In this document: one piece after another, positions 1 to 64,000 of the stretch
How positions within the stretch are numbered: the stretch's first letter is position 1
How the letters are laid out: each line of letters starts with the position of its first letter
NCBI GenBank assembly: GCA_964625335.1
Contig: CAZVBE010000002.1
Span: forward strand, 36,689-100,688
Reading direction: 5' to 3'
DNA length: 64,000 nt
Origin: an uncultured Clostridium sp.
Lineage (GTDB): Bacteria; Bacillota; Clostridia; Ch29
Program-made: the position numbers and the translations under genes
The notes under the pieces: generated by a model
Seen by the model: only the letters and a program-made list of their open reading frames with translations
Database searches by the model: none
Told to the model about the DNA's origin: nothing

Positions 1-131
1 TAAAGGACAGCATAAACAATGTGATTAACTCGATTAGTCTGCAGGATATGGTTGAGGACTATAAGCGAATAGGCAAGGACAATATTGGTAAAGAGGGGGA
101 CATTAACCATGACAAGAAGAGTTTATGTTGA
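1..131 (+). CDS. Rrf2-family transcriptional regulator (IscR/CymR-like), C-terminal fragment, 5' end outside window
   Basis: Frame 3 is open from the window edge to TGA at 129-131 (..VINSISLQDMVEDYKRIGKDNIGKEGDINHDKKSLC*). The tail resembles Rrf2 C-termini. It overlaps the iscS start, as in iscR-iscS-iscU operons. Confidence 0.45.
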   Translation, partial: KDSINNVINSISLQDMVEDYKRIGKDNIGKEGDINHDKKSLC

Positions 132-1296
132 TAATTCTGCTACCACACCAATACACCCGCAGGTGATTGAGGAAATGCTGCCCTATTTCACCGAAAAGTT
201 TGGTAACCCGTCCAGCATTCATTCCTTTGGAAGGGAAGCCAAACAGGCTATGGATGAGGCAAGGGAAAGGGTAGCCGGGGCAATTGGATCAAGAAACGAT
301 GAGATTTATTTCACTGGCAGCGGCACCGAAGCGGACAACTGGGCTGTAAAGGGAGCAGCATACGCAAACAGGCAAAAGGGCAATCATATAATTACCACAA
401 AAATCGAGCACCACGCAATACTTCATACCTGTGAGTATCTGGAGAAACACGGGTTTGACGTTACCTACCTTGATGTTGACGAATATGGTCAGATAAGCAC
501 AGAGGCTTTAAGGGAAGCAATAAACGACAGGACCATACTTGTTTCGGTCATGTTTGCCAACAATGAATTGGGTACAATACAGCCGGTTGAGGAAATAGGC
601 AGAATTACAAAGGAAAAGGGAATATATTTCCATACCGATGCGGTACAGGCCATGGGGAATATTGCCATCGACGTTAACAAACTAAACATTGACCTTCTTT
701 CCGTGTCGGCTCATAAAATCAGGGGTCCCAAGGGAATAGGAGCGCTGTATATAAGAAAAGGAGTCAGGATTGATAACCTCATCCACGGGGGAGCCCAGGA
801 ACGCAAAAAAAGGTCGGGGACAGAAAACGTTGCCGCAGTGGTTGGCCTGGGCAAAGCAGCCCAGCTTGTCTCGGATAACCTCAGGGAACACGTCGGGCGC
901 ATGACATTTTTGAGGGACAGGCTAATAAGCGGAATCAAAGAAAAAATCGGACATGTCAGGCTGAACGGCCATCCTATCGAAAGGCTTGCAAACAATGTGA
1001 ATTTTTCCTTCGATTTCATTGAGGGGGAAGCACTGCTTTTAAGCCTTGATATGGTCGGTATTGCTGCTTCAAGCGGCTCTGCCTGCACCTCCGGATCGCT
1101 GGACCCTTCCCATGTACTGCTGGCAACAGGTCTTAACCATGAAACGGCGCACGGCTCGCTGAGGATTAGCCTGGGGGAGATTAACACCAGGGAAGATATT
1201 GACTATATTTTAGAGCAGCTTCCGCCGATAGTAGATAGATTAAGGGAATTATCGCCGTTATTTAAACAGTGCGAAGGGGGAAAGGTGAGTGTATAA
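109..1296 (+). CDS. iscS: cysteine desulfurase (IscS/NifS family)
   Basis: The ORF starts VDNSATTP and carries the PLP-lysine region SVSAHKIRGPKG and the active-site loop SSGSACTSG. ATG at 109 follows RBS AAAGAGGGGG; the ORF-track start at 85 is an upstream in-frame TTG. Confidence 0.9.
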   Translation: MTRRVYVDNSATTPIHPQVIEEMLPYFTEKFGNPSSIHSFGREAKQAMDEARERVAGAIGSRNDEIYFTGSGTEADNWAVKGAAYANRQKGNHIITTKIEHHAILHTCEYLEKHGFDVTYLDVDEYGQISTEALREAINDRTILVSVMFANNELGTIQPVEEIGRITKEKGIYFHTDAVQAMGNIAIDVNKLNIDLLSVSAHKIRGPKGIGALYIRKGVRIDNLIHGGAQERKKRSGTENVAAVVGLGKAAQLVSDNLREHVGRMTFLRDRLISGIKEKIGHVRLNGHPIERLANNVNFSFDFIEGEALLLSLDMVGIAASSGSACTSGSLDPSHVLLATGLNHETAHGSLRISLGEINTREDIDYILEQLPPIVDRLRELSPLFKQCEGGKVSV

Positions 1297-1675
1297 CGAG
1301 AAGGTAATGGAGCACTTTATCAATCCAAGGAATGTGGGAGAGATAGAAGACGCGGATGGCATAGGAGAGGTCGGCAGTCCCCAGTGTGGCGACATTATGA
1401 AGATCTTTTTAAAGGTTGAGGATAATAAAATCAAGGATATCAAATTCAAGACCTTCGGCTGCGCCTCCGCTATAGCGTCCAGCAGTATTATGACAGAGAT
1501 GGTTAAGGGAAAGACAATAGAAGAAGCATTAAAACTAACAAATAAGGATGTGGTGGATGAGTTGGGAGGACTACCTGCGCCGAAGATACACTGTTCGGTC
1601 CTGGCCGAGGATGCAATAAGAAAGGCAATCCAGGATTACAGGGAGAAGAAGCAAAAAGTTAAGAACAGCGGGTGA
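1289..1675 (+). CDS. iscU: Fe-S cluster assembly scaffold IscU/NifU
   Basis: 128 aa, [41 protein letters not shown] matches IscU. GTG start overlaps the iscS stop. Confidence 0.9.
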
Positions 1676-1679
1676 TAAA

Positions 1680-2765
1680 ATGCAAAAGGACAGAGTGGTA
1701 ATGGCAATGAGCGGCGGTGTTGACAGCTCGGTGGCTGCTGCGCTGTTGCTGGAGAAAGGTTTTAAAGTGATAGGGGTGACCATGCAGTTATGGCCGGACA
1801 TGGGTGTAACTGAAAGGGAGGGCGGGTGCTGCTCCCTTTCAGCAGTGGAAGATGCCAGACGAGTGGCTGACAAGCTTGGCATACCCTACTATGTAATGAA
1901 CTTTAAGGATTATTTCCAGGAAAAAGTAATTGACTATTTCGTTGATGAATACCTTGAAGGTAAGACACCCAATCCGTGTATAGCATGCAACCGTTATGTC
2001 AAGTTTGAGGAACTCCTTAAGAGGGCCCACGGCCTTGATGCCTGGTATATAGCCACGGGGCACTATGCGAGAATAGAATTTGACAGGGGCAGAAACAGGT
2101 TTGTTATGAAAAAATCCAAAACTGCTGAAAAGGATCAGACCTATGCTTTGTACAATATGACCCAGTACCAGTTGGAGCATACGCTGATGCCCCTTGGGGA
2201 ATACACCAAGGACGAGACAAGGGAGACTGCAAAAAAACTGGGCCTTTCGGTGGCGGATAAACCGGACAGTCAGGAAATATGCTTTGTTGACGACAACAAT
2301 TATGGCAGATTTATCACCGACTGGACTTCAAGAGAAATTCACAGGGGTAATTTTATAGATACAAAGGGGAATGTATTGGGCAGGCACAGAGGAATTGTGC
2401 ACTACACCATAGGACAGAGGAAAGGACTTGGTCTTGCCCTTGGCAAACCGGTATATGTGATTGATATAGATGCGAAAAACAATGTCGTGATAATTGGCGA
2501 AGAGGATGAACTATACGGCAAGGGATTTATTGTTGAGGATGCAAATTACATATCGATTGACAGACTGGAAAAAAGGATGCAGATAAAGGTGAAAATCAGG
2601 TATTCCGCAAAACCGGCAGATGCCGAAATAGTACCCCGGGAGGGTGGCATGGTGGAGGTAAGGTTAAAAATACCACAAAGGGCAATAACACCGGGCCAGT
2701 CGGCGGTTTTCTACATGGATGACCTGGTGGTGGGAGGCGGAATAATAAAAGAACTGATACATTAA
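1680..2765 (+). CDS. mnmA: tRNA-specific 2-thiouridylase MnmA
   Basis: N-terminal PP-loop [15 protein letters not shown] and the conserved CxxC motifs of MnmA. The iscS-iscU-mnmA order is typical of Firmicutes. Confidence 0.9.
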
Positions 2766-2771
2766 TTAACA

Positions 2772-2802
2772 AAAATGCACTTAATTACAGTGCATTTTTG
2801 TT
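2772..2802 (+). terminator. intrinsic terminator after mnmA
   Basis: AAATGCAC-ttaattaca-GTGCATTT hairpin followed by a T-run. Confidence 0.7.
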
Positions 2803-2854
2803 AGTTAATATCTAAAACTATTAAAGAAAGCAAGAATCCGGGGGAGAGGTTTTT

Positions 2855-3388
2855 TTGAAAAGGATTTCGGATATAGTTGGAATGGAAGTCGTGGATTCGA
2901 AGGGCAATCCAATGGGCGAAGTGGAAAAGGTTATATGTTCGAGGACCAGGGAAAGGGTGATGGGCATTATCCTTAAAAGAAAGAGATTTGCCAAGGGTAA
3001 TGCAATGGTACATTATAAGGATATACTGAGTTTTGGGGATGACCTGCTTATAGTTAACGACAGAGTGCTTACAAAGCCCTCTGAGATTCCTCCGGACATA
3101 AGCCGGGCATTGGAAGAGAAGGATATTACCGGATATTCCGTGCTTACCGCCGAAGGTAAAGAGATCGGGGCAATCAGGGATACTGTGATTAGCGAGGCCA
3201 ATGGAAGGTTAGAGGGATACCTTGTGGCCGGGGACCTCTTTGAGGATCTAATGAAAGGAAGGAAGATACTAAAACTGGAAAGGTCGGCGATAGTCGGTAA
3301 CGGGTTTATAACCTTAGAAGATAATAACACAGACGACATGGGAAAGAAGTCAGGAGGGCTTACCAATCTATTAAAAATAAATGAATAA
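2855..3388 (+). CDS. PRC-barrel domain protein
   Basis: 177 aa with the PRC-barrel-like pattern (MEVVDSKGNPMGEVEKV..; SVLTAEGKEIGAIRD). TTG start after GGGGAGAGG. Confidence 0.6.
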   Translation: MKRISDIVGMEVVDSKGNPMGEVEKVICSRTRERVMGIILKRKRFAKGNAMVHYKDILSFGDDLLIVNDRVLTKPSEIPPDISRALEEKDITGYSVLTAEGKEIGAIRDTVISEANGRLEGYLVAGDLFEDLMKGRKILKLERSAIVGNGFITLEDNNTDDMGKKSGGLTNLLKINE

Positions 3389-3414
3389 AACTACAGTTGA
3401 AAAGGGGTGTAAAC

Positions 3415-3588
3415 ATGGATAACAGATTCATACGCGGACTAATAATGGGCGGGATGATTGGAGCTGCAGTCTCTATGATGGTACCGCAGTCGGTGCCCAG
3501 AACCAGAAGACGAATGCAAAGGACAGGCAGGCGTATAGCAGGACGGGCAATGAATCTTATGCACGATGCCAAGGATATGGTAAGGTAG
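3415..3588 (+). CDS. small hypothetical membrane/basic protein
   Basis: ATG 3415 follows RBS AAAGGGGTG. It encodes a hydrophobic N-terminus (LIMGGMIGAAVSMMV) then an Arg-rich tail. No recognisable family. Confidence 0.3.
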   Translation: MDNRFIRGLIMGGMIGAAVSMMVPQSVPRTRRRMQRTGRRIAGRAMNLMHDAKDMVR

Positions 3589-3638
3589 ACTTACAGAAAG
3601 CGACTTTGTCGCTTTCTGTTGTATAGGGAGGATAAAAG

Positions 3639-4685
3639 TTGACAGGCAAAACAAAGAAAATTCTGATTATAATTACAGCATCCTTCCTGGTATTACTGCT
3701 TGGAATGTTTTTTGTTATGAACAGGAATATTATATGGGCTATACTAAAGCCCTTTATCATAGGCGTAACCATTGCCTATTTATTCAACCCTCTTGTTGAA
3801 GCAGCGACAGAAAGGGGCAGCCATAGAATAACAGCTGTTATTCTTGTATATACCGTTGTTTTAGGTTTTGTTGCCGGGACGTCGTACTTTTTTTTGCCCC
3901 AGGTGTACAGGGAAACTTTGAAACTGATGGATATACTGCCGGATTATGCTTTTAAAGCCAAGGATTATCTGGATAATATATATATAAGATTTAGCAAAGC
4001 TCTTACCCCTGAGCTTAAGGAGGCAATCAGGGACAACATTGACGATATCCAGGAGTTAATTATAAATCAGATTAAGAATCTGTCTGAAAAATTCCTGGCT
4101 TTCTTTGGAGGGCTGGTAAATTGGATAATTGCCCTGGTGATTTCATTTTATCTGTTGAAGGATAAAAACTATTTCTTGAATTTGGCCGAGTATATAATAC
4201 CTGTCAGTATGAGACAGGATGCTGCCAGGATAAGCGATGAGATAAACAGCGTGCTTATGAGATTTATACGCGGCCAGCTGCTGGTTTCAATTATAGTAGG
4301 GATTTCGGCCACAATCGGCTTTTTACTTATTGACTTGAACTTTGCAGTATTAATGGGCATAATCACAGGCCTGGGAAACGTTATTCCCTATTTCGGGCCG
4401 GTCTTCGGCGGCATCCCGGTAGCGGTGGTAGGACTTATGGAAAGCCCGACCAAGGCATTATGGGCAGTCATTATAGTGGTAATTGTACAGCAGCTTGAAA
4501 GTGGTATAATAACGCCCAAAATCCTGGGCGACAGCGTTGGGATTCACCCCGTTTTCATAATACTGTCGCTGCTTATCGCGGGTCAGTTTTTCGGATTAAT
4601 AGGACTGTTCTTTGCGGTTCCTGCGGCGGCAATATTAAAGATTTTTGCAGTGTATATTTTCAACAAAATCGTGAATACAACATAA
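3639..4685 (+). CDS. AI-2E family transporter (YtvI/PerM-like permease)
   Basis: 348 aa polytopic membrane protein with the AI-2E signature region GNVIPYFGPVFGGIPVAVVGL. TTG start after GGGAGGA. Confidence 0.75.
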   Translation: MTGKTKKILIIITASFLVLLLGMFFVMNRNIIWAILKPFIIGVTIAYLFNPLVEAATERGSHRITAVILVYTVVLGFVAGTSYFFLPQVYRETLKLMDILPDYAFKAKDYLDNIYIRFSKALTPELKEAIRDNIDDIQELIINQIKNLSEKFLAFFGGLVNWIIALVISFYLLKDKNYFLNLAEYIIPVSMRQDAARISDEINSVLMRFIRGQLLVSIIVGISATIGFLLIDLNFAVLMGIITGLGNVIPYFGPVFGGIPVAVVGLMESPTKALWAVIIVVIVQQLESGIITPKILGDSVGIHPVFIILSLLIAGQFFGLIGLFFAVPAAAILKIFAVYIFNKIVNTT

Positions 4686-4699
4686 ATAATAAATATTAT

Positions 4700-4728
4700 T
4701 TGACAAGGAAGGGCAGTTTATATATAAT
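4700..4728 (+). promoter_or_regulatory. sigma-A type promoter of the alaS leader
   Basis: TTGACA (4700-4705), 17-nt spacer, TATAAT (4723-4728). Confidence 0.65.
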
Positions 4729-4735
4729 TCTATTT

Positions 4736-4985
4736 AAAATTAATAGTTCAGGAAAGACAGTGAAGGGAAGTAGTAATTCGATTCCGTTTCCACAGAAAGA
4801 AAGCCCGCGGCTGAAAGGCTTTTGGAACAGGGCGAATGAAGCAGTCCCGGAGTTGCAGTATCGAAATGAGAGTAGATGCTGCCGGATGTATCCGTTATAT
4901 ATTACAAGAGGCCGTTTTTAGGCAATTAGGGTGGTACCGCGGATTAGTCCCCGTCCCTGACACACGTCAGAGACGGGGTTTTTAT
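4736..4985 (+). promoter_or_regulatory. T-box leader RNA (tRNA-Ala responsive) with terminator
   Basis: Conserved T-box sequence AATTAGGGTGGTACCGCGG at 4924-4942. It is followed by the terminator CCCCGTCCCTGACACACGTCAGAGACGGGG TTTTT (4948-4985). The leader lies upstream of alaS, as in other Firmicutes. Confidence 0.8.
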
Positions 4986-5016
4986 TATCAACGGTGTGTC
5001 CCCCTACCCGAAAGAC

Positions 5017-5035
5017 TATCAATCGGGGACATTCC
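5017..5035 (+). repeat. dispersed short repeat unit TATCAATCGGGGACATTCC (copy A)
   Basis: Near-identical copies at 62009-62035 and 63313-63341. Each is preceded by CCCG-NRAG and flanked by GGTGTGTCCCC/GGGGACATTCC-type inverted units (4987-5003, 5055-5071). Confidence 0.7.
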
Positions 5036-5097
5036 GTAATGAGGAATACCCGAATATCAACGGTGTGTCCCCATACCACTATAGAGGAGGTTATAGA

Positions 5098-7737
5098 ATG
5101 GAACAATTGGGTTTAAATGAAATACGGGAAAGATATCTGAAATTCTTTGAGAGCAAAGAGCATTTGAGACTGCCTAGTTTTCCCCTTGTTCCACAAAACG
5201 ATAAAAGCCTGCTGCTTATTAACAGCGGCATGGCGCCTTTGAAACCGTATTTTACAGGGTCCCAGACACCACCTGCCAACAGGGTGACTACCTGCCAGAA
5301 GTGTATCAGAACCCCGGATATTGAGCGTGTCGGCAAGACAGCGCGGCACGGCACCTTCTTCGAAATGCTGGGTAATTTCTCATTTGGGGATTATTTTAAA
5401 GATGAAGCCATTGCGTGGGCATGGGAGTTTGTTACCGAAGACCTAAAGCTTCCAGAGGACCGGTTATGGATTACCATATATCAGGATGATGACGAGGCCT
5501 TTGATATATGGAATAAATCGATAGGCATACCGGCCGACAGGATAGTGCGAATGGGTAAGGAGGATAATTTCTGGGAAATAGGACTGGGTCCCTGCGGGCC
5601 GTGTTCCGAAATATATTTTGACAGGGGTGAAAAATACGGCTGCGGCAGCGAGGATTGCAAGGTAGGCTGCGACTGTGACAGGTATGTGGAATTCTGGAAC
5701 CTGGTGTTTACACAGTTTGACAGAGATTCGGAAGGCGTATATCACAAATTGGAAAGCCCCAATATTGATACAGGAATGGGCCTGGAAAGAATGGCAGCAA
5801 TAATGCAGGGTGTGGACACCATGTTTGAAGTGGACACCATTGGACATGTCCTTAACTACATTGCCCATATAACCGGTAACAGGTATGGAGAGGATCCGAA
5901 ATCCGATGTATCAATAAGGGTCATTACCGACCATATAAGAGGGGTTACCAACATGATCAGCGACGGAGTACTCCCTTCCAATGAAGGCAGAGGTTATGTA
6001 CTGAGAAGGCTGCTGCGAAGGGCTGCCCGTCACGGAAAGCTGCTTGGTATTGAAGGAAGCTTTTTGTATGACATATCAAGCAAGGTTATAGAGGTGTCCG
6101 GCAAGGCCTATCCGGTGCTGGAGGAAAAAAGGGAATATATACAAAACATTATCAGGCTGGAAGAAGAGAGATTTCAGGAGACTCTGGACCAGGGGTTGTA
6201 TATACTGCAGGAATACATTCTGGAAATACAAAAGGTAAGCGGCAGTATACTGCCCGGGGACAAAGCCTTTAAGCTGTATGATACCTTCGGGTTTCCACTG
6301 GATTTGACCAGAGATATTCTTGAAGATGAGGGCATGACTGTGGATAAGGACGGGTTTGACAAGGCAATGACGGTTCAACGAGACAGAGCAAGAGCTGCCC
6401 GGGCAGAGGCCCAAACTGTGGGATGGAGTGATGAGACATCTTCACAACTGGAGGGGATTGCCGCCACAAGGTTTGAAGGCTATGAGAAATGCAGTAATAA
6501 GACAAGGATTGCGGCGGTATTAAAGGAGAACACCCTGGTGAAAGAGGCAGTTGAAGGAGACCGGGTAGCAGTGGTACTGGATTCTACCCCCTTCTATGCA
6601 GAAAGTGGAGGTCAGGCAGGGGATACGGGAGAAATCAAAGGCGAGACCTTCGTTATAGAGATTAAGGACTGCAAAGCCGTACGGGGAGACATATTTTTGC
6701 ATATAGGCATGGTGAAGACCGGCTCGATAATGCCCGGCATGGAAGCCACTGCAAGCATTGACGTCAGTCAGAGGACCGATGCTGCGCGGAATCACACTGC
6801 CACACACTTGCTGCACAGGGCATTAAGAACTGTGCTGGGTGACCATGTCCAGCAGGCGGGTTCTCTGGTGCAGCCGGACCGACTGCGGTTTGATTTTACA
6901 CACATTTCCCCAATGACAGCCAGGCAGCTGGATGAGGTGGAAAGCATTGTTAACCGGAGGATACTGGACGACCTTGCGGTTGAAACGGTCCAAACCGATA
7001 TGGACAGGGCAAGGGAAATGGGAGCAACGGCTCTTTTCGGTGAAAAGTATGGGGATACTGTCAGGGTGGTAAAAGCCGGCGACTTTTCCATAGAGCTATG
7101 TGGAGGCACGCATGTTAACAGGACTTCAGCCCTTGGAATGTTCGTGCTTGTCGGGGAAAGCGGTATTGCCGCAGGGGTGAGAAGAATAGAGGCTTTGACC
7201 GGAAAAAGAGCTTTTGAGCATATCAAAAACAGGGAAAGGATTTTGATACAGACTGCCCATATACTGAAAACCTCCCCCGATAACTTTGAAGCCAGGATAC
7301 ATGGACTTTTGGAGGAGCTCAAAACAAAGGACAGGGAAATAGGTGCTTTAAGACAAAAACTTGCTGCGCATGAAACCGACAGACTTATTGATGATGCAAG
7401 AGAAATAAAGGGCATAAAGGTGGTTGCAGCCCGGGTGGATAATCTCGATATGAATGCATTGAGGAATTTGGGGGACAGCCTGAGAAACAGGCTGAAATCC
7501 GGAGTGGTGGTATTGGCTTCCAACAAGGATGACAAGATAAATATGGTGGCTATGGCTACCGGGGATGCAGTTTCGGCAGGTGCCCACTCAGGCAGAATTA
7601 TTAAAGAGGTGGCGGCAATTGCCGGGGGCGGCGGTGGAGGAAAACCCGACATAGCCCAGGCCGGAGCAAAGAGGCCTGAAAAAATTCCGGATGCCCTGGA
7701 TAAAGTCTATGCAATCTTACAATCACAGTTGAAATAA
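5098..7737 (+). CDS. alaS: alanine--tRNA ligase
   Basis: 880 aa from ATG 5098 (RBS AGGAGG). Class II aaRS motifs are present, as are the editing-domain HxxxH and the C-terminal DHHA1 GGGGGGK. The ORF-track start at 4996 reads through the leader. Confidence 0.93.
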   Translation: MEQLGLNEIRERYLKFFESKEHLRLPSFPLVPQNDKSLLLINSGMAPLKPYFTGSQTPPANRVTTCQKCIRTPDIERVGKTARHGTFFEMLGNFSFGDYFKDEAIAWAWEFVTEDLKLPEDRLWITIYQDDDEAFDIWNKSIGIPADRIVRMGKEDNFWEIGLGPCGPCSEIYFDRGEKYGCGSEDCKVGCDCDRYVEFWNLVFTQFDRDSEGVYHKLESPNIDTGMGLERMAAIMQGVDTMFEVDTIGHVLNYIAHITGNRYGEDPKSDVSIRVITDHIRGVTNMISDGVLPSNEGRGYVLRRLLRRAARHGKLLGIEGSFLYDISSKVIEVSGKAYPVLEEKREYIQNIIRLEEERFQETLDQGLYILQEYILEIQKVSGSILPGDKAFKLYDTFGFPLDLTRDILEDEGMTVDKDGFDKAMTVQRDRARAARAEAQTVGWSDETSSQLEGIAATRFEGYEKCSNKTRIAAVLKENTLVKEAVEGDRVAVVLDSTPFYAESGGQAGDTGEIKGETFVIEIKDCKAVRGDIFLHIGMVKTGSIMPGMEATASIDVSQRTDAARNHTATHLLHRALRTVLGDHVQQAGSLVQPDRLRFDFTHISPMTARQLDEVESIVNRRILDDLAVETVQTDMDRAREMGATALFGEKYGDTVRVVKAGDFSIELCGGTHVNRTSALGMFVLVGESGIAAGVRRIEALTGKRAFEHIKNRERILIQTAHILKTSPDNFEARIHGLLEELKTKDREIGALRQKLAAHETDRLIDDAREIKGIKVVAARVDNLDMNALRNLGDSLRNRLKSGVVVLASNKDDKINMVAMATGDAVSAGAHSGRIIKEVAAIAGGGGGGKPDIAQAGAKRPEKIPDALDKVYAILQSQLK

Positions 7738-7747
7738 ACACTCCCCT

Positions 7748-7784
7748 TAAACGGCCGGCTGCCTTACCGGCCGTTTATCCTTTA
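7748..7784 (+). terminator. intrinsic terminator after alaS
   Basis: AAACGGCCGG-ctgcctta-CCGGCCGTTT hairpin then a T-rich tract. Confidence 0.65.
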
Positions 7785-7860
7785 AGAATTATTTGTATTT
7801 GTCTGGCATGTGTATTAATATATAATATATGGTAATAAATATTAAAAAGGAGTGTTGAGC

Positions 7861-8118
7861 GTGTTAAAGGATACCGATAAAACTATGAAGTTTAACGTGG
7901 ACAAGGAAGAACTTGACCGGGTAAAGGAAGTACTTTCTTCAGTATACAACGCTCTTAAAGAAAAGGGGTATAATCCCATCAACCAGATTGTGGGTTATAT
8001 AATTTCAGGAGACCCTACATATATTACCAGCCATAATAATGCAAGAAGCCTTATCGGCAAGGTAGAAAGAGACGAAATACTAGAGGAGATTGTTAAGGAA
8101 TATCTTAAAAACCTGTAG
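7861..8118 (+). CDS. ireB: IreB-family (UPF0297, YrzL-like) regulatory protein
   Basis: About 85 aa. The motif [20 protein letters not shown] is characteristic of UPF0297. It sits immediately after alaS, as yrzL does in Bacillus. Confidence 0.75.
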
Positions 8119-8134
8119 GTAAAGTATAAGGCGG

Positions 8135-10321
8135 GTGCTATCCTTTGTGAAACTTGGTAAGGGCATAATATTATCCGGCATTCTAATTTTTTTTGCACTG
8201 TTTTCGACGGCAACGGAGGCTAAAACATATGACGATGCTGCAAAGAAGGCAGTGCTGGTGGTGGTTGACAGGATATCCTTTGAAGATATAGAGGACTTGC
8301 CCGGATTCAGACAAATGATAGACAGCGGCTCTATTGCCCTTATGAACAACAGACCTTCGGGTACCTACAGCGCCAGCAAGGGCTATGTCAACATAGGCAG
8401 CGGAGCAAGAGCCGAGGGTACGGCGTCGGCGCTTGGGGCGCTGGAGGCAGACGAAAGTGTCCGGGAGTTGTTTTACAGCCGTACCGGGCATACTGTAAGT
8501 GAAGGAATGGTAGTTAACCCGAATATAAACAGGCTGATTAACCAGAATAAAAGGGGTGAGTACGGCGCAACAGCGGGTAATATAGGACATTTTCTAAGGG
8601 GTGAGGGATACAGAACGGCGGTACTGGGAAATGCAGATTGCGGGAATAACCAGATACGATGGGCCATATCCATTGCAATGGATAGAAACGGGATAGCGGA
8701 TGATGGAGTGGTTGGGGATGACATATTGCAGGAGGATGAAGGTTTTCCCACCGGAAGGAGAACTGATTTTCCCAGGATGTACACCTGTTTTGAGGAAATA
8801 CAGCAAAGGGCGGATTTCATTGTTATAGAAACGGGAGATTTAACTAGAATAGAAGAAAGCAGGGATATGCTTAATGAGACGATGTATAAAAGTCACAGAC
8901 AGGATTCCCTGCTGAAAATAGATGAATTTATCACACACCTGAAAGAAAGAGCGGATTTGGAAGACTGGCTTGTGCTGATTGCAACGCCCTATCCCTCTGA
9001 AGCCGGTATAGCTCAAGGGGCCAGGCTGACCCCTTTAATAGTTTACGGCGGGGAGTTTTTACCGGGACTGCTTACTTCCGGTACAACCAGAAGGAAAGGA
9101 ATAGTCGGGAGTATAGACATAGCCCCGACGGTGCTTGGTCATTTCGGTGTTCCGGCGCGGGAACTTACCGGACGTCACTTAAGACCGGTGCCGGTATCCG
9201 GCAACCTGGAAGAAGTAAAGAGAATTAATACCGTAACCGTTAACACCTCAAACTTCAGGTATCCGGTACTGTACAACTATGCATTATTTGTTATATTTGT
9301 AGTGCTGTTTGGGCTTTATACAATAATATACCCGGGGTTTTTGCAGGGACGGCTTGTTCCAATGGAGGAGTTTGCACTTATTCTTATAATGCTATTTCCT
9401 GCTATGCTGCTTATACTTCCTCTTCTGGGTCTTAATACTCTTATGGGGAATGTTGCTGCAGCGGTGCTCGGGACCACGGGGATAAGTCTTATGTTATATC
9501 GGCACATAAAGGATGTTAATGACTTGCTTTTTATCGCATCGGGGCTCACTATTCTTTTGATTGTACTTGATATTGTTACAGGGGGCAGAATGATTCAAAG
9601 CTCAATTCTTGGTTACGATCCGATAATCGGAGCCCGGTACTATGGTATAGGAAACGAGTATATGGGGATTGCCGCGGGCAGCGTAATAATTGCCGCCTGT
9701 TCTCTGCTGGAACGGAGGAAAGCCGGATTGAGAATAATCGCGCTTTTGCTGGGAATTGTGGTCATTGTAATTGGCTACCCCGGCCTGGGTGCAAATATGG
9801 GGGGAGCCATAACCTGCCTTTTGGCCTTTGGTTTTTTCATTTTCCGTGTTTTGGGAATACAGATTGGGATTAAGCAGATCGCAACGATTGGTCTTGTAAT
9901 GGCAGCGGTTATATCGGTATTTTTAGTAATGGATGCGGTGTTTCTGGAAGAGCACTCCCACCTGGCGGCAGCAGCCCATGGAGCAGTCCAGGATGGACCT
10001 TTGCATATACTTGCCATAATACAGAGGAAGGTTTCAATGAACCTTAAGCTGTTGAGGTATACCGTTTGGACAAAAGTATTGATAACGGTAATAGCTGTTA
10101 CAGGAATACTGTTTTACAGGCCGGTAGGGATTTTTACGGGAGTATTTGCCAAATATCCTTATTATGCTAAGGGGTGGTCGGCTTTGGTGGTGGCCGCTGC
10201 GGCAGGAATAGCGGTTAACGATTCCGGGGTGGTGACTTCGGCCACCGGAAGCATCTTTTTTATAACGAGTATGCTGTATATATTGATACAGGAAAGAAAA
10301 AAGATAAGGGGGCCGGCATAG
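8135..10321 (+). CDS. hypothetical membrane protein (signal peptide, ~380-aa extracytoplasmic domain, C-terminal polytopic domain)
   Basis: 728 aa. N-terminal hydrophobic segment, a soluble region to about aa 380, then at least 8 predicted TM helices. No family recognised by eye. Confidence 0.55.
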   Translation: MLSFVKLGKGIILSGILIFFALFSTATEAKTYDDAAKKAVLVVVDRISFEDIEDLPGFRQMIDSGSIALMNNRPSGTYSASKGYVNIGSGARAEGTASALGALEADESVRELFYSRTGHTVSEGMVVNPNINRLINQNKRGEYGATAGNIGHFLRGEGYRTAVLGNADCGNNQIRWAISIAMDRNGIADDGVVGDDILQEDEGFPTGRRTDFPRMYTCFEEIQQRADFIVIETGDLTRIEESRDMLNETMYKSHRQDSLLKIDEFITHLKERADLEDWLVLIATPYPSEAGIAQGARLTPLIVYGGEFLPGLLTSGTTRRKGIVGSIDIAPTVLGHFGVPARELTGRHLRPVPVSGNLEEVKRINTVTVNTSNFRYPVLYNYALFVIFVVLFGLYTIIYPGFLQGRLVPMEEFALILIMLFPAMLLILPLLGLNTLMGNVAAAVLGTTGISLMLYRHIKDVNDLLFIASGLTILLIVLDIVTGGRMIQSSILGYDPIIGARYYGIGNEYMGIAAGSVIIAACSLLERRKAGLRIIALLLGIVVIVIGYPGLGANMGGAITCLLAFGFFIFRVLGIQIGIKQIATIGLVMAAVISVFLVMDAVFLEEHSHLAAAAHGAVQDGPLHILAIIQRKVSMNLKLLRYTVWTKVLITVIAVTGILFYRPVGIFTGVFAKYPYYAKGWSALVVAAAAGIAVNDSGVVTSATGSIFFITSMLYILIQERKKIRGPA

Positions 10322-10336
10322 GTGCCGGAAAAATAA

Positions 10337-11287
10337 ATGGAGTATAAGTATTTGGGGCAAACAGGCATTAGGGTATCAAGGCTCTGTTTTGGGAGCCTTA
10401 CCATCAGTCCACTGCAGGTAAACCTTACCGTTGCCGAGGGTACAAAGCTGATAGCAGCGGCAATGGAGCGGGGCATAAATTTTTTGGACACGGCAGAGCT
10501 TTACGATAATTACCGGCATATCAGGGAAGCCTTACGGGGGCAGCCCAGGGAAAGCCTAGTTATAGCCACTAAAACCTATGCCTATACAAAGGAAATGGCA
10601 GAGGACAGCCTTAGGAAGGCATTAAAGGATATAAATGTCGACCATATAGACATATTTCTCCTGCACGAGCAGGAAAGTCAGCTTACATTAAAGGGCCATA
10701 ATGAAGCAATAGAATATTTGCTTAGGGCTAAGGAGAAGGGCTACATTTCCGCCTTTGGGGTGTCCACCCACCATGTTGAATGTGTAAAAGCTGCGGCCCG
10801 GTGGGATGATATACAGGTGGTTCACCCGATAGTAAACATTAAGGGACTGGGTATATCAGACGGCGGTATTGAAGATATGCTTGAGGCTATAAAACTGGCC
10901 GGTAACAATGGGAAGGGAATATACGCAATGAAGCCGTTGGGCGGCGGCAACATAGGCGGAAATTTCAGGGAATGCTTTGATTTCGTGTTAGGTATACCCC
11001 AAATAGATTCAATAGCTGTGGGAATGCAGTGCCGTGAAGAATTGGAAGTTAACCTTGCAATATTCGAAAACCGGCCTGTAGACAGGGATACTGAGAAGAT
11101 ATTGGCCGGCCGGCAGAGGCGCCTCCTTATAGAACCATGGTGTGAGGGATGTGGAAACTGTGTTTTGGCCTGCAGGCAGGGGGCTTTGCATTTAAAGGAC
11201 GGGAAGGCGGTTGTAAGGCAGGATATATGTACATTGTGCGGCTATTGTGCAGCGGGGTGCAAAAACTTTTATATTAAAGTAATGTGA
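10337..11287 (+). CDS. aldo/keto reductase fused to C-terminal 2x[4Fe-4S] ferredoxin domain
   Basis: AKR core (GINFLDTAELY..) plus C-terminal CEGCGNCVLAC and CTLCGYCAAGC cluster motifs. Confidence 0.75.
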   Translation: MEYKYLGQTGIRVSRLCFGSLTISPLQVNLTVAEGTKLIAAAMERGINFLDTAELYDNYRHIREALRGQPRESLVIATKTYAYTKEMAEDSLRKALKDINVDHIDIFLLHEQESQLTLKGHNEAIEYLLRAKEKGYISAFGVSTHHVECVKAAARWDDIQVVHPIVNIKGLGISDGGIEDMLEAIKLAGNNGKGIYAMKPLGGGNIGGNFRECFDFVLGIPQIDSIAVGMQCREELEVNLAIFENRPVDRDTEKILAGRQRRLLIEPWCEGCGNCVLACRQGALHLKDGKAVVRQDICTLCGYCAAGCKNFYIKVM

Positions 11288-11310
11288 GGTAAAACAGGGT
11301 GGTGTTTAAG

Positions 11311-11730
11311 TTGAGGGTTTTGGGACTTGATCTGGGAGACAAAACAATAGGGGTTGCGGTCAGCGATGCTTTCGGTTGGACGGCACAGGGACTTACAACC
11401 ATAAAAAGAAAAGATATAGATTCGGATATAGCGAGGATCAGGGAACTTGTCAGGGAATGGGAGGTATCTGAAATAGTAGTGGGGCTGCCTAAAAATATGA
11501 ATTCAACTATTGGACCCCAGGGCAGAAAATCTGTTGAATTTGCAAAGCTTTTGGAAGAGGCTACAGGGATGGAGATATTGTTGTGGGATGAAAGGCTTTC
11601 TACCGCAGCAGCCGAAAGGATGCTTATAGAGGGTGATGTCAGAAGGGAAAAAAGGAAAAAAGTAATTGACAAGGTTGCCGCTGCATTTATCCTGCAGGGA
11701 TATCTGGACAGCAAAGACAACAAGCGTTGA
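11311..11730 (+). CDS. ruvX: Holliday junction resolvase-like / pre-16S rRNA nuclease YqgF/RuvX
   Basis: [18 protein letters not shown].. has the RNase H-like YqgF signature. TTG 11311 follows RBS AGGGTGGTG. Confidence 0.85.
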
Positions 11731-11782
11731 CAGCATAATTATAATATAATAAAATTTACCTGTAATACGGGAGGTGCTAATC

Positions 11783-12049
11783 TTGGATGAAGAAAGGGAA
11801 ATAATAGTACTATACGACGAAGAGGATAACGAGTGCCGGTTTGAAGTACTGGCGGTTTTAGATGTTGATAAAGGAAGATACGCAATTCTTATGCCGGCAG
11901 AGGTAAATGAAGAAGATGAAGAAGCTTACGTATTAAGGATAGAGCAGGACGAAAACGGTGAGGATATACTGATAGGGATAGACGATGACGAAGTGTTGAA
12001 TACGGTGGTAGAGGCTTATGAGGAACTGGCCAAGCAGGAAAACAATTAG
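11783..12049 (+). CDS. DUF1292 (YrzB-like) small acidic protein
   Basis: Acidic 88-aa protein (DEEREIIVLYDEEDNECRFEVLAVLDVD..) directly after ruvX, as yrzB is in Bacillus. Confidence 0.7.
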   Translation: MDEEREIIVLYDEEDNECRFEVLAVLDVDKGRYAILMPAEVNEEDEEAYVLRIEQDENGEDILIGIDDDEVLNTVVEAYEELAKQENN

Positions 12050-12106
12050 AAAGATTTTGTGATCCGGGAAATAGGAAGAGTTTACCCAATAATGGGAGGA
12101 TAGACA

Positions 12107-13495
12107 ATGAAGAGTTTAATACCACTGGATGAAGCGTTAAACTACAGCAGAAAACAGGTCAGGGAAGGCTACAAACAATATGTCAACCCGGGGCTTGCCA
12201 ATATGCTGGCTCTCCTTGATTTTGACAAAAGGTTTATAAGGGCAGAAGGTGTACAGGTGTGGGACCAACAGGGAGAAGAATATCTTGATTTTCTCGGCGG
12301 TTATGGAGCCCTAAACCTGGGGCATAACCCTGAAGTTGTTATAGAAGCCGTGCAGAGGGTTGCGGACCTGCCTAATATACTGCAGGCTTCGTTAAATCCA
12401 CTTGCCGCCGCTTTGGCAGAGAATCTTGCCCGCATAACACCCGGTGATTTAAAGTATTCTTTTTTTTGCAACAGCGGTACAGAGGCAGTGGAGGCGGCCT
12501 TGAAAATGTCAAGGCTGTGCAGTGGAAAGAGCAGGATTTTGTATTGCAGCAATTCCTTCCACGGAAAATCCTTCGGTTCACTTTCGGTTACAGGCAGAGA
12601 CAAATATAAAACGCCCTTCGGACCAACGCTGCCCGATTGCCAGGGAGTGGAGTACGACAATCTTTCTGCGCTGGAAGAAGGGTTGGCGAAGAAGGACGTT
12701 GCTGCGGTTATAGTAGAGCCAATACAGGGAGAAGGGGGTATTATAGTACCCAGAGCCGGATATTTAAGCGGTGTCAGGGAATTGTGCGACAGGTACCAGG
12801 CGTTGCTCATAATTGACGAAATACAATCCGGACTGGGCAGAACCGGAAAGTATTTTGACTGCGAACACGAAAATGTGGTGCCTGATATTATGTGTCTGGC
12901 TAAATCGTTGGGTGGAGGGATAATGCCCATAGGGGCATGTATTGCTGCCGGAAAGGTGTATGATAAAGCATATGGCAGTATGGACAGGTGTCTGTTGCAT
13001 ACCTCTACCTTTGGGGGCAATTCAAGGGCAATGGCTGCGGGGATTGCAGCCCTCGGATACATAGTTGACAATCGACTGGATTTGAAGGCAAAGGAAATGG
13101 GCGATTATGCTCTGGAAAGGATGCGGGATATGAAGGATCGATACCCGCTTATTAAGGATATAAGGGGCAGAGGGCTGATGCTGGGGATAGAGTTTCACAG
13201 CGGGGAAGGTAGCCTGATTGACAGGCTGTCGGGCGGAACCGCTTCCCGGTTGGGCAGGGAATATATAGGGGCTTTGGTGGCCGGTGAACTGCTTAACAAA
13301 CACAGGATAATTACAGCCTATACCCTTAATAATCCCAATGTAATAAGGCTGGAGCCGCCTCTAATAGTTAGCAGGCAGCAGATAGATTATGTGATTGAAA
13401 GTCTTGCAAGTATTATGCAGGCAAACAAAGGTGCCTTTCAAATGGCTTTATCCGGCGTTAAGAGTTCGGTAACCGGTAAACTAAAGAAAAAGTGA
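12107..13495 (+). CDS. class-III PLP-dependent aminotransferase (ornithine/acetylornithine/putrescine-type)
   Basis: 462 aa with the DEIQSGLGRTGK PLP-lysine region and GG..P motif. Substrate specificity cannot be read from sequence alone. Confidence 0.8.
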   Translation: MKSLIPLDEALNYSRKQVREGYKQYVNPGLANMLALLDFDKRFIRAEGVQVWDQQGEEYLDFLGGYGALNLGHNPEVVIEAVQRVADLPNILQASLNPLAAALAENLARITPGDLKYSFFCNSGTEAVEAALKMSRLCSGKSRILYCSNSFHGKSFGSLSVTGRDKYKTPFGPTLPDCQGVEYDNLSALEEGLAKKDVAAVIVEPIQGEGGIIVPRAGYLSGVRELCDRYQALLIIDEIQSGLGRTGKYFDCEHENVVPDIMCLAKSLGGGIMPIGACIAAGKVYDKAYGSMDRCLLHTSTFGGNSRAMAAGIAALGYIVDNRLDLKAKEMGDYALERMRDMKDRYPLIKDIRGRGLMLGIEFHSGEGSLIDRLSGGTASRLGREYIGALVAGELLNKHRIITAYTLNNPNVIRLEPPLIVSRQQIDYVIESLASIMQANKGAFQMALSGVKSSVTGKLKKK

Positions 13496-13715
13496 CAGGA
13501 GAGAGGCTTTCCTGTCATCTCCGGGTACTTGCAACTGTTGGCAGGTTTTGACCATATAAAAAAGAAAGGTATCCTTTGACGAGAACAGGCGAAAATTAAG
13601 TGCTTCGGATACACAGTAAAATGTTCATAAGAGGATTAAAAACAGGAATAAATACAGATAAATAAGGTATAGTGCTCCCAACTGTTGAAATAATTGAAAA
13701 GTGCAGGTGGTAAAA

Positions 13716-14153
13716 GTGGCTGGTTCCAACGCTATTATGGATTTGTTTAAAGACAAGGGATATAAGTATACTCTGCAAAGGAAAATAGTGGTTGATATGC
13801 TGTTAAAGCACCGGGGCAGGCATATGAGCACTGAGGATATTTATAATCTGGCTAAAAGGAAATGCCCGGAAATCGGCCTTGCTACAGTTTATAGAACCCT
13901 GCAGCTTTTGGAAGAATTGGGAGCCGTTAATAAGCTTAATTTTGACGATGGCTGCAGCAGGTACGAATTGATGGAGGATAATAAGGACCACCAGCATCAC
14001 CATCTAATATGTATATCCTGCGGTCGGGTACAGGAAGTAGAAGAGGATTTACTTGAAAATCTGGAAAAGAAAATTGAGGAGAAAAATCTCTTTAAAGTTA
14101 TAGATCATAGGGTGAAGTTTTTCGGTTTGTGCAGTAGTTGCGCAGATAAATAG
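13716..14153 (+). CDS. Fur-family metalloregulator (PerR/Fur-like)
   Basis: TLQRKIVVDML.. HTH, then HHHLICISCGRV and CSSC metal sites. The start is uncertain (GTG 13716 after AGGTGG, or ATG 13737). Confidence 0.75.
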   Translation: MAGSNAIMDLFKDKGYKYTLQRKIVVDMLLKHRGRHMSTEDIYNLAKRKCPEIGLATVYRTLQLLEELGAVNKLNFDDGCSRYELMEDNKDHQHHHLICISCGRVQEVEEDLLENLEKKIEEKNLFKVIDHRVKFFGLCSSCADK

Positions 14154-14178
14154 ACACCTGTTCGGGTGTTTTTTATTG
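14154..14178 (+). terminator. intrinsic terminator after fur-like gene
   Basis: ACACCTG-ttc-GGGTGT hairpin then TTTTTT. Confidence 0.6.
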
Positions 14179-14289
14179 GTTTATAAATATCGGTTAAGGG
14201 ACGGAAGCCGTAACGGGTATTAACCGAAAATTGTGTTGGGATAAAAAGAACTATAACAACAAAGGGGTAATAAAAAGGAGAGTGAAGAT

Positions 14290-15963
14290 ATGACAAAAGA
14301 GAGGAATAACGAAAAGGTCAGGATTATTCCCCTTGGAGGGCTGCATGAAATAGGCAAGAATATGACGGTAATTGAACAGGGCAACGACATAATTGTGGTG
14401 GATTGCGGATTAACCTTCCCGGAGGAAGAGATGTTGGGGATAGATATTGTTATACCCGACACTTCATACCTTGTGAAAAATAAAGATAAAATAAGGGGTA
14501 TTGTACTGACCCACGGTCATGAGGACCATATAGGGGCTCTGCCCTATGTGCTGCAGCAGTTTAATGTTCCGATTTACGGTACAAGGCTTACGCTGGGGCT
14601 TGTGAAAAACAAGCTGGTCGAATTCAATATTGCCGAAAACAGCAAGATGATAGTAGTGAAACCTGGGGATACAATAGAGCTGGGACATATAAGCGTGGAA
14701 TTCATACGGACCAGCCACAGTATAGCGGATTCCGTGGCATTGGCAATAACCACCGGTGCCGGGGTTATTGTGCATACAAGCGATTTCAAGGTGGATTTTA
14801 CGCCTATAGACGGGGAAATGATGAACCTTCATAAGTTTGCGGAATTGGGCGAAAAAGGTGTCCTGCTTTTATTGGCGGACAGTACTAATGTAGAAAGGCC
14901 GGGGTATACCATGTCCGAAAGCACGGTGGGACAGACCTTTGACGATATCCTCGCCGGCACCAAAGACAGGATAATTGTGGCGACCTTTGCGTCAAATGTA
15001 CACAGGATACAGCAAATAATTAACTCTACCCACAAGGTTGGCAGAAAGCTGGCGGTATGCGGCAGAAGCATGGTTAACGTTGTGGGGGTTGCCCTCGAGC
15101 TTGGCTACCTGAACATACCGGATGGTCTTATGATAGATATAGATGAAATAGGACGGTATCGGAATCATGAACTGACCATTCTTACCACCGGCAGCCAGGG
15201 CGAGCCGATGTCAGCGCTGACCCGGATGGCCAATGCAGATCACAGAAATGTAGAAATACTGCCCGGGGACATGGTAATAATTTCTGCCAGCGCAATCCCG
15301 GGGAATGAAAAGCTGATAGGCAGGGTTATAAACAGGCTGTTTGCCAAAGGAGCAAACGTGATATATGAAGATTTGGCTGACATACACGTGTCGGGTCATG
15401 CATGCCAGGAAGAACTTAAGCTTATACATTCCCTTGTCAGGCCGAAGTTTTTTATACCGGTACATGGTGAGTACAGGCACCTGGAACGTCATGCACGGCT
15501 TGCAAAGTCGTTGGGTATGGCCAGCGACCATATTTTACTGGCCGAGATAGGCAATGTGATAGAACTGACGAAAAATTCGGCCAAGATAACCGGAAATGTT
15601 ACGGCTGGAAAGGTGCTTGTGGATGGTCTGGGAGTTGGAGATGTGGGGAATGTCGTGCTTAGGGACAGGAAACACCTGGCACAGGACGGGCTTATGGTGG
15701 TGGTGGTTACCATATCCAAAGAAAAGGGAGGAATAGTTGGCGGCCCGGACATAATATCAAGGGGATTTGTGTATGTCAGAGAATCCGAGGATTTGATGGA
15801 AGAGGCCCGGGTAGTTGTAAAGGATGCCCTGGCCCGTTGTGAACAAAAGCAAATTACTGAATGGGCCACCCTTAAATCGGGTATCAGGGACAGCCTCAGG
15901 ACCTTTTTGTATGAAAAGACAAAGCGCAAGCCTATGATATTGCCTATAATAATGGAGATATAG
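14290..15963 (+). CDS. rnj: ribonuclease J
   Basis: 557 aa with the MBL HxHxDH motif (THGHEDHIGALP), beta-CASP and C-terminal domains. Overall layout fits RNase J1/J2. Confidence 0.9.
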   Translation: MTKERNNEKVRIIPLGGLHEIGKNMTVIEQGNDIIVVDCGLTFPEEEMLGIDIVIPDTSYLVKNKDKIRGIVLTHGHEDHIGALPYVLQQFNVPIYGTRLTLGLVKNKLVEFNIAENSKMIVVKPGDTIELGHISVEFIRTSHSIADSVALAITTGAGVIVHTSDFKVDFTPIDGEMMNLHKFAELGEKGVLLLLADSTNVERPGYTMSESTVGQTFDDILAGTKDRIIVATFASNVHRIQQIINSTHKVGRKLAVCGRSMVNVVGVALELGYLNIPDGLMIDIDEIGRYRNHELTILTTGSQGEPMSALTRMANADHRNVEILPGDMVIISASAIPGNEKLIGRVINRLFAKGANVIYEDLADIHVSGHACQEELKLIHSLVRPKFFIPVHGEYRHLERHARLAKSLGMASDHILLAEIGNVIELTKNSAKITGNVTAGKVLVDGLGVGDVGNVVLRDRKHLAQDGLMVVVVTISKEKGGIVGGPDIISRGFVYVRESEDLMEEARVVVKDALARCEQKQITEWATLKSGIRDSLRTFLYEKTKRKPMILPIIMEI

Positions 15964-16009
15964 AAGATAAAAACCGAATTAGCTGAATATACATTCTGGG
16001 AGGGCAATT

Positions 16010-16294
16010 ATGTGGCTGTATATGTTGTTTCTTGTTTTCGGAATAGTATTGGGGATAACAGGTAAAATGCCCGGCAAAATAGCGGCAAAAAGTGCCGGCT
16101 TTCAGTTCTGGTCGCTCCTTTTGATTTTGTTTGCAATGGGTGTGGGGATAGGCTCAAACAATGAAATAATAGAAAGCTTTCTGTCAATAGGTCTGCACTC
16201 GGCAGCGTTTGCGGCGGCCGCCATAATAGGAAGCCTGGCCATGGTCAGGATATTCAGGCCGGTTATACAGCGCAAGAGGGAGGAGACCCGATGA
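16010..16294 (+). CDS. DUF340/LysO-family small membrane protein
   Basis: 94-aa, 3-TM protein translationally coupled to the next gene. Confidence 0.5.
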   Translation: MWLYMLFLVFGIVLGITGKMPGKIAAKSAGFQFWSLLLILFAMGVGIGSNNEIIESFLSIGLHSAAFAAAAIIGSLAMVRIFRPVIQRKREETR

Positions 16295-16893
16295 GTTGGA
16301 TAATCATGTCGGCGGTCGTACTGGGAATTGCAGCGGGGATTTTTGTTTTACCCGTATCCCTTTCTCAACACTCCGGAATGTTTATTAATGCCGGCGTGTG
16401 CTTTTTGTTATTTTGGGTTGGAGTGGATATTGGGGGAAACAAGGATAGTTTGATAAAACTTAAAGAGTACGGCTGGCGGATTTTCCTTATCCCGACAGGA
16501 ATAGCTGTGGGAAGCATTGCGGGCACAATTGCGGTGGGAAGCCTCCTTGGGTATACTATCGGCGAGGCCGGAGCCGTAGGAGCCGGACTGGGTTGGTATA
16601 GTCTGTCAGGTGTACTGTTAACAGAGCTTCACAGCATACGCCTTGGGACTGTAGCTTTTGTTACCAACGTCATAAGGGAACTTATTGCCTTTGTGATAAT
16701 CCCTGTGGTGGCAGCCAGAATCGGGCATATAGAGGCTATAACGCCCGGAGGCTCAACTTGTATGGACACAACATTGCCGGTTATATCAAGGTCTACGGGA
16801 CCCGAAACGGCAATACTGGCCTTTCTAAGCGGCGTATTGCTGACGGCGGTTGTACCTGTTCTTGTATCCTTGCTTATAAAACTACCATTCTAA
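16291..16893 (+). CDS. LysO-family (DUF340) membrane protein, putative amino-acid exporter
   Basis: 200-aa polytopic protein paired with the preceding small subunit, an arrangement typical of YbjE/LysO-like two-part exporters. Confidence 0.5.
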   Translation: MSWIIMSAVVLGIAAGIFVLPVSLSQHSGMFINAGVCFLLFWVGVDIGGNKDSLIKLKEYGWRIFLIPTGIAVGSIAGTIAVGSLLGYTIGEAGAVGAGLGWYSLSGVLLTELHSIRLGTVAFVTNVIRELIAFVIIPVVAARIGHIEAITPGGSTCMDTTLPVISRSTGPETAILAFLSGVLLTAVVPVLVSLLIKLPF

Positions 16894-16906
16894 AGGGGGG
16901 AGAGAT

Positions 16907-17239
16907 ATGAATCCATACGATATTGCGCACAGTTTAGCCAAAGCGCTCAAGGAAAGCGCCGAGTATGAAGAATACAGTAAGGCAAAAGAAGCGGTGGACA
17001 AGGACGAATCCAAAAAAACCATAGTAGATGAATTCAGGAAAAAGCAGCTGGAAATGCAGACCATAAAATCCTTTGGGCAGGATGTAAGCGATGAGCAGAT
17101 GGAAGAACTCCATAGGTTGTTTAACCTTGTATCCATGGATGAAGAAGCCAAGGCCCTTATGCAATCTGAACAGAGGCTGGGACAGCTGCTAAGCGATATA
17201 TACAAAATAATCGGAGATGCACTGAAAACCGAGGAGTAG
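16907..17239 (+). CDS. YlbF/YmcA-family (UPF0342) regulatory protein
   Basis: 110 aa helical protein (MNPYDIAHSLAKALKESAEYEEY..) with the size and profile of the YlbF/YmcA family. Confidence 0.6.
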   Translation: MNPYDIAHSLAKALKESAEYEEYSKAKEAVDKDESKKTIVDEFRKKQLEMQTIKSFGQDVSDEQMEELHRLFNLVSMDEEAKALMQSEQRLGQLLSDIYKIIGDALKTEE

Positions 17240-17273
17240 TGCTGATGGGATGAGCGCAAAGGAGTAATTTTGC

Positions 17274-17705
17274 ATGCCATTTGATACCATTTCAAAAGAA
17301 TATTTTATAAAGCGGTTAGTTGATTTATGCTTGCGCAGCGGACTATCGGGATTCCCCACAGATGAGGCGGATAATCATATTTTGTTTAAAAGTGTGATTT
17401 TAATCCTTGATAAATCGGATGTTTTTACCGAGAAAGAAATCAACTATAAACTCGAATACTGGATCAGGCAAATTAGTCATATGAAAAATACAGACCATAT
17501 TACTTTACGGCGCAGTTTGATAGATGCCGGATACTTAACCCGGAATATGGATGGTTCATGTTATCAAGTATCTCCGCTGGCACCTGGGTCCAAATACTTC
17601 GATGATACTATTGAGAAGATTGATATCATTCAGGTTATTAAAACTGCTCAAGAAGAAATTGATAGAAGAAAAAGGGCGTATATGGAAAACACGAGTATTA
17701 GATAA
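17274..17705 (+). CDS. DUF2087 domain protein
   Basis: The ..TDHITLRRSLIDAGYLTRNMDGSCYQV segment matches the DUF2087 core motif. Confidence 0.5.
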   Translation: MPFDTISKEYFIKRLVDLCLRSGLSGFPTDEADNHILFKSVILILDKSDVFTEKEINYKLEYWIRQISHMKNTDHITLRRSLIDAGYLTRNMDGSCYQVSPLAPGSKYFDDTIEKIDIIQVIKTAQEEIDRRKRAYMENTSIR

Positions 17706-18031
17706 TGACATTTTTTTGAGCTTAAATAATTGAATATACAGGCATGAAATAATATAGGTGTGTTTTGTCCGGAAAAGGCGAATACACCTGTATTTTTAAT
17801 AGCGAGAACGGGTATATGCAGACCGGGTAAGACGTTTCGGAGGAAGCCAGCCGACGTACTTGATTTTTATACGAGCAAAACAGAAACCGGTATAAGAATA
17901 CTGCTTACCTGTGATCGTAATTTTGGCAACAGCTGCGCAGCCATACGAGGTAAATGGGAGTAATTAGGGCCCCAAATGCAGGAATGTCTGTGTAACTTTG
18001 CGGACATACTATTTACAGGAGCGTGACCAAC

Positions 18032-18460
18032 ATGAACGGAAATGCCGAACTTTTAAACTTTATATATCAAAATTCCCAAATGGGTGTGGATACAATCAAA
18101 CAATTGCTGTCTATAGTTGAAGACAAAGAGTTTAAAAAGCACTTAGAAGCTCAATATAACGAGTATAAAAGAATTCATAGTGATGCCAGGCTGATGCTGA
18201 ATAAAAACGGATATGATGAAAAAGGCATCGGAAAATTTGATAAGATTAAAACCCATTTAATGATGAATATGGAGACCCTTACCGATAAGACGGTCTCCCA
18301 TATTTCTGAAATGCTTATTATAGGAAGTAATATGGGTGTAATAAACGCAATTAAAAATATCAAAAAGTATCAGGATGCGGAACCGGACATTATAAATCTT
18401 ATGGAAAGGTTGCTAAGGTTTGAGGAAAATAATATCCGGGAATTAAAAGCGTTTCTTTAA
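18032..18460 (+). CDS. hypothetical helical protein
   Basis: ORF of about 143 aa with no recognisable family. The start is uncertain (GTG 18023 or ATG 18032). Confidence 0.4.
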   Translation: MNGNAELLNFIYQNSQMGVDTIKQLLSIVEDKEFKKHLEAQYNEYKRIHSDARLMLNKNGYDEKGIGKFDKIKTHLMMNMETLTDKTVSHISEMLIIGSNMGVINAIKNIKKYQDAEPDIINLMERLLRFEENNIRELKAFL

Positions 18461-18509
18461 AAAAATAACTAGTCTATATGACGAAAGAACACTTTAAGGA
18501 GGCGGGCAA

Positions 18510-19505
18510 TTGTATCCGGATAAAATTTTCTACGAGCCTGCTGTTTTGGGCTACGAGCTTGGCAGAAAGCTGAAAGAAAAGTATAAAAACGTCCCATGGC
18601 TGCCAATCGAAAGCCACAACAATATCGGGCAGTTGCGCCGCAATCCCAATAAAGAATTTGCCAGGATGAAGAAGCATCTTATTATAGGTGTCAGAAAATC
18701 CTTGAAATACACGCCAAACCATAAGGTTTCGGATTTTCTGGTACCGTACACTTCGTCGGGTTGCAGTGCCATGTGTCTTTACTGCTATTTAGTGTGTAAC
18801 TATAACAAATGCTCATACCTCAGACTGTTCGTAAACCGCGAGCGGATGATGGATAAACTGATAAAGACAGCAAACCATTCGGAAAAAGATATTGTTTTTG
18901 AGATTGGCAGCAACAGCGACCTTGTTTTGGAAAACACCATTACGGGAAATCTGGAATGGACTGTAGAAAGCTTTGGCAAAACCTCAAAAGGATTTCTTAC
19001 ATTTCCTACTAAGTTTGACATGGTGGAACCGCTCCTTGGGCTGGAACACAGGGGAAGAGTCATCATGCGTATGAGCGTGAACCCGGAAGAAATCATACGA
19101 AAAGTAGAGTTCGGAACGGCTTCTCTGAAAGCAAGGATAAGTGCACTAAACCGTATGTGCGATGCAGGATACAGAGTAGGGATGCTGATAGCTCCTGTAG
19201 TAATGGCAGAGAACTGGATGGAGCTTTACGGACGGCTGATGGAACAGCTGTCCGACGAGATTTCTCAAAAGGTAAAGGACCAATTACTTATCGAAATTAT
19301 TTTTATGACTTACAGCTACGTACACCGGGCAATCAACCGGGAGGCGTTCCCAAATGCAGTGGAGTTGTTTGACAAATCCCTTATGACCGGCCGGGGCCGG
19401 GGGAAATACTGCTACCGGGAAGATGTAAGAGCTATGGGCGAACAGTTTTTAAGGGAACAGATCTCACAAAAATTAAGCGGTATTCCAATAGTCTATGTGG
19501 TTTAA
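18510..19505 (+). CDS. splB: spore photoproduct lyase (radical SAM)
   Basis: CSAMCLYCY radical-SAM cluster motif and collinear similarity to Bacillus SplB over the whole 331 aa. Confidence 0.85.
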   Translation: MYPDKIFYEPAVLGYELGRKLKEKYKNVPWLPIESHNNIGQLRRNPNKEFARMKKHLIIGVRKSLKYTPNHKVSDFLVPYTSSGCSAMCLYCYLVCNYNKCSYLRLFVNRERMMDKLIKTANHSEKDIVFEIGSNSDLVLENTITGNLEWTVESFGKTSKGFLTFPTKFDMVEPLLGLEHRGRVIMRMSVNPEEIIRKVEFGTASLKARISALNRMCDAGYRVGMLIAPVVMAENWMELYGRLMEQLSDEISQKVKDQLLIEIIFMTYSYVHRAINREAFPNAVELFDKSLMTGRGRGKYCYREDVRAMGEQFLREQISQKLSGIPIVYVV

Positions 19506-19531
19506 CACCGACCAAGCGACCAAGGGAGCAC

Positions 19532-19552
19532 GACCAAGGGGACGGTTCTTGT
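19532..19552 (+). repeat. solo REP unit (same family as the RAYT-flanking REPs)
   Basis: CGACCAAGGGGACGGTTCTTG lies directly after the splB stop. It is preceded by a degenerate CGACCAAG tandem (19508-19525). Confidence 0.7.
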
Positions 19553-19596
19553 GGTTGTTATACTTCCACAGCTGTGATACGTTTAGCCGTGGGGGT

Positions 19597-19655
19597 ATAT
19601 TTTATACCTAGAATAGCAAGAAAGAAAAGCGAAAGTGGGATATTTTATAACAGCG
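19597..19655 (+). pseudogene. 5' remnant of a Y1 (RAYT-like) transposase gene
   Basis: 19532-19655 is about 85% identical to 21254-21385 (REP plus the leader and first codons of the transposase at 21329). The ATG is replaced by ATACCTAG, and similarity ends after about 20 codons. Confidence 0.6.
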
Positions 19656-19845
19656 ATTTTGTATGTCTATCAAAACCTGGTAAAGGCCGGCCATGCAAAG
19701 AAGGTATAGGATTGTAAATGAAGAAGCTATAATGAACGTAAAGAAGCTAGATGTCTTGGAGGGGAGCCTTTATTAGATGAAAAGAATGTTAAATAGCAGT
19801 TTACCGCATGGGGATAGATATTCACTGAGATATGATTATTAGAAA

Positions 19846-20327
19846 TTGCTTTCTATATTTGTTCTTTATGAGCTGATTTTTGATTATGATATGGAGCTTT
19901 TATGGCCAAGACTTATGATTTATCTAATTGTCATAGAGTTGATAAACCTAAAGAATTATAAGCATAAGTCAGCGGAGGAACCAGTTGAGAGTATTGAATA
20001 TATTGTGGTGATTACAGGCTATACAGGTATGAAATTGGCAGAGGAGGAGATCCACAGCTTTTAGTGGATGATCGGGTCTTATCTTATATTGTTACAGACT
20101 ATGGAATATACTATTCTTTACATTCCAAAGATGTGGGTTATCCAGGTGAAGGGCTTTATAAAACAGGGCTTGATGGAACCGGAAAAACCTTATTAGACGA
20201 TACACAAAGAATCGAGAGTATAAGTCAGCTAGGGAATTGGCTATTTTTCATGTCATCTGATGACAACATATACCCAAGTCAAAAGAGACTAGAACTATGG
20301 TCACAAGAGATAACAGTTATGAGTTAA
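19846..20327 (+). pseudogene. frameshifted fragment of a DUF5050-like repeat protein in a low-GC patch
   Basis: Two abutting ORFs in different frames. The second carries the DUF5050-like pattern IYYSLHS..GLYKTGLDGTGKTLL. The region is AT-rich with no credible RBS. Confidence 0.3.
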
Positions 20328-20481
20328 TATGGCATTTTAGCCAAAAGAGATTAAATAGTGTATTATCTTCCGGAGATAGGTTTCGTTAAAGATTCCAAAA
20401 AGAAAAATTGAGCTACTGTTTTATAACCCTTCCTTCAAGGTATTATATAACTATACAAATAGATATAGGGGAGGGTTTTTG

Positions 20482-21234
20482 ATGAGCCAAATGAATGAGA
20501 TGGTACAAAGGCAGCTCGGGCACCGTACAATTCGTGAGTTTAAAGATATAAGAATACCAGGGAAGGTTTTCGACACCCTGATGGAGGTCGCAAGGCGAAC
20601 TGCCACCTCAAACGGAATGCAGTCCTACTCAATTATCCGGGTCACCGATCCATTCATAAAGAAGGAAATTGCAGGGGTTTGTAATCAGGAGTATGTAGGT
20701 AGGGCACCGGAGCTTTTGATATTTGTAGTGGATCAATTCAAGAACAACAGGATTGCAAAGGAAAAGGGAGCCGAAACCGAAAACGCGGCAGATATGGACT
20801 GGTTTTTTCAGGGTTTTACCGATGCGTGCCTGGCGGTTCAAAACGTTGTTAATGCGGCAGAGGCCATGGACCTGGGCGTTGTGTTTTTTGGCAGCATTTT
20901 AAACGATTCGGAAAGGATTTGTAAGGTCCTAAAGCTGCCTAAACTGACATTCCCGGTATTAGGATTAGGGATAGGCTACCCCGATCAAGACCCGCAACTA
21001 AAACCCAGGTTTGAAAACAGGATCAGGGTTTTCGAAAACAGCTATAGGATATTCGAAAATTATTTGGAGGAAATTAAAGATTATGATCAGGAAATGACAA
21101 CCTACTACGACTTAAGAAATAAAAACAGAAAGGTAGACAGCTTTAGCGACCAGGTGGTGGCCAAACTAAGCACTTCCATACCCAACAGGCAGGGGATACT
21201 TAAGGTTATTAGGCAGCAGGGTTTTAAGGTATAA
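20482..21234 (+). CDS. oxygen-insensitive NAD(P)H nitroreductase (NfsA-like)
   Basis: 250 aa with the nitroreductase fold signature (RHTIREFKD.. early, GVFFGS near the middle). ATG 20482 follows GGGGAGGG. Confidence 0.75.
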   Translation: MSQMNEMVQRQLGHRTIREFKDIRIPGKVFDTLMEVARRTATSNGMQSYSIIRVTDPFIKKEIAGVCNQEYVGRAPELLIFVVDQFKNNRIAKEKGAETENAADMDWFFQGFTDACLAVQNVVNAAEAMDLGVVFFGSILNDSERICKVLKLPKLTFPVLGLGIGYPDQDPQLKPRFENRIRVFENSYRIFENYLEEIKDYDQEMTTYYDLRNKNRKVDSFSDQVVAKLSTSIPNRQGILKVIRQQGFKV

Positions 21235-21276
21235 CCAAGGGGACGGTTCTTGTATAACCAAGGGGACGGTTCTTGT
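21230..21276 (+). repeat. REP doublet (direct tandem 2x ATAACCAAGGGGACGGTTCTTGT), left flank of transposase
   Basis: Two 23/24-bp tandem copies. The first overlaps the nitroreductase stop codon. Confidence 0.85.
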
Positions 21277-21328
21277 GGTTGATATACTATCGCGGCTGTG
21301 ATACGATTAGCTGCAGGGGTGGTATTTT

Positions 21329-22087
21329 ATGCCAAGAGGAGCAAGAAAGAAAAGCGAAAGCGGGATATATCATATTTTGTTGCGAGGGCAAAACAGGCAG
21401 ATAATTTTCGAAGATGATGAGGATAAAGAAAGGTTTATACAAACATTAAAAGACTGTAAAAACAAAAGCGGATGGAAAATATACGGATATTGCCTAATGG
21501 GAAACCATATTCATTTGTTGCTGCACGAATTTGACGAAGAAACAGGAATAATAATGCGGCGGATTGGCGCGAGTTATGTATACTGGTATAACTGGAAGTA
21601 TAAACGCTGTGGACACTTGTTTCAGGACCGTTATAAAAGTGAAGCGGTTGAAACAGAAAAGTATTTTTTAACAGTCCTTCGATACATACATCAAAACCCG
21701 GTAAAGGCTGGTCACGCAAAGAAGGCCCTGGATTATAAATGGAGCAGCTATAATGAATATATGAATAATAACGGGATAACGGATACCGGCTTTGCACTGG
21801 GCATTTTCAATGAGGACAGGGAAAAGGCGATTCAGAATTTCATAGATTTTCATAATGAACAAAAAGAAGCTAATTGCCTTGAAATGGAAGAGCGCTTCAG
21901 GCTGACAGATGAAGAAGCAATGGCCATCATAAAGGAGGAGTATTGCGTATCCAGTAGTTTGCAGCTAAAGGATTTTGAAAAAAAGAAAAGAGACATATGT
22001 ATAAAAGAGCTAAAAGATAAAGGTCTGTCGACAAGGCAAATAGAGCGGCTGACGGGGATAAGCAGATACATTATTCTGAAAATGTAA
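21329..22087 (+). CDS. Y1/HUH transposase, REP-associated tyrosine transposase-like (IS200/IS605 TnpA superfamily) with C-terminal HTH
   Basis: HuH motif GNHIHLLLHE and a downstream catalytic-Tyr region (DRYKSEAVE). The C-terminal LSTRQIERLTGISRYIILKM looks like an HTH. The gene is flanked by inverted REPs. Confidence 0.75.
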   Translation: MPRGARKKSESGIYHILLRGQNRQIIFEDDEDKERFIQTLKDCKNKSGWKIYGYCLMGNHIHLLLHEFDEETGIIMRRIGASYVYWYNWKYKRCGHLFQDRYKSEAVETEKYFLTVLRYIHQNPVKAGHAKKALDYKWSSYNEYMNNNGITDTGFALGIFNEDREKAIQNFIDFHNEQKEANCLEMEERFRLTDEEAMAIIKEEYCVSSSLQLKDFEKKKRDICIKELKDKGLSTRQIERLTGISRYIILKM

Positions 22088-22139
22088 CCGTAAGAACCGT
22101 CCCCTTGGTTATCAACCGTAAGAACCGTCCCCTTGGTTA
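22088..22139 (+). repeat. REP doublet, right flank (inverted orientation)
   Basis: 2x CCGTAAGAACCGTCCCCTTGGTTA, the reverse complement of the left-flank unit, starting the base after the transposase stop. Confidence 0.85.
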
Positions 22140-22641
22140 CATTTGCGGATCATATAACAACACCATGGGGGGCGCATTATATTGACAGATTATGAAAATT
22201 AGTGTATAATATTTATGCATTAAAATCGGTTCTATATTAGGTGAAGTACACTCAAGCAGTAGCTTATACAATGCGAGCTGGTACACGTTATCTTAGTGGG
22301 TGTGAGTAAGCGTTAAATAATTTTGAAAGTGAAACTTGAGCTGGAAAAATCTTTAACAATGGAGAACTGGGATCTTTATTAGTTCAGGATTAAACGGGCT
22401 GATAATAGGCTATACTGAATAATGTATGGCTTAAGGTGAGTTGAGAGGCGAAACCTAGATACTCTAACTCTCTTTCTGAATAAAGGCAGAAAGGGTTAGA
22501 GTGCCTGGGTATTTTTATGACTATAAAAAGTTATAAATTGACTTATGTAGAAAATTATGGAGGGAGTGAGGGTTGTATTTTTCGGGCATTATCTATATGA
22601 GAGTATTGGAAATTTAAAATAAAGAGGAGTGTTTTAATTAA

Positions 22642-23496
22642 ATGTTAAAGAAAAAAGGATTGCTTATAACAATAGTATTGATGCTGATTTTGTCATTGGC
22701 TTTAGTGGGGTGTACTGAAGACCCTGCAGAAGAAAATGGTAATGATGTAAATGGTGATGATCCATCTGAAGCGGCAGAAGATGTTGATGATAGTTTGGAC
22801 AGGGTATTGGAAGCAGGAGTAATCACTGTTGTTGGCAGCGGCGACTATCCTCCATTTAACTTTTATGATGATAATGATGACGTAGTAGGATTCGATGTGG
22901 ACACAGGCGAAGAAATTGCAAAGCGTTTAGGGGTTGAACTCAATTATGAAACATCAGCCTGGGACGGACTGCCTGACGGGTTAAGAACGGGTCGCTATGA
23001 TGCTATTTTAGGTAGTATGGCTATAAATGAAGAAAGACTTAAAATTGTCAGCTTTACTACTCCGTACTATTATTCAGGAGCACAACTAATCGTACGAGCT
23101 GATTCCGGTATTACTGATACAGACCAGATGGAAGGCAAGGAAATAGGAGTGGTAACAGGAGAAACATTTATGGAAGATGCCGAAGGCCTGGGCGCAGAGG
23201 TTGTTCTGTACGAAGGCGTTAACCAGATTCTTTTGGAACTTCTAAATGGCAGGGTGGATGGTATGATTACTGACCGTTTGGTTGCCTTAAATGGAATGAG
23301 TCAAATAGCAGATGGTGATGAATTAGTATTTGCCGGGGACTTGCTGCGGCTGGAAGAAATGGCGTTGGCAGTCAGGCAGGAGGATAATGAGTTGAGAGAG
23401 AAGCTTGATGAAATACTTGAGGAAATGCATGCTGACGGCACTCTGGCAGAGATAAGCAAAAAATGGCATGACGGAGAGGATATTACAATTAAGTAA
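22642..23496 (+). CDS. polar amino-acid ABC transporter substrate-binding lipoprotein
   Basis: Lipobox LALVGC and an acidic linker. The periplasmic binding fold type II is present (GFDVD..AKRLG..YDAILGSMAI). Confidence 0.8.
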   Translation: MLKKKGLLITIVLMLILSLALVGCTEDPAEENGNDVNGDDPSEAAEDVDDSLDRVLEAGVITVVGSGDYPPFNFYDDNDDVVGFDVDTGEEIAKRLGVELNYETSAWDGLPDGLRTGRYDAILGSMAINEERLKIVSFTTPYYYSGAQLIVRADSGITDTDQMEGKEIGVVTGETFMEDAEGLGAEVVLYEGVNQILLELLNGRVDGMITDRLVALNGMSQIADGDELVFAGDLLRLEEMALAVRQEDNELREKLDEILEEMHADGTLAEISKKWHDGEDITIK

Positions 23497-23504
23497 CCTG
23501 ATAG

Positions 23505-23538
23505 GGCACGGTTCCCTCAGGAACCGTGCCTTTTTTAT
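23505..23538 (+). terminator. intrinsic terminator after the SBP gene
   Basis: GCACGGTTCC-ctcag-GGAACCGTGC then TTTTTT. Confidence 0.7.
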
Positions 23539-23558
23539 TTAGAAGAGGAGATGGGCGA

Positions 23559-24230
23559 ATGTCTGAATTACCGTGGGATTTTACAGTTATACCTTTCTAT
23601 TTTCCCAGGTTTTATCAAGCCGCATGGTTGACTTTGCAGATTACTGTTCTTGGGATTGGTTTAGGTCTGGTACTGGGATTAATTACTTCACTAATGAGAA
23701 TATCAAAAAGTAAGATTATTCAGGGGCCTGCTCTGTTTTATATTTGGATAATCCGGGGCACCCCGCTATTATTGCAGCTTTTTATTATCTATTTTGGTCT
23801 TGCGGAATTTATTGATATCCCTAGATTAACTTCGGCTGTTATAGGGCTGGGTATTCATAACGGAGCCTATATGGCGGAGATTTTTCGCGGAACTATTCAG
23901 TCTATTGACCGCGGACAAAGAGAAGCTGCTTATAGCTTGGGAATGACAAAGACGCAGGCCATGAGAAGGATAATTTTACCTCAGGCTTTTAAAAGGTCGG
24001 TGCCTCCATTGGGGAACCAATTTATTATAGCGTTAAAGGATTCATCTTTGGCCAGTGCAATTGCAGTACGTGAGCTGTTATTAACAGCAAGACAGATTGG
24101 CTCATCTAACTTGATGATGCTGGAGATGTTCGTGGTGGTTGGAATTTATTATTTGCTAATGACTTCCGTTTTAACTGTTTTGGTAGGCAAGGTGGAGAAA
24201 CGTCTAAAAGTCAGTGACTATAGGAGCTAG
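23559..24230 (+). CDS. polar amino-acid ABC transporter permease
   Basis: HisM/GlnP-type permease with the EAA loop (..EAAYSLGMTKTQAMRRIILPQA). ATG 23559 follows GAGGAG. Confidence 0.8.
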   Translation: MSELPWDFTVIPFYFPRFYQAAWLTLQITVLGIGLGLVLGLITSLMRISKSKIIQGPALFYIWIIRGTPLLLQLFIIYFGLAEFIDIPRLTSAVIGLGIHNGAYMAEIFRGTIQSIDRGQREAAYSLGMTKTQAMRRIILPQAFKRSVPPLGNQFIIALKDSSLASAIAVRELLLTARQIGSSNLMMLEMFVVVGIYYLLMTSVLTVLVGKVEKRLKVSDYRS

Positions 24231-24245
24231 GGAGGTAAGCCGTTA

Positions 24246-24968
24246 ATGATAGAAGTAAAAAAACTGAACAAATGGTATGGAAAGCTTCATGTTCTTAAGG
24301 ATGTAGATATGTCTGTAAAGGAAAAGGAAGTTGTAGTTATAATTGGAGCCAGTGGCTCAGGTAAAAGTACTTTGCTAAGGTGTATTAACTTTTTGGAAAA
24401 AGCGCAGAAAGGGCAAATATTTATTGAGGGAAAAGAGGTTAAGCCTAAGGGAAAGGATTTGCATCTTATAAGGCAGGAAGTGGGTATGGTCTTTCAGCAT
24501 TTTAATCTTTTCCCTCATATGACGGTTTTGCAAAATGTTATTGAGGGGCCAACTCAGGTAAAAAAAATGCCTAAGGATGATGCAGAAGAGTTAGGCTACG
24601 AGCTTTTAGAAAAAGTAGGCCTGGAGGATAAGGCTTACTCCTATCCGAGCATGATATCCGGTGGTCAAAAGCAAAGGGTTGCCATAGCAAGGGCACTGGC
24701 CATGCAACCAAAGGTATTGCTTTTTGACGAGCCTACATCTGCACTCGATCCTGAACTGGTTGGAGAGGTATTAGTGGTAATGGAGGGTTTGGCAAAAGAA
24801 GGGATGACAATGGTTGTTGTAACTCATGAGATGTGGTTTGCTGAAGAAGCAGCCGACAGGGTGATTTATATGGATGAAGGCAGGATAATTGAAGAAGGAA
24901 CGCCTGAAAAAATATTTAGCCAACCAGAAAATGAACGAACGAGGGCTTTTTTGAAGCAAATACTATAA
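24246..24968 (+). CDS. polar amino-acid ABC transporter ATP-binding protein
   Basis: Walker [10 protein letters not shown], signature [14 protein letters not shown], Walker [12 protein letters not shown]. Confidence 0.9.
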
Positions 24969-24991
24969 AAAGCAGAACATCCATGACCTTA

Positions 24992-25021
24992 TTGACGTAA
25001 TACCCAGGTATGAGTTATCAT
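24992..25021 (+). promoter_or_regulatory. putative promoter of the riboswitch-GGDEF transcript
   Basis: TTGACG (24992-24997), 18-nt spacer, TATCAT (25016-25021). Confidence 0.45.
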
Positions 25022-25032
25022 AGTGGTTAGTT

Positions 25033-25116
25033 GCATGAAAAAGGCAAACCTGACGAAAGTCAGGGACGCAAAGCTGCGAGTCTACGGTAATCTTACTACG
25101 ACAGTCGGGCTGCCAT
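25033..25116 (+). promoter_or_regulatory. c-di-GMP-I (GEMM) riboswitch aptamer
   Basis: GGCAAACC-TGAC-GAAA-GTCA-GGGACGCAAAGC..CGGGCTGCC matches the GEMM-I core. That core is GGCAAACC, a P2 stem with GAAA tetraloop, GGGACGCAAAGC, and a 3' G-rich closing strand. Compare the V. cholerae Vc2 segment GGGCAAACCAUUCGAAAGAGUGGGACGCAAAGCC. Confidence 0.75.
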
Positions 25117-25142
25117 AAGACATAATACATTAGTTTATGGCT

Positions 25143-25171
25143 GTCGTAGTTTAAGTGGCTACGACTTTTTT
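25143..25171 (+). terminator. riboswitch expression-platform intrinsic terminator
   Basis: GTCGTAG-tttaagtgg-CTACGAC then TTTTTT, ending one base before the ORF ATG. Upstream CTACGACAGTCGGGCTGCCATAAG can pair alternatively with CTTATGGCTGTCGTAG as an antiterminator. Confidence 0.7.
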
Positions 25172-25207
25172 ATGTTATTTCCGGACTATATGGAAGGGGA
25201 AAAAATC

Positions 25208-26323
25208 TTGCTACAGTTGGCTAGAACTCTTGTTTTTATGGAAATGCTGTTTATAAATTTGATAACCACGCACCGCTGTTCGCGGACAAGATATTCACAA
25301 AAGAGTATTACAGCAGGATTAATTTTTTATACGGCTTTGGTGATGTTGACTTCTTTTTTAATCAAGCGTAATCTTAGACTGGAGTTTCTTAACGGCAGTA
25401 TAATCATCTTACTGGGATTTACTTATTTTTTTCCATTAAAGTACTTGTATGATGAATCTTCAGGTAAAATTTTGGCTATCATGTTTTTTTCCTGGATTCA
25501 CACAATGGCTGTGACCTCTATATCTATACAGATTTCTATGCTGTTTGAATTGGACAATTATTTTTATCTGGCTCTTATATTACAAACCATAATCTATTTA
25601 GTCAGCACCCGGGCTGTAATACGTTTTGTAAAGAATAAGTTTATACCTATTTTGAAGAACATTCCGAAGGAAATGAACAAACACCTTATCGTACTAAGCC
25701 TGATGGAATTCACGTCTGTGACGATAGTCTATCTATTCTTTAACGAAAACGCAAATCCTTACTGGACAATAATAATAGTGGCACTGATAGCGTCAATAGC
25801 AGCGATAAACTACCATTTAATCTATGTAGTAGTTAAAAACTATAAAAGTATAAGCTTTTTAAAACTGCTTGCTTATTCGGATACTCTAACCGGTATCAAA
25901 AACAGACTGGCACTTTTTCTTGATTGCGATAAACTGATTTCCCAAAATAAGCCCTTCACTTATATATATATGGACCTGGATGATTTCAAAAAAGTAAATG
26001 ATACATACGGTCACTCTGTCGGGGATGATTATCTGAAGCAGTTTACCAAAGCAGCAATAGAAACGATAGGGGATAAAGGAAGCATCTACAGAATGTCAGG
26101 CGATGAATTTGTCTGTATATATAACGAAGACAAAATAGATTTATTACTGGCAACATTTGATGAAAAAGTTATGAACCTGTTTGAAATGAGCGTACCGTTC
26201 TTAGGAGTTAGTATTGGCTATGCAAAGTTTCCTGAAGATGCCGATTCGTTGGATAAACTTGTGAATAAAGCAGATAAAATCATGTATAAAGTCAAAAAAA
26301 CCAATAAACTCAAACCGATTTAG
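25208..26323 (+). CDS. membrane-anchored GGDEF-domain protein with SGDEF variant motif
   Basis: About 6 N-terminal TM helices, then a GGDEF domain whose signature reads RMSGDEFV (SGDEF). The start is uncertain: ATG 25172 has no RBS, TTG 25208 follows GGAAGGGG. Confidence 0.7.
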   Translation: MLQLARTLVFMEMLFINLITTHRCSRTRYSQKSITAGLIFYTALVMLTSFLIKRNLRLEFLNGSIIILLGFTYFFPLKYLYDESSGKILAIMFFSWIHTMAVTSISIQISMLFELDNYFYLALILQTIIYLVSTRAVIRFVKNKFIPILKNIPKEMNKHLIVLSLMEFTSVTIVYLFFNENANPYWTIIIVALIASIAAINYHLIYVVVKNYKSISFLKLLAYSDTLTGIKNRLALFLDCDKLISQNKPFTYIYMDLDDFKKVNDTYGHSVGDDYLKQFTKAAIETIGDKGSIYRMSGDEFVCIYNEDKIDLLLATFDEKVMNLFEMSVPFLGVSIGYAKFPEDADSLDKLVNKADKIMYKVKKTNKLKPI

Positions 26324-26436
26324 GCTATAATGAATATCTGCCACAAGGGAGATTACTGCCTTAATTTATCGGAGGCAGCAATGATATAATAATACTTAAA
26401 GATGGCTAATTCTTGTTTATGAAGGAGTGCCTGGCT

Positions 26437-28917
26437 TTGTTAACACAGCAGCATATTCTAAAACGTGAGCATATAATTACAGAGCTTGACAATGTTTTTG
26501 ACTATCCGATGACGGTGGCAGTAGCGGCTATGGGCTATGGGAAAACCACAGCGGCAAAAGCCTTCTTAAACGAGACCGGTGCAAAATATGCGTGGGTATC
26601 TGTCGAAGGTGACGAATCTTCACCCCAGTATATATGGAATTCCCTGGCGGGACAACTGGCAAAAACCATACCGGAGCTTGGTAATCAGTTTCGTGCTTTG
26701 GGCTTTCCCGCCGATGCACCGCAGAGGGATAAGATTTTAAAGATGATAGAAGATTATACTTATTTGACCAATACAGTACTGGTAATTGACGACTATCATT
26801 TTTCTCATTCTCCTGAGTTTGACAGGTTGCTTGAAAGAATTGTCCGATCAGGTATAGATGGTTTCCATATTCTATTGCTTTCAAGGACAATTCCCGAAAT
26901 GAATATTGATGAATTAATGCTTAAAGGTTATTGTTATATTATAAAGAATGGCTTGTTTGAGCTTAACAGGGATGAAATTAAGGAGTATTTTAAGCTATAC
27001 GGCTGCAATCTTTCTGAAGATACGGCAAGACGGATTCATGAGATATCGGAGGGATGGATATCGGCTGTATATCTGATTATGCAAAGATATATCGAAATAG
27101 GCAGGCTGGAGCCGGGGAGAAGCATTGAAAAACTGATTGAAACGGCCGTTATATCACGGTATACAGCCAGGGAAGTAATGTTATTAAAATCACTGTGCAT
27201 ACTTGACAGTTTCACTCCACAGCAAGCGGTGTATGTGACAGGCGATATGGAAGCAAAAAAAATTATTCAAAAACTGAGCAGTGGGAATTCCTTTATTCGT
27301 TATGATGCACAAGGTGATACATACAGGATTCATAATATTTTCAGCAATTATTTAAGGCAACTGATTGAGGAACAGCCATCTGATGTGCAGCTTGATAAAC
27401 TATATAAGCGTTCCGGTCAGTGGTGCATTCTTAATAATGATATTATTTCAGGGCTTAAGTATCTGTTGAAAGCAAAGGAATATGACCTTATACTGACCCA
27501 ATTTGAGAAGAGCAGTATAAACTTAGTTATAGACAACAATCCCGGATTTATATTGGAATTGTTTGAGAATATTCCTGTTGAGATAAAATACCGTCATCCC
27601 ATTGCCTATCTTGCCTATACAGGTTTCTACGTTACCAATGTTGACAAGGAAGCCGGTGCGCGCCTTTTGTCAAGAATCGAGCGGTATTACCAGAATGATG
27701 ATGGTATATCCCCTGAGATGAAAAAACGCATTTCAGGAGAGATAGAGCTAATAAAGGCCTACATTGGTTTTAATGATGCTGCCCTGATGCGGGAAAAGCT
27801 TGCCAAGGCCCACCGGATGCTGGAGGGACGTTCCTTTATCGCCAATAAGGATAAGATTATTACCTTTGGCTCTCCCCATTCATTATACCTTTATTACCGT
27901 GAAAAGGGTAAATTGATGTGGACCAGGGATTGCGTCGAGGAGATGTTTCCTTTTTACATGGAGATGGCAGATGGTTGTGGCAAAGGGTTTGATTGTCTGC
28001 TAAATGCTGAATACTACCTGGAAACCGGAAATGTCGCCAAGGCTGAACTTTACGCCTACAAAGCCATGTACAAAGCTAAAAGCATGGAACAGGTATCTGT
28101 CATTATATGTGCACAGTTGACACTTGCAAGGGTTTGTACTGCAAGGGGCAAGTTTAATGAAGCACTTGAAATCATGGATGATTTAAGCGAAGAGGTGGAT
28201 GCGTGCAACAGCCCTATTCTTAGCAGTGCATTTGATTTATGTACCGGTTATATGGGCGGGATAACCGGAAATGATACTTATTTTGCCAAATGGCTCAGGT
28301 CCGGGGATGTGGAGCAGAGTGAGGTTTTATATCAAGGTATGGGTTTTAATCATATTATCCATGGGAAATACCTTCTGCTAGAAAAAGAATATGTAAAACT
28401 AGAGGTTCTCTGTGAAGAAATGAGGCAGATTTTTTCTTCGTTCAACAACTTGTTAGGACATCTTCATATCCAAATATTGGATGCAGCTGCCAAATATAAG
28501 CTTTATGGCATGGAGAGTGCAAAATCCGCGATATTTCCTGCCCTTGGCATAGGCAAGACAGATGACATTGTACTTCCCTTTGCGGAATATGGAAAGTATA
28601 TTCTGGAAGTATTGAAAGAGCTGCAAAAGGATGACGGCAAAGACGAATATCTCAACAGGCTTGTGGCCTGTGCATCTCAGTATTGTGACAACCTGAAAAA
28701 TATGGAAGATATGCAATCGACAGCGTCTATGCTGACAAATCGTGAAAAGGAAATACTTGAACTAGTCGTAGAGGGCAAAACCAATAGGGAAATAGCATCA
28801 GGGCTTTTCATAGCCGAGGTTACTGTCAGAAAAAATATTACCTCTATCTACAGGAAACTGGATGTAACCGGGCGGGCATCTGCCGTTAAAAAAGCCATTG
28901 AACAGAAAATTATCTGA
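26437..28917 (+). CDS. MalT/LuxR-type STAND ATPase transcriptional regulator
   Basis: N-terminal P-loop AAMGYGKTT, a long helical/TPR-like middle, and a C-terminal LuxR HTH (EIASGLFIAEVTVRKNITSIYRKL). The start is uncertain (ATG 26419 or TTG 26437 after GAAGGAG). Confidence 0.75.
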   Translation: MLTQQHILKREHIITELDNVFDYPMTVAVAAMGYGKTTAAKAFLNETGAKYAWVSVEGDESSPQYIWNSLAGQLAKTIPELGNQFRALGFPADAPQRDKILKMIEDYTYLTNTVLVIDDYHFSHSPEFDRLLERIVRSGIDGFHILLLSRTIPEMNIDELMLKGYCYIIKNGLFELNRDEIKEYFKLYGCNLSEDTARRIHEISEGWISAVYLIMQRYIEIGRLEPGRSIEKLIETAVISRYTAREVMLLKSLCILDSFTPQQAVYVTGDMEAKKIIQKLSSGNSFIRYDAQGDTYRIHNIFSNYLRQLIEEQPSDVQLDKLYKRSGQWCILNNDIISGLKYLLKAKEYDLILTQFEKSSINLVIDNNPGFILELFENIPVEIKYRHPIAYLAYTGFYVTNVDKEAGARLLSRIERYYQNDDGISPEMKKRISGEIELIKAYIGFNDAALMREKLAKAHRMLEGRSFIANKDKIITFGSPHSLYLYYREKGKLMWTRDCVEEMFPFYMEMADGCGKGFDCLLNAEYYLETGNVAKAELYAYKAMYKAKSMEQVSVIICAQLTLARVCTARGKFNEALEIMDDLSEEVDACNSPILSSAFDLCTGYMGGITGNDTYFAKWLRSGDVEQSEVLYQGMGFNHIIHGKYLLLEKEYVKLEVLCEEMRQIFSSFNNLLGHLHIQILDAAAKYKLYGMESAKSAIFPALGIGKTDDIVLPFAEYGKYILEVLKELQKDDGKDEYLNRLVACASQYCDNLKNMEDMQSTASMLTNREKEILELVVEGKTNREIASGLFIAEVTVRKNITSIYRKLDVTGRASAVKKAIEQKII

Positions 28918-29017
28918 AATTCAACAAAAAAGTATCGCATGAGATAATATATTGTTTTTATAAACTCTGCTATGATTTTTATAGTGGGTTTTTTATTTGC
29001 ATTAAGGGGGAACAGAT

Positions 29018-29251
29018 GTGTCCAGGATTATAAGTATCATTCCTAATGACGACCATACACTGACTATAGAACTCGATAATTCCCATAAAATTGTCTACGA
29101 TATGAAGTCCAGGCTGGAGTCGGCCAGGTTCTGTGAACTTGCTGATATTAAAAAGTTCAAATCTGTAAAGATTGAAAACGGGAATACCCTTGTATGGAAT
29201 TACCTATGCCAGATTACAATTGATGAAATTATCAACATTGTTGAGAGATAG
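29018..29251 (+). CDS. DUF2442-like small protein
   Basis: 77 aa (..LTIELDNSHKIVYDMKS..). GTG start after AAGGGGGAA. Confidence 0.4.
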   Translation: MSRIISIIPNDDHTLTIELDNSHKIVYDMKSRLESARFCELADIKKFKSVKIENGNTLVWNYLCQITIDEIINIVER

Positions 29252-29305
29252 TGTTTTAATGCCAGGTCTGTTTTTAGGTGCGATCAATCTTTTGAAGGGT
29301 GATGA

Positions 29306-32300
29306 ATGATGAAAAAAAAGCTATTATGTATTTTGGGATTTTTATTATTCTTTGTTCTTATTAAACCTGTTTTTGCTTCCGGATCAGGTATCATAACCTT
29401 TAAATATGATGATTTTGCAAATCCCGGTTTAATTAAACTGGATGGTACGGATGGTTATGCCAGAATAATACACGATTCTTCTACAGGGAAAGATGTGATT
29501 AGGCTGACTCCTGCAGATAGTATTACAGCTGTCAGAGGTACTGCGTATTATAAAAATTATGTTTCTCTTGCAAACGATCGCTCTTTCAGTACTTATTTTA
29601 CTTTTAAAATAATTCCGATTGGCGAGGGTGCAGATGGTATTGTCTTTATATTAAATAACGATACCAACGAATTAGGTGGCGGTGGTGGCGGCATGGGGTA
29701 TGCCAATATGGATAATAGCATAGGTATTGAATTTGATACCTACGATAATAGCTACAATTGGGGGGGAGGTACGCCTTCCAATACGTATGGGGATGACGGA
29801 CTTGGTAATGGGCGGTATGGATTTAGTCATATGGCTGTCAATGTTAATGGTGATATCGATAAGCCGGTTGCTACTGCTTCTAATACGCAAATAGCCGATT
29901 ATACCGGCGAACCATGTAATTTCAAGAATGGACAATTACATCATGTGTGGATTGATTACGATGGCCCAAATTCTACTATAGAAGTGCGAATAAGCAAGGA
30001 TATAAACAGGCCTGATGAGGCTCTTATTACTTATGATGATCTTGACCTTAATAATATTTTGAAGCAAGACGAAGTTTATGTGGGATTTTCTGCATCAACC
30101 GGCGGAAGCAAGGAATCCCATGATATTTACCAGTGGTATTTTAATAATGATTTTACCCCTATAGACACAGCAGATAAAACTTATGTCTCTGCGCCATCAG
30201 TTAGTCTAACTGCTACTCCCGTTACTGATATAGAAACCACTCTTACTGCTGTATTGACAAACGCTGACGGTTCTTTGTCGCCCAATGAACAAGTGGCGTT
30301 TAGCACAAATTTAGGAACGCTTAGTGATACATCAGCTACTACTAATGAAGATGGCGAAGCAAGTGTTACCTTGATAAATGATACTAATGGCGGGGCTTAT
30401 GTCAAAGCAGCAGCAGCATACGGGGCTTATGATGAAGTTATAATGCCGCCCAATGTGCCGACACTTGAAGTCAGTACCACCACTTCCATTACCCTTTCCC
30501 CGATAGTTGATGCCGAATATAAAATGGATGATGGAGAGTGGCAGGACAGTAATCACTTTTCTGATCTTTCTATGAATACCGAGTACACATTTTATGCCAG
30601 AATGAAGGAAACCCCAACAAGTGCAGCGTCAATCGAAACCACCGGTGTAACTTTTGCGACATTGCCATATACAGTTACCTATAAAGGAAATGGTAATACA
30701 GGTGGCACAGCACCCAATGATTCCAGTCAATATGAATATGGAGCAACTGTAACTGTATTAGGACAGGGTGATCTGGAAAGGGCTGGTTATACATTTTCTG
30801 GTTGGGCTACCAATGCTGACGGAACCGGAACCACATATAAAGAAGATGATACTTTTTCTATGGGATCAGGAAATATTAACCTCTGGGCTAAATGGATAAT
30901 CAATGGGTACACTGTAACCTTCCTGGATCATGATGGAACACAATTAAAAACAGAAACAGTAGCACATGGAAACAGTGCAACGGCACCGGATGCTCCGACA
31001 AGAGAAGGTTATACCTTTACAGGCTGGGACAAAGCGTATGATAACGTAATATCTGATTTGGAGGTAACAGTCCAATACAATATTAATGAATACAAAGTAA
31101 GTTTCGCAAGTACTGGTGGAAGTGCAGTTGATTTCATCAAAGCGGATTATGGAACAACTATAACGGAACCAACAGTGCCATCAAAAGAAGGTTATACCTT
31201 TGGAGGTTGGTATAAGGAAGCGGGATTAATAAACCGGTGGAATTTTGAGAGCGATACAATTCCCGCAGAGGATATATCTCTATATGCGAAATGGGATACA
31301 GTTGACTATAGTATTACCTACAATCTTGATGGTGGGGCAAATAACGGAATCAATCCGTCAAGCTATACAATAGAAACTGATACAATAACCCTGTGTACAC
31401 CGACCAGGACCGGATACACATTTCTAGGGTGGTATGATGCACAGACAGATGGCAATAAGATATCAGATATAGTGAAAGGCAGCACCGGCGACAAGACTTT
31501 GTGGGCACGATGGATATCCAATGAAAGCCTCTGGATATCTGTTAACCCTGACATAGTTGCCGGCAGCATTAACTTTAGCCAGGAATTTGAACTAGCCCTC
31601 AATAATGATACAGTGGCAGGAACAGTTTATGCATCTGACATAACCCTTGGGGGTGTATTTGCAGGACTGGATATATCAGCGGTTGATAATACAAGCACAA
31701 CAGTTACTGCAGAGGTTTATGGTAACCTGAATAGCGAAGGGACAGGTACAATCACATTAAACGGCAGCAGGCTTAAAATAAGTACGAACGCATTAGCATC
31801 AGAAGTAACAGTTGGCCTTAATAAGGTAACCTATGACAGTAACGAAAGTACAGGGGGAAGCGTACCAACCGACAATAATAAATATGCACAAGAAGCAAGT
31901 GTTACAGTGCTTGGTAACATAGGCGGTTTAGAAAAAAGAGGATATAGTTTTGATGGATGGAATACAAAAAGTGATGGAAGTGGATATTCCTATAAAGCTG
32001 ATGATGTATTTAGTATGGGCGCAAACAATGTAAACTTGTACGCAATATGGAAACCGGCTATAGTAACGCGTCATAGGCCGTCAAGCAGAGGAAGTAGTAA
32101 TACGCCTTCGGCAGAAATACTCATCAATGGAAAAACAGAGGCTGCGGCTACTTCCAGTACAAAAACAGTTGATGATAAAACTGTTACGACTGTAGCATTA
32201 GACGACAGGATAGTAGAAGAAAAGCTTCAAAATGAAGGCAATAACGCTATGGTGACCATACCTGTCAAAAATACTTCAGATATAGTGATTGGACAGCTAA

Positions 32301-33358
32301 ATGCGCAGACCGTTAAAAATATGGAGGAGAAGGAGGGCGCACTGGAAATAAAAACCTGGAACGTGACTTATACGATTCCGGCATCGCAGATAAATATTGA
32401 TAAGGTTTCAGAACAGATTGGCAGAGAGGTTGCATTAGATGACATTTTAGTCAATATAGAAATATCCGTTCCGCCCGACGAAACAGTAGAAATTATTGAG
32501 GATACGTCAAACGCCGGCGGCTTTATGCTTGTGGCGGAGCCGGTGGGGTTTGAAATCAACTGTAGGTATGGAGACAGGGCTGTGGAGGTGTCGAGATTTA
32601 ACAGCTATGTGGAGCGCACCATTGCCATCCCTGAAGGGGCTGATACTTCAAAGATTACCACCGCCGTAGTGTTGAATCCTGACGGAAGCTTTTCCCATGT
32701 TCCGACAGCTATTGTTGAAATCGAAGGTAAATACTATGCAAAAATCAACAGCTTGACTAACAGCATCTACTCTGTCATCTATAATCCCAAGATATTCAAG
32801 GATGTTGAAAATCACTGGGCAAAAGATGCAGTGAACGATATGGGCTCAAGATTGGTTATCAGTGGAGTTGGTAAAGACAGGTTTGAGCCGGACAGGAATA
32901 TCACAAGAGCAGAGTTTACAGTAGTTGTAGTCAGGGCACTTGGTCTTATGCAGTATGAAACCGGAGAGGATGTCTTCAACGATGTTCCGAATAATGCATG
33001 GTATCACGATGCAGTTTCAGCAGCCTATGAATATGGCATAATAACCGGTTACGGAGACGGAAGGTTCGACCCTAACGACAAGATAACCCGCGAACAGGCT
33101 TTTACCATGATATCAAGAGCAATGAACATTACCAGACAAAAAGTTGAATTTCCATCCGGCGAGGTCGAAAAGCTTCTTGCAGGCTTCAGGGATTCTGACA
33201 AATCGGCAGCTTATGCGAAAAACAGTATTGCTTCATGCATTAAATCCGGAATTGTTTCCGGCAGGAATGGCAATCTGATAGCCCCAACAGATAACATCAC
33301 CAGGGCGGAAACTGCGGTGATGGTCAGAAGGCTGCTGCAGAAATCGAATTTGATATAA
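29306..33358 (+). CDS. S-layer homology surface protein with N-terminal legume-lectin-like domain, Ig-like region, Flg_new (Listeria-Bacteroides) repeats and three C-terminal SLH domains
   Basis: Signal peptide, then a concanavalin-like lectin region. At least five YTF[ST]GW..DGTG..Y..DD repeats follow. Three SLH repeats are present (FKDVENHWAKDAVNDM.., FNDVPNNAWYHDAVSAAYEYGIITGY.., FRDSDKSAAYAKNSIA..). Confidence 0.85.
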   Translation: MMKKKLLCILGFLLFFVLIKPVFASGSGIITFKYDDFANPGLIKLDGTDGYARIIHDSSTGKDVIRLTPADSITAVRGTAYYKNYVSLANDRSFSTYFTFKIIPIGEGADGIVFILNNDTNELGGGGGGMGYANMDNSIGIEFDTYDNSYNWGGGTPSNTYGDDGLGNGRYGFSHMAVNVNGDIDKPVATASNTQIADYTGEPCNFKNGQLHHVWIDYDGPNSTIEVRISKDINRPDEALITYDDLDLNNILKQDEVYVGFSASTGGSKESHDIYQWYFNNDFTPIDTADKTYVSAPSVSLTATPVTDIETTLTAVLTNADGSLSPNEQVAFSTNLGTLSDTSATTNEDGEASVTLINDTNGGAYVKAAAAYGAYDEVIMPPNVPTLEVSTTTSITLSPIVDAEYKMDDGEWQDSNHFSDLSMNTEYTFYARMKETPTSAASIETTGVTFATLPYTVTYKGNGNTGGTAPNDSSQYEYGATVTVLGQGDLERAGYTFSGWATNADGTGTTYKEDDTFSMGSGNINLWAKWIINGYTVTFLDHDGTQLKTETVAHGNSATAPDAPTREGYTFTGWDKAYDNVISDLEVTVQYNINEYKVSFASTGGSAVDFIKADYGTTITEPTVPSKEGYTFGGWYKEAGLINRWNFESDTIPAEDISLYAKWDTVDYSITYNLDGGANNGINPSSYTIETDTITLCTPTRTGYTFLGWYDAQTDGNKISDIVKGSTGDKTLWARWISNESLWISVNPDIVAGSINFSQEFELALNNDTVAGTVYASDITLGGVFAGLDISAVDNTSTTVTAEVYGNLNSEGTGTITLNGSRLKISTNALASEVTVGLNKVTYDSNESTGGSVPTDNNKYAQEASVTVLGNIGGLEKRGYSFDGWNTKSDGSGYSYKADDVFSMGANNVNLYAIWKPAIVTRHRPSSRGSSNTPSAEILINGKTEAAATSSTKTVDDKTVTTVALDDRIVEEKLQNEGNNAMVTIPVKNTSDIVIGQLNAQTVKNMEEKEGALEIKTWNVTYTIPASQINIDKVSEQIGREVALDDILVNIEISVPPDETVEIIEDTSNAGGFMLVAEPVGFEINCRYGDRAVEVSRFNSYVERTIAIPEGADTSKITTAVVLNPDGSFSHVPTAIVEIEGKYYAKINSLTNSIYSVIYNPKIFKDVENHWAKDAVNDMGSRLVISGVGKDRFEPDRNITRAEFTVVVVRALGLMQYETGEDVFNDVPNNAWYHDAVSAAYEYGIITGYGDGRFDPNDKITREQAFTMISRAMNITRQKVEFPSGEVEKLLAGFRDSDKSAAYAKNSIASCIKSGIVSGRNGNLIAPTDNITRAETAVMVRRLLQKSNLI

Positions 33359-33540
33359 CCGCGTCTTAAAAAGAGAATAGATAGCGTTTAAATAAAAGGT
33401 GTGTGAGTGTTTTAAACATACAGCATAGCATATTTTAAGTAAGAAGAAACAAAAATTTATAGAAAAAAGCAAACACGATGAAGGTAATGAGCACAAAGCT
33501 GCAACTGAAATTGGACAAAAGAATAGTAATATGGGCATAT

Positions 33541-33590
33541 AAATAACCGGCCAGGATGGTCTTTGCACATCCCGGCCGGTTATTTGTTTT
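33541..33590 (+). terminator. intrinsic terminator after the S-layer protein gene
   Basis: AAATAACCGGCC..GGCCGGTTATTT long hairpin then GTTTTT. Confidence 0.7.
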
Positions 33591-33721
33591 TGTACCGATA
33601 TTCTTTTTTTATGTTTATAACAGGTATATAACGGATATAAGTTCTTATGTGAAGAATAATTTCCCAAAATAATGATAATATTTAAAACTGCATTCAAACG
33701 ATATCTGTAAGGGGGCATACC

Positions 33722-35410
33722 ATGAAAATATCAACAAAGTTTGGCGGCATCATGCTGAGTATTGTATTGCTAACCGGATTTCTTATGATTTTTACAATTA
33801 ATTCCTTAAGTAGTATAAGCGGTATTATAAGTGAGCACCGGGACAGAAATACGCCTTTAATGATTACCTCGTTATCTTTACAAAAAGATATAATTCAGAT
33901 ACAGCAGTGGCTCACGGATATATCGGCCACCCGGGGAATGCCGGGCTTTGACGACGGGTTTGATATGGCATCGGATTACTATAATAGTGCAAAAGACAAA
34001 ATTAAAGTATTAAGGGAACTGGGAGTTGAAACTGAACTTGCAGATACTATTTCTAATGATTTGGATGAATTCTACCAGACAGGTATAGAAATGGCGAATA
34101 CATATATCGATGAGGGAACCGATGCCGGCAACATATTTATGGATATATTCGATCCCTATGCCGCAAGGATTGAAGATAGTGTCGGTGTTCTTTTGAATGA
34201 GGCGGATGAAGCTTTTAACAATGGAAACAGCATGATAGTTTTGAGTATTAATGATTTATATCAAAAATCTATAATCCTTTTCGGTATTGTTATTTTAATA
34301 AGTATCCTCTCTTTCTTTATTATTCAAAACCTTGTAATAAAACGTTTAAAAACGATGACCGGAATCTTTAAGGATATTTCAGAAGGAGAAGGGGATTTAA
34401 CCAAACGGGTTGACGTTAAATCAAAGGATGAAATCGGAAGCATGGCAGTTTATTTTAATAATTTCTCAGACACTATTCATAGAATTGTTTCTACGGTCAA
34501 AGAAGTTTCCGAAAAAGTAAGCAGGGCTTCAGAAGAGTTAACGGATAACTCTCATCACTCGGCTGCGGCTGCAGAAGAAGTGGCGCAGACCATAGACGAA
34601 ATTGCCAAGGGTGCAACAAGTCAGGCAGAAAATACTGTTGGAGGTTCCGAAGAATTGATGCATCTTGGAGAACTTATCGAAGAAAACAAAAGACACATCG
34701 AAGTATTTATGCAATTATCAAGCAGGATAAATGGACTGGTAAGCCAGGGGCTCAATATAATTGATAAACTGACATTGACGACTGAAGAAAGCAGCAGCGC
34801 GGCAAACAGTGTCTATCAGAGCATAATGAAGACCAATAAGAGTTCTGAGAAAATAAGCGAAGCAAGCAGCCTTATCACATCTATTGCAGAGCAGACAAAT
34901 CTGCTTGCATTAAATGCGGCTATTGAAGCAGCCCGGGCAGGGGAACACGGGAAGGGTTTTGCTGTGGTGGCGGAAGAAATAAGGAAGCTTGCCGAAGAGT
35001 CGACGGATTCCACAAAGGTTATTGATGATATGATAAAGAACTTGCGTCAGGACGCAGCCCAGGCGGTGGAAATCATGAAAAGGGTGGAAAAGATTCTTAA
35101 GGAGCAGTTTGAGAGTGTTAGTACCACCGAAAGCAAATACAGGGAGATTGCTGAGGAAATGGACAAGTCAAAAGAAACCGTGCAAACAATAAACCAGACC
35201 GGCATACAAATGGAACAAAAGAAGAATGGAGTGCTGGATACCATTCAAATGCTTTCATCAATAGCGGAAGAAAACGCAGCAGCAACCGAGCAGGTTTCCG
35301 CATCTATACAGGAACAAACAGCTTCCATTGAAAAAATCGCAAACGCAAGTGAAAGTCTGTCCGAGTTGTTCCGGGAGCTTCACTCGACAATCGAAAGATT
35401 TAAAGTATAA
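33722..35410 (+). CDS. methyl-accepting chemotaxis protein
   Basis: Two TM helices bracketing a periplasmic domain of about 150 aa, then HAMP and the MCP signalling domain (..[32 protein letters not shown]..). Confidence 0.85.
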
Positions 35411-35657
35411 TGATACGCAGAAACTGAGGCGGAAGGCTGGGCAGGCAATTTTTATAAGAACAGATTTGACAAAGATTAAAAGGCATTCCAACCGAATATA
35501 TGGTTTGAAAATGGCGTCCCAAACGGGAGGCTCTTTCATGTCTGTTTTCCCATAGCTATAAAGGATCACGTCTTGATGTTTTACAAGTAGTATGATATAT
35601 ATACTTTAAATCGCTTATGAATTTTGAACCTCAAATTGACATTGAGGAGGCGTTGTA

Positions 35658-38039
35658 ATGGGAAAAGACTATTTGGAACGTATAGAATACCTGAAAAGGC
35701 GGGTAGTAAACACCAGACCCGAAATAGACCTTGAGAATGCCAGGATCCTGACAAAAAGCTTTATAGAAACCGCAGGAGAGCCTCTGGCTGTTCGTAAGGC
35801 AAAGGCATTTCGCAGGCAGTGCGAGGAAAAGACGGTTAAAATATGGGAAGAAGAGCTTATAGTCGGCTGTTCGGGAAGTAAGATGCGGGCAGGGATTTTG
35901 TGCGCCGATACATGCTGGTCGATACTTGACGATGAACTTGATACAATCAGCACCAGGAAATATGATCCGTTTTATTTAACCGACCAGGACAGAAAAACAT
36001 TTCAAGAAGAAATTAAACCCTTCTGGAAAGGACGTTCCAATTATGAAGCTTGGCAAAAACAGATTCCTGAGGATACGAAGGTTCTAAGGGATAACGGTGT
36101 GGTTTATATAAACCGCAAGGCGGTACGCGGCTGGGGCGAAACAACCGCCGGCTATAGTCAAATCATTGAAGAAGGCGTTGTGGGTATCCGCAAAAACATT
36201 GAAAAGCGGAAAGCCGGGCTGGACCTTACAGTGCCGGGGGATTATGAAAGGGACTGTTATTTGGAGGCTATGCTTATTTCGGCAGAGGGGATTGAAATTT
36301 TAGCGAAGCGGTATGCAAAAGAAGCCGAAAGGCTGGCTGTTCTTGAAGAAGACCCGGTCAGAAAAGCTGAGCTGGAGATAATCGCGAGAACATGCTATCA
36401 CGTGCCCAAGTATCCTGCGAGAACTTTCAGGGAAGCGCTTCAGTCTCTATATCTATATCAAATATGTATTTTTATGGAGCAAAACGCCGCCAGCTACAAC
36501 CCCGGAAGAATGGACCAATACCTGTATCCATATTACAAAGCCGATTTGGATGAAGGAAGGATTACCCGGGATAAGGCCCAGGAGCTGCTTGACTGTCTGT
36601 GGGTCAAGTTCAGCGAGCCGTGCCTGTTCCAGGATGCACAAACTGCGGAGTTTGCCGCCGGATATCCCATGTTCCAGAACGTATGCGTGGGCGGGGTGGA
36701 TTCTACCGGCAGAGATGCCGTGAACGATTTGTCATATATGATTTTGCAGGCGACGATGGATGTAAGGCTATACCAGCCGTCCCTGTCGGTCAGGTACAGT
36801 CTTTCAAAAAATCCGAACAAGTTTTTGAGAAAGGTGATAGAGCTTATAAGGTTAGGCACAGGATTTCCGGCGTTCCATAACGACGATATCGGAATCCGCA
36901 TGGTTATGAATAAAGGAATCCCGTTAAAAGAAGCCTACGATTGGAATCCCTGCGGCTGCGTTGAAACCAATCTGGAGGGGCGGCTGCGCCACTATACCGC
37001 TTTGGCGGATATTAATCTGGGAAGTATCATTGAATTTGTAATGCTAAACGGCCGCAACAAAAAGAGCGGATTATATATTTCTGAACAAACCGGCAATCCT
37101 GTCACGTTTAAAACCTATAAAGAGTTTGAAGACGCAGTCAAAAAACAGCTTTCCTATGCCGTACGTGCAGTTGTTAAAGGAAGCCACGTTATAGATGAGG
37201 TATGTATGGATAGGCCCGTTCCGGCACTGTCTCTTACATTCAGGGAATGTGTGGAAAAGGCAAAGGATTATGCGCACGGCGGTGCCAAATATAACACCGG
37301 CAACGGCATAATACTGATTGGAGTAGCCGATTTAATCAACAGCTTAGCCGCCGTAAAAAGTATGGTATACGATACCAAACAGGTAACTATGGAACAGCTT
37401 GTTACGGCATTAGAATCTGACTTTGAAGGATATGAACGAATCCATAAATTGTGCAAGGACGCACCGAAATACGGAAATGATGACGACACGGCAGATGATA
37501 TAGCCGGTGAAATCTTTACCTTTATTGCAGACGAGATTGAAAAATATCACAGTAAATTTGGCCGTATGACACCGGGTATTCTGCCGGTTTCGGGGAATAC
37601 GCCCTTTGGCCTGGAAGTAGGTGCACTGCCTTCGGGACGCCGCGCATGGAAACCCCTGGCGGATGGGGTAAGTCCCAATGGCGGTACTGATTTCAACGGG
37701 CCCGGAGCAGTTCTTAAATCCGTTGCCCACATTCCCCATGACCGTTTTGTACAGGGAACATTACTGAATATGAAAATAGAGCCGGCGCTGTTGGCAAGCG
37801 AAAACGGTATTATTCAGATGATGGCACTTTTAAAGAGCATGTGCAGCCTGGGTATCTTTCATGTCCAGTTCAACGTAATTGACCGCGATGTATTGATTGA
37901 GGCGCAAAAGCATCCGGAAAAGTACAAGGGGCTTTTAATCCGGGTTGCGGGATACACCGCATATTTTGTAGAGCTCGGGAAGGACGTTCAGGACGAGATT
38001 ATCGGCAGGACTGTCCAATCGGGAATTTCGGCGGGATAG
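35658..38039 (+). CDS. glycyl radical enzyme, single-Cys eliminase type (glycerol dehydratase / HypD / CutC clade), substrate unknown
   Basis: 793 aa. Gly-radical motif LIRVAGYTAYFVEL near the C-terminus. Active-site loop NPCGCVETN has Cys-x-Glu rather than the PFL Cys-Cys. Confidence 0.85.
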   Translation: MGKDYLERIEYLKRRVVNTRPEIDLENARILTKSFIETAGEPLAVRKAKAFRRQCEEKTVKIWEEELIVGCSGSKMRAGILCADTCWSILDDELDTISTRKYDPFYLTDQDRKTFQEEIKPFWKGRSNYEAWQKQIPEDTKVLRDNGVVYINRKAVRGWGETTAGYSQIIEEGVVGIRKNIEKRKAGLDLTVPGDYERDCYLEAMLISAEGIEILAKRYAKEAERLAVLEEDPVRKAELEIIARTCYHVPKYPARTFREALQSLYLYQICIFMEQNAASYNPGRMDQYLYPYYKADLDEGRITRDKAQELLDCLWVKFSEPCLFQDAQTAEFAAGYPMFQNVCVGGVDSTGRDAVNDLSYMILQATMDVRLYQPSLSVRYSLSKNPNKFLRKVIELIRLGTGFPAFHNDDIGIRMVMNKGIPLKEAYDWNPCGCVETNLEGRLRHYTALADINLGSIIEFVMLNGRNKKSGLYISEQTGNPVTFKTYKEFEDAVKKQLSYAVRAVVKGSHVIDEVCMDRPVPALSLTFRECVEKAKDYAHGGAKYNTGNGIILIGVADLINSLAAVKSMVYDTKQVTMEQLVTALESDFEGYERIHKLCKDAPKYGNDDDTADDIAGEIFTFIADEIEKYHSKFGRMTPGILPVSGNTPFGLEVGALPSGRRAWKPLADGVSPNGGTDFNGPGAVLKSVAHIPHDRFVQGTLLNMKIEPALLASENGIIQMMALLKSMCSLGIFHVQFNVIDRDVLIEAQKHPEKYKGLLIRVAGYTAYFVELGKDVQDEIIGRTVQSGISAG

Positions 38040-38088
38040 AAAAACATTACAGCTGTCCGAAAACAATAATAAAAGTAAGGAGAAAAGA

Positions 38089-38874
38089 ATGGACATATCA
38101 GGCAGAGTATTGCGGATAGAAAAAACTTCAATATATGACGGGCAGGGGCTTCGGACGGTTGTATTCCTGAAGGGGTGTCCGTTAAGGTGTAAATGGTGCT
38201 CGACGCCGGAGGCACAAAACTTCGAAGCCGAATTCGGATATGGAACAGATATGACTGTATCAGAGGTGGTTGAGGAGATTTCCAAGGATGAAATATTCTT
38301 TTTCCATTCCGGCGGCGGCGTGACCATAAGCGGCGGTGAAGTATTGGTCCAGGAGGATTTTGCAGCAGAAATACTGAAAGAATGTTTAAAAAGAGGAATT
38401 CATACTGCGATTGAATCCAGTTTCTACTCAGACTATGGACGAATTGAAAAACTAATGCCGTACCTGAAAGCTGTCTATGTGGATATAAAGCATATGGACG
38501 ATAAAGCCCACAGGGCATGGACCGGCGTTTCCAATACAAAAATCCTGGAAAACATACACCGGCTGGACCGATCGTGTTATCCTGCAGAAGTCCATGTGCG
38601 CATACCTGTTATTCCGGGGATTAATAATGGCGAGGAAAACCTGTTGGCGGTTACAGGATTTTGTCAGGGCCTTAAAAAATTACGTGATATTGAACTGCTG
38701 CCCTATCACAGGCTCGGAATCAATACTTACAAGAAAATGGGTAAAGAATATGAACTGATGGATGTGAAGCCCCCTTCAAAGGAAACCCTGCATAAGTGTG
38801 CAGAATTTATGGCAAATCACGCAAAGGGTTTAGAAATCATAGCAGGCGAAAAAGTCTTTGCGTCTAGGGATTGA
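38089..38874 (+). CDS. glycyl-radical enzyme activating enzyme (radical SAM), short PflA-like form
   Basis: CPLRCKWC radical-SAM motif at the N-terminus and a glycine-rich SAM motif (GGGVTISGGE). Only 261 aa, with no additional CxxCxxCxxxC ferredoxin insert. Confidence 0.85.
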   Translation: MDISGRVLRIEKTSIYDGQGLRTVVFLKGCPLRCKWCSTPEAQNFEAEFGYGTDMTVSEVVEEISKDEIFFFHSGGGVTISGGEVLVQEDFAAEILKECLKRGIHTAIESSFYSDYGRIEKLMPYLKAVYVDIKHMDDKAHRAWTGVSNTKILENIHRLDRSCYPAEVHVRIPVIPGINNGEENLLAVTGFCQGLKKLRDIELLPYHRLGINTYKKMGKEYELMDVKPPSKETLHKCAEFMANHAKGLEIIAGEKVFASRD

Positions 38875-39041
38875 TTTTGACCATTAAAAAGGCCGTAGTA
38901 TTCCAGCGGATTAAAAACTTAAAAAGAAGGGTTGACTCTCCGGTTAGGGGAGAGAGTAGACTTGATGTATCCGGAGAAAGTGAGGCAAGTAATATGTATC
39001 GCATTGGCCTGTTTTCAAAGATTTCAAAGACTACCGTTTTA

Positions 39042-39072
39042 CAAAACCACACCCTAAATAGTGTGGTTTTTT
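39042..39072 (+). terminator. intrinsic terminator after the activase gene
   Basis: AAAACCACAC-cctaaata-GTGTGGTTTTTT. Confidence 0.7.
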
Positions 39073-39181
39073 GTTATATGGCGGTGCATGTAATTGATAT
39101 TGATTGTTATACCGGGGCCCTGTGCCCGGTACTTAACCATAAGAATTTTATTGTCACCGGCTGTCTTTTTGACTTAGTCTA

Positions 39182-39237
39182 TTGACATGCGGCATAGAAA
39201 GTTATATATTTATAACATAAAGTTATAAATATATAAC
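39182..39237 (+). promoter_or_regulatory. promoter with overlapping inverted-repeat operator (GTTATATATTTATAAC / GTTATAAATATATAAC)
   Basis: TTGACA (39182-87), 17 nt, TATATT. Two 16-mers that are mutual reverse complements (39201-39216 and 39222-39237) cover the -10 and +1 region. Confidence 0.55.
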
Positions 39238-39242
39238 GGGAG

Positions 39243-39572
39243 ATGGTTAAATTGAAGAACAAAATTAGTTTGTTGGGGTTGTTTGGTTTTCTGGGGTTAT
39301 TGGGGCTTACAACCCAAAATCCTGGCTTTTACGGGTTTTTTGGTTTTTTTGGTTTTTTCGGGTTTGCGAAGGTTTTGCCGGATGAAATGTTCAGGCTTAA
39401 TGTCAACAAAGCGTCCAGAAACGCTTTTTTTACAGGATTAGTATTGTACCCGGCAGTTGTGGTTATAGGAGCATTTACTTCCATTTCTGCAGCTTACGCT
39501 TTTGGGTTCGCAATAAACTTTGCCGTTCAAATTCTAGTGTTCAGCATATCTTTATCAATATATGAAAGATAG
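39243..39572 (+). CDS. small polytopic membrane protein with (GFF)n repeat
   Basis: 109 aa with at least 3 hydrophobic segments. Residues 28-41 read [14 protein letters not shown], encoded by three tandem 9-bp GG(T)TTTTTT units. Confidence 0.55.
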
Positions 39573-39583
39573 GTGACAGGTTG

Positions 39584-39787
39584 ATGAAAATGATAACAAA
39601 AATAAAGGAGTACAGAGCCAAAAACAACATGACGCAGGAGAATTTGGCGGCTATTGCCGGGGTCAGACGGGAAACCATAGTACACCTGGAAAACGGAAGG
39701 TATAATCCTTCCCTTAAGCTTGCTTTTGATATAGCAAAGGCGCTTAATACAACGATTGAAGAACTATTTAGTTTTGTAGAAGAATAA
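39584..39787 (+). CDS. YozG-like XRE-family HTH transcriptional regulator
   Basis: [47 protein letters not shown] matches the short Cro/C1-type YozG pattern. Confidence 0.75.
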
Positions 39788-39817
39788 GTAATAACTAAAC
39801 GTTTTATATTGCACTGA

Positions 39818-40786
39818 TTGTTGACTGCTGCTTCAGTTTTGTTATTGGGAGCATCACTGGTTGTTATTCTAGTTACGATAAAATTTGCAGGAGACAAAAG
39901 ACTTGAAGAAAAATCCTGGAAAGAAAACAAACCCGAAAAAATTGAAAATCCGGGTAGCTTTAAGGATCTGAGAATACTACCATTAATTGATTATTACACA
40001 GATAATGATGACTTGGAAGGTGAGCCGGGGGTAGCCTATTTAATCAGTGCGGATAATAAAAGGATTCTTTTTGATGTGGGGTATAATCCAGCAAATGAAC
40101 ACCCGTCACCGCTCTTGGGGAATATGGGTAAGCTGGGCATAGAAACGACCGACATTGACGGTATTGTAATATCTCACAAACATGTTGATCATGTGGGCGG
40201 AATTAAGGCGGTAAGAAATAATACTTTTTTGATATCCGGGGAGGATATTGACCTGAATGGCGTGAAAGCCTTTGTGCCGGGGAAAATGTCTCATTTAACT
40301 GCGGAAATAGAGGTTACGGAAAAGCCAAAGAAAATAGCCATGGGTATTGCAACCATTGGAACTATAAACAGAGCTCTCTGGCTGATGGGGCTTACGACAG
40401 AGCAGGCACTGGCAGTAAATGTAGAAGGCAAAGGGCTTGTACTGATTGTAGGATGCGGTCATCAGAGAATAGAAAGAATTATCAAGAGAACGCAGGAGAT
40501 ACTTGACATACCGATTTACGGGGTGATAGGGGGGCTCCACTATCCAGTCCAGGCTTCAAGGATGAAGTTTGATATGCAAAGAATGCTGGGTACCGGCAAA
40601 CTGCCCTGGCAGAGGATAAAAAGAGACGAAGTGCAAGTAAGCATCGATGAATTAAAAAAGCTTGACCTAAAGCTTGTAGGATTATCGGCCCACGACAGTT
40701 GTGATTGGTCTCTGACAAAGTTCAGGGATGAATTTAAGGATAAGTATACGGATATTGTTGTAGGTAAGGAGATAGATATTTATTAA
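39818..40786 (+). CDS. membrane-anchored MBL-fold metallo-hydrolase
   Basis: N-terminal TM helix, then an MBL fold with HKHVDHVGG (HxHxDH) plus a downstream His and Asp. The start is weak (TTG, no SD). Confidence 0.6.
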   Translation: MLTAASVLLLGASLVVILVTIKFAGDKRLEEKSWKENKPEKIENPGSFKDLRILPLIDYYTDNDDLEGEPGVAYLISADNKRILFDVGYNPANEHPSPLLGNMGKLGIETTDIDGIVISHKHVDHVGGIKAVRNNTFLISGEDIDLNGVKAFVPGKMSHLTAEIEVTEKPKKIAMGIATIGTINRALWLMGLTTEQALAVNVEGKGLVLIVGCGHQRIERIIKRTQEILDIPIYGVIGGLHYPVQASRMKFDMQRMLGTGKLPWQRIKRDEVQVSIDELKKLDLKLVGLSAHDSCDWSLTKFRDEFKDKYTDIVVGKEIDIY

Positions 40787-40821
40787 TATGTCGGGTAAAA
40801 TAGTATAAAAGTAAAATATAT

Positions 40822-40852
40822 TTGACATAGTATCAAGTATATGATACTATGT
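40822..40852 (+). promoter_or_regulatory. promoter overlapping a perfect palindrome ACATAGTATC-N8-GATACTATGT
   Basis: TTGACA at 40822-27. A 10-bp inverted repeat with an 8-bp spacer lies at 40825-40852, between the -35 and -10. Confidence 0.55.
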
Positions 40853-40885
40853 GTCTGAACCAAATGATAAAGACGGGGTGATATA

Positions 40886-41095
40886 TTGAGTAAAAATCTA
40901 AAGCTTAAATCGGCCCGGGCAGCCAAGGATATGTCACAAAAGGATGTTGCCAATGCCGTGGGAGTGACAAGACAAACCATAAATGCGATAGAAAATGGAG
41001 ATTATAACCCGTCCATTAACTTATGTATCGCCATTTGCAAAGCACTGGACAAAACGCTGAATGATATTTTCTGGGAGGATGATGTCAATGAATAA
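40886..41095 (+). CDS. YozG-like XRE-family HTH transcriptional regulator
   Basis: MSQKDVANAVGVTRQTINAIENGDYNPSINLCIAICKALDKTLNDIF. TTG start after GGGGTGA. Confidence 0.75.
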   Translation: MSKNLKLKSARAAKDMSQKDVANAVGVTRQTINAIENGDYNPSINLCIAICKALDKTLNDIFWEDDVNE

Positions 41096-41534
41096 AAAGG
41101 GCTTGGATGAAATGCAGCTTCAAAGGAAGTACAAAATTGGGAACCAGGGTTTCGTGATGCTTTTATATCTTTTATTGCTCGATACGGGGCTTTACGGTTT
41201 TGGATTTAGATGGATCAGTTATCCCGCCAATGTCATGATTATTCTGACCCTTTGCTCGGGTATATATGTTGTTCGTTTGATATCTGGCAATGCTTTCGTG
41301 GGACCCTTTGCCAAAAATGAAAAGCCGGTATTAAAAGCTGTTCTTACAGCTTTATGTTCGGTTTCTGTTGCGGCGGTTATCATAGTCTTGTTAAAAAACG
41401 CAGGTTTCAGTAACGCTGGTCAGATTGATGACATGAGTGCGCCGATACTATTTATTACCGCAGCCACAGGGTTAATCATTGCGGCTGTGACAGGTGTCAT
41501 AAAAAGAAAACAGAATAGAGACGATGGGAAATAA
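41088..41534 (+). CDS. small polytopic membrane protein overlapping the regulator gene end
   Basis: About 148 aa with 4 hydrophobic helices. ATG 41088 follows GGGAGGA and overlaps the last codons of the HTH gene. Confidence 0.55.
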   Translation: MNKKGLDEMQLQRKYKIGNQGFVMLLYLLLLDTGLYGFGFRWISYPANVMIILTLCSGIYVVRLISGNAFVGPFAKNEKPVLKAVLTALCSVSVAAVIIVLLKNAGFSNAGQIDDMSAPILFITAATGLIIAAVTGVIKRKQNRDDGK

Positions 41535-41884
41535 TCCGATAATTGAAATGATGGGATCCTCATGGTACACCGAGGCATATGAAGTAGTGTCAGGCCAGTT
41601 TGTTCAGGGCTGGCATCTTGGGGGGAATGGTTTCTTGCCCTTAACGGATTGGCGTGCATAATTGGTTTATAATCTGCGAATAAACTCAATAAGGTCTGAT
41701 AAAGAAAGTATTTGAAAGGCTTCTTTTTTTGCTGCCGTAGATACCGGGACAATTATGTGCAGAATGATAATAGATGAATAGTATGCGTAATATTGTTTTG
41801 TAACCTCAAATATATTATGATTGTTTTAGATATGGTATTTTAAAGAATTGTAAATTATTAATAAAACGAGAGGGAGGCCGATAA

Positions 41885-42922
41885 ATGTACAGTTTTAAGG
41901 ACGATTACAGCGAAGGGGCACATCCGAGAATACTGAATGCTTTGACCCAATCAAACTTTGAGCAGGCCAAAGGCTATGGAGAAGACAGCTATACGCAAAA
42001 AGCGGTTGAAATGTTAAAGCAAAGGATAGGGTGTGATAACATAGATATTCACCTGATCCCGGGGGGTACTCAAACAAACCTTACTGCTATTTCAGCCTTT
42101 TTAAGACCCCACCAAGCCGCAATTGCTGCCAATACCGGCCATATACTGGTGCATGAGACAGGGGCGGTTGAAGCCACAGGGCACAAAATTATTTCGATGA
42201 AATCAGACGACGGAAAACTAACCCCTTCGCACATCAAAGCTGCACTCGATGCACATACCGACGAGCATATGGTAAAGCCAAAGCTGGTTTATATATCCAA
42301 CTCGACAGAAATCGGGTCAATATATAAAAAAGCCGAATTGGAGCAGTTAAGCAGGTTCTGCAGGGAGAACAATCTGTTTTTATACATGGACGGCGCCAGG
42401 CTGGGCTCGGCTTTGAGCTGTGAAGAGAATGACCTGGAGCTTTCCGATATTAGTACACTAGTTGATGCTTTTTATATAGGGGGAACCAAGAATGGAGCAC
42501 TCATTGGGGAAGCGCTGGTAATTTGCTGTGATTTACTCAAAGAGGATTTCCGTTTTCATATGAAACAGAAAGGCGCGCTTCTTGCCAAAGGAAGACTGCT
42601 GGGGATACAGTTTCTGGAGCTTTTCAGGGATAACCTGTATTTTGAACTGGCAAAGCACGCAAATAAAATGGCAGGTTTAATAAGAGATGAAATAGAAAAA
42701 GCAGGTTTCGGGTTTGTGACAGACTCACCGTCAAATCAGATTTTTCCAATTTTACCCGACCGTGTAGTCGCCGAGCTCCAGGAAAACTATGCTTTTTATG
42801 TCTGGGCGAAGATGGATGCGGACAGCTCTGCAATCCGCCTGGTAACCTCATGGGCGACAAAAGAGGAAGCGGTGTCTGCTTTTATAAGGGACATGAAGAA
42901 AGCACTGGAAAAGTATAGATAG
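41885..42922 (+). CDS. ltaE: low-specificity L-threonine aldolase (PLP)
   Basis: 345 aa. It starts FKDDYSEGAHPRILNAL and shows the threonine-aldolase fold-type I pattern, including a PLP-lysine region (YIGGTKNGA). Confidence 0.75.
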   Translation: MYSFKDDYSEGAHPRILNALTQSNFEQAKGYGEDSYTQKAVEMLKQRIGCDNIDIHLIPGGTQTNLTAISAFLRPHQAAIAANTGHILVHETGAVEATGHKIISMKSDDGKLTPSHIKAALDAHTDEHMVKPKLVYISNSTEIGSIYKKAELEQLSRFCRENNLFLYMDGARLGSALSCEENDLELSDISTLVDAFYIGGTKNGALIGEALVICCDLLKEDFRFHMKQKGALLAKGRLLGIQFLELFRDNLYFELAKHANKMAGLIRDEIEKAGFGFVTDSPSNQIFPILPDRVVAELQENYAFYVWAKMDADSSAIRLVTSWATKEEAVSAFIRDMKKALEKYR

Positions 42923-43017
42923 AAAAGGCATATTGCATATAAGGATATCCTGCAGTCGCCGTTTTATGCAAAAACAATTATAATTTTTACCGGTTGTGGG
43001 GAAGGAAGGAGTTAATT

Positions 43018-43419
43018 ATGAAAAGAAGGCGGGTAGTATTGTTAACTATCTTGATAATTGTTATAGGATTTGTCATTGCTGCGGCGGGAATTATGACATT
43101 TGCGAAAAAAGGGCTGGAACAACTTGCGCATACAACCATTTCAGACGTAGACCTTGCCGGGATGGAGGATGGTGTTTATACCGGCAGTTATAAAGCGTTT
43201 CCGGTTGCCGCCGAAGTCACGGTCAATGTAAACAACCACAAAATAACCGGAATTGAGCTGGTAAAACATAATAACGGCCAGGGAGCCCCGGCAGAGGTGA
43301 TACCCGAAAGAGTTGTAAAAGCTCAAACCCTGGATGTCGATATGGTTTCCGGTGCCACTTACAGCAGCAGGGTAATCCTGAAGGCCATAGAAAACGCGCT
43401 GGAAAGCGCCGGCAAATAA
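43018..43419 (+). CDS. FMN-binding domain membrane-anchored protein
   Basis: N-terminal TM helix, then the FMN_bind motif VDMVSGATYSSRVILKAIENAL. ATG 43018 follows GGGAAGGAAGGAG. Confidence 0.65.
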   Translation: MKRRRVVLLTILIIVIGFVIAAAGIMTFAKKGLEQLAHTTISDVDLAGMEDGVYTGSYKAFPVAAEVTVNVNNHKITGIELVKHNNGQGAPAEVIPERVVKAQTLDVDMVSGATYSSRVILKAIENALESAGK

Positions 43420-43441
43420 GAATTTGTTTAAGGAGGCTGTC

Positions 43442-43918
43442 ATGAAGATAGGTATGATAGTTCATTCCCATACCGGCAATACCTACTCGGTTGCCCGGAA
43501 GCTCGAGGAGAAGCTGTTAATGGCCGGACATTCGGTGAGGATAGAGCAGATAGCTCCTGTCGGTGGTGAGAAGACCAATGAAAGGGATACAACAAAAATT
43601 CAATTGATAACACATCCGGATTTATGTAGATACGATGCGCTGATATTTTGTGGCCCGGTCCGCGGAGCTTCTATTTCCCCTGTGTTAGCCGCCTGCCTGG
43701 CACAGGTTACATCATTAAAGAATAAAAAGGTAGCCTGTTTGGTCACCGAAGCCTTTCCCTACCCGTGGATGGGCGGAAACCGTGCAGTCGCACAGATGAA
43801 AAATATCTGCCAGTCCAAAGGCGGGGAAGTCTGTGGTACAGGAATAGTGAACTGGATGGGTAAGGGACGCGAAAAAAGGATCGCCAATGTGATTGAAGAT
43901 TTAAGCGGATTGTTTTAG
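43442..43918 (+). CDS. flavodoxin-like protein
   Basis: MKIGMIVHSHTGNTYSVA is a flavodoxin phosphate-binding loop. About 158 aa. Confidence 0.6.
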   Translation: MKIGMIVHSHTGNTYSVARKLEEKLLMAGHSVRIEQIAPVGGEKTNERDTTKIQLITHPDLCRYDALIFCGPVRGASISPVLAACLAQVTSLKNKKVACLVTEAFPYPWMGGNRAVAQMKNICQSKGGEVCGTGIVNWMGKGREKRIANVIEDLSGLF

Positions 43919-43971
43919 ATTGTGGCAGCTTGGGGCAGTTCTAACTAATAAAAAGTGGCATGTGCCACTTT

Positions 43972-44451
43972 TTATTGAGGGGAGTACATTCCCTTGCTTT
44001 CCATGTATTTAAAGACCGCTTCCCCGTGTTTTTGCTCCTCCTTTTGTATATGATTTAACACATCCCGGACCTGTGTATCCCTGAATTCAAATATTGCTGT
44101 GTCGTAGGTTCCCGAAACATATTTTTCCGTCATCAGTATATCGGTGCACAGGTCCTTATCGGAAGTCTGAAGGTTTACAGCGGTATTTTGCGGTTGTTGG
44201 GACTGCTGCTGTTGCTGATTTCCGCTGCCTCCGCCCTGTTGGCTGTTCAGAGCCGGGACCTGGCCGCTAAGAAGCTGATTGATTGAGTTCAGGTGCTCCT
44301 GTTCAATTTTGGCATGGTTATTGAACATATCCCTTAACTGTTGGTCGGATGCCTGATTGGCATAATTTGAATACTTTTGGATACAAATCTCCTCATGGCT
44401 TTTTTGGTCCTCAAGCAGGGTTCTTTCTTTTGAAGTTAAATTTATATTCAT
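43972..44451 (-). CDS. spore coat protein F-like (Coat_F domain) with Q-rich tract
   Basis: The Coat_F pattern is present in two half-repeats (LTSKERTLLEDQ..ICIQKYSNYANQASDQQLRDMFNNH..). The start is set at the second ATG, which has RBS GGAGGTG. Confidence 0.55.
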   Translation of the reverse strand: MNINLTSKERTLLEDQKSHEEICIQKYSNYANQASDQQLRDMFNNHAKIEQEHLNSINQLLSGQVPALNSQQGGGSGNQQQQQSQQPQNTAVNLQTSDKDLCTDILMTEKYVSGTYDTAIFEFRDTQVRDVLNHIQKEEQKHGEAVFKYMESKGMYSPQ

Positions 44452-44571
44452 AATTAACACCTCCATGATTAGTATTTTCTAAAGCAAAAAATATATCCGA
44501 ACACAAAAATAATGGTTAAATATGTTATAATATTGTACACATAAATAGCCAGGAAGGGTTGTGCATCATGC

Positions 44572-44967
44572 ATGGAGCACGAAATAAAAACTGCAAGGCC
44601 TGATGAGTTTGTAAACATTACAGGTATTGTAAGGCTGGAAGTTGAAAAAAGCGGAATCAGAGACGGGATTGCGGTTGTTTTCATTCCTCACACAACAGCC
44701 GGTGTGACTATTAATGAAAACGCGGATCCCGATGTAGTGTATGATATATTATCGGGGCTTGGAAAGGTTTTCCCGGAAAACGGGGGGTACAGGCATACTG
44801 AAGGCAATTCCCATGCACATATTAAGGCTTCGTTGATGGGTTCATCCTGTACAGTACCCATTGAGAACGGGATACTAATGCTTGGAACATGGCAGGGTAT
44901 ATATTTTTGTGAGTTTGACGGGCCGAGAATTAGGAAAATCCAAATAAGGATTATGGGAGACTGCTAA
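44572..44967 (+). CDS. yjbQ: YjbQ-family (UPF0047) protein, secondary thiamine-phosphate synthase-like
   Basis: 131 aa. ITGIVRLEVEKSGIRDGIAVVFIPHTTAGVTINENADPDV matches the YjbQ signature. Confidence 0.75.
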   Translation: MEHEIKTARPDEFVNITGIVRLEVEKSGIRDGIAVVFIPHTTAGVTINENADPDVVYDILSGLGKVFPENGGYRHTEGNSHAHIKASLMGSSCTVPIENGILMLGTWQGIYFCEFDGPRIRKIQIRIMGDC

Positions 44968-45070
44968 ATGAGCGGCCAGGGACAGCCTTTAAGTATTGCA
45001 CCCTATGTTCTGTTGCTTACCTGTTCCCGGCAAAAATATACTGCAAGCGGGAATAAAAAGGAGAGATAAA

Positions 45071-45778
45071 ATGTCACCACAAAGGCTTGATACAATAATT
45101 AAAGACTATGAGAAACTGGTAAAGGGTATTAATCAAGAGGCTATTAATAATGAGGACCGTGCCTATGGCGGAATAATCCGTGCAGGGAAGGGTAAACTTG
45201 TAGAAAGTATCACACAGGCTTTGGTGGAGATAGCATGGATTACGGTGCTTAAACAGGACCCTAATCGCCTGCGTACGGATAAGAACAAGATGAAAATAGG
45301 CATTAAAGAAGGTTATGAAAATAAAATAAAAAATAATGCGGTAAGGGAATACATTAACTTAAACAGAGATAAGCTGTTTTATAGATTTGGTACAGATGTT
45401 CATGTCTATATTGATGACAAACTGGTATTGCCCATTGAATGTAAAGCGTATACCGAAAACGCCATGCTAAAAAGAATATTGTTTGATGCTGTGCTGATGA
45501 AAGAAGCCAAGGGAATTAACAAGTATTTTTTGCTCCAGCTTGAAAGCCAGCTTGGAGGAGACTATAGTAAACATAATGGTATTACTTATGGGAGCGCGTC
45601 AACCCATGTGCTTATGTCACATGTTAATGTGGATTTGGAAATAATAACCTTGCTTGAAGGGGAGCGAAAAGTTGACAGACCGATCCATAAAGCCGAATAT
45701 TACAAGCCGTTAACCGTGGAAAGCCTGAATTATGCCGTCAATGTCTTTTCTGACGCTCTTAAATACTATATAAAATAA
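45071..45778 (+). CDS. Type II restriction endonuclease, PD-(D/E)xK fold
   Basis: GTDVHVYIDDKLVLPIECKAY has the D..(D)..E-C-K architecture. It is convergent with a DNA methyltransferase gene. ATG 45071 follows AAAGGAGAG. Confidence 0.55.
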   Translation: MSPQRLDTIIKDYEKLVKGINQEAINNEDRAYGGIIRAGKGKLVESITQALVEIAWITVLKQDPNRLRTDKNKMKIGIKEGYENKIKNNAVREYINLNRDKLFYRFGTDVHVYIDDKLVLPIECKAYTENAMLKRILFDAVLMKEAKGINKYFLLQLESQLGGDYSKHNGITYGSASTHVLMSHVNVDLEIITLLEGERKVDRPIHKAEYYKPLTVESLNYAVNVFSDALKYYIK

Positions 45779-45792
45779 GGATAGAAGGTTAC

Positions 45793-45828
45793 GACTGCCG
45801 GAGTTTCGACCCCGGCAGTTTTTTTCCT
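45793..45828. terminator. bidirectional terminator between convergent R and M genes
   Basis: ACTGCCGG-agtttcgacc-CCGGCAG then TTTTTTT. The opposite strand carries an A-run for the M gene. Confidence 0.65.
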
Positions 45829-46987
45829 ATTCAAAAATGGAAATTTGTTTGGAAATGTTTAAAAGCCGCTGCTCCGCCGTTTTGCAGTATTCCTCAGAGA
45901 TGTCAATTCCTATATAATTTCTGTCCAGCCTGTGGGCCACTGCTGTAGCCGTACCCACCCCGTTAAACGGGTCTAAAACAACGTCTCCCTTATAGCTGAA
46001 TAGCTTCAGTGCCCTTTCAACCAATTGCTCGGGAAACATTGCCGGGTGCCCGTATTCTTTCATTCGTCTTTCGGGCGCAATGCTCCATTTGGCAACAACC
46101 CATTGTTTGAATTCCTCGGCGGATATGTCGATTTTGCCGGTATCTCCCTTTTTTTTCAGGTCACCCTTGCAGAAAATCTCGATAAATTCCCAGGTATATT
46201 TCAGATATGGACTTGAAGGGCTTTTCCAGCTGCCCCATGCGGTATACTTGCAGTTATAGTTGTTCTTTTCCCAAAGGATTTCGCCCTTCCAGAGCATTCC
46301 CTTTTGAAGGAAAAAATTGCTTATAATATGATGTGTTGGTATATAATCCGAAAACAAAGGCTGTACGTTTACTATAACCCTGCCGCCATATTTCAGAACA
46401 CGGATGCATTCATTAAAAATGTCAAACAGTTTCTTAAAGTATGTATCCCAGTGTTTTGCATCATGATGATTATCATAGGACAAACCGAAATTGTACGGGG
46501 GTGAAGTGATAACTATGTCAATACAGTTATCGGGCAGCTTTTTCAAAAACTCTTCACTGTCTTCACAAAGGATTTCGTTCAGATATTCTGCCGGAACAGC
46601 GGTATTCTCATTTGAAAATATATTTGGATTGGCATTATTAATGCGCTGTTTCTCCTTTTCCTTTCTGTTTGTTACTTTTCGCTCCCTGTTAAAACCAACA
46701 AACACTCTTTTTTTGCCCTTTACCCCATAGCTGCCGATGTTTTTTATGCGTTGGATTAATTCCTGTGAAAATACCGGCTCTTCAGAACCAACCGTTTTCA
46801 TATAATCCGAAAATGCTTCAACATCCAGCTGCTTCAGATGAATCAACACTTTGTTATCCGAAATCTCTGCATAAATATCTTTTTTTAGGTATTTTGAATT
46901 TATATCATCAACAATACTTTGTATATTTAAGACATTTGATGTTTCATCCAGTTCTATTGAAATCTCTTTGTAGGATGGTTTTTCCAT
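45827..46987 (-). CDS. beta-class DNA methyltransferase (SPPY motif IV before FxGxG motif I; N4-cytosine or N6-adenine)
   Basis: DIVITSPPYNFG (motif IV) is followed C-terminally by DPFNGVGTATAVA (motif I), the beta-class order. An N-terminal extension of about 140 aa is present. The start is placed at the internal ATG 46987 (RBS AGAGAGGAA), because the ORF-track start at 47173 would overlap the divergent gene. Confidence 0.75.
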   Translation of the reverse strand: MEKPSYKEISIELDETSNVLNIQSIVDDINSKYLKKDIYAEISDNKVLIHLKQLDVEAFSDYMKTVGSEEPVFSQELIQRIKNIGSYGVKGKKRVFVGFNRERKVTNRKEKEKQRINNANPNIFSNENTAVPAEYLNEILCEDSEEFLKKLPDNCIDIVITSPPYNFGLSYDNHHDAKHWDTYFKKLFDIFNECIRVLKYGGRVIVNVQPLFSDYIPTHHIISNFFLQKGMLWKGEILWEKNNYNCKYTAWGSWKSPSSPYLKYTWEFIEIFCKGDLKKKGDTGKIDISAEEFKQWVVAKWSIAPERRMKEYGHPAMFPEQLVERALKLFSYKGDVVLDPFNGVGTATAVAHRLDRNYIGIDISEEYCKTAEQRLLNISKQISIFE

Positions 46988-47158
46988 ACTGATAATTCCT
47001 CTCTTTTTGATATAATTTATAAACTGCACTGAGTATGCCGGCAACCGCTCACTTCTATATTTTATCACAGCAAAATATGTAATACAAAGCAACAGGCAGA
47101 CTAGTAAGAATTGATTAATAATAGTATAATACCTTAAAAGGGAGAAAGAGGTGGAAGC

Positions 47159-48277
47159 GTGGTTAAACTTCAAAAACCGGGTCTGTTTTTTATTTTTTCA
47201 CTGATTGTTGCGATTACGCTGGCATCTGTTCTTCCTAACCGGATTTCCGGACAGGCCCGGCCTGTTGCAGAGGCTCAGCAGAAGCTTAAGGGGATTTCCG
47301 AAAACGAAAAGTCTGCTCTTGAAGGTCTCTTTATCCTTTTGCAGGAGATTGAAGAGATGGATAGGGAGCAGGCGGAGATTGAACCGGAAATACAAGCCAT
47401 GCAGGTGCAAATCCAAGACGTTCAAAGGAGGATTGAGCACAGGGAAAGGGATTATGATAATCAATTGGACATTTTAAAACAGGTTCTTGTAAGCTATCAA
47501 AGACAGGGGCCTGCCTCTTATCTGAAAATTCTATTAAGCGCAGAGGACCTGACTTCTTTTCTGCGCAGCATTAATATTATAAGGGACCTTACCCGGAACA
47601 CAGGTGGACTTTTGGCTTCGCTGGAGGAAGGTAAAAAGAAATTGACGGCAGAAAAGAAAAGCCTGGCGAATAGTATGGCGTTGCTGGAAGCTAAAAGGGA
47701 AGAGTTTGGAGAAGCTTTGGCCAAAAAGCTGCAGTTAAAGGAAGAGCAGGAGGCATACCTGGAATCTTTGGAGGGAGAAAGAGAGTATTACCGGGGATTG
47801 CTGGGCGATTTACAAAGCATGTGGGATGATATAAAGATTTTATTTTCGGAGATTGTGGGAGAGTTTACCAAAATTATCGGGGATGGTAAATTCCCTGTGC
47901 AGGATTTGAATTTAAGCTTTGGCTTTCTTACTGTAAAGGGAACCATTCATGAGAAAACACTAAATGATATGCTGAAAGAGCACTCAAGTCTTCCGGAGAT
48001 GATATTCCACTTTTATCCCGGAAAAACTGAAATAGAAGTTCCGGAGAAGCATCTTATCCTGACGGGAACATTTTCCGTTGAGAAGGGAAGCGCTTTGAAA
48101 TTCGAGGCGGAGGAGGGCAGCTTCTACGGTATGGAGCTGGGACCGGCATCCATTGAAGAACTGTTCCGGGACGGGTATTTATTGATTGACTTTAGCGGGT
48201 TAATGGGAGATATTACCTTGCAATCGGTAAAGGTTTATGAAGGTTATATGGAGTTTGTGGTAAAACCCGGCTTTTAG
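47159..48277 (+). CDS. membrane-anchored coiled-coil protein upstream of ftsEX
   Basis: N-terminal TM helix, an E/Q/K/L-rich heptad-like region of about 200 aa, and a C-terminal domain of about 130 aa with no family recognised. Confidence 0.55.
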   Translation: MVKLQKPGLFFIFSLIVAITLASVLPNRISGQARPVAEAQQKLKGISENEKSALEGLFILLQEIEEMDREQAEIEPEIQAMQVQIQDVQRRIEHRERDYDNQLDILKQVLVSYQRQGPASYLKILLSAEDLTSFLRSINIIRDLTRNTGGLLASLEEGKKKLTAEKKSLANSMALLEAKREEFGEALAKKLQLKEEQEAYLESLEGEREYYRGLLGDLQSMWDDIKILFSEIVGEFTKIIGDGKFPVQDLNLSFGFLTVKGTIHEKTLNDMLKEHSSLPEMIFHFYPGKTEIEVPEKHLILTGTFSVEKGSALKFEAEEGSFYGMELGPASIEELFRDGYLLIDFSGLMGDITLQSVKVYEGYMEFVVKPGF

Positions 48278-48301
48278 AAAACTGTTATGAGGGGGCAAAA
48301 T

Positions 48302-48994
48302 ATGATTGAGGCAAAGGGGGTTTCTTTAAGATACCCGGACGGAACGCTGGCGTTAAAAGGTATTGACCTGGAGGTGAAGCCTGGCGAGCTGGTGTATATT
48401 ACGGGGCCCAGCGGTTCAGGAAAGACCAGCCTTTTAAAGGTTATTATGGCAATGGAATATCCCACATCCGGTTCTCTAAAGGTACTGTGGCAGCCCGTTA
48501 CCAAAGGACAAACCGGGAGAATTAACCAAATGCGGAGGAGAATCGGCCCTGTCTTTCAGGAGTTTAAGCTTATTCGCGGCAGAACCGTATTGGAAAATGT
48601 CATGATGGGTATGCGGTTTTTAGAGGTTTCACCCCGGCAGATGAAGGAAAATGCCGGAAGTGCAATTGCCAGGCTGGGCCTGGCGCATAAGACCCATTCA
48701 TCGGTGGAAAACCTGTCCTGGGGCGAGGCCCAAAGGGCAGCCATCGCCCGGGCGGTGGCCAGGAAGCCTGTAATCATTTTGGCGGATGAACCCACAGGCA
48801 ATTTGGACCATGCCAATGCATTGAACATATTGGAGCTATTGACTTCCTTCAGGGACAAAAACACAGCTGTCATTATAACTACCCATGCAACCCATTTGAT
48901 TGAAAAGCAAAACAATGCTACCTTTATACGAATGGATGGAGGAAATATTACTATAGAACGGCGGGGAAAAGCGAATGAAGAATGCCTTGTATAA
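48302..48994 (+). CDS. ftsE: cell-division ABC ATPase FtsE
   Basis: Walker A GPSGSGKTS, signature LSWGEAQRAAIARA, Walker B ILADEPTGNLD. It is followed by ftsX. Confidence 0.85.
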   Translation: MIEAKGVSLRYPDGTLALKGIDLEVKPGELVYITGPSGSGKTSLLKVIMAMEYPTSGSLKVLWQPVTKGQTGRINQMRRRIGPVFQEFKLIRGRTVLENVMMGMRFLEVSPRQMKENAGSAIARLGLAHKTHSSVENLSWGEAQRAAIARAVARKPVIILADEPTGNLDHANALNILELLTSFRDKNTAVIITTHATHLIEKQNNATFIRMDGGNITIERRGKANEECLV

Positions 48995-49862
48995 TACAGG
49001 TTATTTCCTGAAAGAGGCAAAGAATATTATCCGGTTGAACTGGCTTTCCAACATTTTTTCCTTTATAAGTACAGGCCTCATTCTGTTCATTTTGGCAATG
49101 GTTGTTTTCGGTTGGGGTGTCAGTAATCTATTAGTTGAAATGCTTCAGGATGAGGCGGAAATAAGCGCATACCTTGACGGGAATACCGACATTCAGCAAG
49201 CAGCCGGATTGGTTGAAACCATAAAAGGCATAGACGGGGTATGGGATGTCCGGTTGGTTGACCAAACTGAGGCCTATGGAAGGATGGAGGAAATCCTGGG
49301 GGAAGAAGCCCGCGTTTTAGAGCTTTTTGAGGAAAACCCCTTTGAAGCATTTATTGAGGTGAGGATACACCCGGATGAACTGGAACCGGCTCTGGAAAAG
49401 GTGGGAAGCCTCAAAGGCATCGGGCATATAAAGGAGAACAGAGAGGTTTTGGGGCGCATTCAAAGCATTACGGAAGGGTTAAAGAATCTAGGATATCTGG
49501 TTATGGCTGCGGTGGGCATCAGTACCATGGTCATAATATCCCATATGATACGTCAGGGAATATATAATAACAGGGTTCAAATAGACACCCTGAGGCTTCT
49601 GGGGGCCCCCGGCAGTTTTATCGGATTCCCCTTTGTGTTGGTGGGGTTGCTGCTGACCCTGGGAGGAGGCGTACTGGCGAGCGCTCTTATAGTGCTCCTG
49701 ATAAACCGGGGGTATGGATATATCAGCGGTTTGATGCCCTTTATCCCGCTGCCGCCCGTGGGTGAATTGGTTTCCGGTATTATTATACTCATTGTGGCTG
49801 TCAGTGTGGTTCTTGGAATCCTTGGAAGCCTTTTCGGCCTGTCCTCCACAAAAAACACATAG
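48975..49862 (+). CDS. ftsX: cell-division permease-like protein FtsX
   Basis: 295 aa with 4 TM helices and a large first extracellular loop, overlapping the ftsE end. Confidence 0.8.
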   Translation: MKNALYNTGYFLKEAKNIIRLNWLSNIFSFISTGLILFILAMVVFGWGVSNLLVEMLQDEAEISAYLDGNTDIQQAAGLVETIKGIDGVWDVRLVDQTEAYGRMEEILGEEARVLELFEENPFEAFIEVRIHPDELEPALEKVGSLKGIGHIKENREVLGRIQSITEGLKNLGYLVMAAVGISTMVIISHMIRQGIYNNRVQIDTLRLLGAPGSFIGFPFVLVGLLLTLGGGVLASALIVLLINRGYGYISGLMPFIPLPPVGELVSGIIILIVAVSVVLGILGSLFGLSSTKNT

Positions 49863-49889
49863 GTGGCAGGTTTCCCCTTTTACCTTTTG

Positions 49890-52037
49890 CTATACCAGCC
49901 CGAGCAGCCTTGCTCCCTGGGCAACAATAAAGCATACGGCGATACCGGTTATGGAAGGGACCAGCAGGGAAAACCAGGTCCATTTCCAACTCTGCGTTTC
50001 TTTGCGGATGGTCCAAAGGGTGGTACCGCAGGGCCAGTGGTTTAATGAAAAGAGCATCATGCAAACCGCTGTCAGCCAGGTCCAGCCGTTGTCCACAAAT
50101 AGTTGCCTCATTTCATCCAGGCTGCCCAACTCCAACATAGACCCCTTGGACATATAACTCATTATCAAAATTGGGATGACTATTTCATTGGCAGGCAGGC
50201 CCAAAATGAATGCCATTAAAATATATCCGTCCAATCCCAACAGACGGGCAAATGGGTCTAAAAGCTGCGCGCCGTGCGCAAGCAGGCTTGCACCGGAAAT
50301 TACAGTGTTAGCCATAACCCATATAAGCAGACCGGCGGGTGCAGCAATTACAACTGCACGGCCCAATACGAATAAAGTACGGTCAAAAATGGAACGGAGG
50401 ATAATTCTTCCCACCTGAGGTTTCCTGTAGGGCGGCAGTTCCAAAGTAAAGGAGGAGGGCAGTCCTTTCAAAATCGTTTTTGACAACAGTCTGGATATAA
50501 AGAGTGTAATAGCAACGCCCAATACAATGGCAGATAGTACCGATAACGCAGCGGCAAGGGAATTGAAAGAGCCTGCGGTACCGGCGATGAAAATACTTGC
50601 AAGGGCAATCAATGTGGGGAACCGTCCGTTGCAGGGTACAAAATTATTGGTAATGGTTGCGATTAACCGTTCCCTTGGAGAATCAATAATTCTGCAGGCA
50701 ATAACTCCGGCGGCATTGCAGCCAAACCCCATGCACATGGTTAATGCCTGCTTTCCATGGGCACAGGCCTTCTTGAAATAATGGTCCAGGTTAAATGCAA
50801 CCCTCGGCAAATAGCCTAAGTCCTCCAGAAGAGTGAATAATGGAAAAAAAATCGCCATTGGTGGAAGCATTACCGATACAACCCATGCCAATGTACGGTA
50901 CATGCCGTATATTAGAATATCATGAACCCACTGGGGTGTGCCAAGCCAGCCAAAAAAAACGGTGAGTTGTCCTTCAATCCGAAACAGGCCGTCCGCCAGC
51001 ATGGCTGAGGGAATATTGGCTCCTTGGATGGTAATCCAGAAAACAATTCCCAAAAGGGCAATCATAATTGGAATGCCAAAGGTTTTTGAGGTTAATACGC
51101 TGTCAATTCTATAGTCCAGGCCGTTATGGGTTTTGTTTTCCGAAGAAACAACTTCCAAGCTTATATTTTCAGCGGCTTTGACAATGCATGAAACAATCCG
51201 GTCCCGTAAATCTTCCGGTAAAAGATATTCCTCCTGCAATCCCGCACGAATATCCTCCGCTTTTTTTTGCAGTGGTTTGTTTCCCGACAAACCGAGATTC
51301 AGGTAATTGTCCATTGCTTCCAAAAGAGGAATGTCTCGGTCAATAAGGCGAAGGGCTGTCCATCTGCTGTTAATCTTATCGCCTGCCAAATTATTAATGT
51401 AAGGCTTTAATTCATCAATGGCTTTTTCAAGGGTTTGACCGTAATTGACTTTGGCAGGGGCAACCTTGATTTCTCCGCGGGCAACCCTTTCAACCGTGTC
51501 CTTTAATTCTTCTAACCCCTTCCCGTTCCTTGCAGAGGTGCCTACCACCGGTACTCCCAACAGTCCGGACAGTTTATTAAGATTAATGTTAATCTTCTTT
51601 CTCTTCGCTTCATCCATAAGATTTACACATACTACAACTTTATCGGTAATCTCCATTATCTGAAGAACCAGATTTAAGTTTCTTTCCAGGCATGTTGCAT
51701 CGGATACAACCACCGTTGCATGGGGGCTTCCAAAGCATACAAAATCCCTGGCTACCTGTTCGTCCACAGAATTAGCCAGCAGCGAATAGGCGCCCGGCAG
51801 ATCCACCAATATATATTTTCTGTCTTTGTGTGTGTATTTACCCTGGGCGCATGTAACGGTCTTGCCGGGCCAGTTTCCGGTGTGTTGATTAAGGCCTGTA
51901 AGAACGTTAAACAGTGTGCTCTTACCGGTATTAGGGTTGCCCGCCAGTGCGATGACAATATCATCGGGTGATTTCAATTCTACCTGGTACATGTCCTTTA
52001 ATGCACCAAGGCATGTAGCCTGCTTTGTTAAACCCAT
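49890..52037 (-). CDS. feoB: ferrous iron transport protein B
   Basis: G-domain ALAGNPNTGKSTLFN..DLPG followed by a permease domain of about 450 aa. ATG 52037 follows RBS GGGGG. Confidence 0.9.
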   Translation of the reverse strand: MGLTKQATCLGALKDMYQVELKSPDDIVIALAGNPNTGKSTLFNVLTGLNQHTGNWPGKTVTCAQGKYTHKDRKYILVDLPGAYSLLANSVDEQVARDFVCFGSPHATVVVSDATCLERNLNLVLQIMEITDKVVVCVNLMDEAKRKKININLNKLSGLLGVPVVGTSARNGKGLEELKDTVERVARGEIKVAPAKVNYGQTLEKAIDELKPYINNLAGDKINSRWTALRLIDRDIPLLEAMDNYLNLGLSGNKPLQKKAEDIRAGLQEEYLLPEDLRDRIVSCIVKAAENISLEVVSSENKTHNGLDYRIDSVLTSKTFGIPIMIALLGIVFWITIQGANIPSAMLADGLFRIEGQLTVFFGWLGTPQWVHDILIYGMYRTLAWVVSVMLPPMAIFFPLFTLLEDLGYLPRVAFNLDHYFKKACAHGKQALTMCMGFGCNAAGVIACRIIDSPRERLIATITNNFVPCNGRFPTLIALASIFIAGTAGSFNSLAAALSVLSAIVLGVAITLFISRLLSKTILKGLPSSFTLELPPYRKPQVGRIILRSIFDRTLFVLGRAVVIAAPAGLLIWVMANTVISGASLLAHGAQLLDPFARLLGLDGYILMAFILGLPANEIVIPILIMSYMSKGSMLELGSLDEMRQLFVDNGWTWLTAVCMMLFSLNHWPCGTTLWTIRKETQSWKWTWFSLLVPSITGIAVCFIVAQGARLLGLV

Positions 52038-52064
52038 TAAATAACCCCCCAATATTTCTGCTGT

Positions 52065-52304
52065 TCAGTTGATTTCAATAAGAATCTTTGATGCTTCTTC
52101 CGAGCGTAAAGCTATCACGGCTCCCCTTATCTGGTATGCCACAGGGTCCCCGGCGGGACTTTTTCTTAATGATTCTATGGTTGTATCGTATATCATTCCC
52201 AGGTCCAGCATCCTCCTTCGGGTGTTTCCCCGGGCAGTAAGTTTTTTAACTTTACCAAAACCGCCCACCGGCAATTGGTCCAGTGGAATTAAATTTGAAT
52301 TCAT
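52065..52304 (-). CDS. feoA: FeoA family protein
   Basis: 79 aa with the SH3-like FeoA pattern (LPVGGFGKVKKL..RRRMLDLGM..G..V). Confidence 0.8.
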   Translation of the reverse strand: MNSNLIPLDQLPVGGFGKVKKLTARGNTRRRMLDLGMIYDTTIESLRKSPAGDPVAYQIRGAVIALRSEEASKILIEIN

Positions 52305-52514
52305 ATAAAAAAACCCCCTTTTATTAACTTTTCAACAGGTTATGTCATAAGTTAGTCGTAGGAAACTTTATTTGCCAAACCTAATAACTAGGATATGAAC
52401 CGTTATTATTTCTTGTTACATGTAAAAAGGCAAAAAGGTGGGGTGAGGTATTTGAAAAAGGAAAGGGAATTTCGCACCGTCCGGGGGTATCAAATATTAA
52501 ATGCAGGTAGTAGG

Positions 52515-52955
52515 ATGTTAACTTCAAGTATGGAGGATTATCTCGAAATGATATATAGGACCTGTATAAAAAAAGGTTATGCACGTATTAACCAATTGGC
52601 GGAAAAATTAAATGTCCGTCCGTCATCAACGACTAAGGTGATCCAGAAATTAAGGGAACTGGGGCTGGTGGATTATCACAAATACGGGATTATCCAGTTG
52701 ACAGAGGAGGGCAAGGCCATAGGGGATTTCCTTTTGCAAAGACATGAGATAATTGAAGAGTTTTTGGAAAATCTTGGAATAGAAGAAACCCGGCTTAAAG
52801 ATACCGAAATGATAGAACACGATGTAAGTCTTAACACACTGCAGAGCATATATGTTCTCAATAGGTTCCTGTCTGAAAATCCTGATGTAAGGAAGCAGTA
52901 TGAATTATTTAAATCAGGGTTCAATAAAAGTATTGACCTTATATATCCGCAATGA
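52515..52955 (+). CDS. mntR: DtxR/MntR-family metal-dependent transcriptional regulator
   Basis: MLTSSMEDYLEMIYRTCIKKGYARINQLAEKLNVRPSSTTKVIQKL is collinear with B. subtilis MntR (MTTPSMEDYIEQIY..). It is divergent from feoAB. ATG 52515 is chosen inside the longer ORF. Confidence 0.7.
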   Translation: MLTSSMEDYLEMIYRTCIKKGYARINQLAEKLNVRPSSTTKVIQKLRELGLVDYHKYGIIQLTEEGKAIGDFLLQRHEIIEEFLENLGIEETRLKDTEMIEHDVSLNTLQSIYVLNRFLSENPDVRKQYELFKSGFNKSIDLIYPQ

Positions 52956-53325
52956 TATACAAAAACCGTCATGATTAACGGCTTTATCCACAGTTTTGAT
53001 TGAAATTGGGAATTTTTTGTTATATAATGGCTTTATTTAAACTATGCATTTTGTCAGAATATGTTTATAATAATTATTGCCGGGTATTAATGGAGCAACA
53101 TTATCTAAAAAGACTGTTTATTAATTAAAACACAGCTATAACCATCTGATCTAAAGGCTTGCGGAACAGTCACAATCACGAAGACCTCCTTCAACATCAC
53201 AGGGACGAACATATAAAAATGCGGTCTGGTATAAAGTCGAATGTGCTCTTAACAGGTAAGATACTTAAAGTTAGATTATTGAGTGCCTGCGTTCTGTGCT
53301 ATGGCACGAAGGGGCTGGTCAAACA

Positions 53326-55533
53326 ATGTCAAAGGATTTTTCAAGGTCAATCATTGAAATGAGCCCGATTGCCTATGCTTATCACAAGCTCATATGTAAT
53401 GAAAACGGAGACCCCTGTGATTATGAATTTTTGGATGCGAATGCTGCCTACGAAAATTTCACCGGACTTAAGGCATGTGATATTATCGGCAAAAGGGCTG
53501 CGGAGATTTTTCCCCGCATCAGAGACGGGGAATCAGACTGGATAGAAATGTTTGGCGAGATTGCCATTAATGGCGGAATCAAAGAGTTTGAACAGTATTC
53601 ATATCTCTTAGAGGGATATTACAGGATAACGGCATTTTCTCCCCGAGAATTCTATTTTGTGACCTTTTTCATTGAGATTGGCAAATCAGAACAAAGGCAG
53701 GAATTGAAGGCATTAAAAAGGAGCGGAGAACATCTTCGCCACATTTTGGACTCCACTGCTGAAGGGATATACGGTATTGACACCGAAGGGAAATGTACCC
53801 TGTGCAATGCCAGCTGTTTGACTTTACTGGGATATCAATACGAACATGAACTGCTAGGAAAAAACATGCATGAGATGATACATAAAAAACACCGGGATGG
53901 TACGCATTATCCGGAGGATGAGTGCAGAATATATCAGGCATTTAAAAGGGGAAAGGGAACCAATGTGGATGATGAAGTGTTCTGGAGGTCGGACGGCACA
54001 TGCTTTCCGGTCGAATACTTTTCATATCCACAGTATCGTGATGGCGTCATTATAGGCGCGGTAGTAACGTTCGTTGATATCACCGATCGAAAAAAGGCGG
54101 AGCACGAGCTACGGGAAAGCGAACGCAGCAAGGCTGTGCTGCTGTCCAATTTACCCGGAATGGCCTATAGATGCAATTATGACAGGGATTGGACAATGCA
54201 GTTTGTTTCGGACGGGTGTTTTGAGCTTACAGGCTATCATCCGGAAAGCTTGCTGCATAACAGGGAAATTTCCTTTAATTCATTGATTGAACCGGAATAC
54301 AGGGATGTTATATGGGATAAATGGGCTATGATACTTGCCTCAAAAAAGGTTTTTAAATTCGAGTATCCTATAATAACTGCCTCAGGAGAACTAAAATGGG
54401 TATTCGAGCAGGGGCAGGGCATTTATGACGAAGCTGGGGAGGTTAAAGCCCTTGAGGGACTGATTATCGATATAACGGATCGTAAAGCAAAGGAAGAAGA
54501 AATCCAATATTTGAGTTATCATGATTTTCTGACAGACCTGTATAATCACAGATTTTTTGAAGAGGCAAAGAAACGGTTTGATGATCAAAGCTTCCTGCCG
54601 TTATCAATAATTATCGGAGATATTAACGGTGTCAAGCTTATCAATGACGCTTTTGGTCATGGGGCAGGAGACGACCTCATTGCTAAAACTGCAAAGATTA
54701 TAAGGGGCTGCTGCCGGGAGGGAGATATACTGGCCAGAACCGGAGGAGATGAATTCAGCATACTATTGCCTAAAACAGATTCCGAAACCGCCTTTGAAAT
54801 AATGGAAAACATAAAAGCAGCATGTGAGGATTATAACAGCAGTATTTCGAATGATATATTCCGCCTTAACATGTCTTTGGGATACAGCACAAGGGATTCT
54901 ATGGGTGAGGATGTCGATAAGGCAATAAAAGCGGCGGAAGATTATATGTACAAGCGCAAGCTTTTAGAGCACAAGAGTTCGCACAGTGCTATTTTAGCAT
55001 CAATAAGGGCGACCATGCTTGAGAGAAGTCAGGAAACCGAAGAGCACGCGGAGAGGCTGATTAAGCTGACAAAAAAAGTTGGCGCACACCTTGGCCTTTC
55101 CCAGATAGAGCTTGATGAGCTGGAATTATTGGCTACACTGCACGATATCGGGAAGGTAGGCATTGATGACAGAATATTGAACAAGCCAGGAAAGCTAAAC
55201 GAAGAAGAATGGGTCGAGATGAAAAAGCATCCGGAAATCGGGTACAGGATTGCAATGTCGTCCCCGGACCTTGTGTCCATTGCAGAATATATTCTGTGTC
55301 ATCATGAAAGGTGGGATGGCAAAGGATATCCCCAGGGCCTGAAAGGCGAAGAGGTTCCATTGATTTCACGTATCCTTGCAGTTGTCGATGCGTATGATGC
55401 TATGACGGAGGACAGGCCATACCGAAAAGCAATGGGTAAAGAAGATGTCATTATGGAAATCCTGAACAATGCCGGTTCCCAGTTTGATTCCGATATTGTT
55501 GATATTTTTATTGATATACTTAAACATGAATAG
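53326..55533 (+). CDS. PAS/PAC - GGDEF - HD-GYP multidomain c-di-GMP turnover protein
   Basis: At least two PAS-like segments, an intact RTGGDEFSILL GGDEF signature, and C-terminal HD-GYP motifs (LHDIGKV.. and HHERWDGKGYP). Confidence 0.85.
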   Translation: MSKDFSRSIIEMSPIAYAYHKLICNENGDPCDYEFLDANAAYENFTGLKACDIIGKRAAEIFPRIRDGESDWIEMFGEIAINGGIKEFEQYSYLLEGYYRITAFSPREFYFVTFFIEIGKSEQRQELKALKRSGEHLRHILDSTAEGIYGIDTEGKCTLCNASCLTLLGYQYEHELLGKNMHEMIHKKHRDGTHYPEDECRIYQAFKRGKGTNVDDEVFWRSDGTCFPVEYFSYPQYRDGVIIGAVVTFVDITDRKKAEHELRESERSKAVLLSNLPGMAYRCNYDRDWTMQFVSDGCFELTGYHPESLLHNREISFNSLIEPEYRDVIWDKWAMILASKKVFKFEYPIITASGELKWVFEQGQGIYDEAGEVKALEGLIIDITDRKAKEEEIQYLSYHDFLTDLYNHRFFEEAKKRFDDQSFLPLSIIIGDINGVKLINDAFGHGAGDDLIAKTAKIIRGCCREGDILARTGGDEFSILLPKTDSETAFEIMENIKAACEDYNSSISNDIFRLNMSLGYSTRDSMGEDVDKAIKAAEDYMYKRKLLEHKSSHSAILASIRATMLERSQETEEHAERLIKLTKKVGAHLGLSQIELDELELLATLHDIGKVGIDDRILNKPGKLNEEEWVEMKKHPEIGYRIAMSSPDLVSIAEYILCHHERWDGKGYPQGLKGEEVPLISRILAVVDAYDAMTEDRPYRKAMGKEDVIMEILNNAGSQFDSDIVDIFIDILKHE

Positions 55534-55595
55534 CAGGCAAATCAGGCGTACCTATACTTATTATGGTATTTGCTATTATTAGCAGCACAGCCTGC

Positions 55596-56375
55596 CTATT
55601 TGGCGGCCATGCCACCATCGATTCTATACATATTTCCTGTAAGATATTTTGCATGATCCGAAGCCAGAAAAAGAATTAGATTAGCTACCTCCTCCGATTC
55701 TGCATACCTTTTCAGGGGAATAGCCTCGGTAAATGCAGACTGAACCGTTTCCGGATGCTCCGGTGAGGCCCCTGCTTCAATAGACCTCATCATACGGTTA
55801 TTTACCGGTCCGGGGCACACGGCATTTATGCGTATTCCCATATCAGCGCATTCTAATGCAGCGGTTTTTGTAATGCCGTTCACTGCATGTTTTGATGCTA
55901 TATAGGGAGCCATGCCGGGTGAACCAATAAAACCTGCAACAGAGGATACATTTATGATAGAGCCGGATTTTTGCGATTCCATGACCGGTATTACATATTT
56001 TAAACCGAATAATACTCCCTTTATATTTACATCCAACACCCACTGAAGGTCTTCCTGCCGGATTGATGGTATGGGAGCAACCTTACCTTCGGTGCCTGCA
56101 TTATTTACAAAAATATCTATCCTGCCAAATCTGGATACAGTTTCTTGTGTGCCGGCCTTTACTTCTTCTTCCTGCCTGACGTCCACTGCCATATTTATGT
56201 AGTCTTCTTCAGGCAGCCCCAAACTTTCAGCCAGACAATTAAGTTTTTCCAGGTTGCTTTGGCGGGAGGTAACAAGGGCCAGTTTGGCACCTTGTCTTGC
56301 AAACAATGCAGCGGAAGCGCCCCCTATACCGCCTGTAGCACCGGTTATAAATACAACCTTGCCTTTAAAATCCAT
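55596..56375 (-). CDS. short-chain dehydrogenase/reductase (SDR)
   Basis: TGATGGIG cofactor motif, NNAG, and the catalytic YxxxK (YIASKHAV). Confidence 0.85.
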   Translation of the reverse strand: MDFKGKVVFITGATGGIGGASAALFARQGAKLALVTSRQSNLEKLNCLAESLGLPEEDYINMAVDVRQEEEVKAGTQETVSRFGRIDIFVNNAGTEGKVAPIPSIRQEDLQWVLDVNIKGVLFGLKYVIPVMESQKSGSIINVSSVAGFIGSPGMAPYIASKHAVNGITKTAALECADMGIRINAVCPGPVNNRMMRSIEAGASPEHPETVQSAFTEAIPLKRYAESEEVANLILFLASDHAKYLTGNMYRIDGGMAAK

Positions 56376-56512
56376 GTTATTACCCCTTTTCCTGCAGAAT
56401 TTTCTTCTTTAGACTTTCCATCGATGAGCTTGTTTATTCACACTCTCCGCTGACAGAGAAGGGTGTTTTAAAACTCCGTTTATTGTGCTGATTCCCGGGA
56501 CATGGCTATATA

Positions 56513-56542
56513 TTGACGTCAATCTATGTATAATAATATAAT
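56513..56542 (+). promoter_or_regulatory. putative arsC promoter containing palindrome TTGACGTCAA
   Basis: TTGACG then 18 nt then TATAAT. The -35 lies within the perfect 10-bp palindrome TTGACGTCAA. Confidence 0.4.
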
Positions 56543-56600
56543 TGATATATGTATGACAGGATAATATATGATAAGAATACGCAGTATTGGAGGCGCTATT

Positions 56601-57008
56601 ATGGTAAATGCCAAGCCGAAGGCAGCTTTTATTTGTGTCCACAATTCATGCCGCAGTCAAATAGCCGAGGCGCTGGGAAAACATTTTGCCGGTGATGTTT
56701 TTGACAGCTATTCGGCAGGCACCGAAATCAGACCGCAGATAAACCAGGATGCGGTAAGGCTGGTTAAGGAGATATATTCAATAGATATGGAAAAAACGCA
56801 GTATCCAAAGCTTTTGACGGACATTCCAACCGTGGATATAGTCATCACCATGGGATGTAATGTGAGCTGTCCTTTCCTGCCTTGTAAGCATCGGGAGGAT
56901 TGGGGACTTGACGATCCAACGGGAAAAAATGATGAGGAATTCAAAGCTGTAATTGTCCAGATAGAAAAGAAAGTCAGGAAACTTGCGAAAAACATACGCT
57001 TTAATTAA
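56601..57008 (+). CDS. arsC: arsenate reductase, thioredoxin-coupled LMW-PTP family
   Basis: CVHNSCRSQIAEA P-loop, downstream Cys in MGCNVSCP. Collinear with B. subtilis ArsC. ATG 56601 follows GGAGG. Confidence 0.8.
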   Translation: MVNAKPKAAFICVHNSCRSQIAEALGKHFAGDVFDSYSAGTEIRPQINQDAVRLVKEIYSIDMEKTQYPKLLTDIPTVDIVITMGCNVSCPFLPCKHREDWGLDDPTGKNDEEFKAVIVQIEKKVRKLAKNIRFN

Positions 57009-57089
57009 AACCCATGCTGTGTTATATTAAGAAAGACGAGCTAAAAAATTGCTGGTATAAACAGGACAGGCATAAACGGGGGGATAAGA

Positions 57090-57278
57090 GTGAGCGTCTT
57101 CATTAAGAGAATACTGGGATCGATGTTGATACTACTGGGTCTAAGCGGTATTGTACTTCCAATACTTCCCGGCTGGGTTTTCATCTTTGCCGGAATATAC
57201 TTAATTAGCCCCCGAAGGCATAAAAGCATTAAGAGATGGTTAATGAAAACTTTAAAGATCAGAGGAAATGTTACTTGA
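57090..57278 (+). CDS. DUF454/YbaN-like small inner-membrane protein
   Basis: 62 aa with two TM segments (ILGSMLILLGLSGIVLPILPGWVFIFAGIYLISP). Confidence 0.5.
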   Translation: MSVFIKRILGSMLILLGLSGIVLPILPGWVFIFAGIYLISPRRHKSIKRWLMKTLKIRGNVT

Positions 57279-57329
57279 TAAAACACAGGGACAAACACAG
57301 GGACAGGCACCTTGTTTATCCCTTTGACA

Positions 57330-58007
57330 TTACTCCTTCCCCGAGTACAATCCGTAGATTTTGTTAATATTAAGTACAAACATTATCCCCTTTCCGGGTT
57401 CATCAATTTTCATGGTCTCTCTGACGGAGGATACAATAGTATCGGTCAGGTCTTTTTCGGTTAGTATCATTACAATTTCCTTTTCCGGCTCCACAACTAT
57501 AGAGAACAAAACGCTCTTTTCATCGATTCCCGAACCCCTTGCATTGATTATGGTAGCTCCTTTAGACCCGGCCGAAATCGCTGCATCTACAACAGCTTCG
57601 GCTTTGCCCCTATCCACAATCGTAAAAACTGCATTATACATTATATTTTTCACACCTCTTCCTTCATAGGTTTTATTATATTCACAATTGCCGGCTCCCA
57701 GGAAACTCATAACAGTAGTAGAAAAGGCTATTCCACTATCTGGCTTTTTAAAATCAAACCTTTCATTTAGTCCTTCAAGGGCTTTCATGGCGGTTTTCTC
57801 CTCCGCTATCATCAATACTATCTCTCTTTTAATATTATTGACGCCAAGAATTTCTAACAGGTGGTTTCTGACTGTCCCTTTTGCTAATAGTATCGTACCG
57901 CCGGGCACCCCACTTTTTTTTGCTGTTTTCAAAACTTTGCTTCCCAAGCCGCAGTCAACTATGACAAAGATGAGCTCGTACTTTGGCATATTGATATTAT
58001 TTTCCAT
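57330..58007 (-). CDS. tandem P-II-like (nitrogen regulatory protein P-II family) protein
   Basis: Two repeated ferredoxin-like halves of about 100 aa (YELIFVIVDCGLGSKVL.. / YNAVFTIVDRGKAEAVV..) immediately downstream of a DUF1538 membrane protein. Confidence 0.6.
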   Translation of the reverse strand: MENNINMPKYELIFVIVDCGLGSKVLKTAKKSGVPGGTILLAKGTVRNHLLEILGVNNIKREIVLMIAEEKTAMKALEGLNERFDFKKPDSGIAFSTTVMSFLGAGNCEYNKTYEGRGVKNIMYNAVFTIVDRGKAEAVVDAAISAGSKGATIINARGSGIDEKSVLFSIVVEPEKEIVMILTEKDLTDTIVSSVRETMKIDEPGKGIMFVLNINKIYGLYSGKE

Positions 58008-58011
58008 AGTG

Positions 58012-59487
58012 TTACTCTCCTTCCTTTACTGTTTGCCTCTTAAAAACGAGTCCCAGAATTTGCAGGGCAATCAATGGAGTTAACGCTACCATTGCAATTA
58101 CACCAAACCCGTCAATCAATACGTCTGCCCCTTCAATGGCTCTGGCAGCGCCCTGGGCAAATGCTAATACAAAGGTTGCAGTCATAGGTCCCGAGGCCAC
58201 CCCTCCCGAGTCAAAGGCTATTCCTACGAATAGCTTTGGAACAAAAAAGGTCAGGGCAATTGCTGCTGTATATCCGGGCAGTAAATAATGCCATAGCTGT
58301 ATCCCGGGTATTATTATTCTTAACATGGACAGGGCTACCGCAAATGCAACGCCTATGGCCAGGGCAGATATTATTATTTTCCTTCTTATGAAGCCGCTGG
58401 TGACCTCTTCTATTTGATTTGTCAGTACATACAGCGCCGGCTCTGCCAGAATTACAACCAAGCCAAGCATAAACCCTACCGGGACAATTACCCATTTGCT
58501 TCCAAGGGATGCAATGCCGTAGCCCACTGCGCTGCCAACCTCCATAAACCCTGCATTAACTCCGGTAAGGAATAATACCAAACCGACAAAGGCATATAAA
58601 AGCCCCTTTAGTATTCTGAACAGTGCTTTATTTGAGAGCTTTAAATATATAATCTGAAGAATAATGAATAGCATTAGTAAAGGCAGCAGAGCCAAGAAAA
58701 CCTCCGGAATAACAGTTGGTAATTTTTCGAAAAATGGCCCGATAACCGAAACTGAATAGGCCGCGTCCATCTCTGTGCTGCCGGTGATTCTGTCCGGTTT
58801 TGACAGAATACTCATAATAATAACTGATAAAATGGCTCCCGATGAGGCTATGGCAACCAGTCCAAAGCTGTCTTCCTCGGATGCAACCCCGCCTTTTAAA
58901 GAAGATACTCCCAGGCCCAGAGCCAGTATAAAGGGTACCGTCATGGCACCGGTGGTGGCGCCCGAGGCATCAAAGGATATGGCTAAAAACTCGGGGGATG
59001 TGAAAAAAGCTGCAGCGAAAATTAGCAAATATACTATTGTCAGAACCTTGCGCAGGGATATATTGTACACAATTCTCAATAAACCCAGGGATAACATTAC
59101 TGCAATCCCTATCGATACAACAATTACTATGCTATGTTTAGATGCCATACCGCCCGTTACATTACCAACCTGTCCGGCCAATATATGCAAATCAGGTTCG
59201 GCAATCGAGATAAAAAAACCAAGTATAAGGCCGGCTATACCTATTATCCATACCTTGTTGCTTTTGGTGAGGGATGCTCCCATCAGGGCACCTATAGGCC
59301 CTACACCGATATCCGCGCCAAACAGAAATACCGAAAGTCCGAGTGTGATTAGTATTGCGCCTAATAGAAATCTTATTAATAAATGGGTTGCGAGGGGGGC
59401 AATTGTAAAATTTAATACCAATACTATTATTGTTATTGGAAGTACCGAATATAGAACTTCTTTAAATTTTCCGATAAGAATGTTCAA
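58012..59487 (-). CDS. DUF1538-family polytopic membrane protein (two homologous halves)
   Basis: 491 aa with about 12 TM helices and internal duplication. Co-oriented with, and 4 bp from, the P-II-like gene. Confidence 0.6.
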   Translation of the reverse strand: MNILIGKFKEVLYSVLPITIIVLVLNFTIAPLATHLLIRFLLGAILITLGLSVFLFGADIGVGPIGALMGASLTKSNKVWIIGIAGLILGFFISIAEPDLHILAGQVGNVTGGMASKHSIVIVVSIGIAVMLSLGLLRIVYNISLRKVLTIVYLLIFAAAFFTSPEFLAISFDASGATTGAMTVPFILALGLGVSSLKGGVASEEDSFGLVAIASSGAILSVIIMSILSKPDRITGSTEMDAAYSVSVIGPFFEKLPTVIPEVFLALLPLLMLFIILQIIYLKLSNKALFRILKGLLYAFVGLVLFLTGVNAGFMEVGSAVGYGIASLGSKWVIVPVGFMLGLVVILAEPALYVLTNQIEEVTSGFIRRKIIISALAIGVAFAVALSMLRIIIPGIQLWHYLLPGYTAAIALTFFVPKLFVGIAFDSGGVASGPMTATFVLAFAQGAARAIEGADVLIDGFGVIAMVALTPLIALQILGLVFKRQTVKEGE

Positions 59488-59919
59488 AAGCCCTCGCCTT
59501 CTTTCATTGTATTAGAATCCCACTTGTGTTCCTGCCTTCCGCACGGCAAATTAAGCTGTATTCACAGTTTAATTCTATAAGTTCCAAGACTGTTTTGCAA
59601 GCATGTTAAGAGCCTGCCCCCGGCACTTTTCACTATATGAACATGAACGTCAGTAAATGTTTACAATGTGAATAAAAGGAATAAAAAACCTGTACATAAA
59701 CCGCCGTTAATGGACGGGTAAAACCGCAAAGCCCTTGACCCACGTGGGAAAGGAATATTTTTAGTTATAGAGGGAGAACACGGGATTTATGGCATATAAA
59801 TTGCGTGACTGTATAGTACATTCCCCAAACTGAAATTACAGTACAAACCGGATCTGCAAGGATCTGTTTATTGTGTTTTACATTAACTGCGAAACATATT
59901 TGAGGGAAGGAGAGGCAAA

Positions 59920-60705
59920 ATGGAGATAATTGTATGTATCAAGCAGGTGCCCGATACCACCGAAGTAAGGATTGACCCTGAAAAGGGGACATTGATAAGG
60001 GAAGGAATCCCCAGTATTGTCAATCCCTTTGACGAGTATGCGGTGGAAGCGGCATTGAGGATCAAAGAGGAAATGGGGGGCAGGGTTACAGTCATTACCA
60101 TGGGGCCGTCCCAGGCGGTTGAAGCCTTGAGGAAGTGTGTTGCCATGGGGGCGGACCAGGCAGTACTGGTAAGCGATAAGGCCTTCGCCGGTTCGGATAC
60201 ATGGAGTACCTCCTATACCCTCGCCGGTGCCATTAAAGCCCTGGGCAAATTCGATTTGGTACTTTGCGGCAAGCAAGCCATTGACGGCGATACCGCCCAG
60301 GTGGGTCCGGGGATTGCCGAGCATTTAAAAATATCCCAGGTAACCTATGTACAGAAGGTATTGAATGTACACCAGGATGCGATAGAGGTTGAAAGGGGTG
60401 TTGAGGCGGGATATGAGCTGATTGAAACCCCGTTGCCCGCTGTTTTAACAATAGACAAGTCTGCCAATGAGCCCCGGCTGCCTTCCATGATGGGGACCAT
60501 GAAAGCACTGAAAAAGGAGATACCGACGCTGGCTGCAGGGGATATCGGTGTTAAGGAAGGCCTGTTCGGTATGGAGGGTTCCCCTACCCGGGTCAAGCGT
60601 ACCTTTACACCCCAACCGAGAAAAGGCGGCAGGATGCTGCAGGGTGAGATGGAAGAGGTATTGAATGAGCTTGTTAAAATACTCAGAGAAGAAAAAATCG
60701 TTTAG
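59920..60705 (+). CDS. etfB: electron transfer flavoprotein beta subunit
   Basis: MEIIVCIKQVPDT..VNPFDEYAVEAALR.. N-terminal EtfB signature. ATG follows GGAAGGAGAGG. Confidence 0.9.
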   Translation: MEIIVCIKQVPDTTEVRIDPEKGTLIREGIPSIVNPFDEYAVEAALRIKEEMGGRVTVITMGPSQAVEALRKCVAMGADQAVLVSDKAFAGSDTWSTSYTLAGAIKALGKFDLVLCGKQAIDGDTAQVGPGIAEHLKISQVTYVQKVLNVHQDAIEVERGVEAGYELIETPLPAVLTIDKSANEPRLPSMMGTMKALKKEIPTLAAGDIGVKEGLFGMEGSPTRVKRTFTPQPRKGGRMLQGEMEEVLNELVKILREEKIV

Positions 60706-60719
60706 GGGAGGATTAGGAT

Positions 60720-61916
60720 ATGGCTATTAGTATCAATAAAGACGACTGTATAGGTTGTGGGCTTTGCCTTGACTCCTGCCCCTATCCCGGTGCGGTTGAA
60801 ATTCTGGAGGGCATCGCCGTTATTACGGATAAATGCGTTGAATGCGGCGCATGTGTTGATTCCTGCAATGCCGGAGCCATAGAGTTTGAAGAGGGAAAAA
60901 GAGAAACAGGAATTGACCTGGAGCAGTATAAAGGCGTATGGGTATTTGTTGAACACAGGAAGGACAGGATTGCAAATGTCACGTTGGAACTGCTGGGCGA
61001 AGGCAAAAAACTGGCAGACCAATTGGGGCAGCAGCTGTCAGGCGTTCTGATAGGAGACAACGTGGAAGACCTGGTAAGGGAATGCTTCGCCTATGGAGGC
61101 GATAAGGTTTACCATGTGGATGGGGCGGTATACGGACACTATTCGACCGGACCCTATACAGCAGCCTTTTCACAGCTGATCAAGAAATATAAGCCTAACA
61201 TTGTGCTGTTTGGTGCTACCCATGACGGAAGGGATTTTGCCGCCAGGATTGCAGTCAGAATTTATACAGGTCTTACCGCCGACTGCACAGAGCTAACCAT
61301 AGACCCCGAGACCGGACTGCTCAATCAAACCCGGCCGGCCTTTGGCGGTAATGTCATGGCAACTATTCTGACACCAGAGCACAGGCCGCAGATGGCTACC
61401 GTAAGACCTAATGTAATGAAGAAACCAGAGCCGGACTATGGCAGGACCGGCGAAATAATAAAATTTGACGCTGAAATCACCCGGAAGGATATTTTTTACC
61501 AAATCAAGGAAGTGGTGGAGCATACCGCAAAGACGGTGAACCTTGAAGAGGCAGACATAATAGTTTCGGGAGGCAGGGGGATTGGCGGTCCCGAACATTA
61601 CCATCTTATAGAGGAATTGGCCGAGATTCTGGGCGGTGCCGCCGGCGCATCCCGAGCGGTGGTGGACGCCGGATGGGTGCCTCATTACAGGCAGGTTGGC
61701 CAAACCGGAAAAACAGTAGCCCCCAAGCTATACATAGCCTGCGGGATTTCGGGGGCAATCCAGCACCTTGCAGGAATGCAGACCTCGGATTTTATCGTGG
61801 CTATTAACAAGGACCCGGAGGCCCCGATTTTTAAGGTGGCGAATATAGGGATTTGCGCTGATCTTCATCAGGCTCTGCCTTACCTGAAGGAACGCTTTAA
61901 GGAGCTGCTGGGCTAA
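60720..61916 (+). CDS. etfA: electron transfer flavoprotein alpha subunit with N-terminal 2x[4Fe-4S] ferredoxin domain
   Basis: N-terminal [12 protein letters not shown] and [11 protein letters not shown] motifs precede the EtfA domains, including the C-terminal FAD-binding region. Confidence 0.9.
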
Positions 61917-62008
61917 ACCGGGAACACCCCGGCAATGCGACAGAGGGACGGTTTTAGATTGCCGCGCTGCTGTAACAGCGATGAGTGGTCAGAAGAGAAG
62001 ACGTCCTG

Positions 62009-62035
62009 ACCCGAGAGCTTATCAATCGGGGACAT
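62009..62035 (+). repeat. dispersed short repeat unit (copy B) between etfA and thl
   Basis: CCCGAGAGCTTATCAATCGGGGACATT. Confidence 0.7.
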
Positions 62036-62071
62036 TTTAGAAAGGAGGTGCCCGGATAATCCGGGGAAATT

Positions 62072-63253
62072 ATGAAAAAGTCTGTAATCGTCAGTGCTGT
62101 CAGGACACCGGGAGGTAAATTCGGAGGAAAAATGGCAGGTCTGGAAGCGCCGAAACTGGGTGCACTGGTTGTAAATGAAGCGGTAAAAAGGGCTGGAATA
62201 CCGGCGGAGGCAGTTGATGAGCTTATCTTCGGCTGCGGATGGCAGGCCGGGATTGGTGCCAATGTGGCCAGGATATCCAGTGTAAACGGAGGACTGCCCC
62301 ATGGAACAACCGCCTATACAGTCAACTTAAGGTGCGGCTCCAGCCTTAAGGCAGCAATTATCGGAGCATCTGCAATCATAAGCGGAGATGCGGATGTCTT
62401 GGTTGTAGGCGGGACGGAATCATCTTCCAACGTTCCCTATGTCCTTAAGGATGCCCGCTGGGGGCAAAGGATGGGGGATAAGCAGGTTTATGACGTACTT
62501 CACAAAGATGGTTTTATGTGTCCGCTGGCCGGGATGCTGATGGGGAATACCGCCGAGCTGCTGGTGGATAAATACCAAATATCCAGAGAGGAGCAGGATG
62601 CCTTTGCGGTGGATAGTCACCTCAAAGCCCTTAAGGCTATGGGGGAAGGCAAATTCAAGGAGGAGGCTATGCCGGTTGAAGTAAAGGCTGGAAAGACAAC
62701 CGAGATATTTGATCAGGAGGAGATACCCAGAAGCAACATTTCTTTGGAAAAAATGGCCAAACTCCCGCCGGTCTTCAAAAAGGATGGAACTATTACGGCG
62801 GGCAACAGCTGCGCAATGTGCGATGCGGCATCGGCTATGGTAATGATGTCGCAGGAAAAGGCCGGAGAGCTGGGTATTAAACCTATGGCAGCCATTCGCT
62901 CATACGCAACGGCGGGTGTTGATCCCAAATATATGGGTATAGCTCCGGTGGAGGCTGTCCCGATGGCTTTGAAAAAGGCAGGGATGACCCTTAAGGACAT
63001 CGACCTCATAGAGCTTAATGAAGCCTTCGCCGCACAATATCTGGCGGTGGAGCGGGAGCTGAAATGGGATAGGAGTAAGGTGAATGTTCATGGTGGCGCT
63101 ATCGCCCTTGGTCATCCCGTTGGAGCAACAGGAGCCAAAATACTAACTACGCTTCTCTATGCGCTTAAGACCTATGACAAGCAGGTGGGTATGGCCACCC
63201 TGTGCGTTGGCGGTGGCCAGGGTGTAGCCATTATCGTGGAAAGAGTTAATTAG
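62072..63253 (+). CDS. thl: acetyl-CoA C-acetyltransferase (thiolase II)
   Basis: 393 aa with an active-site Cys in VNLRCGSSLKA, a C-terminal NVHGGAIALGHPVGATG, and a final CVGGGQG. Confidence 0.9.
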   Translation: MKKSVIVSAVRTPGGKFGGKMAGLEAPKLGALVVNEAVKRAGIPAEAVDELIFGCGWQAGIGANVARISSVNGGLPHGTTAYTVNLRCGSSLKAAIIGASAIISGDADVLVVGGTESSSNVPYVLKDARWGQRMGDKQVYDVLHKDGFMCPLAGMLMGNTAELLVDKYQISREEQDAFAVDSHLKALKAMGEGKFKEEAMPVEVKAGKTTEIFDQEEIPRSNISLEKMAKLPPVFKKDGTITAGNSCAMCDAASAMVMMSQEKAGELGIKPMAAIRSYATAGVDPKYMGIAPVEAVPMALKKAGMTLKDIDLIELNEAFAAQYLAVERELKWDRSKVNVHGGAIALGHPVGATGAKILTTLLYALKTYDKQVGMATLCVGGGQGVAIIVERVN

Positions 63254-63312
63254 TTGGCAGTTGGTAGTTGGTATAGCGGCATCCATCATCTGCACTGCGT
63301 AAAGCACGCCGA

Positions 63313-63436
63313 CCCGTAAGGATATCAATCGGGGACATTCCGCAGCAAGGAATTCTAATGGGGACATTCCTTGGCCATAAAGGAATACCAACTATGAAGG
63401 TATGTCCCCTGACCTTATTGAAAGCGGTGTGTCCCC
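63313..63436 (+). repeat. dispersed short repeat cluster (copy C plus GGGGACATTCC / GGTATGTCCCC / GGTGTGTCCCC units) between thl and hbd
   Basis: CCCGTAAGGATATCAATCGGGGACATTCC at 63313-63341. Further units at 63360-63370, 63389-63399 and 63426-63436 in both orientations, each able to form short ATTCC/GGAAT hairpins. Confidence 0.7.
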
Positions 63437-63626
63437 TTTCCGCTAATTGAACTCGATGGCTCCGGGAACTCCGAAAACTCGCCTAACGGCTCAGACACTT
63501 GGAAATTCTACTCCTTCGCCATCTGCGTTCCTTTTAACTTTGCGTGTCAATACTCCGTTTCAGATGATTAGATGCCTTTTGTAAGACAGCTAGCAACTGA
63601 TAATTGTTAATGAGGAGGATGGTAAA

Positions 63627-64000
63627 TGGATATTAAAAAGGGATTAGTTCTGGGTGCCGGGACCATGGGCAGCGGAATTGCCCAGGTTATGGCCCAGAAC
63701 GGTATTGATGCCGTACTTGTAGACGTTAAGCAGGAGATTGTACAGGGAGCATTAAACAAAGTTGAAAATGGGATGATGAGAAGGGTAGAAAAGGGCAAGA
63801 TGACCCGGGAGCAGGTTAGAGATATAATGTCAAGAATTACCGCTTCCACCGATATTGAGGCTGCCGCAGGCTGCGATTTTGTAATTGAAGCGGTGCTCGA
63901 AGACGTAAAGCTCAAGAAGGAGGTATTTTCCAAGCTGGATAAGCTCACCAGGGAAGATGTCATCCTTGCAACCAACACAACTGCATGCTCCATTTCCGAG
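63627..64000 (+). CDS. hbd: 3-hydroxybutyryl-CoA dehydrogenase, N-terminal part (continues past window end)
   Basis: MDIKKGLVLGAGTMGSGIAQV.. Rossmann GxGxxG start typical of Hbd. The ORF is open to the window edge. Confidence 0.8.

Follow-up and report, generated by a model that had tools for sequence, protein, structure and literature searches.

A dispersed palindromic repeat array between the T-box terminator and the start codon of alaS in an uncultured Clostridium

In a 64,000-nucleotide stretch of DNA from an uncultured Clostridium sp. (hereafter the window, meaning the whole stretch), an extra segment separates the terminator of the alaS T-box leader from the alaS start codon, raising the question of what this segment is and whether it bears on the expression of the gene. 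A sequence-only reading had seen in it a small palindromic repeat that had inserted into the leader, and had supposed that it might act on read-through, translation or mRNA stability. On the evidence given below, we consider it reasonably probable that the insert is a tolerated passenger, namely a repeat array of the REP/BIME or BOX kind, probably neutral or mildly stabilising.

Parts of the alaS leader and related sites in the window

The leader and its insert comprise the following parts.

4700-4728, plus strand: promoter-like TTGACA-17-TATAAT, sigma-70-type, matching the consensus at 12/12 positions, in a context outside the repeat
4751-4961, plus strand: T-box leader (RF00230; 124.3 bits, E 4e-27, full-length match to model positions 1-219)
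4949-4985, plus strand: T-box intrinsic terminator, with a 12-bp interrupted stem (4949-4978) and a U-tract (4979-4983)
4986-5003, plus strand: partial first unit, TATCAAC and right arm R1 CGGTGTGTCCCC (4992-5003)
5004-5024, plus strand: conserved linker CTACCCGAAAGACTATCAATC, with the consensus (T)GACCCGAAAGMYTATCAATC in the family alignments
5025-5036, plus strand: left arm GGGGACATTCCG, invariant in 23/23 aligned units
5037-5060, plus strand: apical region TAATGAGGAATACCCGAATATCAA, containing GGAATACC, nearly invariant and able to pair with both arms
5061-5072, plus strand: right arm R2 CGGTGTGTCCCC, forming 12 pairs (98.6% of cells paired)
5073-5084, plus strand: conserved 3' tail ATACCACTATAG, with the consensus WKWCC-NNN-AAG, a truncated linker abutting the Shine-Dalgarno (SD) sequence
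5085-5090, plus strand: SD AGGAGG, directly 3' of the insert, followed by the alaS ATG at 5098

The specifier region of the T-box reads GAA-GCA, an Ala codon, and the terminator hairpin folds with -21.9 kcal/mol (z -6.2). The extra segment is accordingly real in the position first claimed for it, and it occupies 4986-5084, between the terminator and the SD. An influence on T-box read-through, also proposed, is improbable, since the whole element is downstream of the terminator and its U-tract; the tRNA-dependent decision of the T-box would be unaffected by it. A search for promoters within the insert found none, the sole promoter-like site being the one upstream of the T-box, and for this reason the insert would be transcribed only on T-box read-through transcripts, as part of the alaS 5' UTR. 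Rfam 15, searched at E-values up to 10 with 4960-5110 and 61900-63650, gave matches at chance level only (E >2, <17 bits).

The insert consists of 1.3 tandem units with a period of 69 nt, that is, one partial and one full unit. The direct repeat reported earlier is confirmed as an exact 18-mer pair, TATCAACGGTGTGTCCCC, at 4986-5003 and 5055-5072, 69 nt apart (two matches against 0.07 expected, a number that 0/100 shuffles reach), and it extends to 22/23 identical bases when 4986-5008 is set against 5055-5077. Within it, GGTGTGTCCCC occupies 4993-5003 and 5062-5072, while TATCAATCGGGGACATTCC is found at 5017-5035, and in nhmmer 4987-5008 aligns with the family profile at its right-arm end. The insert went unreported by Tandem Repeats Finder, because only 1.3 copies are present; the period was set by the direct repeat search together with comparison to a related leader (L046).

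A scan of the 64 kb with the nhmmer family profile identified three sites only, all on the plus strand. Besides alaS, these are the sites beside thl and hbd to which the sequence-only reading had already pointed:

62003-62036, plus strand: truncated copy upstream of thl, consisting of a right-arm remnant GTCC, the linker and the left arm
63309-63441, plus strand: nested double copy (L L R R) in the thl-hbd spacer, with a shared 5' module at 63278-63308

The first of these directly precedes the thl SD (62044-62048) and ATG (62072), and the etfA-thl spacer of the MAG CAZGUG01 (L019) has two full units as opposed to the truncated copy of the window. The thl-hbd spacer (63254-63625) is filled in the window, with about 370 nt, as against about 55 nt, empty, in CAZGUG01.

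Several other features of these regions may be recorded separately. A GC hairpin, GCCCGGATAATCCGGGG, lies at 62050-62066 between the thl SD and ATG and is kept in CAZGUG01 as GCCCGGACGAACCGGG; the SD-to-start spacing of thl, at about 24 nt, is unusual. The thl-hbd spacer also has a run of AGTTGGT-type heptamers at 63255-63275, and about 165 nt of it (63447-63613) is without a match in any fetched locus. Elsewhere in the window, a c-di-GMP-I-GGC riboswitch aptamer (RF03167, 75.5 bits) is present at 25034-25118 on the plus strand.

Presence, absence and spread of the repeat family

Alignment of alaS leaders from related genomes had been proposed as a check on the insertion. Relatives of AlaS were fetched together with their leaders, in every one of which the T-box was confirmed, and what lies between terminator and SD is given here in order of AlaS identity.

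AlaS 100%, the window: right arm and one unit
AlaS 100%, L046 and L047 (two independent assemblies): right arm and two exact 69-nt units
AlaS 82%, L026 and L048: other short repeats and one unit, with a different apical part
AlaS 80%, L041 and L059: right arm and one unit
AlaS 78%, L049: solo right arm, tail and SD
AlaS 75%, L119: decayed remnant (CCCTGACCC...ATCAA)
AlaS 73%, 70% and 69%, L050, L051 and L120: complete T-box, no trace of the repeat

The insert is hence not shared by all orthologues, and copies occur at many other loci, so that neither of the observations named in the sequence-only reading as telling against an insertion was made; the genome with 70% AlaS identity has the family at two further sites within 22 kb. 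This combination of absence from three orthologous leaders and dispersal elsewhere supports the original view of a palindromic element inserted into the leader outside the T-box. It likewise decides whether the segment could belong to the alaS T-box riboswitch itself as a conserved extension, such as an additional regulatory hairpin. The same position of the segment in the alaS leaders of several species would fit such an extension, but the presence/absence pattern refutes it: beyond the three leaders without the segment, two more have only a solo arm or a remnant, the T-box model is complete without the insert, and the sequence stands beside dozens of unrelated genes. We give this explanation practically no credence.

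The pattern instead suggests that the repeat entered the alaS leader in an ancestor of a subclade of uncultured Clostridia and has since undergone local expansion, contraction and decay, probably through slippage or unequal recombination between direct repeats. The flanks of L046 and L047 equal those of the window except for one mismatch, which lies outside the repeat. A comparable case is seen in the trxB leader, which has one unit in one contig (L109) and two in an otherwise identical one (L077). Assembly of a 69-nt tandem repeat might in principle produce such differences in unit number as artefacts. The recent events seen are gains and losses of whole tandem units, not new insertions, and they need only slippage or unequal recombination. 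Since unit number varies in near-identical strains and close relatives are without the element, its effect on alaS is probably small; it would be neutral, or would at most form a modest barrier near the 5' end, stabilising the mRNA or marking its processing, and it would not be a specific regulator of alaS. Any effect would have to act on mRNA stability, processing or translation. The gain and loss of units between near-identical contigs also means that the family could serve as a strain marker.

The conservation of the sequence speaks against a passenger: the 31-nt linker and left-arm core is 100% identical in three alaS leaders, whereas the third codon positions of alaS are only about 55% identical. 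The core must therefore be either constrained or continually homogenised. As a separate matter, in JAENYD01 (L120 1-183, AlaS 69%) the alaS T-box leader is immediately preceded by a Y1_Tnp gene, and a GAAACGTCCCC repeat follows that gene.

The wider family was collected in two ways. The exact 17-mer TATCAATCGGGGACATT, searched with one genome per species, gave 45 loci, of which 16 are in CAZGUG01 and 9 in JAENYX01 (counted by exact 17-mer matches alone), with fewer in five other Clostridia/Bacillota MAGs; the remaining loci are singletons without a right arm and represent chance matches. In metagenome contigs, a 19-mer matched 60 further stretches, almost all of which come from a single bioreactor study, and many of these metagenome loci are orthologues from related samples. 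In total, about 70 non-redundant arrays were catalogued, with gene maps made by a crude longest-ORF procedure, and every real array lies between genes.

The consensus unit is (T)GACCCGAAAGMY-TATCAATC-GGGGACATTCC-[7-11 nt]-AGGAATACC-[9-13 nt]-GGTGTGTCCCC, comprising the linker, the left arm GGGGACATTCC, the apical region with AGGAATACC and the right arm GGTGTGTCCCC, followed on the 3' side either by the linker of the next unit or by the tail WKWCC-NNN-AAG. Arrays consist of single units or of units placed head-to-tail, up to four or more, with architectures including RLR, LRLR and RLRRLRRLR around the conserved linker; nested L L R R units with a 126-nt period, solo arms and truncated units also occur. 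The elements range in length from 47 to >200 nt and their apical parts from 15 to >150 nt, some of the latter being long imperfect hairpins with 7- and 14-nt tandem repeats. The 5' ends of arrays are ragged, beginning in the right arm, the linker or TATCAATC, while the 3' tail is defined. Target-site duplications were not found: the left flank TATCAATC and the right flank WKWCC-NNN-AAG are not duplicates of each other. The 7- and 14-nt motifs (CTGTGATCT..., GAAGTGGGAGGTGT...) are seen beside or inside units in the alaS leaders of L026 and L048 and in L024, L037, L001, L009, L028 and L032, and in some loci the long arms of the apical hairpin consist largely of them.

A full-text literature search for the arm sequences returned unrelated primers only, the insert had no BLAST match among plasmids or phages, and a pattern scan of IMG/VR yielded three chance matches, none with the right arm. 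As the arms are unmatched in the searchable literature, in Rfam and in phage, plasmid and viral collections, and the hosts are uncultured, the family appears to be undescribed, its hosts being a group of uncultured Clostridia.

Folding and placement before genes

The central arm of the alaS insert, CGGGGACAUUCCG, is predicted to pair with either flanking arm, CGGUGUGUCCCC, in a stable 12-bp hairpin, the left arm folding with R1 at -19.5 and with R2 at -22.0 kcal/mol (both z about -3.1). The two hairpins are predicted to be mutually exclusive, and the foot would stand 12 nt upstream of a free SD. The ATTCC-N7-GGAAT hairpin singled out in the sequence-only reading is indeed present, at 5031-5047 on the plus strand, but it is not the dominant structure, which is this 12-bp pairing of the arms. 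Across the family, the arm pair GGGGACAUUCC/GGUGUGUCCCC forms a long hairpin of 12 pairs with a single U.U mismatch plus an invariant U.G, in which 98.6% of cells are paired over 23 distinct units. Two distal pairs covary (GC/UA 13:9 and CG/UA 16:6 in these units), and both shuffles and slid registers fall far short of this pairing.

A three-way junction offers an alternative fold, with the helices P1 GGGGACA/UGUCCCC, P2 AUUCC/GGAAU (the hairpin at 5031-5047) and P3 ACC/GGU. Its helix cells are paired at 93.5-100%, and it would explain the conservation of AGGAATACC; no compensatory change was found in its helices, and as all its pairs are invariant, the junction is without covariation support. 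Both folds are compatible with the alignments, with covarying pairs present only in the long hairpin. Further, the sense-strand RNA folds better in 39/44 units (mean -23.7 as against -21.8 kcal/mol for the antisense), an advantage that arises from the U.G and U.U irregularities of an invariant sequence and that gives no more than weak evidence for a role at the RNA level.

The placement of the arrays is equally uneven. Approximately 31 of the approximately 70 (about 45%) stop 13-37 nt short of an SD and start codon that lie on their own strand, and their conserved tails (often ATACCACTAA; ATACC-AYTAA) run straight into GGAGG upstream of many unrelated genes. About a quarter (some 18 of the 70) lie antisense to their neighbours or converge with them and are nevertheless intact, and the remaining arrays are sense-oriented and far from a start codon; overall, sense orientation is favoured roughly 70:30. 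Three aminoacyl-tRNA synthetase (aaRS) T-box leaders have the element between terminator and SD, the other two in related MAGs or contigs:

L009, 1197-1634: metG T-box leader
L087, about 380-702: serS T-box leader

The genes downstream of arrays include ptb/pta, trxB, metG, the gene for purine nucleoside phosphorylase, mog, fba, spoIIAA, gerM, pyrG, murC, alaS and thl. Such heterogeneous housekeeping genes share no theme, which makes a ligand-specific riboswitch or regulon unlikely, and this candidate was rejected. It may be added as an observation that the 5' strand of the T-box terminator, CGTCCCTGAC, and the junction from right arm to linker, TGTCCCTGAC, share 9/10 bases, a possible microhomology.

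The start-proximal bias might stem from a 5'-UTR function in stabilisation or processing, or from a target preference of the element; recurrent trimming, mediated by microhomology of the purine-rich linker (...GAAAG...) with the SD, is a further possibility. The first of these possibilities can be extended into a full explanation, in which the repeat would be a functional 5'-UTR RNA module: a conserved hairpin or three-way junction held at a fixed distance upstream of the SDs of many housekeeping genes. It would protect the 5' end from decay of the RNase J/Y type, mark a place of intercistronic processing or be bound by a global RNA-binding protein. At alaS, it would adjust how stable the mRNA is, or how well it is translated, once the T-box has been read through. 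The proximity to starts with its conserved tail, the bias in orientation, the presence in three aaRS T-box leaders, the degree of pairing in the junction helices and the better fold of the sense strand all argue for such a module, as does the invariance of GGGGACATTCC, AGGAATACC and GGTGTGTCCCC across genomes whose synonymous sites are near saturation. These same features, namely non-random positions, a conserved 31-nt core and a folding advantage of the sense strand, weigh against a mere passenger, and taken together start proximity, sense bias, aaRS leaders, core identity and sense folding are compatible with an RNA function at the level of the host. Nevertheless, a module of this kind sits poorly with unit numbers that differ between near-identical contigs, with orthologous genes of close relatives that have no element or only a solo arm, with the frequency of nested, truncated and antisense copies, and with apical parts that vary tenfold or more in length and include simple 7-/14-nt tandem repeats; the junction helices show no compensatory change, and the downstream genes and Rfam offer neither a common theme nor a match. 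We accordingly hold the module to be unlikely, though a serious contender.

A broader joint proposition, which we rate as doubtful, is that the family is either a lineage-wide 5'-UTR cassette, made up of a hairpin or three-way junction and a tail that feeds into the SD, or a mobile element that targets the regions upstream of ribosome-binding sites. As a cassette of a clade of uncultured Clostridia it would stand before dozens of housekeeping genes, three or more aaRS genes under T-box control among them, and would be read in RNA by a nuclease or RNA-binding protein so as to set the processing, stability or translation of the mRNA.

For annotation, the extra 70-140 nt in the alaS, metG and serS leaders should be marked neither as T-box sequence nor as another riboswitch. 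The family is defined by sequence and apparently new, but its kind, that of dispersed palindromic intergenic repeats in modular arrays, is familiar; the surprise lies only in how its arrays cluster directly before ribosome-binding sites, in three T-box leaders among others. Should this closeness result from function or from targeting, the family would provide a tractable model of how repeats shape the 5' UTRs of Firmicutes; should it result from neither, the family is an ordinary passenger of the REP/BOX-like type.

Mobilisation and comparison with known repeat systems

The remaining possibility is that the family is a non-autonomous mobile element of the REPIN type, in which the arm pair forms a DNA hairpin copied by a Y1 (HUH) transposase of the RayT/IS200-like kind and TATCAAT would be the conserved, putative 5' recognition or cleavage motif. 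Several properties of the repeat are in line with this: the inverted doublet with its conserved irregularities (T.G, T.T), the conserved 5' flank (A)ATC, the insertion of nested units after ...AAT, the lack of target-site duplications, and an extragenic, multi-copy distribution. The window moreover encodes a candidate enzyme:

21329-22087: RayT-family Y1 transposase of 252 aa (PF01797, E 6.5e-14), with relatives named 'REP element-mobilizing transposase RayT' in their sources

The repeats that flank this gene have the GGGGAC core and the GTTGATA/TATCAAC end in common with the alaS-leader family. They are, however, a different repeat: the window RayT (with its flanks at 21229-22139) has on each side two tandem copies, inverted, of the 25-nt REP AACCAAGGGGACGGTTCTTGYGGTT, which also flanks RayT relatives in three other genomes (L052, L054 and L055), is sparsely dispersed and forms a hairpin doublet in L035. 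As a side observation, 19528-19736 is a degenerate partial duplicate of the left RayT repeat and the first ~200 nt of the RayT region, with 77-87% identity to 21229-21757, and looks like a decayed second RayT copy.

The defining criterion of a REPIN is that the dispersed repeat flanks a RAYT gene (PMC5581495). The AACCAAGGGGACGGTTCTTGYGGTT family does so, whereas the alaS-leader family flanks neither the window RayT nor its relatives in L052, L054 and L055. A link between the alaS-leader family and the window RayT was therefore rejected, and because that gene is flanked by a different repeat, membership of the family among the REPINs is unsupported. No Y1 ORF was found near any of the approximately 70 arrays in the DNA examined. 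A phmmer search of all ORFs of L001-L051 and the window with IS608, IS200 and E. coli RAYT sequences, used only as a lead, likewise gave no Y1 gene by the arrays and the window RayT as sole match. A PATE derived from IS200/IS605 would share sub-terminal hairpins with a resident IS200/IS605 copy and insert 3' of a fixed tetra- or pentanucleotide; in the family, (A)AT[C/G] precedes the left arm in every case and nested units follow ...AAT, while no IS200/IS605 copy with these ends was found in the DNA available. The ragged left ends of the arrays and the restriction of recent changes to tandem-unit gains and losses also speak against mobilisation of this type, which we regard as improbable. That a mobilising enzyme for the family was not found in the DNA examined is at the same time a point against the passenger array that we prefer.

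Viewed as such a passenger array, the family may be compared with four known classes of element and with the T-box itself. It departs from the last in that the RF00230 match ends at 4961 and the T-boxes of L050, L051 and L120 are complete without the segment. MITEs and Correia elements resemble it in being small, non-coding, intergenic and co-transcribed, with terminal inverted repeats, and they can alter the expression of neighbouring genes; they are inverted repeats of defined length flanked by target-site duplications, whereas the present family has no target-site duplications and no fixed length, and commonly forms tandem arrays and solo arms.

The REPIN-RAYT systems (Bertels & Rainey 2011, PMC3116915; Bertels et al. 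2017, PMC5581495) are approached more closely, in the hairpin-forming inverted doublet, the extragenic and multi-copy distribution, the RayT gene in the window and a mostly vertical inheritance with gain and loss at orthologous sites. The defining link is nevertheless missing, the RayT and its three relatives being flanked by the other repeat.

The BOX elements of Streptococcus pneumoniae (boxA-boxBn-boxC) are similar in their modular make-up with one internal module variable in number, in their predicted stable RNA secondary structure and in often lying just upstream of genes. BOX elements likewise have no known associated transposase. The sequence and host of the present family are unrelated to theirs, and its ragged 5' ends, defined 3' tail and nested copies set it apart.

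Finally, the REP/BIME sequences of Enterobacteriaceae, which in E. coli act as mRNA stabilisers or barriers, are likewise short imperfect palindromes in extragenic transcribed regions, with tens or more copies per genome. Like BIMEs, the family has arms of alternating orientation, two kinds of spacer of which one, the specific linker, is conserved, arrays of strain-variable length (one as against two units at both alaS and trxB) and no target-site duplication. There is no sequence similarity between the two, the hosts here are uncultured Clostridia, and the unit is a 12-bp arm pair around a semi-conserved loop of 20-25 nt, repeated head-to-tail. Further, many of the present arrays belong to 5' UTRs, at a distance of about 25 nt from the start codon, and do not stand at the 3' ends of genes as REP/BIME do.

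Follow-up and report, generated by a model that had tools for sequence, protein, structure and literature searches.

The window analysed here, a 64,000-nucleotide stretch of a contig from an uncultured Clostridium sp., carries a transposase gene flanked on both sides by short repeat units in inverted orientation. A nitroreductase gene lies immediately upstream, and further upstream, directly past the stop codon of splB, is a second, decayed copy of the same arrangement. The features are as follows.

19511–19531, plus strand: partial, degenerate duplicates of the repeat's outer (5′) arm (GACCAAGC, GACCAAGGGAGCAC), immediately past the splB stop codon; from the sequence
19532–19556, plus strand: repeat unit of the decayed copy (GACCAAGGGGACGGTTCTTGTGGTT), with one mismatch to the core
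19557–19770, plus strand: decayed leader and internally deleted transposase pseudogene
21233–21253, plus strand: left outer repeat unit, truncated, without the 3′ GGTT arm; from the sequence and the repeat search
21256–21280, plus strand: left inner repeat unit, complete at 25 nt, AACCAAG-GGGACGGTTCT-TGTGGTT (5′ arm, conserved loop, 3′ arm)
21279–21307, plus strand: predicted promoter TTGATA-N17-TACGAT, the second hexamer being preceded by TG; from the sequence
21292–21322, plus strand: predicted leader stem GCGGCT (21292–21297) / AGCTGC (21309–21314), followed by the ribosome-binding site GGGGTGG (21316–21322); from the sequence
21329–22087, plus strand: intact HUH/Y1 transposase gene, 252 amino acids; from the open reading frame, profile, alignment and model
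22086–22110, minus strand: right inner repeat unit, complete, inverted, sharing bases with the transposase stop codon
22114–22138, minus strand: right outer repeat unit, complete, inverted
61931–61963, plus strand: candidate degenerate solitary unit (GGCAAT..GGGACGGTTTT..ATTGCC), doubtful; from a one-mismatch match to the 11-mer

A search of the window for AACCAAGGGGACGGTTCTTGT with up to three mismatches found five repeat units, all at this one locus, whereas 100 shuffled sequences gave none, and the repeat units reported around the transposase gene in the initial annotation are therefore real. The left units are two direct repeats with a period of 23, spanning 21233–21280, and the right units are two inverted repeats with a period of 28 and a total span of 22086–22138. 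An inverted repeat of 30 nt (21255–21284 and 22110–22139) is 93% complementary, and its right half is formed by the right outer unit and its flanks. The repeats had been described as base-adjacent to the open reading frame on each side; this is so on the right, where the first unit and the stop codon share bases, but on the left a leader of 48 nt (21281–21328) precedes the ATG. No tnpB-like open reading frame was found, nor any tRNA gene that might have been an insertion target, and an Rfam scan of the whole window gave no match at the element locus. A CRISPR-like or tandem-array reading was set aside because there are only two units per side, inverted around a transposase gene. The candidate solitary unit at 61931–61963 begins 15 nt past the stop codon of a gene, and 0.61 such matches are expected by chance in the window.

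What remains of the upstream copy? It had been taken for a second copy of the left end with a destroyed start codon. The start codon is indeed lost (ATG to ATA at 19604–19606) and there are in-frame stops, but more than a left end is preserved. Within 19511–19770, after splB and about 1.7 kb from the intact copy, three pieces are collinear with the intact element: 19533–19649 aligns to 21257–21374 with 83–86% identity, 19641–19736 to 21662–21757 with 77%, and 19729–19765 to 21852–21888 with 78%, together covering codons 1–15, 112–143 and about 175–187. No right end of the decayed copy survives. Judged by its sequence, the upstream copy is an internally deleted pseudogene, and since the two copies are 77–86% identical they are old and independent. 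The partial duplication of the outer arm beside it recurs in the family: 49 of 194 units have ACCAAGG (with at most one mismatch) no more than 22 nt outside them, compared with 11 of 194 in a control region.

The intact gene encodes, as initially proposed, a 252-amino-acid HUH/Y1 transposase. The Pfam Y1_Tnp model (PF01797) matches it with 52.5 bits (E 6.5e-14), passing the gathering cut-off of 23; H60-I61-H62 forms the HUH motif, and Y119, within YIHQNP, is the catalytic tyrosine. The HUH, Y119 and WSS residues are invariant or nearly so in an alignment of 56 homologues, and the class 2 signature Y---NP is present as Y119-I-H-Q-N123-P124, with Y119, N123 and P124 at least 90% conserved in the same alignment. 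With the NCBIfam model REP_Tyr_transpos (NF047646) the protein scores 78.2 bits, missing the curated cut-off of 80 by 1.8 bits, and with the IS200 TnpA equivalog model 16.2 bits, which fails the cut-off of 55. The closest PDB fold to the AF2 model (pLDDT 85.9) is 4er8_A (E 1e-6, TM 0.72 on the target), the structure of E. coli TnpA_REP bound to a REP hairpin; the ISDra2, IS608 and IS200 transposases rank lower. Similarity to E. coli TnpA_REP in sequence is marginal (E 0.026). On these profile scores, the fold and the Y---NP signature, the transposase is RAYT-like, not IS200-like, in line with the original suggestion. Its C-terminal domain (residues ~194–252) is helical and HTH-like. Of the 56 homologues, 31 match HTH_23 (best E 4.9e-4) and 22 match HTH_7, which makes the C-terminal HTH attributed to the protein plausible; the window transposase itself gives only a faint HTH match. 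A fold search with a separate model of the C-terminal domain returned nothing below E = 1, small HTH domains being near the top, and a profile search of PDB sequences with this domain gave spurious or weak matches. Kinship with DnaA domain IV was also considered and is unsupported, there being no significant fold match.

The repeat has the form of a hairpin, N7-GGGACGGTTCT-N7′, with a stem that covaries and an 11-nt loop that hardly varies among Bacillota. In 130 distinct units, anchored solely on the loop, the stem covariation score is 0.323, compared with 0.199 ± 0.013 in shuffles, none of 500 of which reaches 0.323, and 63% of cells pair, compared with 30–47% in slid registers. The 3′ GGTT arm is 72–92% conserved, although it lies outside the 19-mer that was searched. 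Bacilli and Clostridia share the loop, which persists to a protein identity of 36%: a relative at that distance, which came up in a protein search, has perfect 25-nt ends (AATCATTAGGGACGGTTCTTTTTGA) in which the loop is identical and the stem different. In the window itself the units make weak hairpins (−1.3 to −2.4 kcal/mol, not exceeding the stability of shuffled sequences), and we base the hairpin on the cross-genome covariation rather than on their stability. Base composition around 155 units revealed neither GTAG nor any other conserved bases outside the 25-mer, and the repeat has no conserved-RNA match in Rfam.

Within the 64-kb window the repeat is confined to this locus, and its dispersal is seen in other genomes. 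The exact 19-mer is present in 105 stretches from 65 species-representative genomes, so that the inverted units noted beside the gene belong to a repeat family that is dispersed and whose stem covaries. Inverted doublets (≤120 nt) are in the end-to-end orientation of the element in 34 cases and in the opposite orientation in 3; sequence variants match between their two arms, and a representative doublet folds at −37.9 kcal/mol. Present-day genomes display an autonomous unit, internally deleted units, two-hairpin doublets and solitary hairpins, and at four of the loci (L025, L098, L068 and L064) the copy has an internal deletion but retains its two ends. In Petroclostridium sp. X23, two copies are 96.9% identical over 862 bp, the homology beginning and ending at the outer hairpin edges, and the whole unit therefore duplicates in this organism; a third copy elsewhere in the genome brings the count to at least three. 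Four independent metagenome assemblies break inside the element, and a sister strain differs from the window at four positions over 10.8 kb, all inside the element; both observations count for other copies of the element nearby. The sequence found here is also present in ENA ERZ27252280, JGI 3300033162 and SRR10872668. A single metagenome scan with a left-end pattern specific to the subfamily gave one match, which came from a relative, and it added no copies from the organism of the window. Close strains are identical across the locus in the empty-site and synteny test and share the arrangement; the analysis found neither an empty site nor a target duplication, and no presence/absence polymorphism.

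The element also appears to carry its own expression signals. The first hexamer of the predicted promoter overlaps the 3′ arm of the left repeat, and both the GGTTG and the TG-N-TA-NN-AT columns are conserved among 14 left ends, which come from different genomes. The gene would be driven by this promoter, and the overlap of the −35 hexamer with the left hairpin would make autoregulation possible. The leader stem encloses the −10 hexamer. Two changes in the sister strain, at 21312 and 21314, preserve the six pairs of the leader stem, and the consensus fold of the leader across genomes contains five weakly supported pairs. An upstream anti-Shine-Dalgarno (anti-SD) stretch may pair here with the ribosome-binding site; the stem would form only in read-through transcripts from an upstream gene, so that activation from outside would be blocked.

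How does this element compare with known systems? It best fits the published description of the TIRtron/TIRYT, equated with TnpA-Y1 subclass 2.1, probably subgroup 2.1.2 (PMC3733652, PMC6006769). As in TIRYTs, the RAYT-like Y1 protein is longer than IS200 TnpA and has the Y---NP signature, a serine-containing extension past the catalytic tyrosine and a putative C-terminal HTH with similarity of the HTH_23 type; the C-terminal extension of subclass 2.1 resembles Bac_DnaA_C, HTH_23 or HTH_28 (Quentin et al. 2018, PMC6006769). The gene likewise lies between inverted repeats, with a candidate motif of the GGGG[AT][CG] type, here GGGGACGG, which agrees with seven of the eight positions of the TIRYT repeat motif GGGG[AT][CG]A[CG] (Di Nocera et al. 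2013, PMC3733652) and has G, not A, at position 7. Moderately abundant repeat families, often as dimers or clusters, and a patchy taxonomic spread are further common traits. Unlike here, the published TIRYT examples name no Bacillota, and the subclass 2.1 survey found no REP-like secondary structures beside these genes (PMC6006769), whereas the repeat of the present family is a hairpin whose stem covaries and whose 11-nt loop is almost invariant in both Bacilli and Clostridia.

With the TnpA_REP/REPtron/BIME system of E. coli (Ton-Hoang 2012; Messing 2012) the element shares its best fold match, inverted palindromic flanking units, and the dispersal of units in intergenic DNA just 3′ of genes. 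However, there is no GTAG head, the conserved part is the loop and not the 5′ foot, the protein has an extra C-terminal domain, and in relatives the gene occurs in several copies and appears to move along with its ends. The initial description of the locus as a classic REP-RAYT (BIME-like) arrangement is accordingly abandoned. The REPIN-RAYT system of Pseudomonas (Bertels and Rainey 2011, PMC3116915) likewise has doublets that fold into long hairpins with jointly changing arms, units that also occur singly, and a Y1 gene with these units on its flanks. RAYTs of Groups 2 and 3, the classic REP-RAYTs, are typically single-copy and vertically inherited, and those of Group 1 are more IS-like and also occur in Clostridia (PMC5581495). 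The gene here is not single-copy, with a decayed copy in the window and at least three copies in X23, and in its duplicated full units and deletion series the family differs from Groups 2 and 3 and resembles Group 1. The HUH/Y1 fold, the hairpin ends and a predicted leader stem able to occlude the ribosome-binding site are held in common with the IS200/IS605 family (IS200, IS608, ISDra2), whose ends are hairpins on one strand, unlike the inverted repeats found here; the absence of tnpB, a protein about 100 amino acids longer and the 16.2-bit score with the IS200 model are other differences.

We consider it likely that a small RAYT-like element of the TIRYT/TnpA-Y1 subclass 2.1 kind is present at the locus in two copies, one intact and one dead. 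The element consists of a gene for a single-stranded-DNA HUH/Y1 transposase bounded by inverted N7-GGGACGGTTCT-N7′ hairpins. The enzyme would recognize the hairpin in single-stranded DNA, for example at a replication fork, with sequence specificity coming from the invariant 11-nt loop and the stem required only to be paired. H60 and H62 would hold a metal ion, and Y119 would make the 5′-phosphotyrosine link. The duplication in X23 suggests that hairpin, gene and hairpin move as one unit. Copies that lose their interior would become two-hairpin doublets and solitary hairpins that might be mobilized in trans. We know of no experimental demonstration of transposition for subclass 2.1.

A less likely possibility is that the gene is a domesticated RAYT, an immobile and vertically inherited host gene that maintains or disperses the hairpins as in a REPIN-RAYT system, the flanking units being merely local members. 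This would accord with the fold being closest to TnpA_REP, with the REPIN-like behavior of the doublets, and with the fact that a transposase homologue is present in only 22 of the 105 stretches with the 19-mer, the other 83 (stretches of ≤8 kb) being without one. Close homologues are also nearly absent from plasmids (31 of 72,556 records, all below 43% identity) and phages (one record), and no vehicle for horizontal spread is therefore identified. An immobile gene is difficult to reconcile with the X23 copies, 96.9% identical from hairpin to hairpin and accompanied by a third, with the second, decayed copy 1.7 kb away in the window, or with the internally deleted copies in several genomes, a typical residue of decaying insertion sequences. 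The distance from hairpin to ATG (72–74 nt) and the promoter are moreover conserved as part of the unit.

The mobile subclass 2.1 element is also to be preferred to a purely regulatory reading, which we regard as improbable, in which the hairpins act mainly as host regulatory or RNA elements (3′-end mRNA stabilizers or terminators), bound by a protein that is a regulator and no transposase. Doublets do fold very stably, a C-terminal HTH is present, and units lie directly 3′ of genes. Yet the HUH motif and the tyrosine are (nearly) invariant in the 56 homologues, no T-run terminators were found at the repeat units, the repeat is without an Rfam match, and unit-wise duplication together with the deletion series points to DNA mobility. 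A regulatory side-effect of the hairpins may still accompany that mobility.

A position directly after a stop codon is usual for this family and counts for the mobile element: stop codons of long open reading frames cluster just outside the 5′ arm (28 of 170 within 20 nt), and both window copies sit directly past the stop of a co-directional gene, splB and the nitroreductase gene. It also bears on the nitroreductase gene, which was suggested to have been captured by the element or enclosed by its rearranged duplication. The gene does lie between two left ends in direct orientation, the decayed one at 19532, and its stop codon TAA (21232–21234) falls inside the ATAACC of the left outer unit (21233–21253), with which it shares the unit's first two bases; 7 of the 170 stops share bases with a unit in exactly this way, as does one at L117. 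Head-to-tail arrangements recur in L038 and L089. The interval between the copies contains two pseudogene remnants and decayed DNA, with a frameshifted DUF5050 pseudogene in the stretch from splB to the element, and no right end was found upstream of the nitroreductase gene. The nitroreductase is full-length against the NfsA model (residues 5–250 aligned to 1–238 of 240). No gene is on record with exactly this protein, all contigs fetched for the flanking genes match this same locus, and relatives of splB at 83–86% identity have unrelated genes downstream, which makes the junction comparison uninformative. That the decayed left end and the downstream right end bound a 2.6-kb unit with nitroreductase cargo, or that the gene arrived by a rearranged duplication of the element, is the least probable of the readings, given copies too diverged (77–86%) for a recent duplication, the DUF5050 pseudogene between them, the full-length nitroreductase, the normal position of the hairpin past a stop codon, and database records that lead back only to this locus. 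Capture is unsupported, and the nitroreductase gene is most likely a neighbor, not cargo.

With the subclass 2.1 element as the preferred reading, the annotation of the window is settled as two copies of a mobile element, one intact and the other dead, which belongs unremarkably to a class already described, beside an ordinary nitroreductase gene whose stop codon happens to come from the end of the element. The 11-mer GGGACGGTTCT could be used to mark these repeats when Bacillota genomes are annotated. RAYT-type enzymes are widespread; to our knowledge, how they disperse repeats has never been shown directly. The family offers convenient material for work on binding, cleavage and excision: an invariant loop, a free stem, a series from full element to doublet, and copies in cultivable hosts (Petroclostridium, Neobacillus, Salipaludibacillus and Fredinandcohnia). 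We put at about even the chance that the Bacillota branch of TIRYT/subclass 2.1 runs a full REP/REPIN-type system, and if it does, the spread of repeats by RAYT-type enzymes would become experimentally approachable.

To what kind of element does an HUH/Y1 transposase gene enclosed by inverted repeat units belong? In the 64-kb window, five sites match the 21-mer AACCAAGGGGACGGTTCTTGT with three or fewer mismatches, every one of them at the element locus, compared with none in 100 shuffles; the locus is genuine and was correctly placed by the initial annotation. Its features, with those of the decayed region upstream, are:

19511-19531, degenerate partial outer-arm copies preceding the decayed copy
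~19950-20327, + strand, DUF5050 pseudogene (ORF 20064-20327 covers profile positions 215-280 of 283, just under the Pfam cut-off)
21233-21253, core of the left outer unit, without 3' arm
21256-21280, left inner unit, complete
21329-22087, + strand, transposase ORF, 252 aa (Pfam Y1_Tnp, 52.5 bits, E 6.5e-14)
22086-22110, right inner unit, inverted, complete
22114-22138, right outer unit, inverted, complete

The two left units are direct repeats with a period of 23, the two right units are inverted with a period of 28, and the segments 21255-21284 and 22110-22139 form a 30-nt inverted repeat with 93% complementarity. The proposed layout of paired, inverted units on each side of the transposase is therefore confirmed with corrections: adjacency to the ORF holds on the right, where the first unit shares bases with the transposase stop codon, and fails on the left, where a 48-nt leader separates the units from the ATG. 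The nitroreductase stop codon (21232-21234) falls within the left outer unit, as had been claimed.

The transposase scores 78.2 bits against the NCBIfam RAYT model, 1.8 under the cut-off, and 16.2 bits against the IS200 model, for which the cut-off is 55; IS200/IS605 membership is rejected. A PDB sequence search brought up nothing but E. coli TnpA_REP, at a weak E of 0.026. The best structural match of the AlphaFold model (56 homologues, pLDDT 85.9) is 4er8_A, TnpA_REP with a REP hairpin bound (E 1e-6, TM 0.72 on target), which ranks above the ISDra2, IS200, and IS608 transposases. An RAYT-like protein distinct from ordinary IS200 was thus rightly recognized. Across the 56 aligned homologues, H60, H62, Y119, N123, P124, and W138-S139-S140 show little or no variation, and Y119-IHQ-NP fits the Y---NP signature that Quentin et al. 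assign to class 2 (PMC6006769). The suggested C-terminal HTH is partly upheld: the last 60 residues are helical and HTH_23 matches 31 of the 56 homologues (HTH_7, 22), but the fold search gave no significant match for a separate C-terminal domain model. Among 8,000 candidates scored, 7,811 are homologues at E <= 1e-5; the few whose source is named come from Clostridia or unclassified Bacillota and are annotated there as "transposase" or "RayT".

Comparison across genomes indicates that the repeat unit is a hairpin with a conserved loop and a free stem, because stems vary and covary between genomes and the loop is the same even at 36% protein identity. Exact copies of the 19-mer AACCAAGGGGACGGTTCTT were found in 105 stretches of the species-representative genome collection searched, belonging to 65 genomes, mostly Clostridia (Syntrophomonas, Desulfotomaculaceae, Hungateiclostridiaceae, Petroclostridium, Alkaliphilus) or Bacilli (Neobacillus, Salipaludibacillus, Fredinandcohnia, Lederbergia). 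Outside Bacillota the 19-mer is also present in MAG contigs binned as Thermotogaceae (L042, L095) and Kiritimatiellia (L091), which could reflect horizontal transfer or binning contamination. A GGTT 3' of the searched 19-mer is 72-92% conserved, giving a unit of 25 nt. Anchored on GGGACGGTTCT alone, these stretches hold 331 units, with stems that differ by genome (AACCAAG/..TGGTT, GATGCATG/CATGCATC, GATCCA/TGGATC, AGGCAAG/CTTGCCT). For 130 distinct units, covariation in the register N10-loop11-N10' is 0.323, compared with 0.199 +/- 0.013 for shuffles (0 of 500 reach 0.323), and 63% of cells pair, compared with 30-47% in slid registers. In Acetoanaerobium noterae, a relative at 36% identity that was found by a protein-only search is bounded by perfect 25-nt ends, AATCATTAGGGACGGTTCTTTTTGA, with the same loop and a different stem. 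Such a pattern would be expected if folded single-stranded DNA were recognized. In the window itself the units are degenerate, folding at -1.3 to -2.4 kcal/mol, not better than shuffles; units from relatives fold at up to -8.6 to -10.4 kcal/mol. A possible degenerate solitary unit lies at 61931-61963 (+), GGCAAT...GGGACGGTTTT...ATTGCC, intergenic and starting 15 nt past a gene stop codon; it carries the 11-mer with one mismatch, and 0.61 such matches are expected by chance in the window.

The family appears to span a full series from autonomous unit through doublet to solitary hairpin. Only 22 of the 105 19-mer stretches, each 8 kb or less, contain a transposase homologue, and four loci (L025, L098, L068, L064) have genes with an internal deletion and both ends kept. 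Inverted unit pairs within 120 nt are in the element's left-then-right orientation in 34 cases and opposite in 3; the arms of doublets often carry matched variants, e.g., GGGGACAGTTC / GAACTGTCCCC in stretch L018; folding one representative doublet gives -37.9 kcal/mol. Petroclostridium sp. X23, whose genome is complete, has two copies spaced by 4.4 kb that share 96.9% identity across 862 bp, with a third elsewhere; the homology of the two is bounded exactly by the outer hairpin edges, and the entire hairpin-gene-hairpin unit therefore duplicates there. Hardly any close relatives were found on plasmids (31 hits in 72,556 records, all <43% identity) or in phages.

Upstream, what had been described as a second left end with a destroyed start codon does have ATA at the start position and in-frame stops, but is larger than claimed, comprising three collinear pieces (19533-19649, 19641-19736, 19729-19765) that match the intact element at 77-86%. 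It has no right end left and is an old pseudogene with an internal deletion. Pelotomaculum sp. UBA10960 (L038) has a similar head-to-tail arrangement, with a second left end, also ATA, directly after the intact gene. The outer hairpin arm (~8-12 nt, e.g., AACCAAGG) often recurs once or twice just outside a unit, at either end, in elements and doublets: it does so beside 49 of 194 units, and a control region gives 11 of 194. Such repeats are seen at window 19511-19531, L089, L010, L018, L036, L065, L083, and other loci, and in Petroclostridium are translated as RNQG repeats ending an upstream ORF; mis-joining after cleavage and hairpin slippage are both possibilities.

Further copies in the source organism may be signaled by four independent metagenome assemblies that break inside or at the element, the flanking DNA assembling into 67-112 kb contigs. 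Sister contig L106 differs from the window over 10.8 kb at four positions (21312, 21314, 21339, 22042), all inside the element. Because the leader changes at 21312 and 21314, which keep the leader stem, carry the decayed copy's bases, gene conversion between copies or assembly mixing is suggested.

Could the nitroreductase gene have been captured, as was proposed? Nothing points to this: the gene is full-length against the NfsA model, the interval between the copies holds the decayed transposase along with a DUF5050 gene that is frameshifted and truncated at its 5' end, and the stop codon is positioned as is typical of the family. Where long ORFs read into a unit, their stop codons cluster just beyond its 5' arm (<=20 nt in 28 of 170 units); they share bases with the unit in seven, exactly like the nitroreductase stop, and are placed likewise in a related organism (L117). 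Both window copies obey this rule, one after splB and the other after the nitroreductase gene. At the splB-nitroreductase junction, close strains are identical across the whole locus, and more distant relatives have unrelated genes downstream of splB. Two insertions, independent or locally hopped, followed by decay are the simpler account, and the nitroreductase is a bystander.

Elsewhere in the neighborhood, sister contig L108 (ENA ERZ27252303) shows 100% identity with the window between splB (18510) and 21480, and all 500-nt bins from 15500 on are free of mismatches; ~300 mismatches are confined to ~2 kb over a Fur-family gene and the RNase J gene start (13745-15500), marking either a tract of recombination or a chimeric assembly. 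A c-di-GMP-I-GGC riboswitch aptamer (25034-25118, +, Rfam RF03167, 75.5 bits) immediately precedes a GGDEF-domain gene (~25172-26323, positioned from the matching region of L106), so that a c-di-GMP sensor may control a c-di-GMP synthase. A T-box leader is found at 4751-4961 (+, Rfam RF00230, 124.3 bits).

The hairpin-to-start-codon distance is constant in relatives (72-74 nt). The first hexamer of a promoter-like site, TTGATA-N17-TACGAT with an upstream TG, overlaps the hairpin 3' arm, and the corresponding columns are conserved across 14 left ends. The segment 5' of the -10 hexamer is able to base-pair with the ribosome-binding site (GCGGCT/AGCTGC in the window, CCTCTG/CAGAGG in one subfamily), a leader stem that consensus folding supports weakly. 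If transcription starts between the leader arms, the stem would be confined to read-through transcripts coming from the upstream gene. Such fold-back protection is known in other insertion sequences, including ribosome-binding-site occlusion in IS200.

The label "classic REP-RAYT (BIME-like)" does not hold, since the element, unlike that system, is without a GTAG head and its gene is multi-copy and moves together with its ends. It resembles the TIRtron/TIRYT elements of Di Nocera et al., RAYT-like genes flanked by inverted repeats sharing GGGG[AT][CG]A[CG], which sometimes form moderately abundant families with dimers and clusters (PMC3733652); the arrangement is the same, and the corresponding motif is GGGGACGG, which agrees at 7 of 8 positions. 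It is also like subclass 2.1 of Quentin et al., a long protein with an HTH_23-type C-terminus (PMC6006769), and its features, rather than the authors' classifier, make the taxonomically patchy subgroup 2.1.2 its likely placement. Unlike subclass 2.1, reported without REP-like structures (PMC6006769), it has a covarying hairpin; Bacillota examples and a loop conserved across bacterial classes further distinguish it from the published TIRYT and subclass 2.1 descriptions. The element thus belongs to an already described kind, with a dead sibling adjoining. The family-level picture that emerges from these comparisons, an apparently invariant loop, a covarying stem, a full decay series, and cultivable hosts, may be the more interesting by-product.

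Follow-up and report, generated by a model that had tools for sequence, protein, structure and literature searches.

A probable class-I c-di-GMP riboswitch acting on transcription termination ahead of the gene for a putative membrane SGDEF diguanylate cyclase in an uncultured Clostridium sp.

Organization of the locus

The analysed window is a 64,000-nt stretch of DNA from an uncultured Clostridium sp. The locus described here lies on its forward strand and comprises a sigma-70-like promoter, a structured leader, a gene for a membrane protein with an SGDEF signature and, further downstream, a gene for a MalT/LuxR-type regulator (Table 1). Within the leader, a class-I c-di-GMP (GEMM-I) aptamer is followed by a spacer hairpin and by an intrinsic terminator, and the Shine-Dalgarno-like sequence with the TTG start codon is found after the terminator. 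The two strands of an alternative antiterminator helix overlap the aptamer and the terminator, respectively.

Table 1. Features of the riboswitch locus, in coordinates of the window (x separates the two strands of a helix).
Feature	Position	Strand	Basis or remark
Sigma-70-like promoter: TTGACG (24992-24997), 18-nt spacer, TATCAT (25016-25021)	24992-25021	+	10/12 matches
c-di-GMP-I (GEMM-I) aptamer	25034-25118	+	Rfam match; all listed pairs are standard pairs
P1	25036-25037 x 25114-25115	+	
Core motif GGCAAACC	25043-25050	+	
G-C clamp	25044-25045 x 25068-25069	+	
P2, stem CCUGAC/GUCAGG	25049-25064	+	GAAA loop 25055-25058
Core motif GGGACGCAAAGC	25063-25074	+	
P3	25072-25082 x 25100-25111	+	
Apical P3, site of the GNRA-tetraloop receptor in canonical type-1 aptamers	25083-25099	+	Comparison with RF01051 consensus, L094 and L093
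Antiterminator 5' strand ACUACGACAGUCG	25095-25107	+	P3 3' strand and part of the apical loop
G-rich 3' strand UCGGGCUGCC	25105-25114	+	
Spacer hairpin, stem GCCAUA/UAUGGC	25112-25141	+	Seen in MFE folds
Antiterminator 3' strand UGGCUGUCGUAGU	25138-25150	+	Overlaps 5' half of the terminator stem
Intrinsic terminator: 9-bp stem (25143-25165), 5-nt loop, T6 (25166-25171)	25143-25171	+	
Shine-Dalgarno-like GGAAGGGG (25192-25199) and start codon TTG (25208-25210)	25192-25210	+	Read from sequence
Regulated gene: 371-aa membrane protein, SGDEF, no RxxD I-site	25208-26323	+	
MalT/LuxR-type regulator gene	26413-28917	+	Pfam GerE, TPR_MalT, AAA_22; NCBIfam MalT 1e-46

The aptamer and its binding pocket

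A full-length class-I c-di-GMP aptamer was detected by cmscan, with RF03167 (c-di-GMP-I-GGC, clan CL00126) as the best family at 75.5 bits (E 4.1e-16); the match spans positions 1-80 of the 80 in the model, whose gathering score is 59. A lower-scoring match to another family of this clan, very probably RF01051 (cut-off 35 bits), also exceeds its own gathering score on the aptamer. The earlier note had placed a GEMM-I core at 25033-25116 and expected it to match RF01051. The core motifs, the GAAA-looped P2 and the G-rich 3' strand were all found where it had put them, the P1, P2 and P3 pairings fit GEMM, and the class-I clan match was obtained, but the best model is RF03167 and not RF01051. Compensatory double changes are seen in 8 of the 21 consensus pairs (five related aptamers), and the leaders of the orthologous loci L081, L093 and L094 match RF01051, the three scores being 82.1, 82.5 and 68.5 bits.

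The ligand-contact positions, which we take from the structures of Smith 2009 and Kulshina 2009 to be G20, A47 and C92 in Vc2 numbering, correspond in the structure-annotated alignment and the sequence to G25043, A25070 and C25113 of the window. Both G25043, preceding the G-C clamp, and C25113, preceding the P1 3' strand, are unpaired; A25070 opens the AAA of GACGC-AAA. These residues make up the standard c-di-GMP triad of a canonical pocket, which points to a class-I riboswitch with c-di-GMP as its ligand. The aptamer shares with Vc2 of Vibrio cholerae the core GGCAAACC, the GAAA-capped P2, the GACGCAAAGC segment and, where the ligand is contacted, an unpaired G, A and C. Vc2 differs in two respects: it has the tetraloop-receptor docking site that is changed in the window, and no clear intrinsic terminator comes after it.

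The top rank of RF03167, well above its gathering score, could indicate a true member of the GGC variant, reportedly first described by Weinberg in 2017. Such an element would have an altered pocket and may sense another signal, placing the gene under the control of a ligand other than c-di-GMP. The window resembles this variant in its best covariance model, in the short P3 apex without the receptor and in the modelled P1 pairs, but the sole core position that separates the two families, the G after GACGC, is A25070 here, and the pocket reads as canonical. This position was deduced by comparing the consensus lines, GACGCGAAgCc in RF03167 and GACGCAAAgCc in RF01051; the GACGCAAAGC of the window is also read in all three orthologous riboswitches. 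For the closest relatives of the leader, which precede the same gene, the call is RF01051 at 82 bits, and the RF03167 model cross-matches canonical sequences (two suppressed same-clan matches for three canonical riboswitches). Its higher score on the window probably comes from the mutated tetraloop receptor, because RF01051 models the receptor and RF03167 does not. Membership in the GGC variant was rejected on the identity of A25070, where G is expected, and we regard it as highly improbable. The c-GAMP (GEMM-Ib) riboswitch, in which A is said to replace G20 (reportedly the work of Kellenberger and of Nelson in 2015), was rejected as well, the window having G25043.

The main value of the analysis is correct annotation. 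Automated Rfam labelling would file the element under an orphan GGC variant despite its canonical pocket, and best-match assignment within the clan CL00126 can mislead.

Expression platform and direction of switching

The promoter hexamers and their spacer are kept in L093, and their position in the window implies a transcription start near 25028-25031, ~6 nt upstream of the aptamer. A hairpin with a T6 terminator before the ORF and a mutually exclusive antiterminator had been proposed earlier, and both are borne out. The terminator ends at 25171, with ATG 25172 directly after it, and its hairpin alone has an energy of -12.0 kcal/mol; 2 terminator-like sites were found versus 0.3 expected in shuffles. 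The antiterminator forms 13 bp between its two strands (11 Watson-Crick and 2 G-U) and is the MFE fold at decision-stage transcript lengths. The spacer hairpin, in turn, overlaps the P1 3' strand and C25113. The whole leader folds better than its shuffles (z = -4.07, with 0 of 200 as good).

The same elements recur in the orthologous leaders. The terminator is kept in L093 and L094, as is the segment GGCUGUCGUAG of the antiterminator 3' strand, and L081 has a different terminator in the same place. In L093 and L094, and also in L081 with its differently built leader, the 5' half of the terminator has the 3' strand of the aptamer as a pairing partner.

When folding is followed along the growing transcript, the antiterminator gives the MFE structure with the 3' end at 25151-25160, and the aptamer together with the hairpin and the terminator is the MFE structure from the 3' end 25166 on. 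The two states differ little in energy (-40.0 vs -41.8 kcal/mol), a situation in which binding of the ligand can tip the balance. At full length and with no ligand, the terminator state is slightly more stable (RNAfold); the OFF logic thus depends on kinetic, co-transcriptional control.

The aptamer and the terminator have no common nucleotides and are able to coexist, and the single strong competitor of the terminator takes the P3 3' strand of the aptamer, so that ligand binding would favour termination. From these modelled pairings we infer that the switch is OFF with ligand. The opposite direction, an ON or a translational switch by which c-di-GMP would raise the expression of the SGDEF protein in a positive feedback, draws on the existence of class-I switches of both ON and OFF type (PMC9262584), and the competition between the spacer hairpin and the P1 3' strand makes more complex rearrangements conceivable. 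It was nevertheless rejected as very unlikely, since the aptamer is compatible with the terminator and the antiterminator needs the P3 3' strand. The Shine-Dalgarno sequence, moreover, is located 21 nt past T6 and clear of the predicted structured elements in folds that run to 25180, and the three other leaders show the same arrangement.

In the proposed OFF mechanism, RNA synthesis would begin at the TTGACG-18-TATCAT promoter. At high c-di-GMP, the ligand-bound aptamer, with P1, P2 and P3 formed and the ligand held by G25043, A25070 and C25113, would keep the P3 3' strand. The segment 25143-25149 would then be free to pair with 25159-25165, the terminator would form, and RNA polymerase would halt at T6, ahead of the ribosome-binding site and of TTG 25208. 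At low c-di-GMP, the newly made 25138-25150 would invade P3 and form the 13-bp antiterminator with 25095-25107, by which the terminator would be blocked and the gene transcribed, possibly along with the MalT-like regulator. We consider it probable that the 5' leader of the membrane SGDEF diguanylate cyclase gene carries a canonical class-I c-di-GMP riboswitch of this kind, which acts on transcription termination, is OFF with ligand and provides product feedback.

The closest parallel is Cd1, the leader of the flagellar operon of Clostridioides difficile, an experimentally shown OFF switch in which the hairpin HP1 is present (PMC9262584). In both leaders a class-I aptamer is followed by a spacer hairpin (HP1 in Cd1) and an intrinsic terminator, and the aptamer and the terminator can form side by side, each in competition with an antiterminator that disrupts the aptamer. 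Both leaders belong to a Clostridia host, and the transcriptional OFF switching known for Cd1 is predicted for the window. Cd1 differs in controlling flagellar genes, where the window has a cyclase gene, and the aptamer of the window is without the canonical tetraloop receptor. The leader can be described as a standard c-di-GMP-I transcriptional riboswitch. GEMM elements ahead of cyclase and phosphodiesterase genes have been on record from the first description of the class; a passage in PMC3971182, citing Sudarsan 2008, describes GEMM elements upstream of such genes.

The altered tetraloop receptor

The receptor, CUAAGG...CUAUG in the RF01051 consensus, is CUACGG...CUACG in the window, with both halves changed; the GAAA loop of P2, whose kind docks there in type-1 GEMM, is present. 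It is canonical in L094 and half-changed in L093. This two-sided mutation in P3 could result in weaker ligand affinity. The riboswitch might accordingly be seen as decaying or retuned: with the receptor lost it would bind c-di-GMP poorly and act mainly as a constitutive attenuator, or answer only to very high c-di-GMP. Besides the change of both halves in respect to L094, the substitution at C25099, by which a U-G pair becomes C-G and the antiterminator gains strength, is in line with such a loss, as is the patchy occurrence of the riboswitch among the orthologs, which shows how readily the element comes and goes. All the ligand-contacting and core nucleotides are nonetheless intact, P1, P2 and P3 pair, and the complementarity between the antiterminator and the terminator is fully kept. 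The GEMM clan, furthermore, includes aptamers that lack the receptor, the RF03167 consensus being one without it. We hold a decayed or retuned element to be unlikely, and a working OFF switch is preferred.

The regulated gene and its product

The start codon TTG 25208 after GGAAGGGG, favoured in the earlier note, agrees with the N-termini of the homologues, which align to it, and with the three orthologous loci, which have in common the arrangement SD-TTG/ATG-Glu-x-Leu-Ala-Arg. In the case of L093 and L094 the Shine-Dalgarno sequence and TTG are found at the aligned position, and L081 has a Shine-Dalgarno sequence with ATG. The riboswitch gives the correct start for a gene that annotation pipelines begin at 25172 or 25190.

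The protein consists of ~7 predicted transmembrane helices, a stalk helix and a GGDEF domain (PF00990/TIGR00254, recognized in sequence and fold). It is, as had been noticed, a membrane GGDEF protein with the signature SGDEF, read in the ORF as S309 G310 D311 E312 F313. Among the 41 family members the motif is SGDEF in 40 and AGDEF in one. Residues D268, K273, N276, D277, H281, R307, GDEF 310-313 and K375 are invariant in the 41 members, and D285 is conserved in at least 90% of them. The residues D327, N335, D344, R366 and K442 of PleD, which we take to be those that bind metal and GTP, have their equivalents in D268, N276, D285, R307 and K375, and these also align with the T. maritima DGC. 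The RxxD allosteric inhibition site, common but not obligatory in diguanylate cyclases, is expected five residues before the motif. Within the 14 residues before the motif, RxxD was found in 0 of the 41 family members, and GDKG of the protein aligns with RRSD of 4URS. Pfam and PDB yielded neither a family match nor a structural neighbour for the conserved seven-helix membrane domain.

A non-glycine first residue in GG(D/E)EF, with cyclase activity retained or inferred, is shared with ECA3270 of Pectobacterium and with MbaA and VCA0965 of Vibrio cholerae (PMC3974145, PMC8079147). The SGDEF cyclases ECA3270 and MbaA are active, and in VCA0965 the change of the first motif residue to serine abolished activity (PMC3974145, PMC8079147), so by analogy enzymes with this motif can be active, though not universally. 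These proteobacterial proteins have unrelated N-terminal domains; in the Bacillota family described here SGDEF is family-wide, and the RxxD I-site is also missing. The multi-helix N-terminus followed by a C-terminal GGDEF domain gives a weak likeness to the staphylococcal GdpS (NCBIfam NF047872; 50 bits over residues 97-365), but this score is far under the family cut-off of 400 bits and the protein is not an ortholog. GdpS itself reportedly does not synthesise c-di-GMP.

The earlier note had left the choice between a feedback circuit and a degenerate cyclase or c-di-GMP receptor. The feedback circuit is the more likely, and the degenerate protein is disfavoured, because SGDEF is family-wide, the catalytic residues are kept and active SGDEF enzymes are known. 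An active cyclase is the most likely product of the gene. Together with the OFF switch this would amount to negative product feedback at the RNA level, in which c-di-GMP most likely shuts off its own synthase.

Distribution and neighbourhood

The riboswitch was found in only 4 of the 17 ortholog loci with enough upstream sequence, so that control by the riboswitch is not fixed within the gene family, which counts about 70 full-length homologues. No riboswitch was present in the 8 loci from the metagenome scan (an 8-sequence alignment of the N-terminal part), and L085 has too little upstream sequence for a verdict. Against genome contigs, the full-length protein alignment brought up nothing but generic GGDEF proteins (24-35% identity), with the patterns coming from the GGDEF domain.

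The riboswitch could be seen as a substitute for the missing I-site. This idea is weakened, because the I-site is absent family-wide and the riboswitch is restricted to these few loci. A joint reading of the locus, which we offer tentatively as possible rather than probable, is that, in a small Clostridia lineage, a c-di-GMP OFF riboswitch has given RNA-level product feedback to a cyclase family that has lost the I-site. The aptamer of the window would have traded its receptor for a stronger antiterminator (C25099), raising the c-di-GMP needed for shut-off, and the seven-helix domain would feed a new sensory input into c-di-GMP signalling. The riboswitch may, as a hypothesis, link an uncharacterised Bacillota family of SGDEF membrane proteins to c-di-GMP homeostasis.

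The MalT-type gene is not adjacent to the riboswitch-bearing orthologs, the neighbours being different in L081, L093 and L094. In the window, the interval 26250-26480 has no terminator-like site, and the regulator is possibly co-transcribed with the cyclase gene.

Identification and class of the aptamer

A scan of the entire window with Rfam at gathering thresholds returned two matches, a T-box leader and a c-di-GMP-I aptamer (Table), the latter covering the full length of the model (positions 1-80 of 80). This match bears out the class-I c-di-GMP aptamer claimed in the earlier note. The family anticipated there was RF01051; a significant class-I clan match is indeed found at the site, but the family named is RF03167 (c-di-GMP-I-GGC). 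A second, lower-scoring match of the same clan at this site is also above its own gathering score.

The consensus lines of RF03167 and RF01051 differ at one core position (GACGCGAAgCc and GACGCAAAgCc, respectively). Compared with both, the window core, GACGCAAAGC, has the canonical A (A25070) at the position defining the GGC variant. According to the Rfam structure line, G25043 is the unpaired G preceding the G-C clamp, and C25113 is the unpaired C preceding the P1 3' strand. We take G25043, A25070 and C25113 to be the equivalents of G20, A47 and C92 of Vc2 (the V. cholerae reference aptamer), the canonical c-di-GMP triad of published structures. The G at the equivalent of position 20 speaks against a c-GAMP aptamer.

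The leaders of the three closest riboswitch-bearing orthologs of the SGDEF gene (L081, L093 and L094) are all assigned to RF01051. The core of the window aptamer is almost identical to those of L093 and L094, the main difference being the P3 apex, where the GNRA-tetraloop receptor reads CUACGG...CUACG in the window and CUAAGG...CUAUG in L094. This receptor is modelled by RF01051 and absent from the RF03167 consensus, so its change is not penalised by the latter. Two further same-clan matches, both suppressed, were returned for the three canonical riboswitches, and the clan models therefore cross-react. Membership in the GGC variant is very unlikely given the canonical A25070, and the receptor change probably explains the model preference. 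We conclude from the sequence that the element is best described as a canonical aptamer of the c-di-GMP-I class whose receptor is altered.

Features of the window and of the riboswitch-bearing ortholog loci
Locus	Feature	Position	Details
Window	T-box leader	4751-4961 (+)	RF00230, 124.3 bits
Window	alaS ORF	4996-7737	tRNA-synt_2c, E 1e-204
Window	promoter-like site	24992-25021	TTGACG (24992), 18-nt spacer, TATCAT (ending 25021); pattern scan
Window	aptamer	25034-25118 (+)	RF03167, 75.5 bits, E 4.1e-16
Window	antiterminator 5' strand	25095-25107	ACUACGACAGUCG; P3 3' strand and part of P3 loop
Window	spacer hairpin	25112-25141	between aptamer and terminator
Window	antiterminator 3' strand	25138-25150	UGGCUGUCGUAGU
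Window	terminator-like hairpin	25143-25165	followed by T6 (25166-25171); pattern scan
L081	aptamer	2904-2987	RF01051, 68.5 bits
L093	aptamer	2283-2367	RF01051, 82.1 bits
L094	aptamer	1413-1498	RF01051, 82.5 bits

Leader architecture and predicted switching

The leader folds far better than shuffled sequence (z = -4.07), and every pair of the aptamer helices P1, P2 and P3 implied by the Rfam alignment is a standard pair in the window. P2 and P3 are recovered by RNAalifold from an alignment of five related aptamers, with compensatory double changes in 8 of 21 pairs. The features described at 24992-25240 are confirmed and are no chance match.

The hairpin and T6 tract found by the pattern scan correspond to the terminator claimed earlier; two terminator-like sites are seen against 0.3 expected from shuffles. 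The two antiterminator strands are complementary over 13 bp. When nested transcripts of increasing 3' end were folded to minimum free energy, the transcript ending at 25141 formed P2, P3 and the spacer hairpin, those ending at 25151-25160 formed the antiterminator in place of P3, and those ending at 25166 onward formed P2, P3, the spacer hairpin and the terminator. The mutually exclusive antiterminator of the earlier note is thus recovered. The enforced antiterminator and terminator states have energies of -40.0 and -41.8 kcal/mol, so an aptamer stabilised by its ligand would tip the choice toward termination. In L093 and L094 the aptamer 3' strand pairs with the terminator 5' half, as in the window, and likewise in L081 despite a different terminator sequence.

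In Cd1, the c-di-GMP-I riboswitch of the C. difficile flagellar operon leader, the aptamer, HP1 (the hairpin between aptamer and terminator) and the terminator can form side by side, in competition with an antiterminator, and experiment has established it as an OFF switch (PMC9262584). The window leader has the same layout, its mechanism being a prediction that matches Cd1. The fold states, the ortholog leaders and this layout together predict an OFF switch.

The spacer separating the -35 and -10 elements of the conserved promoter (24998-25015 in the window, 2247-2264 in L093) holds a short inverted repeat, ACCCA...TGGGT, which is perfect in L093, the window version being ACCCA...TGAGT. A protein regulator might use this repeat as an operator in addition to the riboswitch. 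A 55-aa ORF overlapping the aptamer, 24963-25130 (-), is almost certainly spurious.

The SGDEF protein and its start codon

The mechanical ORF starts at ATG 25172, directly after T6, and the JGI start calls are 25172 and 25190. Alignment places the N-termini of 40 homologues at TTG 25208 (pattern M-x-x-L-A-R-x-x-x-F-L-E-M-L-F), the aligned position has a Shine-Dalgarno sequence with TTG in L093 and L094 and with ATG in L081, and GGAAGGGG is found at 25192-25199, 8 nt before the TTG. These alignments support TTG 25208, the start favored in the earlier note, as the probable start codon in preference to 25172 or 25190.

No Pfam match was obtained for the N-terminal 220 residues (25208-25870). In the AlphaFold model, which has high confidence (pLDDT 91.5), about seven membrane helices lead into a stalk helix. 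About 67 full-length homologues were found, all from Bacillota/Clostridia-type sources, and the membrane domain (residues 1-220) is kept across them; a PDB search found no structural neighbor for it. Staphylococcal GdpS (NF047872) is a weak, architecture-level match (50 bits; family cut-off 400).

The replacement of GGDEF by SGDEF, noted earlier, is family-wide: of 41 aligned members, 40 carry SGDEF and the remaining one AGDEF. The expected metal- and GTP-binding residues (D268, K273, N276, D277, H281, D285, R307 and K375) are invariant or nearly so, and the RxxD inhibition site is present in 0 of the 41, with GDKG of the window protein aligned to RRSD of 4URS. The SGDEF enzymes ECA3270 and MbaA are active, the latter in vivo (PMC3974145, PMC8079147). 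Given the kept binding residues and these active enzymes, activity as a cyclase is more probable for this protein than a role as a degenerate receptor.

Distribution and genomic neighborhood

Upstream sequence was sufficient at 17 ortholog loci, and four of them (the window, L081, L093 and L094) carry the riboswitch; none was detected at Rfam gathering thresholds in L082, L086-L088, L090, L091, L095, L097-L099, L102, L103 and L104. The riboswitch thus accompanies the gene in a patchy, lineage-restricted way. According to PMC3971182, citing Sudarsan 2008, GEMM/c-di-GMP-I riboswitches located before cyclase and phosphodiesterase genes were already reported when the class was first defined; the arrangement is therefore known, and the window adds one further case. 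Three features go modestly beyond routine: a canonical aptamer is best matched, misleadingly, by the GGC variant model; the tetraloop receptor is lost, a change coupled to a stronger antiterminator; and an RNA-level product sensor is combined with a cyclase family lacking a protein-level product-inhibition site. The last idea is weakened, since most family members have neither riboswitch nor inhibition site.

The neighbor genes of the orthologs are not conserved. No terminator-like site is present in the gap (26324-26412) before the MalT/LuxR-type STAND regulator gene (26413-28917), which may therefore be co-regulated or in an operon with the SGDEF gene; a MalT-like gene is also close to the ortholog in L098. 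The next gene (29306-33358) encodes a 1350-aa surface protein with an L-type lectin, Listeria-Bacteroides repeats and SLH domains, a plausible c-di-GMP-related output. In L095, a c-di-GMP-I riboswitch (4080-4169, 72.5 bits) lies about 500 nt downstream of the SGDEF gene and precedes a solute-binding-protein gene, behind which lies a GGDEF-HD gene. Both the window (21329-22087) and L081 (4955-5716) have IS200/Y1-type transposase genes a few kb away from their SGDEF genes. A spore photoproduct lyase, SLH proteins and the T-box before alaS mark the source of the window as a spore-forming, Clostridia-like organism; the T-box directly before the alanyl-tRNA synthetase gene is an ordinary Firmicutes arrangement.

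Follow-up and report, generated by a model that had tools for sequence, protein, structure and literature searches.

A MalT-type regulator, a DUF2442 gene and a giant surface lectin form a probable cassette loosely linked to a riboswitch-controlled diguanylate cyclase in an uncultured Clostridium

Does a run of genes that joins a riboswitch-controlled diguanylate cyclase to a large regulator and a giant surface lectin encode one pathway from c-di-GMP to adhesion? We address this question for an uncultured Clostridium sp. in a window of 64,000 nt, i.e., the whole stretch of DNA that was analyzed (contig CAZVBE010000002.1 of assembly GCA_964625335.1, positions 36,689-100,688 of the forward strand). 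A first-pass annotation had proposed a single c-di-GMP-to-adhesion axis, and all of the elements it named were found: the riboswitch, the SGDEF gene, the STAND/LuxR regulator, the DUF2442 gene and the lectin/SLH protein, as well as the PAS-GGDEF-HD-GYP protein 20 kb off (ORF 53296-55533). Domains, the conserved neighbourhood, operator and promoter geometry and alternative RNA folds were computed directly. The explanation that we consider reasonably probable as a whole is that the block at 24992-33591 consists of three adjacent transcription units, not one pathway, and the link between the riboswitch-cyclase unit and the regulator-DUF2442-lectin cassette is only loose. All features below are on the + strand.

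The first unit (24992-26323) would begin at a predicted sigma-70-like promoter (24992-25021; TTGACG, 18 nt spacer, TATCAT; 10/12 matches in a consensus scan), which ends 12 nt 5' of the aptamer and serves the riboswitch and cyclase gene. The c-di-GMP-I (GEMM-I) aptamer itself, at 25034-25118, scores 75.5 bits (E=4e-16) in Rfam clan CL00126. The best-scoring Rfam model is the 'GGC' variant (RF03167), but in the cmscan alignment position 47 is an A mismatched to the G of the model (GGGACGCAAAGC); since the nucleotide that defines the variant is an A, we rejected that identity and assign the aptamer the canonical G20/A47/C92 pocket. Downstream follows an expression platform with an intrinsic terminator (25143-25171; terminator scan, 9-bp stem, loop TAAGT, T6). 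The competing antiterminator helix pairs 25096-25113 with 25132-25149 through 11 core pairs, using up the terminator's 5' arm as well as the 3' strand of aptamer helix P2, and transcripts that end at 25150 (-36.0 kcal/mol) or 25158 (-37.2 kcal/mol) have it as their lowest-energy structure. The full-length leader folds at lowest energy into the aptamer and the terminator (-48.5 kcal/mol, z=-4.4). From these folds we predict an OFF switch. That c-di-GMP-I riboswitches accompany genes of c-di-GMP turnover is known (PMC7266159), and compared with those found before GGDEF/EAL genes the present one has the same clan, pocket and intrinsic-terminator platform, with no essential difference.

The gene under this switch (25172-26323) encodes a membrane-anchored SGDEF diguanylate cyclase (GGDEF domain PF00990, 2.7e-28). 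Its start is probably the TTG at 25208, giving 371 aa, as judged from the ribosome binding site GGAAGGGG and the agreeing starts of orthologues, and the N-terminal 205 aa contain 5-6 hydrophobic segments. Across ~55 full-length orthologues the SGDEF motif and the catalytic D/K/N/D/GH..GD/R residues are kept, and an RxxD I-site was found in none of them. The riboswitch is predicted to feedback-control the cyclase gene only: bound c-di-GMP would terminate transcription, less cyclase would be made, and synthesis of the membrane-bound enzyme would thereby be limited. Such product feedback at the RNA level, on a cyclase without an allosteric I-site, suggests that RNA-level control stands in place of allosteric control. 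The riboswitch travels with the cyclase, as is shown by the closest orthologue (64% identity, L095), which has a riboswitch (RF01051, 68.5 bits) with a similar platform and neither cassette nor regulator nearby.

The second unit (26382-28997) would be expressed from its own extended -10 promoter, TGATATAAT at 26382-26390, predicted from the sequence, and would end at a hairpin followed by a T-run. Equivalent elements precede the regulator orthologues in L006, L008, L094 and L100 (TGATACAAT, TGATAAAAT, TGGTATAAT and TGATATAAT, respectively). The product (26413-28917) is a MalT-type STAND NTPase with a C-terminal LuxR/GerE HTH. It probably starts at TTG 26437 and has 826 aa rather than 834, to judge from the ribosome binding site AAGGAG and the 826-aa length of orthologues. 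Pfam matches are AAA_22 (weak), TPR_MalT (weak; 28.8 bits, under the cut-off of 45) and the GerE/LuxR HTH (7e-16), and WHD_MalT is recorded for an identical protein. Residues 5-324 align to E. coli MalT (chain 8bob_C, E=3.7e-11), the HTH matches GerE (1fse), and across 20 homologues little or nothing changes in the Walker A (AMGYGKTT) and Walker B (VIDDYH) motifs. The order of parts, an NTPase with Walker A/B, a MalT-type winged helix, a TPR-like arm and a LuxR/GerE HTH, is that of the E. coli MalT/LAL family. More than 120 homologues, at 51-77% identity, occur across Bacillota.

What travels with this regulator is most readily seen from its neighbours. The 77-aa DUF2442 gene at 29018-29251 (PF10387, 27.7 bits against a cut-off of 23.9) is the first of the operon that we take to be regulated; in its orthologues the start codon (ATG, GTG or TTG) has the same position and is preceded by a GGAGG-type ribosome binding site. 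Of 74 non-redundant loci, 39 have it beside the regulator gene, even where regulator identity is as low as 25%, and among the 41 with enough flanking sequence the count is 29, so that ~30% of adequately flanked loci are without it. An ORF of at least 1000 aa is a neighbour in 17 of the 29 DUF2442-bearing loci compared with 5 of 375 background ORFs, where ORFs in the relatives were called crudely, from longest ORFs and home-made HMMs. In the window this neighbour, 54 nt further on, is the gene for a secreted 1350-aa protein (29306-33358) with, by Pfam, Lectin_legB (residues 31-287), Big_1, five Flg_new and three Flg_new_2 stretches and three SLH domains. Its N-terminus, MMKKKLLCILGFLLFFVLIKPVFA followed by SG, reads as a Sec signal peptide, and its lectin domain, in which the ADG, GGG, EFDT and H motifs are kept, aligns with legume lectins (E=3e-9). 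Other Bacillota SLH/InlB-B-repeat (Flg_new)/L-type-lectin proteins have the same signal peptide, lectin head, Ig-like and Flg_new regions and three C-terminal SLH domains, and no functional difference from them was detected. A strong intrinsic terminator (33540-33591; -28.9 kcal/mol, z=-4.9, then TTTGTTTTTG) marks the end of the operon.

Conservation of gene order, which the first-pass annotation had set as a check on its proposal, gives a divided answer. The order regulator, DUF2442, lectin/SLH giant recurs in L001, L006 and L011 (Desulfitibacter sp. BRH_c19), but GGDEF adjacency is mostly missing. With non-lectin surface cargo the same order is found in L066, L094 and L026, and Geosporobacter (L008) has regulator, SLH-subtilase, DUF2442. 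Cargo domains across loci include SLH, Flg_new, Big_2, lectin, LRR_5, Laminin_G_3, autotransporter and S8, lectin-bearing homologues of the giant protein shuffle others (fn3, Laminin_G_3, Cu_amine_oxidN1), and some loci carry non-surface cargo (GSHPx, NTP-transferase and ankyrin proteins). DUF2442 goes with the regulator rather than with the cargo.

How the regulator might act is indicated by the region before DUF2442, where the third unit (28933-33591) begins. A palindrome, TATCGCATGAGATA at 28933-28946, is conserved such that TATC..AT..GATAAT is invariant in 7 orthologous (group-A) loci; we propose it as the site of the regulator HTH dimer. Each orthologous locus has one copy, Geosporobacter has two, the second preceding its SLH-subtilase gene, and the element is also present in L094 and in L100, where it is kept though another gene replaces DUF2442. 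The 64-kb window holds a single exact match. The palindrome centre lies 31 nt upstream of the hexamer of a conserved extended -10, TGCTATGAT at 28968-28976, predicted to belong to an activator-dependent promoter of the DUF2442-lectin operon. In this element T-A-T-x-x-T, always 24 nt away from the palindrome, is retained in all group-A loci. The palindrome differs in sequence among five subfamilies, yet its centre again precedes a TAnnnT hexamer by 30.5-31 nt, a spacing seen in 20 of 38 loci where shuffles give an expected 1.7. The recognition-helix sequence of the HTH also varies between operator groups, and operator and recognition helix change together between subfamilies. At class II promoters of LuxR and TraR, the lux box is centred at -42.5, overlaps the -35 position and is bound as a dyad by a GerE-type HTH dimer. 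The position of the present palindrome, centred near -43.5, fits such a site: the likeness is a dyad over the -35 position and a -10-dependent promoter, here with 30.5-31 nt to the predicted -10. MalT-dependent promoters have no conserved -35 element, and neither has this one; MalT uses asymmetric arrays of MalT boxes, whereas here there is a single palindrome of 14-18 bp (14 bp in the window).

We infer from this geometry that the regulator binds the palindrome and activates rather than represses. A signal would lead to ATP-dependent assembly of the unit-2 protein, its HTH dimer would bind the palindrome, and the promoter would then yield DUF2442 and the secreted, wall-anchored lectin/Flg_new/SLH protein. 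The MalT-type regulator thus probably switches on the DUF2442 gene and the giant lectin gene together. DUF2442 would most likely be a feedback partner of the regulator, either an anti-activator or a co-activator; a single-sequence AlphaFold model of it was poor (pLDDT 61), and a sequence search found no solved homologue. Of the proposed axis, the part from regulator to surface protein is supported by the recurring gene order and the conserved operator and promoter before DUF2442; c-di-GMP input as it was stated is not.

That input, in which c-di-GMP made by the SGDEF cyclase is sensed by the regulator or by DUF2442 and turns on the lectin adhesin, we regard as unlikely, though it has precedents. 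Adhesins are commonly under c-di-GMP control, and the LuxR-type protein VpsT and the AAA+ protein FleQ bind the messenger. In Clostridioides difficile, surface structures such as CD2831, CD3246 and type IV pili are riboswitch-controlled, with the riboswitch in the adhesin mRNA leader. The common theme is c-di-GMP and a wall-anchored surface protein in a clostridial organism, but here, in the window and the 10 related loci, no riboswitch precedes the surface-protein gene, and an Rfam scan of the 10 cassette loci found no c-di-GMP riboswitch. GGDEF ORFs are enriched next to cassettes (5/131 compared with 2/575 ORFs, p=0.003), in a sample that the window itself biased in favour of GGDEF neighbours. 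Specifically, L094 has an orthologous SGDEF cyclase two genes upstream of the cassette, and other GGDEF genes flank the cassettes of L010 (a regulator::GGDEF fusion preceded by a GAF-GGDEF gene), L026 (a 7TMR-DISM-GGDEF gene immediately before a cassette whose cargo is a 3073-aa SLH protein), L036 (a fusion of the N-terminal half of DUF2442 to GGDEF-HD-GYP) and L044. The majority of cassettes, however, are without such a neighbour: none adjoins those of L001, L009, L011 and L066, and the single GGDEF ORF in L008 lies ~8 kb upstream. By Pfam, neither the regulator nor DUF2442 contains PilZ or any other known c-di-GMP-binding domain or motif, the predicted OFF logic of the riboswitch concerns the cyclase only, and in L036 the operator precedes the GGDEF-HD-GYP protein, which is thus on the output side of the regulator and not its input. 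The cyclase is a facultative neighbour whose association is non-random but of either direction: the cassette may be modulated by its product, or may itself govern the cyclase.

The -10 before DUF2442 overlaps a hairpin with a T-run (28962-28997; -8.7 kcal/mol, z=-3.6), which we take to terminate the regulator gene that precedes it; by contrast with LuxR/TraR promoters, the -10 would then sit inside the terminator hairpin of the upstream gene. In the window this hairpin is weak, but orthologues reach -17 to -29 kcal/mol. It could instead be an attenuator: the -10 would be TGnGATAAT overlapping the palindrome, the palindrome a repressor or autoregulator site, the start near 28955, and a factor, possibly DUF2442 or the regulator, would allow read-through into the giant gene. 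Taken jointly we find this decidedly improbable. GATAAT with TG two nt upstream is indeed invariant in the 7 group-A loci, the hairpin and T-run are kept with compensatory changes across subfamilies (CTC/GAG to CCC/GGG in L016), and very long genes often need antitermination. But group C has no conserved -10-like hexamer at the palindrome, TACAAT is inside the hairpin in 10/10 loci, and divergent DUF2442/regulator layouts (L050, L022, L023) have the palindrome and TAAAAT at the same spacing and no hairpin. The first Geosporobacter copy retains AAACTCTGCTATGTT without the 3' arm; being 3' of a regulator gene and yet without a hairpin, this copy also counts against activation with a terminator, our preferred explanation, with which the constant 30.5-31 nt spacing is consistent.

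Could the whole block instead be one long operon (25030-33590) from the riboswitch promoter, which c-di-GMP shuts off, adhesin included? The genes share a strand with short gaps (90, 100 and 54 nt), and a simple scan gave no terminator in 26323-33358. Specifically, none was found between the cyclase and regulator genes, and the riboswitch promoter may therefore contribute some co-transcription; since the switch is predicted to be OFF, high c-di-GMP would lower, not raise, any such read-through into the regulator gene. The first-pass annotation had rightly placed the block on one strand, but throughout the first 43 kb of the window the + strand carries every gene-like ORF that reaches 150 aa, so that co-orientation is uninformative and this strand bias cancels the argument for linkage. 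The regulator's own promoter and the hairpin and T-run 3' of its gene are conserved, and relatives' cassettes stand alone behind unrelated or divergent upstream genes, which makes a single operon very doubtful. Finally, STAND proteins with an antiviral role (Avs) are an established class of defence proteins and the sparse DUF2442 literature sets this domain in toxin-antitoxin or defence contexts, but an Avs-like sensor with DUF2442 as toxin-antitoxin-like partner (elsewhere with DUF4160) is hardly credible for a protein of MalT/LAL transcription-factor architecture with a predicted DNA-binding output and cognate operator, where DUF4160 is absent, PADLOC gave no defence-family match (only the HTH region of the regulator aligned, to CARF3 models) and the cargo consists of surface proteins rather than of effectors such as nucleases.

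Three units with a regulator cassette remain the explanation that we prefer. Compared with LuxR and TraR, whose sensor is an acyl-homoserine-lactone-binding domain, the cassette has a STAND ATPase, and compared with MalT, which governs a sugar regulon, it has a giant surface-protein cargo and a dedicated, co-inherited DUF2442 gene. The conserved unit is the regulator, DUF2442 and the promoter geometry, and the cargo is variable, most often a giant surface protein. This cassette of regulator, DUF2442 and cargo is widespread in Bacillota and has apparently not been described so far.

The block from nt 24992 to 33358 was read in the first-pass annotation as a possible single axis, in which c-di-GMP acts through a MalT-type STAND/LuxR regulator on a lectin-type surface adhesin. 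All of the ORFs and domains listed there are present, as is the PAS-GGDEF-HD-GYP gene 20 kb away (nt 53296–55533). Of the axis itself, the step from the regulator to the surface protein stands and is strong, whereas the step from c-di-GMP to the adhesin is weak and facultative, and the shared orientation of the genes says nothing in its favour because all ORFs in the first 43 kb that resemble genes are on the + strand. We consider it probable that the block comprises three units: a riboswitch with a cyclase gene, the regulator gene, and a DUF2442 gene with the lectin/SLH gene, the last unit being activated by the regulator from a palindromic operator. The regulator gene, the DUF2442 gene and the cargo that accompanies them are here called the cassette. 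Elsewhere in the window, a T-box leader (RF00230, nt 4751–4961, + strand, 124 bits) precedes a 913-aa ORF (nt 4996–7737), presumably an aminoacyl-tRNA synthetase, and an MCP gene (nt 33722–35410) is followed by the genes for a glycyl-radical enzyme (PFL-like and Gly_radical domains, 793 aa) and a radical-SAM activase (nt 35658–38874, + strand); a PFL-like/activase pair is also found near the cassette of the homologous locus L001, on the opposite strand.

The regulator ORF (nt 26413–28917, + strand) encodes an N-terminal P-loop NTPase, a MalT-type winged helix, a putative TPR_MalT region and a GerE/LuxR HTH, and its true start is probably the TTG at nt 26437, which has a good ribosome-binding site and gives a length that agrees with the orthologues. 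Residues 5–324 match MalT (8bob_C, E=3.7e-11), WHD_MalT (PF25873) is on record for the protein, and the C-terminal HTH is recognized both by PF00196 (58 bits, residues 773–827) and through a match to GerE (1fse, E=3e-11); the TPR_MalT match of 28.8 bits is weak, under the cut-off of 45. The Walker A (AMGYGKTT) and Walker B (VIDDYH) motifs are invariant or nearly so among the homologues. The family is large and tightly conserved, with more than 120 database clusters at 51–77% identity, and is found in Desulfitibacter, Desulfosporosinus, Geosporobacter, Gracilibacter, Anaerovorax, Maledivibacter, Pelotomaculum and others, the nearest named relatives being those of Desulfitibacter sp. BRH_c19 (76%) and Geosporobacter ferrireducens (63%). 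Scanning the genome collection with the regulator protein alone gave just two loci, while an alignment-based metagenome scan added 80 more with identities down to 24%; in all, 494 metagenome stretches coding for regulator relatives were returned. The gene's own extended −10 element (TGATATAAT, nt 26382–26390) is conserved in L006, L008, L094 and L100. Some contigs hold tandem or multiple MalT-like paralogues (L035, nt 5560–10768; L091, nt 3758–13908; L078), and several metagenomes each carry many distinct cassettes, which fits the presence of multiple insulated paralogous cassettes per genome.

The regulator gene is followed by the DUF2442 ORF (PF10387; nt 29018–29251, + strand; 27.7 bits against a gathering threshold of 23.9) and the surface protein ORF (nt 29306–33358, + strand), whose product has an N-terminal signal peptide, read from the sequence, an L-type lectin domain (Lectin_legB, 110 bits), Big_1, Flg_new repeats and three SLH domains (128 bits over three stretches; Pfam). 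In the alignment the lectin head retains the legume-lectin motifs ADG, GGG, EFDT and His, so carbohydrate binding at the cell surface is plausible. The nearest homologues of the protein share 76–77% identity over the lectin/Flg_new part, and their genes stand behind those same two genes in L001, L006 and L011 (Desulfitibacter sp. BRH_c19). Upstream of the cassette, divergent two-component genes take the place of a GGDEF gene in L001, and L011 has a sugar-kinase/LacI/ABC cluster. The order in G. ferrireducens is regulator (63%), a 1642-aa SLH-anchored S8 subtilase, DUF2442 and an ORF of more than 1400 aa.

When the ORFs of all loci are screened with profiles made from the window's proteins, 39 of 74 non-redundant loci (29 of the 41 with sufficient flanks) have DUF2442 adjoining the regulator, mostly directly downstream of it and at times divergently upstream. 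An ORF of at least 1000 aa comes next in 17 of these 29 loci, compared with 5 of the 375 remaining ORFs in the same loci. The cargo domains include SLH, Flg_new, Big_2, lectin, LRR_5, Laminin_G_3, fn3, FG-GAP, Kelch, autotransporter and S8, and a minority of cassettes carry a small non-surface cargo such as a glutathione peroxidase, a nucleotidyl transferase or an ankyrin protein. DUF2442 thus goes with the regulator and not with the cargo. Two side observations concern the neighbours of these genes. In L009 two overlapping ORFs after DUF2442 (nt 12921–13495) match sigma-70 regions 2 and 4, suggesting that a frameshift or an assembly error has split a gene for an ECF-type sigma factor. Membrane sensor domains of the 7TMR-DISM type recur beside lectin/SLH giant genes, as histidine kinases in L001 (nt 3781–5817) and L007 (nt 7919–9889) and as a GGDEF protein in L026 (nt 532–2265), which hints at a carbohydrate-related input.

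We aligned the 100–150 nt 5' of DUF2442 in seven orthologous loci. All share a near-invariant element made up of an A-run, the palindrome TATCnCATGnGATA(AT), a spacer of exactly 24 nt and TGCTATGAT; AAACTCTGCTAT pairs with ATAGTGGAGTTT, behind which lies a T-run. In the window this alignment places the palindrome at nt 28933–28946, the −10 element at nt 28968–28976 and the hairpin with its T-run at nt 28962–28997, all on the + strand, and we propose that TATCGCATGCGATA is a putative operator for the regulator HTH. Each orthologous locus contains exactly one copy of the pattern TATCNNATNNGATAAT, and the 64 kb of the window have a single exact match. Geosporobacter ferrireducens IRF9 has two operator copies in L008 (nt 12489–12560 and 17731–17800); one copy lies before DUF2442 and another before the SLH-subtilase gene. 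The element is also found in L094 and in L100, a locus of the Desulfosporosinus orientis type where it is retained with a SnoaL/PDZ-like gene in place of DUF2442, and it therefore goes with the regulator. In L016 (nt 231–640) the operator and hairpin, of group-A type, are located 5' of the regulator gene and are followed by a 105-aa ORF resembling a remnant of a repeat surface protein; this cassette may be rearranged or decayed.

The other DUF2442 subfamilies have the same layout as group A, to which the window belongs, with different palindromes: TATACnnnnGTATA in group B, TCACCCnnnGGGTGA in group C, TAACCTTTGGTTA in group D and CCCCCATATGGGGG in group E. The regulator-linked DUF2442 copies form an alignment of 38 members. 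The palindrome centre lies 30.5–31 nt from a TAnnnT hexamer in 20 of 38 loci, a count that averages 1.7 and never exceeds 6 in shuffled sequences, and this distance puts the dyad near −43.5, the region of the classical class-II position of LuxR-type activators. The recognition-helix region of the HTH reads TVRKNITS in group A, TVKKALQS in group B and TVKTQLKS in group C. That the palindrome acts instead as an RNA hairpin is rejected, since the arms vary in L011, L009, L008, L066 and the window without compensatory substitutions.

The hairpin at the −10 element has a compensatory change in L016. It is strong, at −17 to −29 kcal/mol, where the regulator lies upstream on the same strand, with −8.7 kcal/mol in the window. 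Where DUF2442 is divergent (L050, L022, L023) the hairpin is missing while the spacing of palindrome and −10 hexamer is kept. The simplest reading is that the hairpin terminates transcription of the upstream gene and overlaps an activator-dependent promoter. This reading does not account for the L008 copy before the SLH-subtilase gene, which keeps AAACTCTGCTATGTT and lacks the 3' arm of the hairpin though it lies directly after the regulator gene. The operon would end at a strong terminator behind the lectin gene (nt 33540–33591, + strand, −28.9 kcal/mol). A simple terminator scan overlooked both this terminator and the hairpin behind the regulator gene.

By homology to MalT and from its architecture, the regulator would bind ATP and an inducer, assemble and activate transcription. 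Its target would be the palindrome-bearing promoter that drives DUF2442 and the lectin/SLH protein, and the conserved operator at the class-II distance suggests that it may act as an activator. DUF2442 would then be the first product of the activated operon, co-inherited with the regulator, and is best explained as a feedback partner of the regulator that may serve as an anti-activator or a co-activator. Sequence and profile searches of the PDB give no significant match to a solved homologue of DUF2442 (CyaY, with an E-value of about 0.5, is noise), and the single-sequence structure model is poor (pLDDT 61.5).

Two other settings for these protein families were considered. A defence system is unsupported by PADLOC: unlike antiviral STAND proteins (Avs) and other catalogued defence systems, the window cassette matches no PADLOC defence-protein model, only the HTH region of the regulator aligning, to CARF3 models, and DUF2442, the cyclase and the lectin protein giving no match. 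In the literature searched DUF2442 was found only in toxin–antitoxin and defence lists. In contrast to the toxin–antitoxin-like DUF4160/DUF2442 pairs, the neighbours of the window DUF2442 are the regulator and the lectin gene, and no DUF4160 partner is present beside it or in the related loci with called genes.

The first unit begins with a promoter-like site (nt 24992–25021, + strand, promoter scan) followed by an aptamer of the c-di-GMP-I clan (CL00126; nt 25034–25118, + strand; Rfam, 75.5 bits, E=4e-16). The score, and the threshold of 59 bits to which it is compared in cmscan, are those of the best-scoring clan member RF03167. Rfam clan competition, which masks an overlapping clan match of lower score, puts this stretch in the rare c-di-GMP-I-GGC variant, and automated annotation would mislabel the aptamer. 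The variant name, which the papers found to mention it give as a list entry, presumably denotes a G instead of an A at position 47. The model consensus reads GGGACGCGAAgC and the window GGGACGCAAAGC, a mismatch exactly at the variant-defining column, where the cmscan alignment gives the canonical A in the window (GGGACGCAAAGC against GGGACGCGAAGC in the model); we therefore drop the variant assignment. The same alignment identifies the pocket nucleotides G20 (before the GC of P1a), A47 (after GGGACGC) and C92 (before the P1 3' strand), which in the published structures (Vc2 numbering) contact the ligand. Judged by these nucleotides, the window aptamer would be a sensor of c-di-GMP of the ordinary kind. 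In L095 the orthologous leader matches RF01051 (68.5 bits, threshold 35) and has a platform comparable to that of the window.

A terminator hairpin of 9 bp with a T6 tract (nt 25143–25171, + strand) abuts the annotated ATG at nt 25172. In folding calculations, transcripts ending at nt 25150 or 25158 form a long helix between nt 25096–25113 and 25132–25149, which occupies the P2 3' strand of the aptamer and the 5' arm of the terminator, while the full-length leader folds into aptamer plus terminator (−48.5 kcal/mol, z=−4.4). Thermodynamic modelling thus has the antiterminator preferred until the 3' arm of the terminator is transcribed. A ligand-stabilized aptamer would free nt 25139–25149 for the terminator, so c-di-GMP should reduce expression of its own synthase, and the riboswitch is predicted to be an OFF switch on the cyclase gene.

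That gene (nt 25172–26323, + strand) encodes a putative diguanylate cyclase with five to six hydrophobic segments within the first 205 residues and a C-terminal GGDEF domain (99 bits); a TTG at nt 25208 is probably the true start, given its good ribosome-binding site and a length in line with orthologues. The active-site motif is SGDEF, not GGDEF, and is kept in nearly all of ∼22 orthologues alongside the conserved D268, K273, N276, D277, G284-D285 and R307; SGDEF enzymes can be active. The wider family of ∼55 full-length orthologues (35–67% identity) likewise keeps SGDEF and the catalytic residues. No allosteric I-site RxxD, an optional motif that would stand five residues ahead of the active site motif, is present in the cyclase (GDKGSIYRMSGDEF) or in the orthologues of its family, and product feedback at the RNA level may be a sensible substitute for the missing site. 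For c-di-GMP biology the outcome is mostly negative: the riboswitch is predicted to be an autoregulatory OFF switch of the ordinary kind, acting on a cyclase that lacks the I-site. Near the cyclase gene there are Y1 transposase genes of the IS200/IS605 type, both in the window (nt 21329–22087, + strand) and in L095 (nt 11955–12716); such a gene also maps to nt 42–800 of L004, and the annotation of a regulator homologue, P0212 (1103 aa), includes a Y1_Tnp domain.

How far this first unit is connected to the cassette can be judged from other loci. The expected conservation of gene order holds for regulator, DUF2442 and cargo, but most cassettes have no GGDEF gene beside them. The closest cyclase orthologue with context (L095, 64% identity) has the riboswitch and no regulator cassette nearby, and an Rfam scan detects no c-di-GMP riboswitch in 10 cassette loci or at three more cyclase orthologues (L094, L096, L098). 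GGDEF ORFs nevertheless occupy 5 of 131 immediate-neighbour positions compared with 2 of 575 others (odds ratio 11, Fisher p=0.003, a value that rests on crude ORF calls, ignores relatedness and counts the window as one of the five). The association between GGDEF genes and cassettes is not random. L094 has an orthologue of the window cyclase two genes upstream of its cassette (regulator 71%, cargo SLH/LRR_5/BclA_C), in L026 a 7TMR-DISM-GGDEF gene immediately precedes a cassette with a 3073-aa SLH protein, and L044 has a convergent PAS-GGDEF-EAL gene. In L010 a GAF-GGDEF gene lies upstream and a GGDEF domain is fused to the regulator C-terminus; this 1015-aa protein (nt 1713–4760) carries a complete GGDEF after the LuxR HTH, and DUF2442 is not detected. 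In L036 a group-B operator precedes a gene whose product joins the N-terminal half of DUF2442 to GGDEF-HD-GYP. This ORF (nt 12288–13888) runs in frame from DUF2442 profile positions 1–37 into GGDEF and HD-GYP, sits behind operator, −10 element and hairpin, and looks like a recombination placing a c-di-GMP enzyme under cassette control.

The L036 arrangement would make the c-di-GMP enzyme an output of the regulator, while the layouts of the window and L026 are compatible with either a c-di-GMP input or simple co-location. In the window no terminator is found between the cyclase gene and the regulator gene, so a modest effect of the riboswitch on regulator dosage is possible, negative at high c-di-GMP. 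A bolder proposal, which we regard as unlikely, is that the STAND-LuxR regulator and DUF2442 form an unrecognized two-protein switch of Bacillota, with DUF2442 bound to the sensor arm as a feedback partner and giant surface proteins as output, wired to c-di-GMP in a subset of lineages including that of the window, where it would be sensed by the pair or set by fused or adjacent GGDEF/HD-GYP enzymes. If the pair did sense c-di-GMP, this would be the first c-di-GMP-responsive STAND regulator. The recurrent GGDEF adjacency, together with the two fusions, is a concrete, testable lead for c-di-GMP biology.

None of the parts is of a new kind: riboswitches of the c-di-GMP-I class on cyclase genes, STAND regulators of the MalT/LAL type and SLH-anchored lectin/InlB-repeat proteins are all known. 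For the cassette itself we found no description in the literature searched, where a query on MalT-like regulators of clostridial surface proteins brought nothing relevant, 'stand' being a common word. It is marked by the obligate-looking pairing of a MalT-type regulator with DUF2442, the subfamily-specific dyad operators at a fixed class-II distance, the −10 element inside the terminator of the upstream gene and the bias to giant surface-protein cargo. If the cassette model is true, it gives DUF2442 its first functional context, and defines a large family of MalT-type regulators, with hundreds of members, in Clostridia, Desulfotomaculia and relatives. It would also provide predicted operators for five subfamilies, so that regulons could be read directly from genome sequence; operator and recognition helix co-vary across subfamilies, which may insulate paralogous cassettes within a genome. 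The model would further suggest how anaerobic Bacillota time the deployment of very large surface proteins, namely S-layer-anchored lectins, proteases and LRR/BspA-type adhesins, for attachment to polysaccharide, mineral or host.
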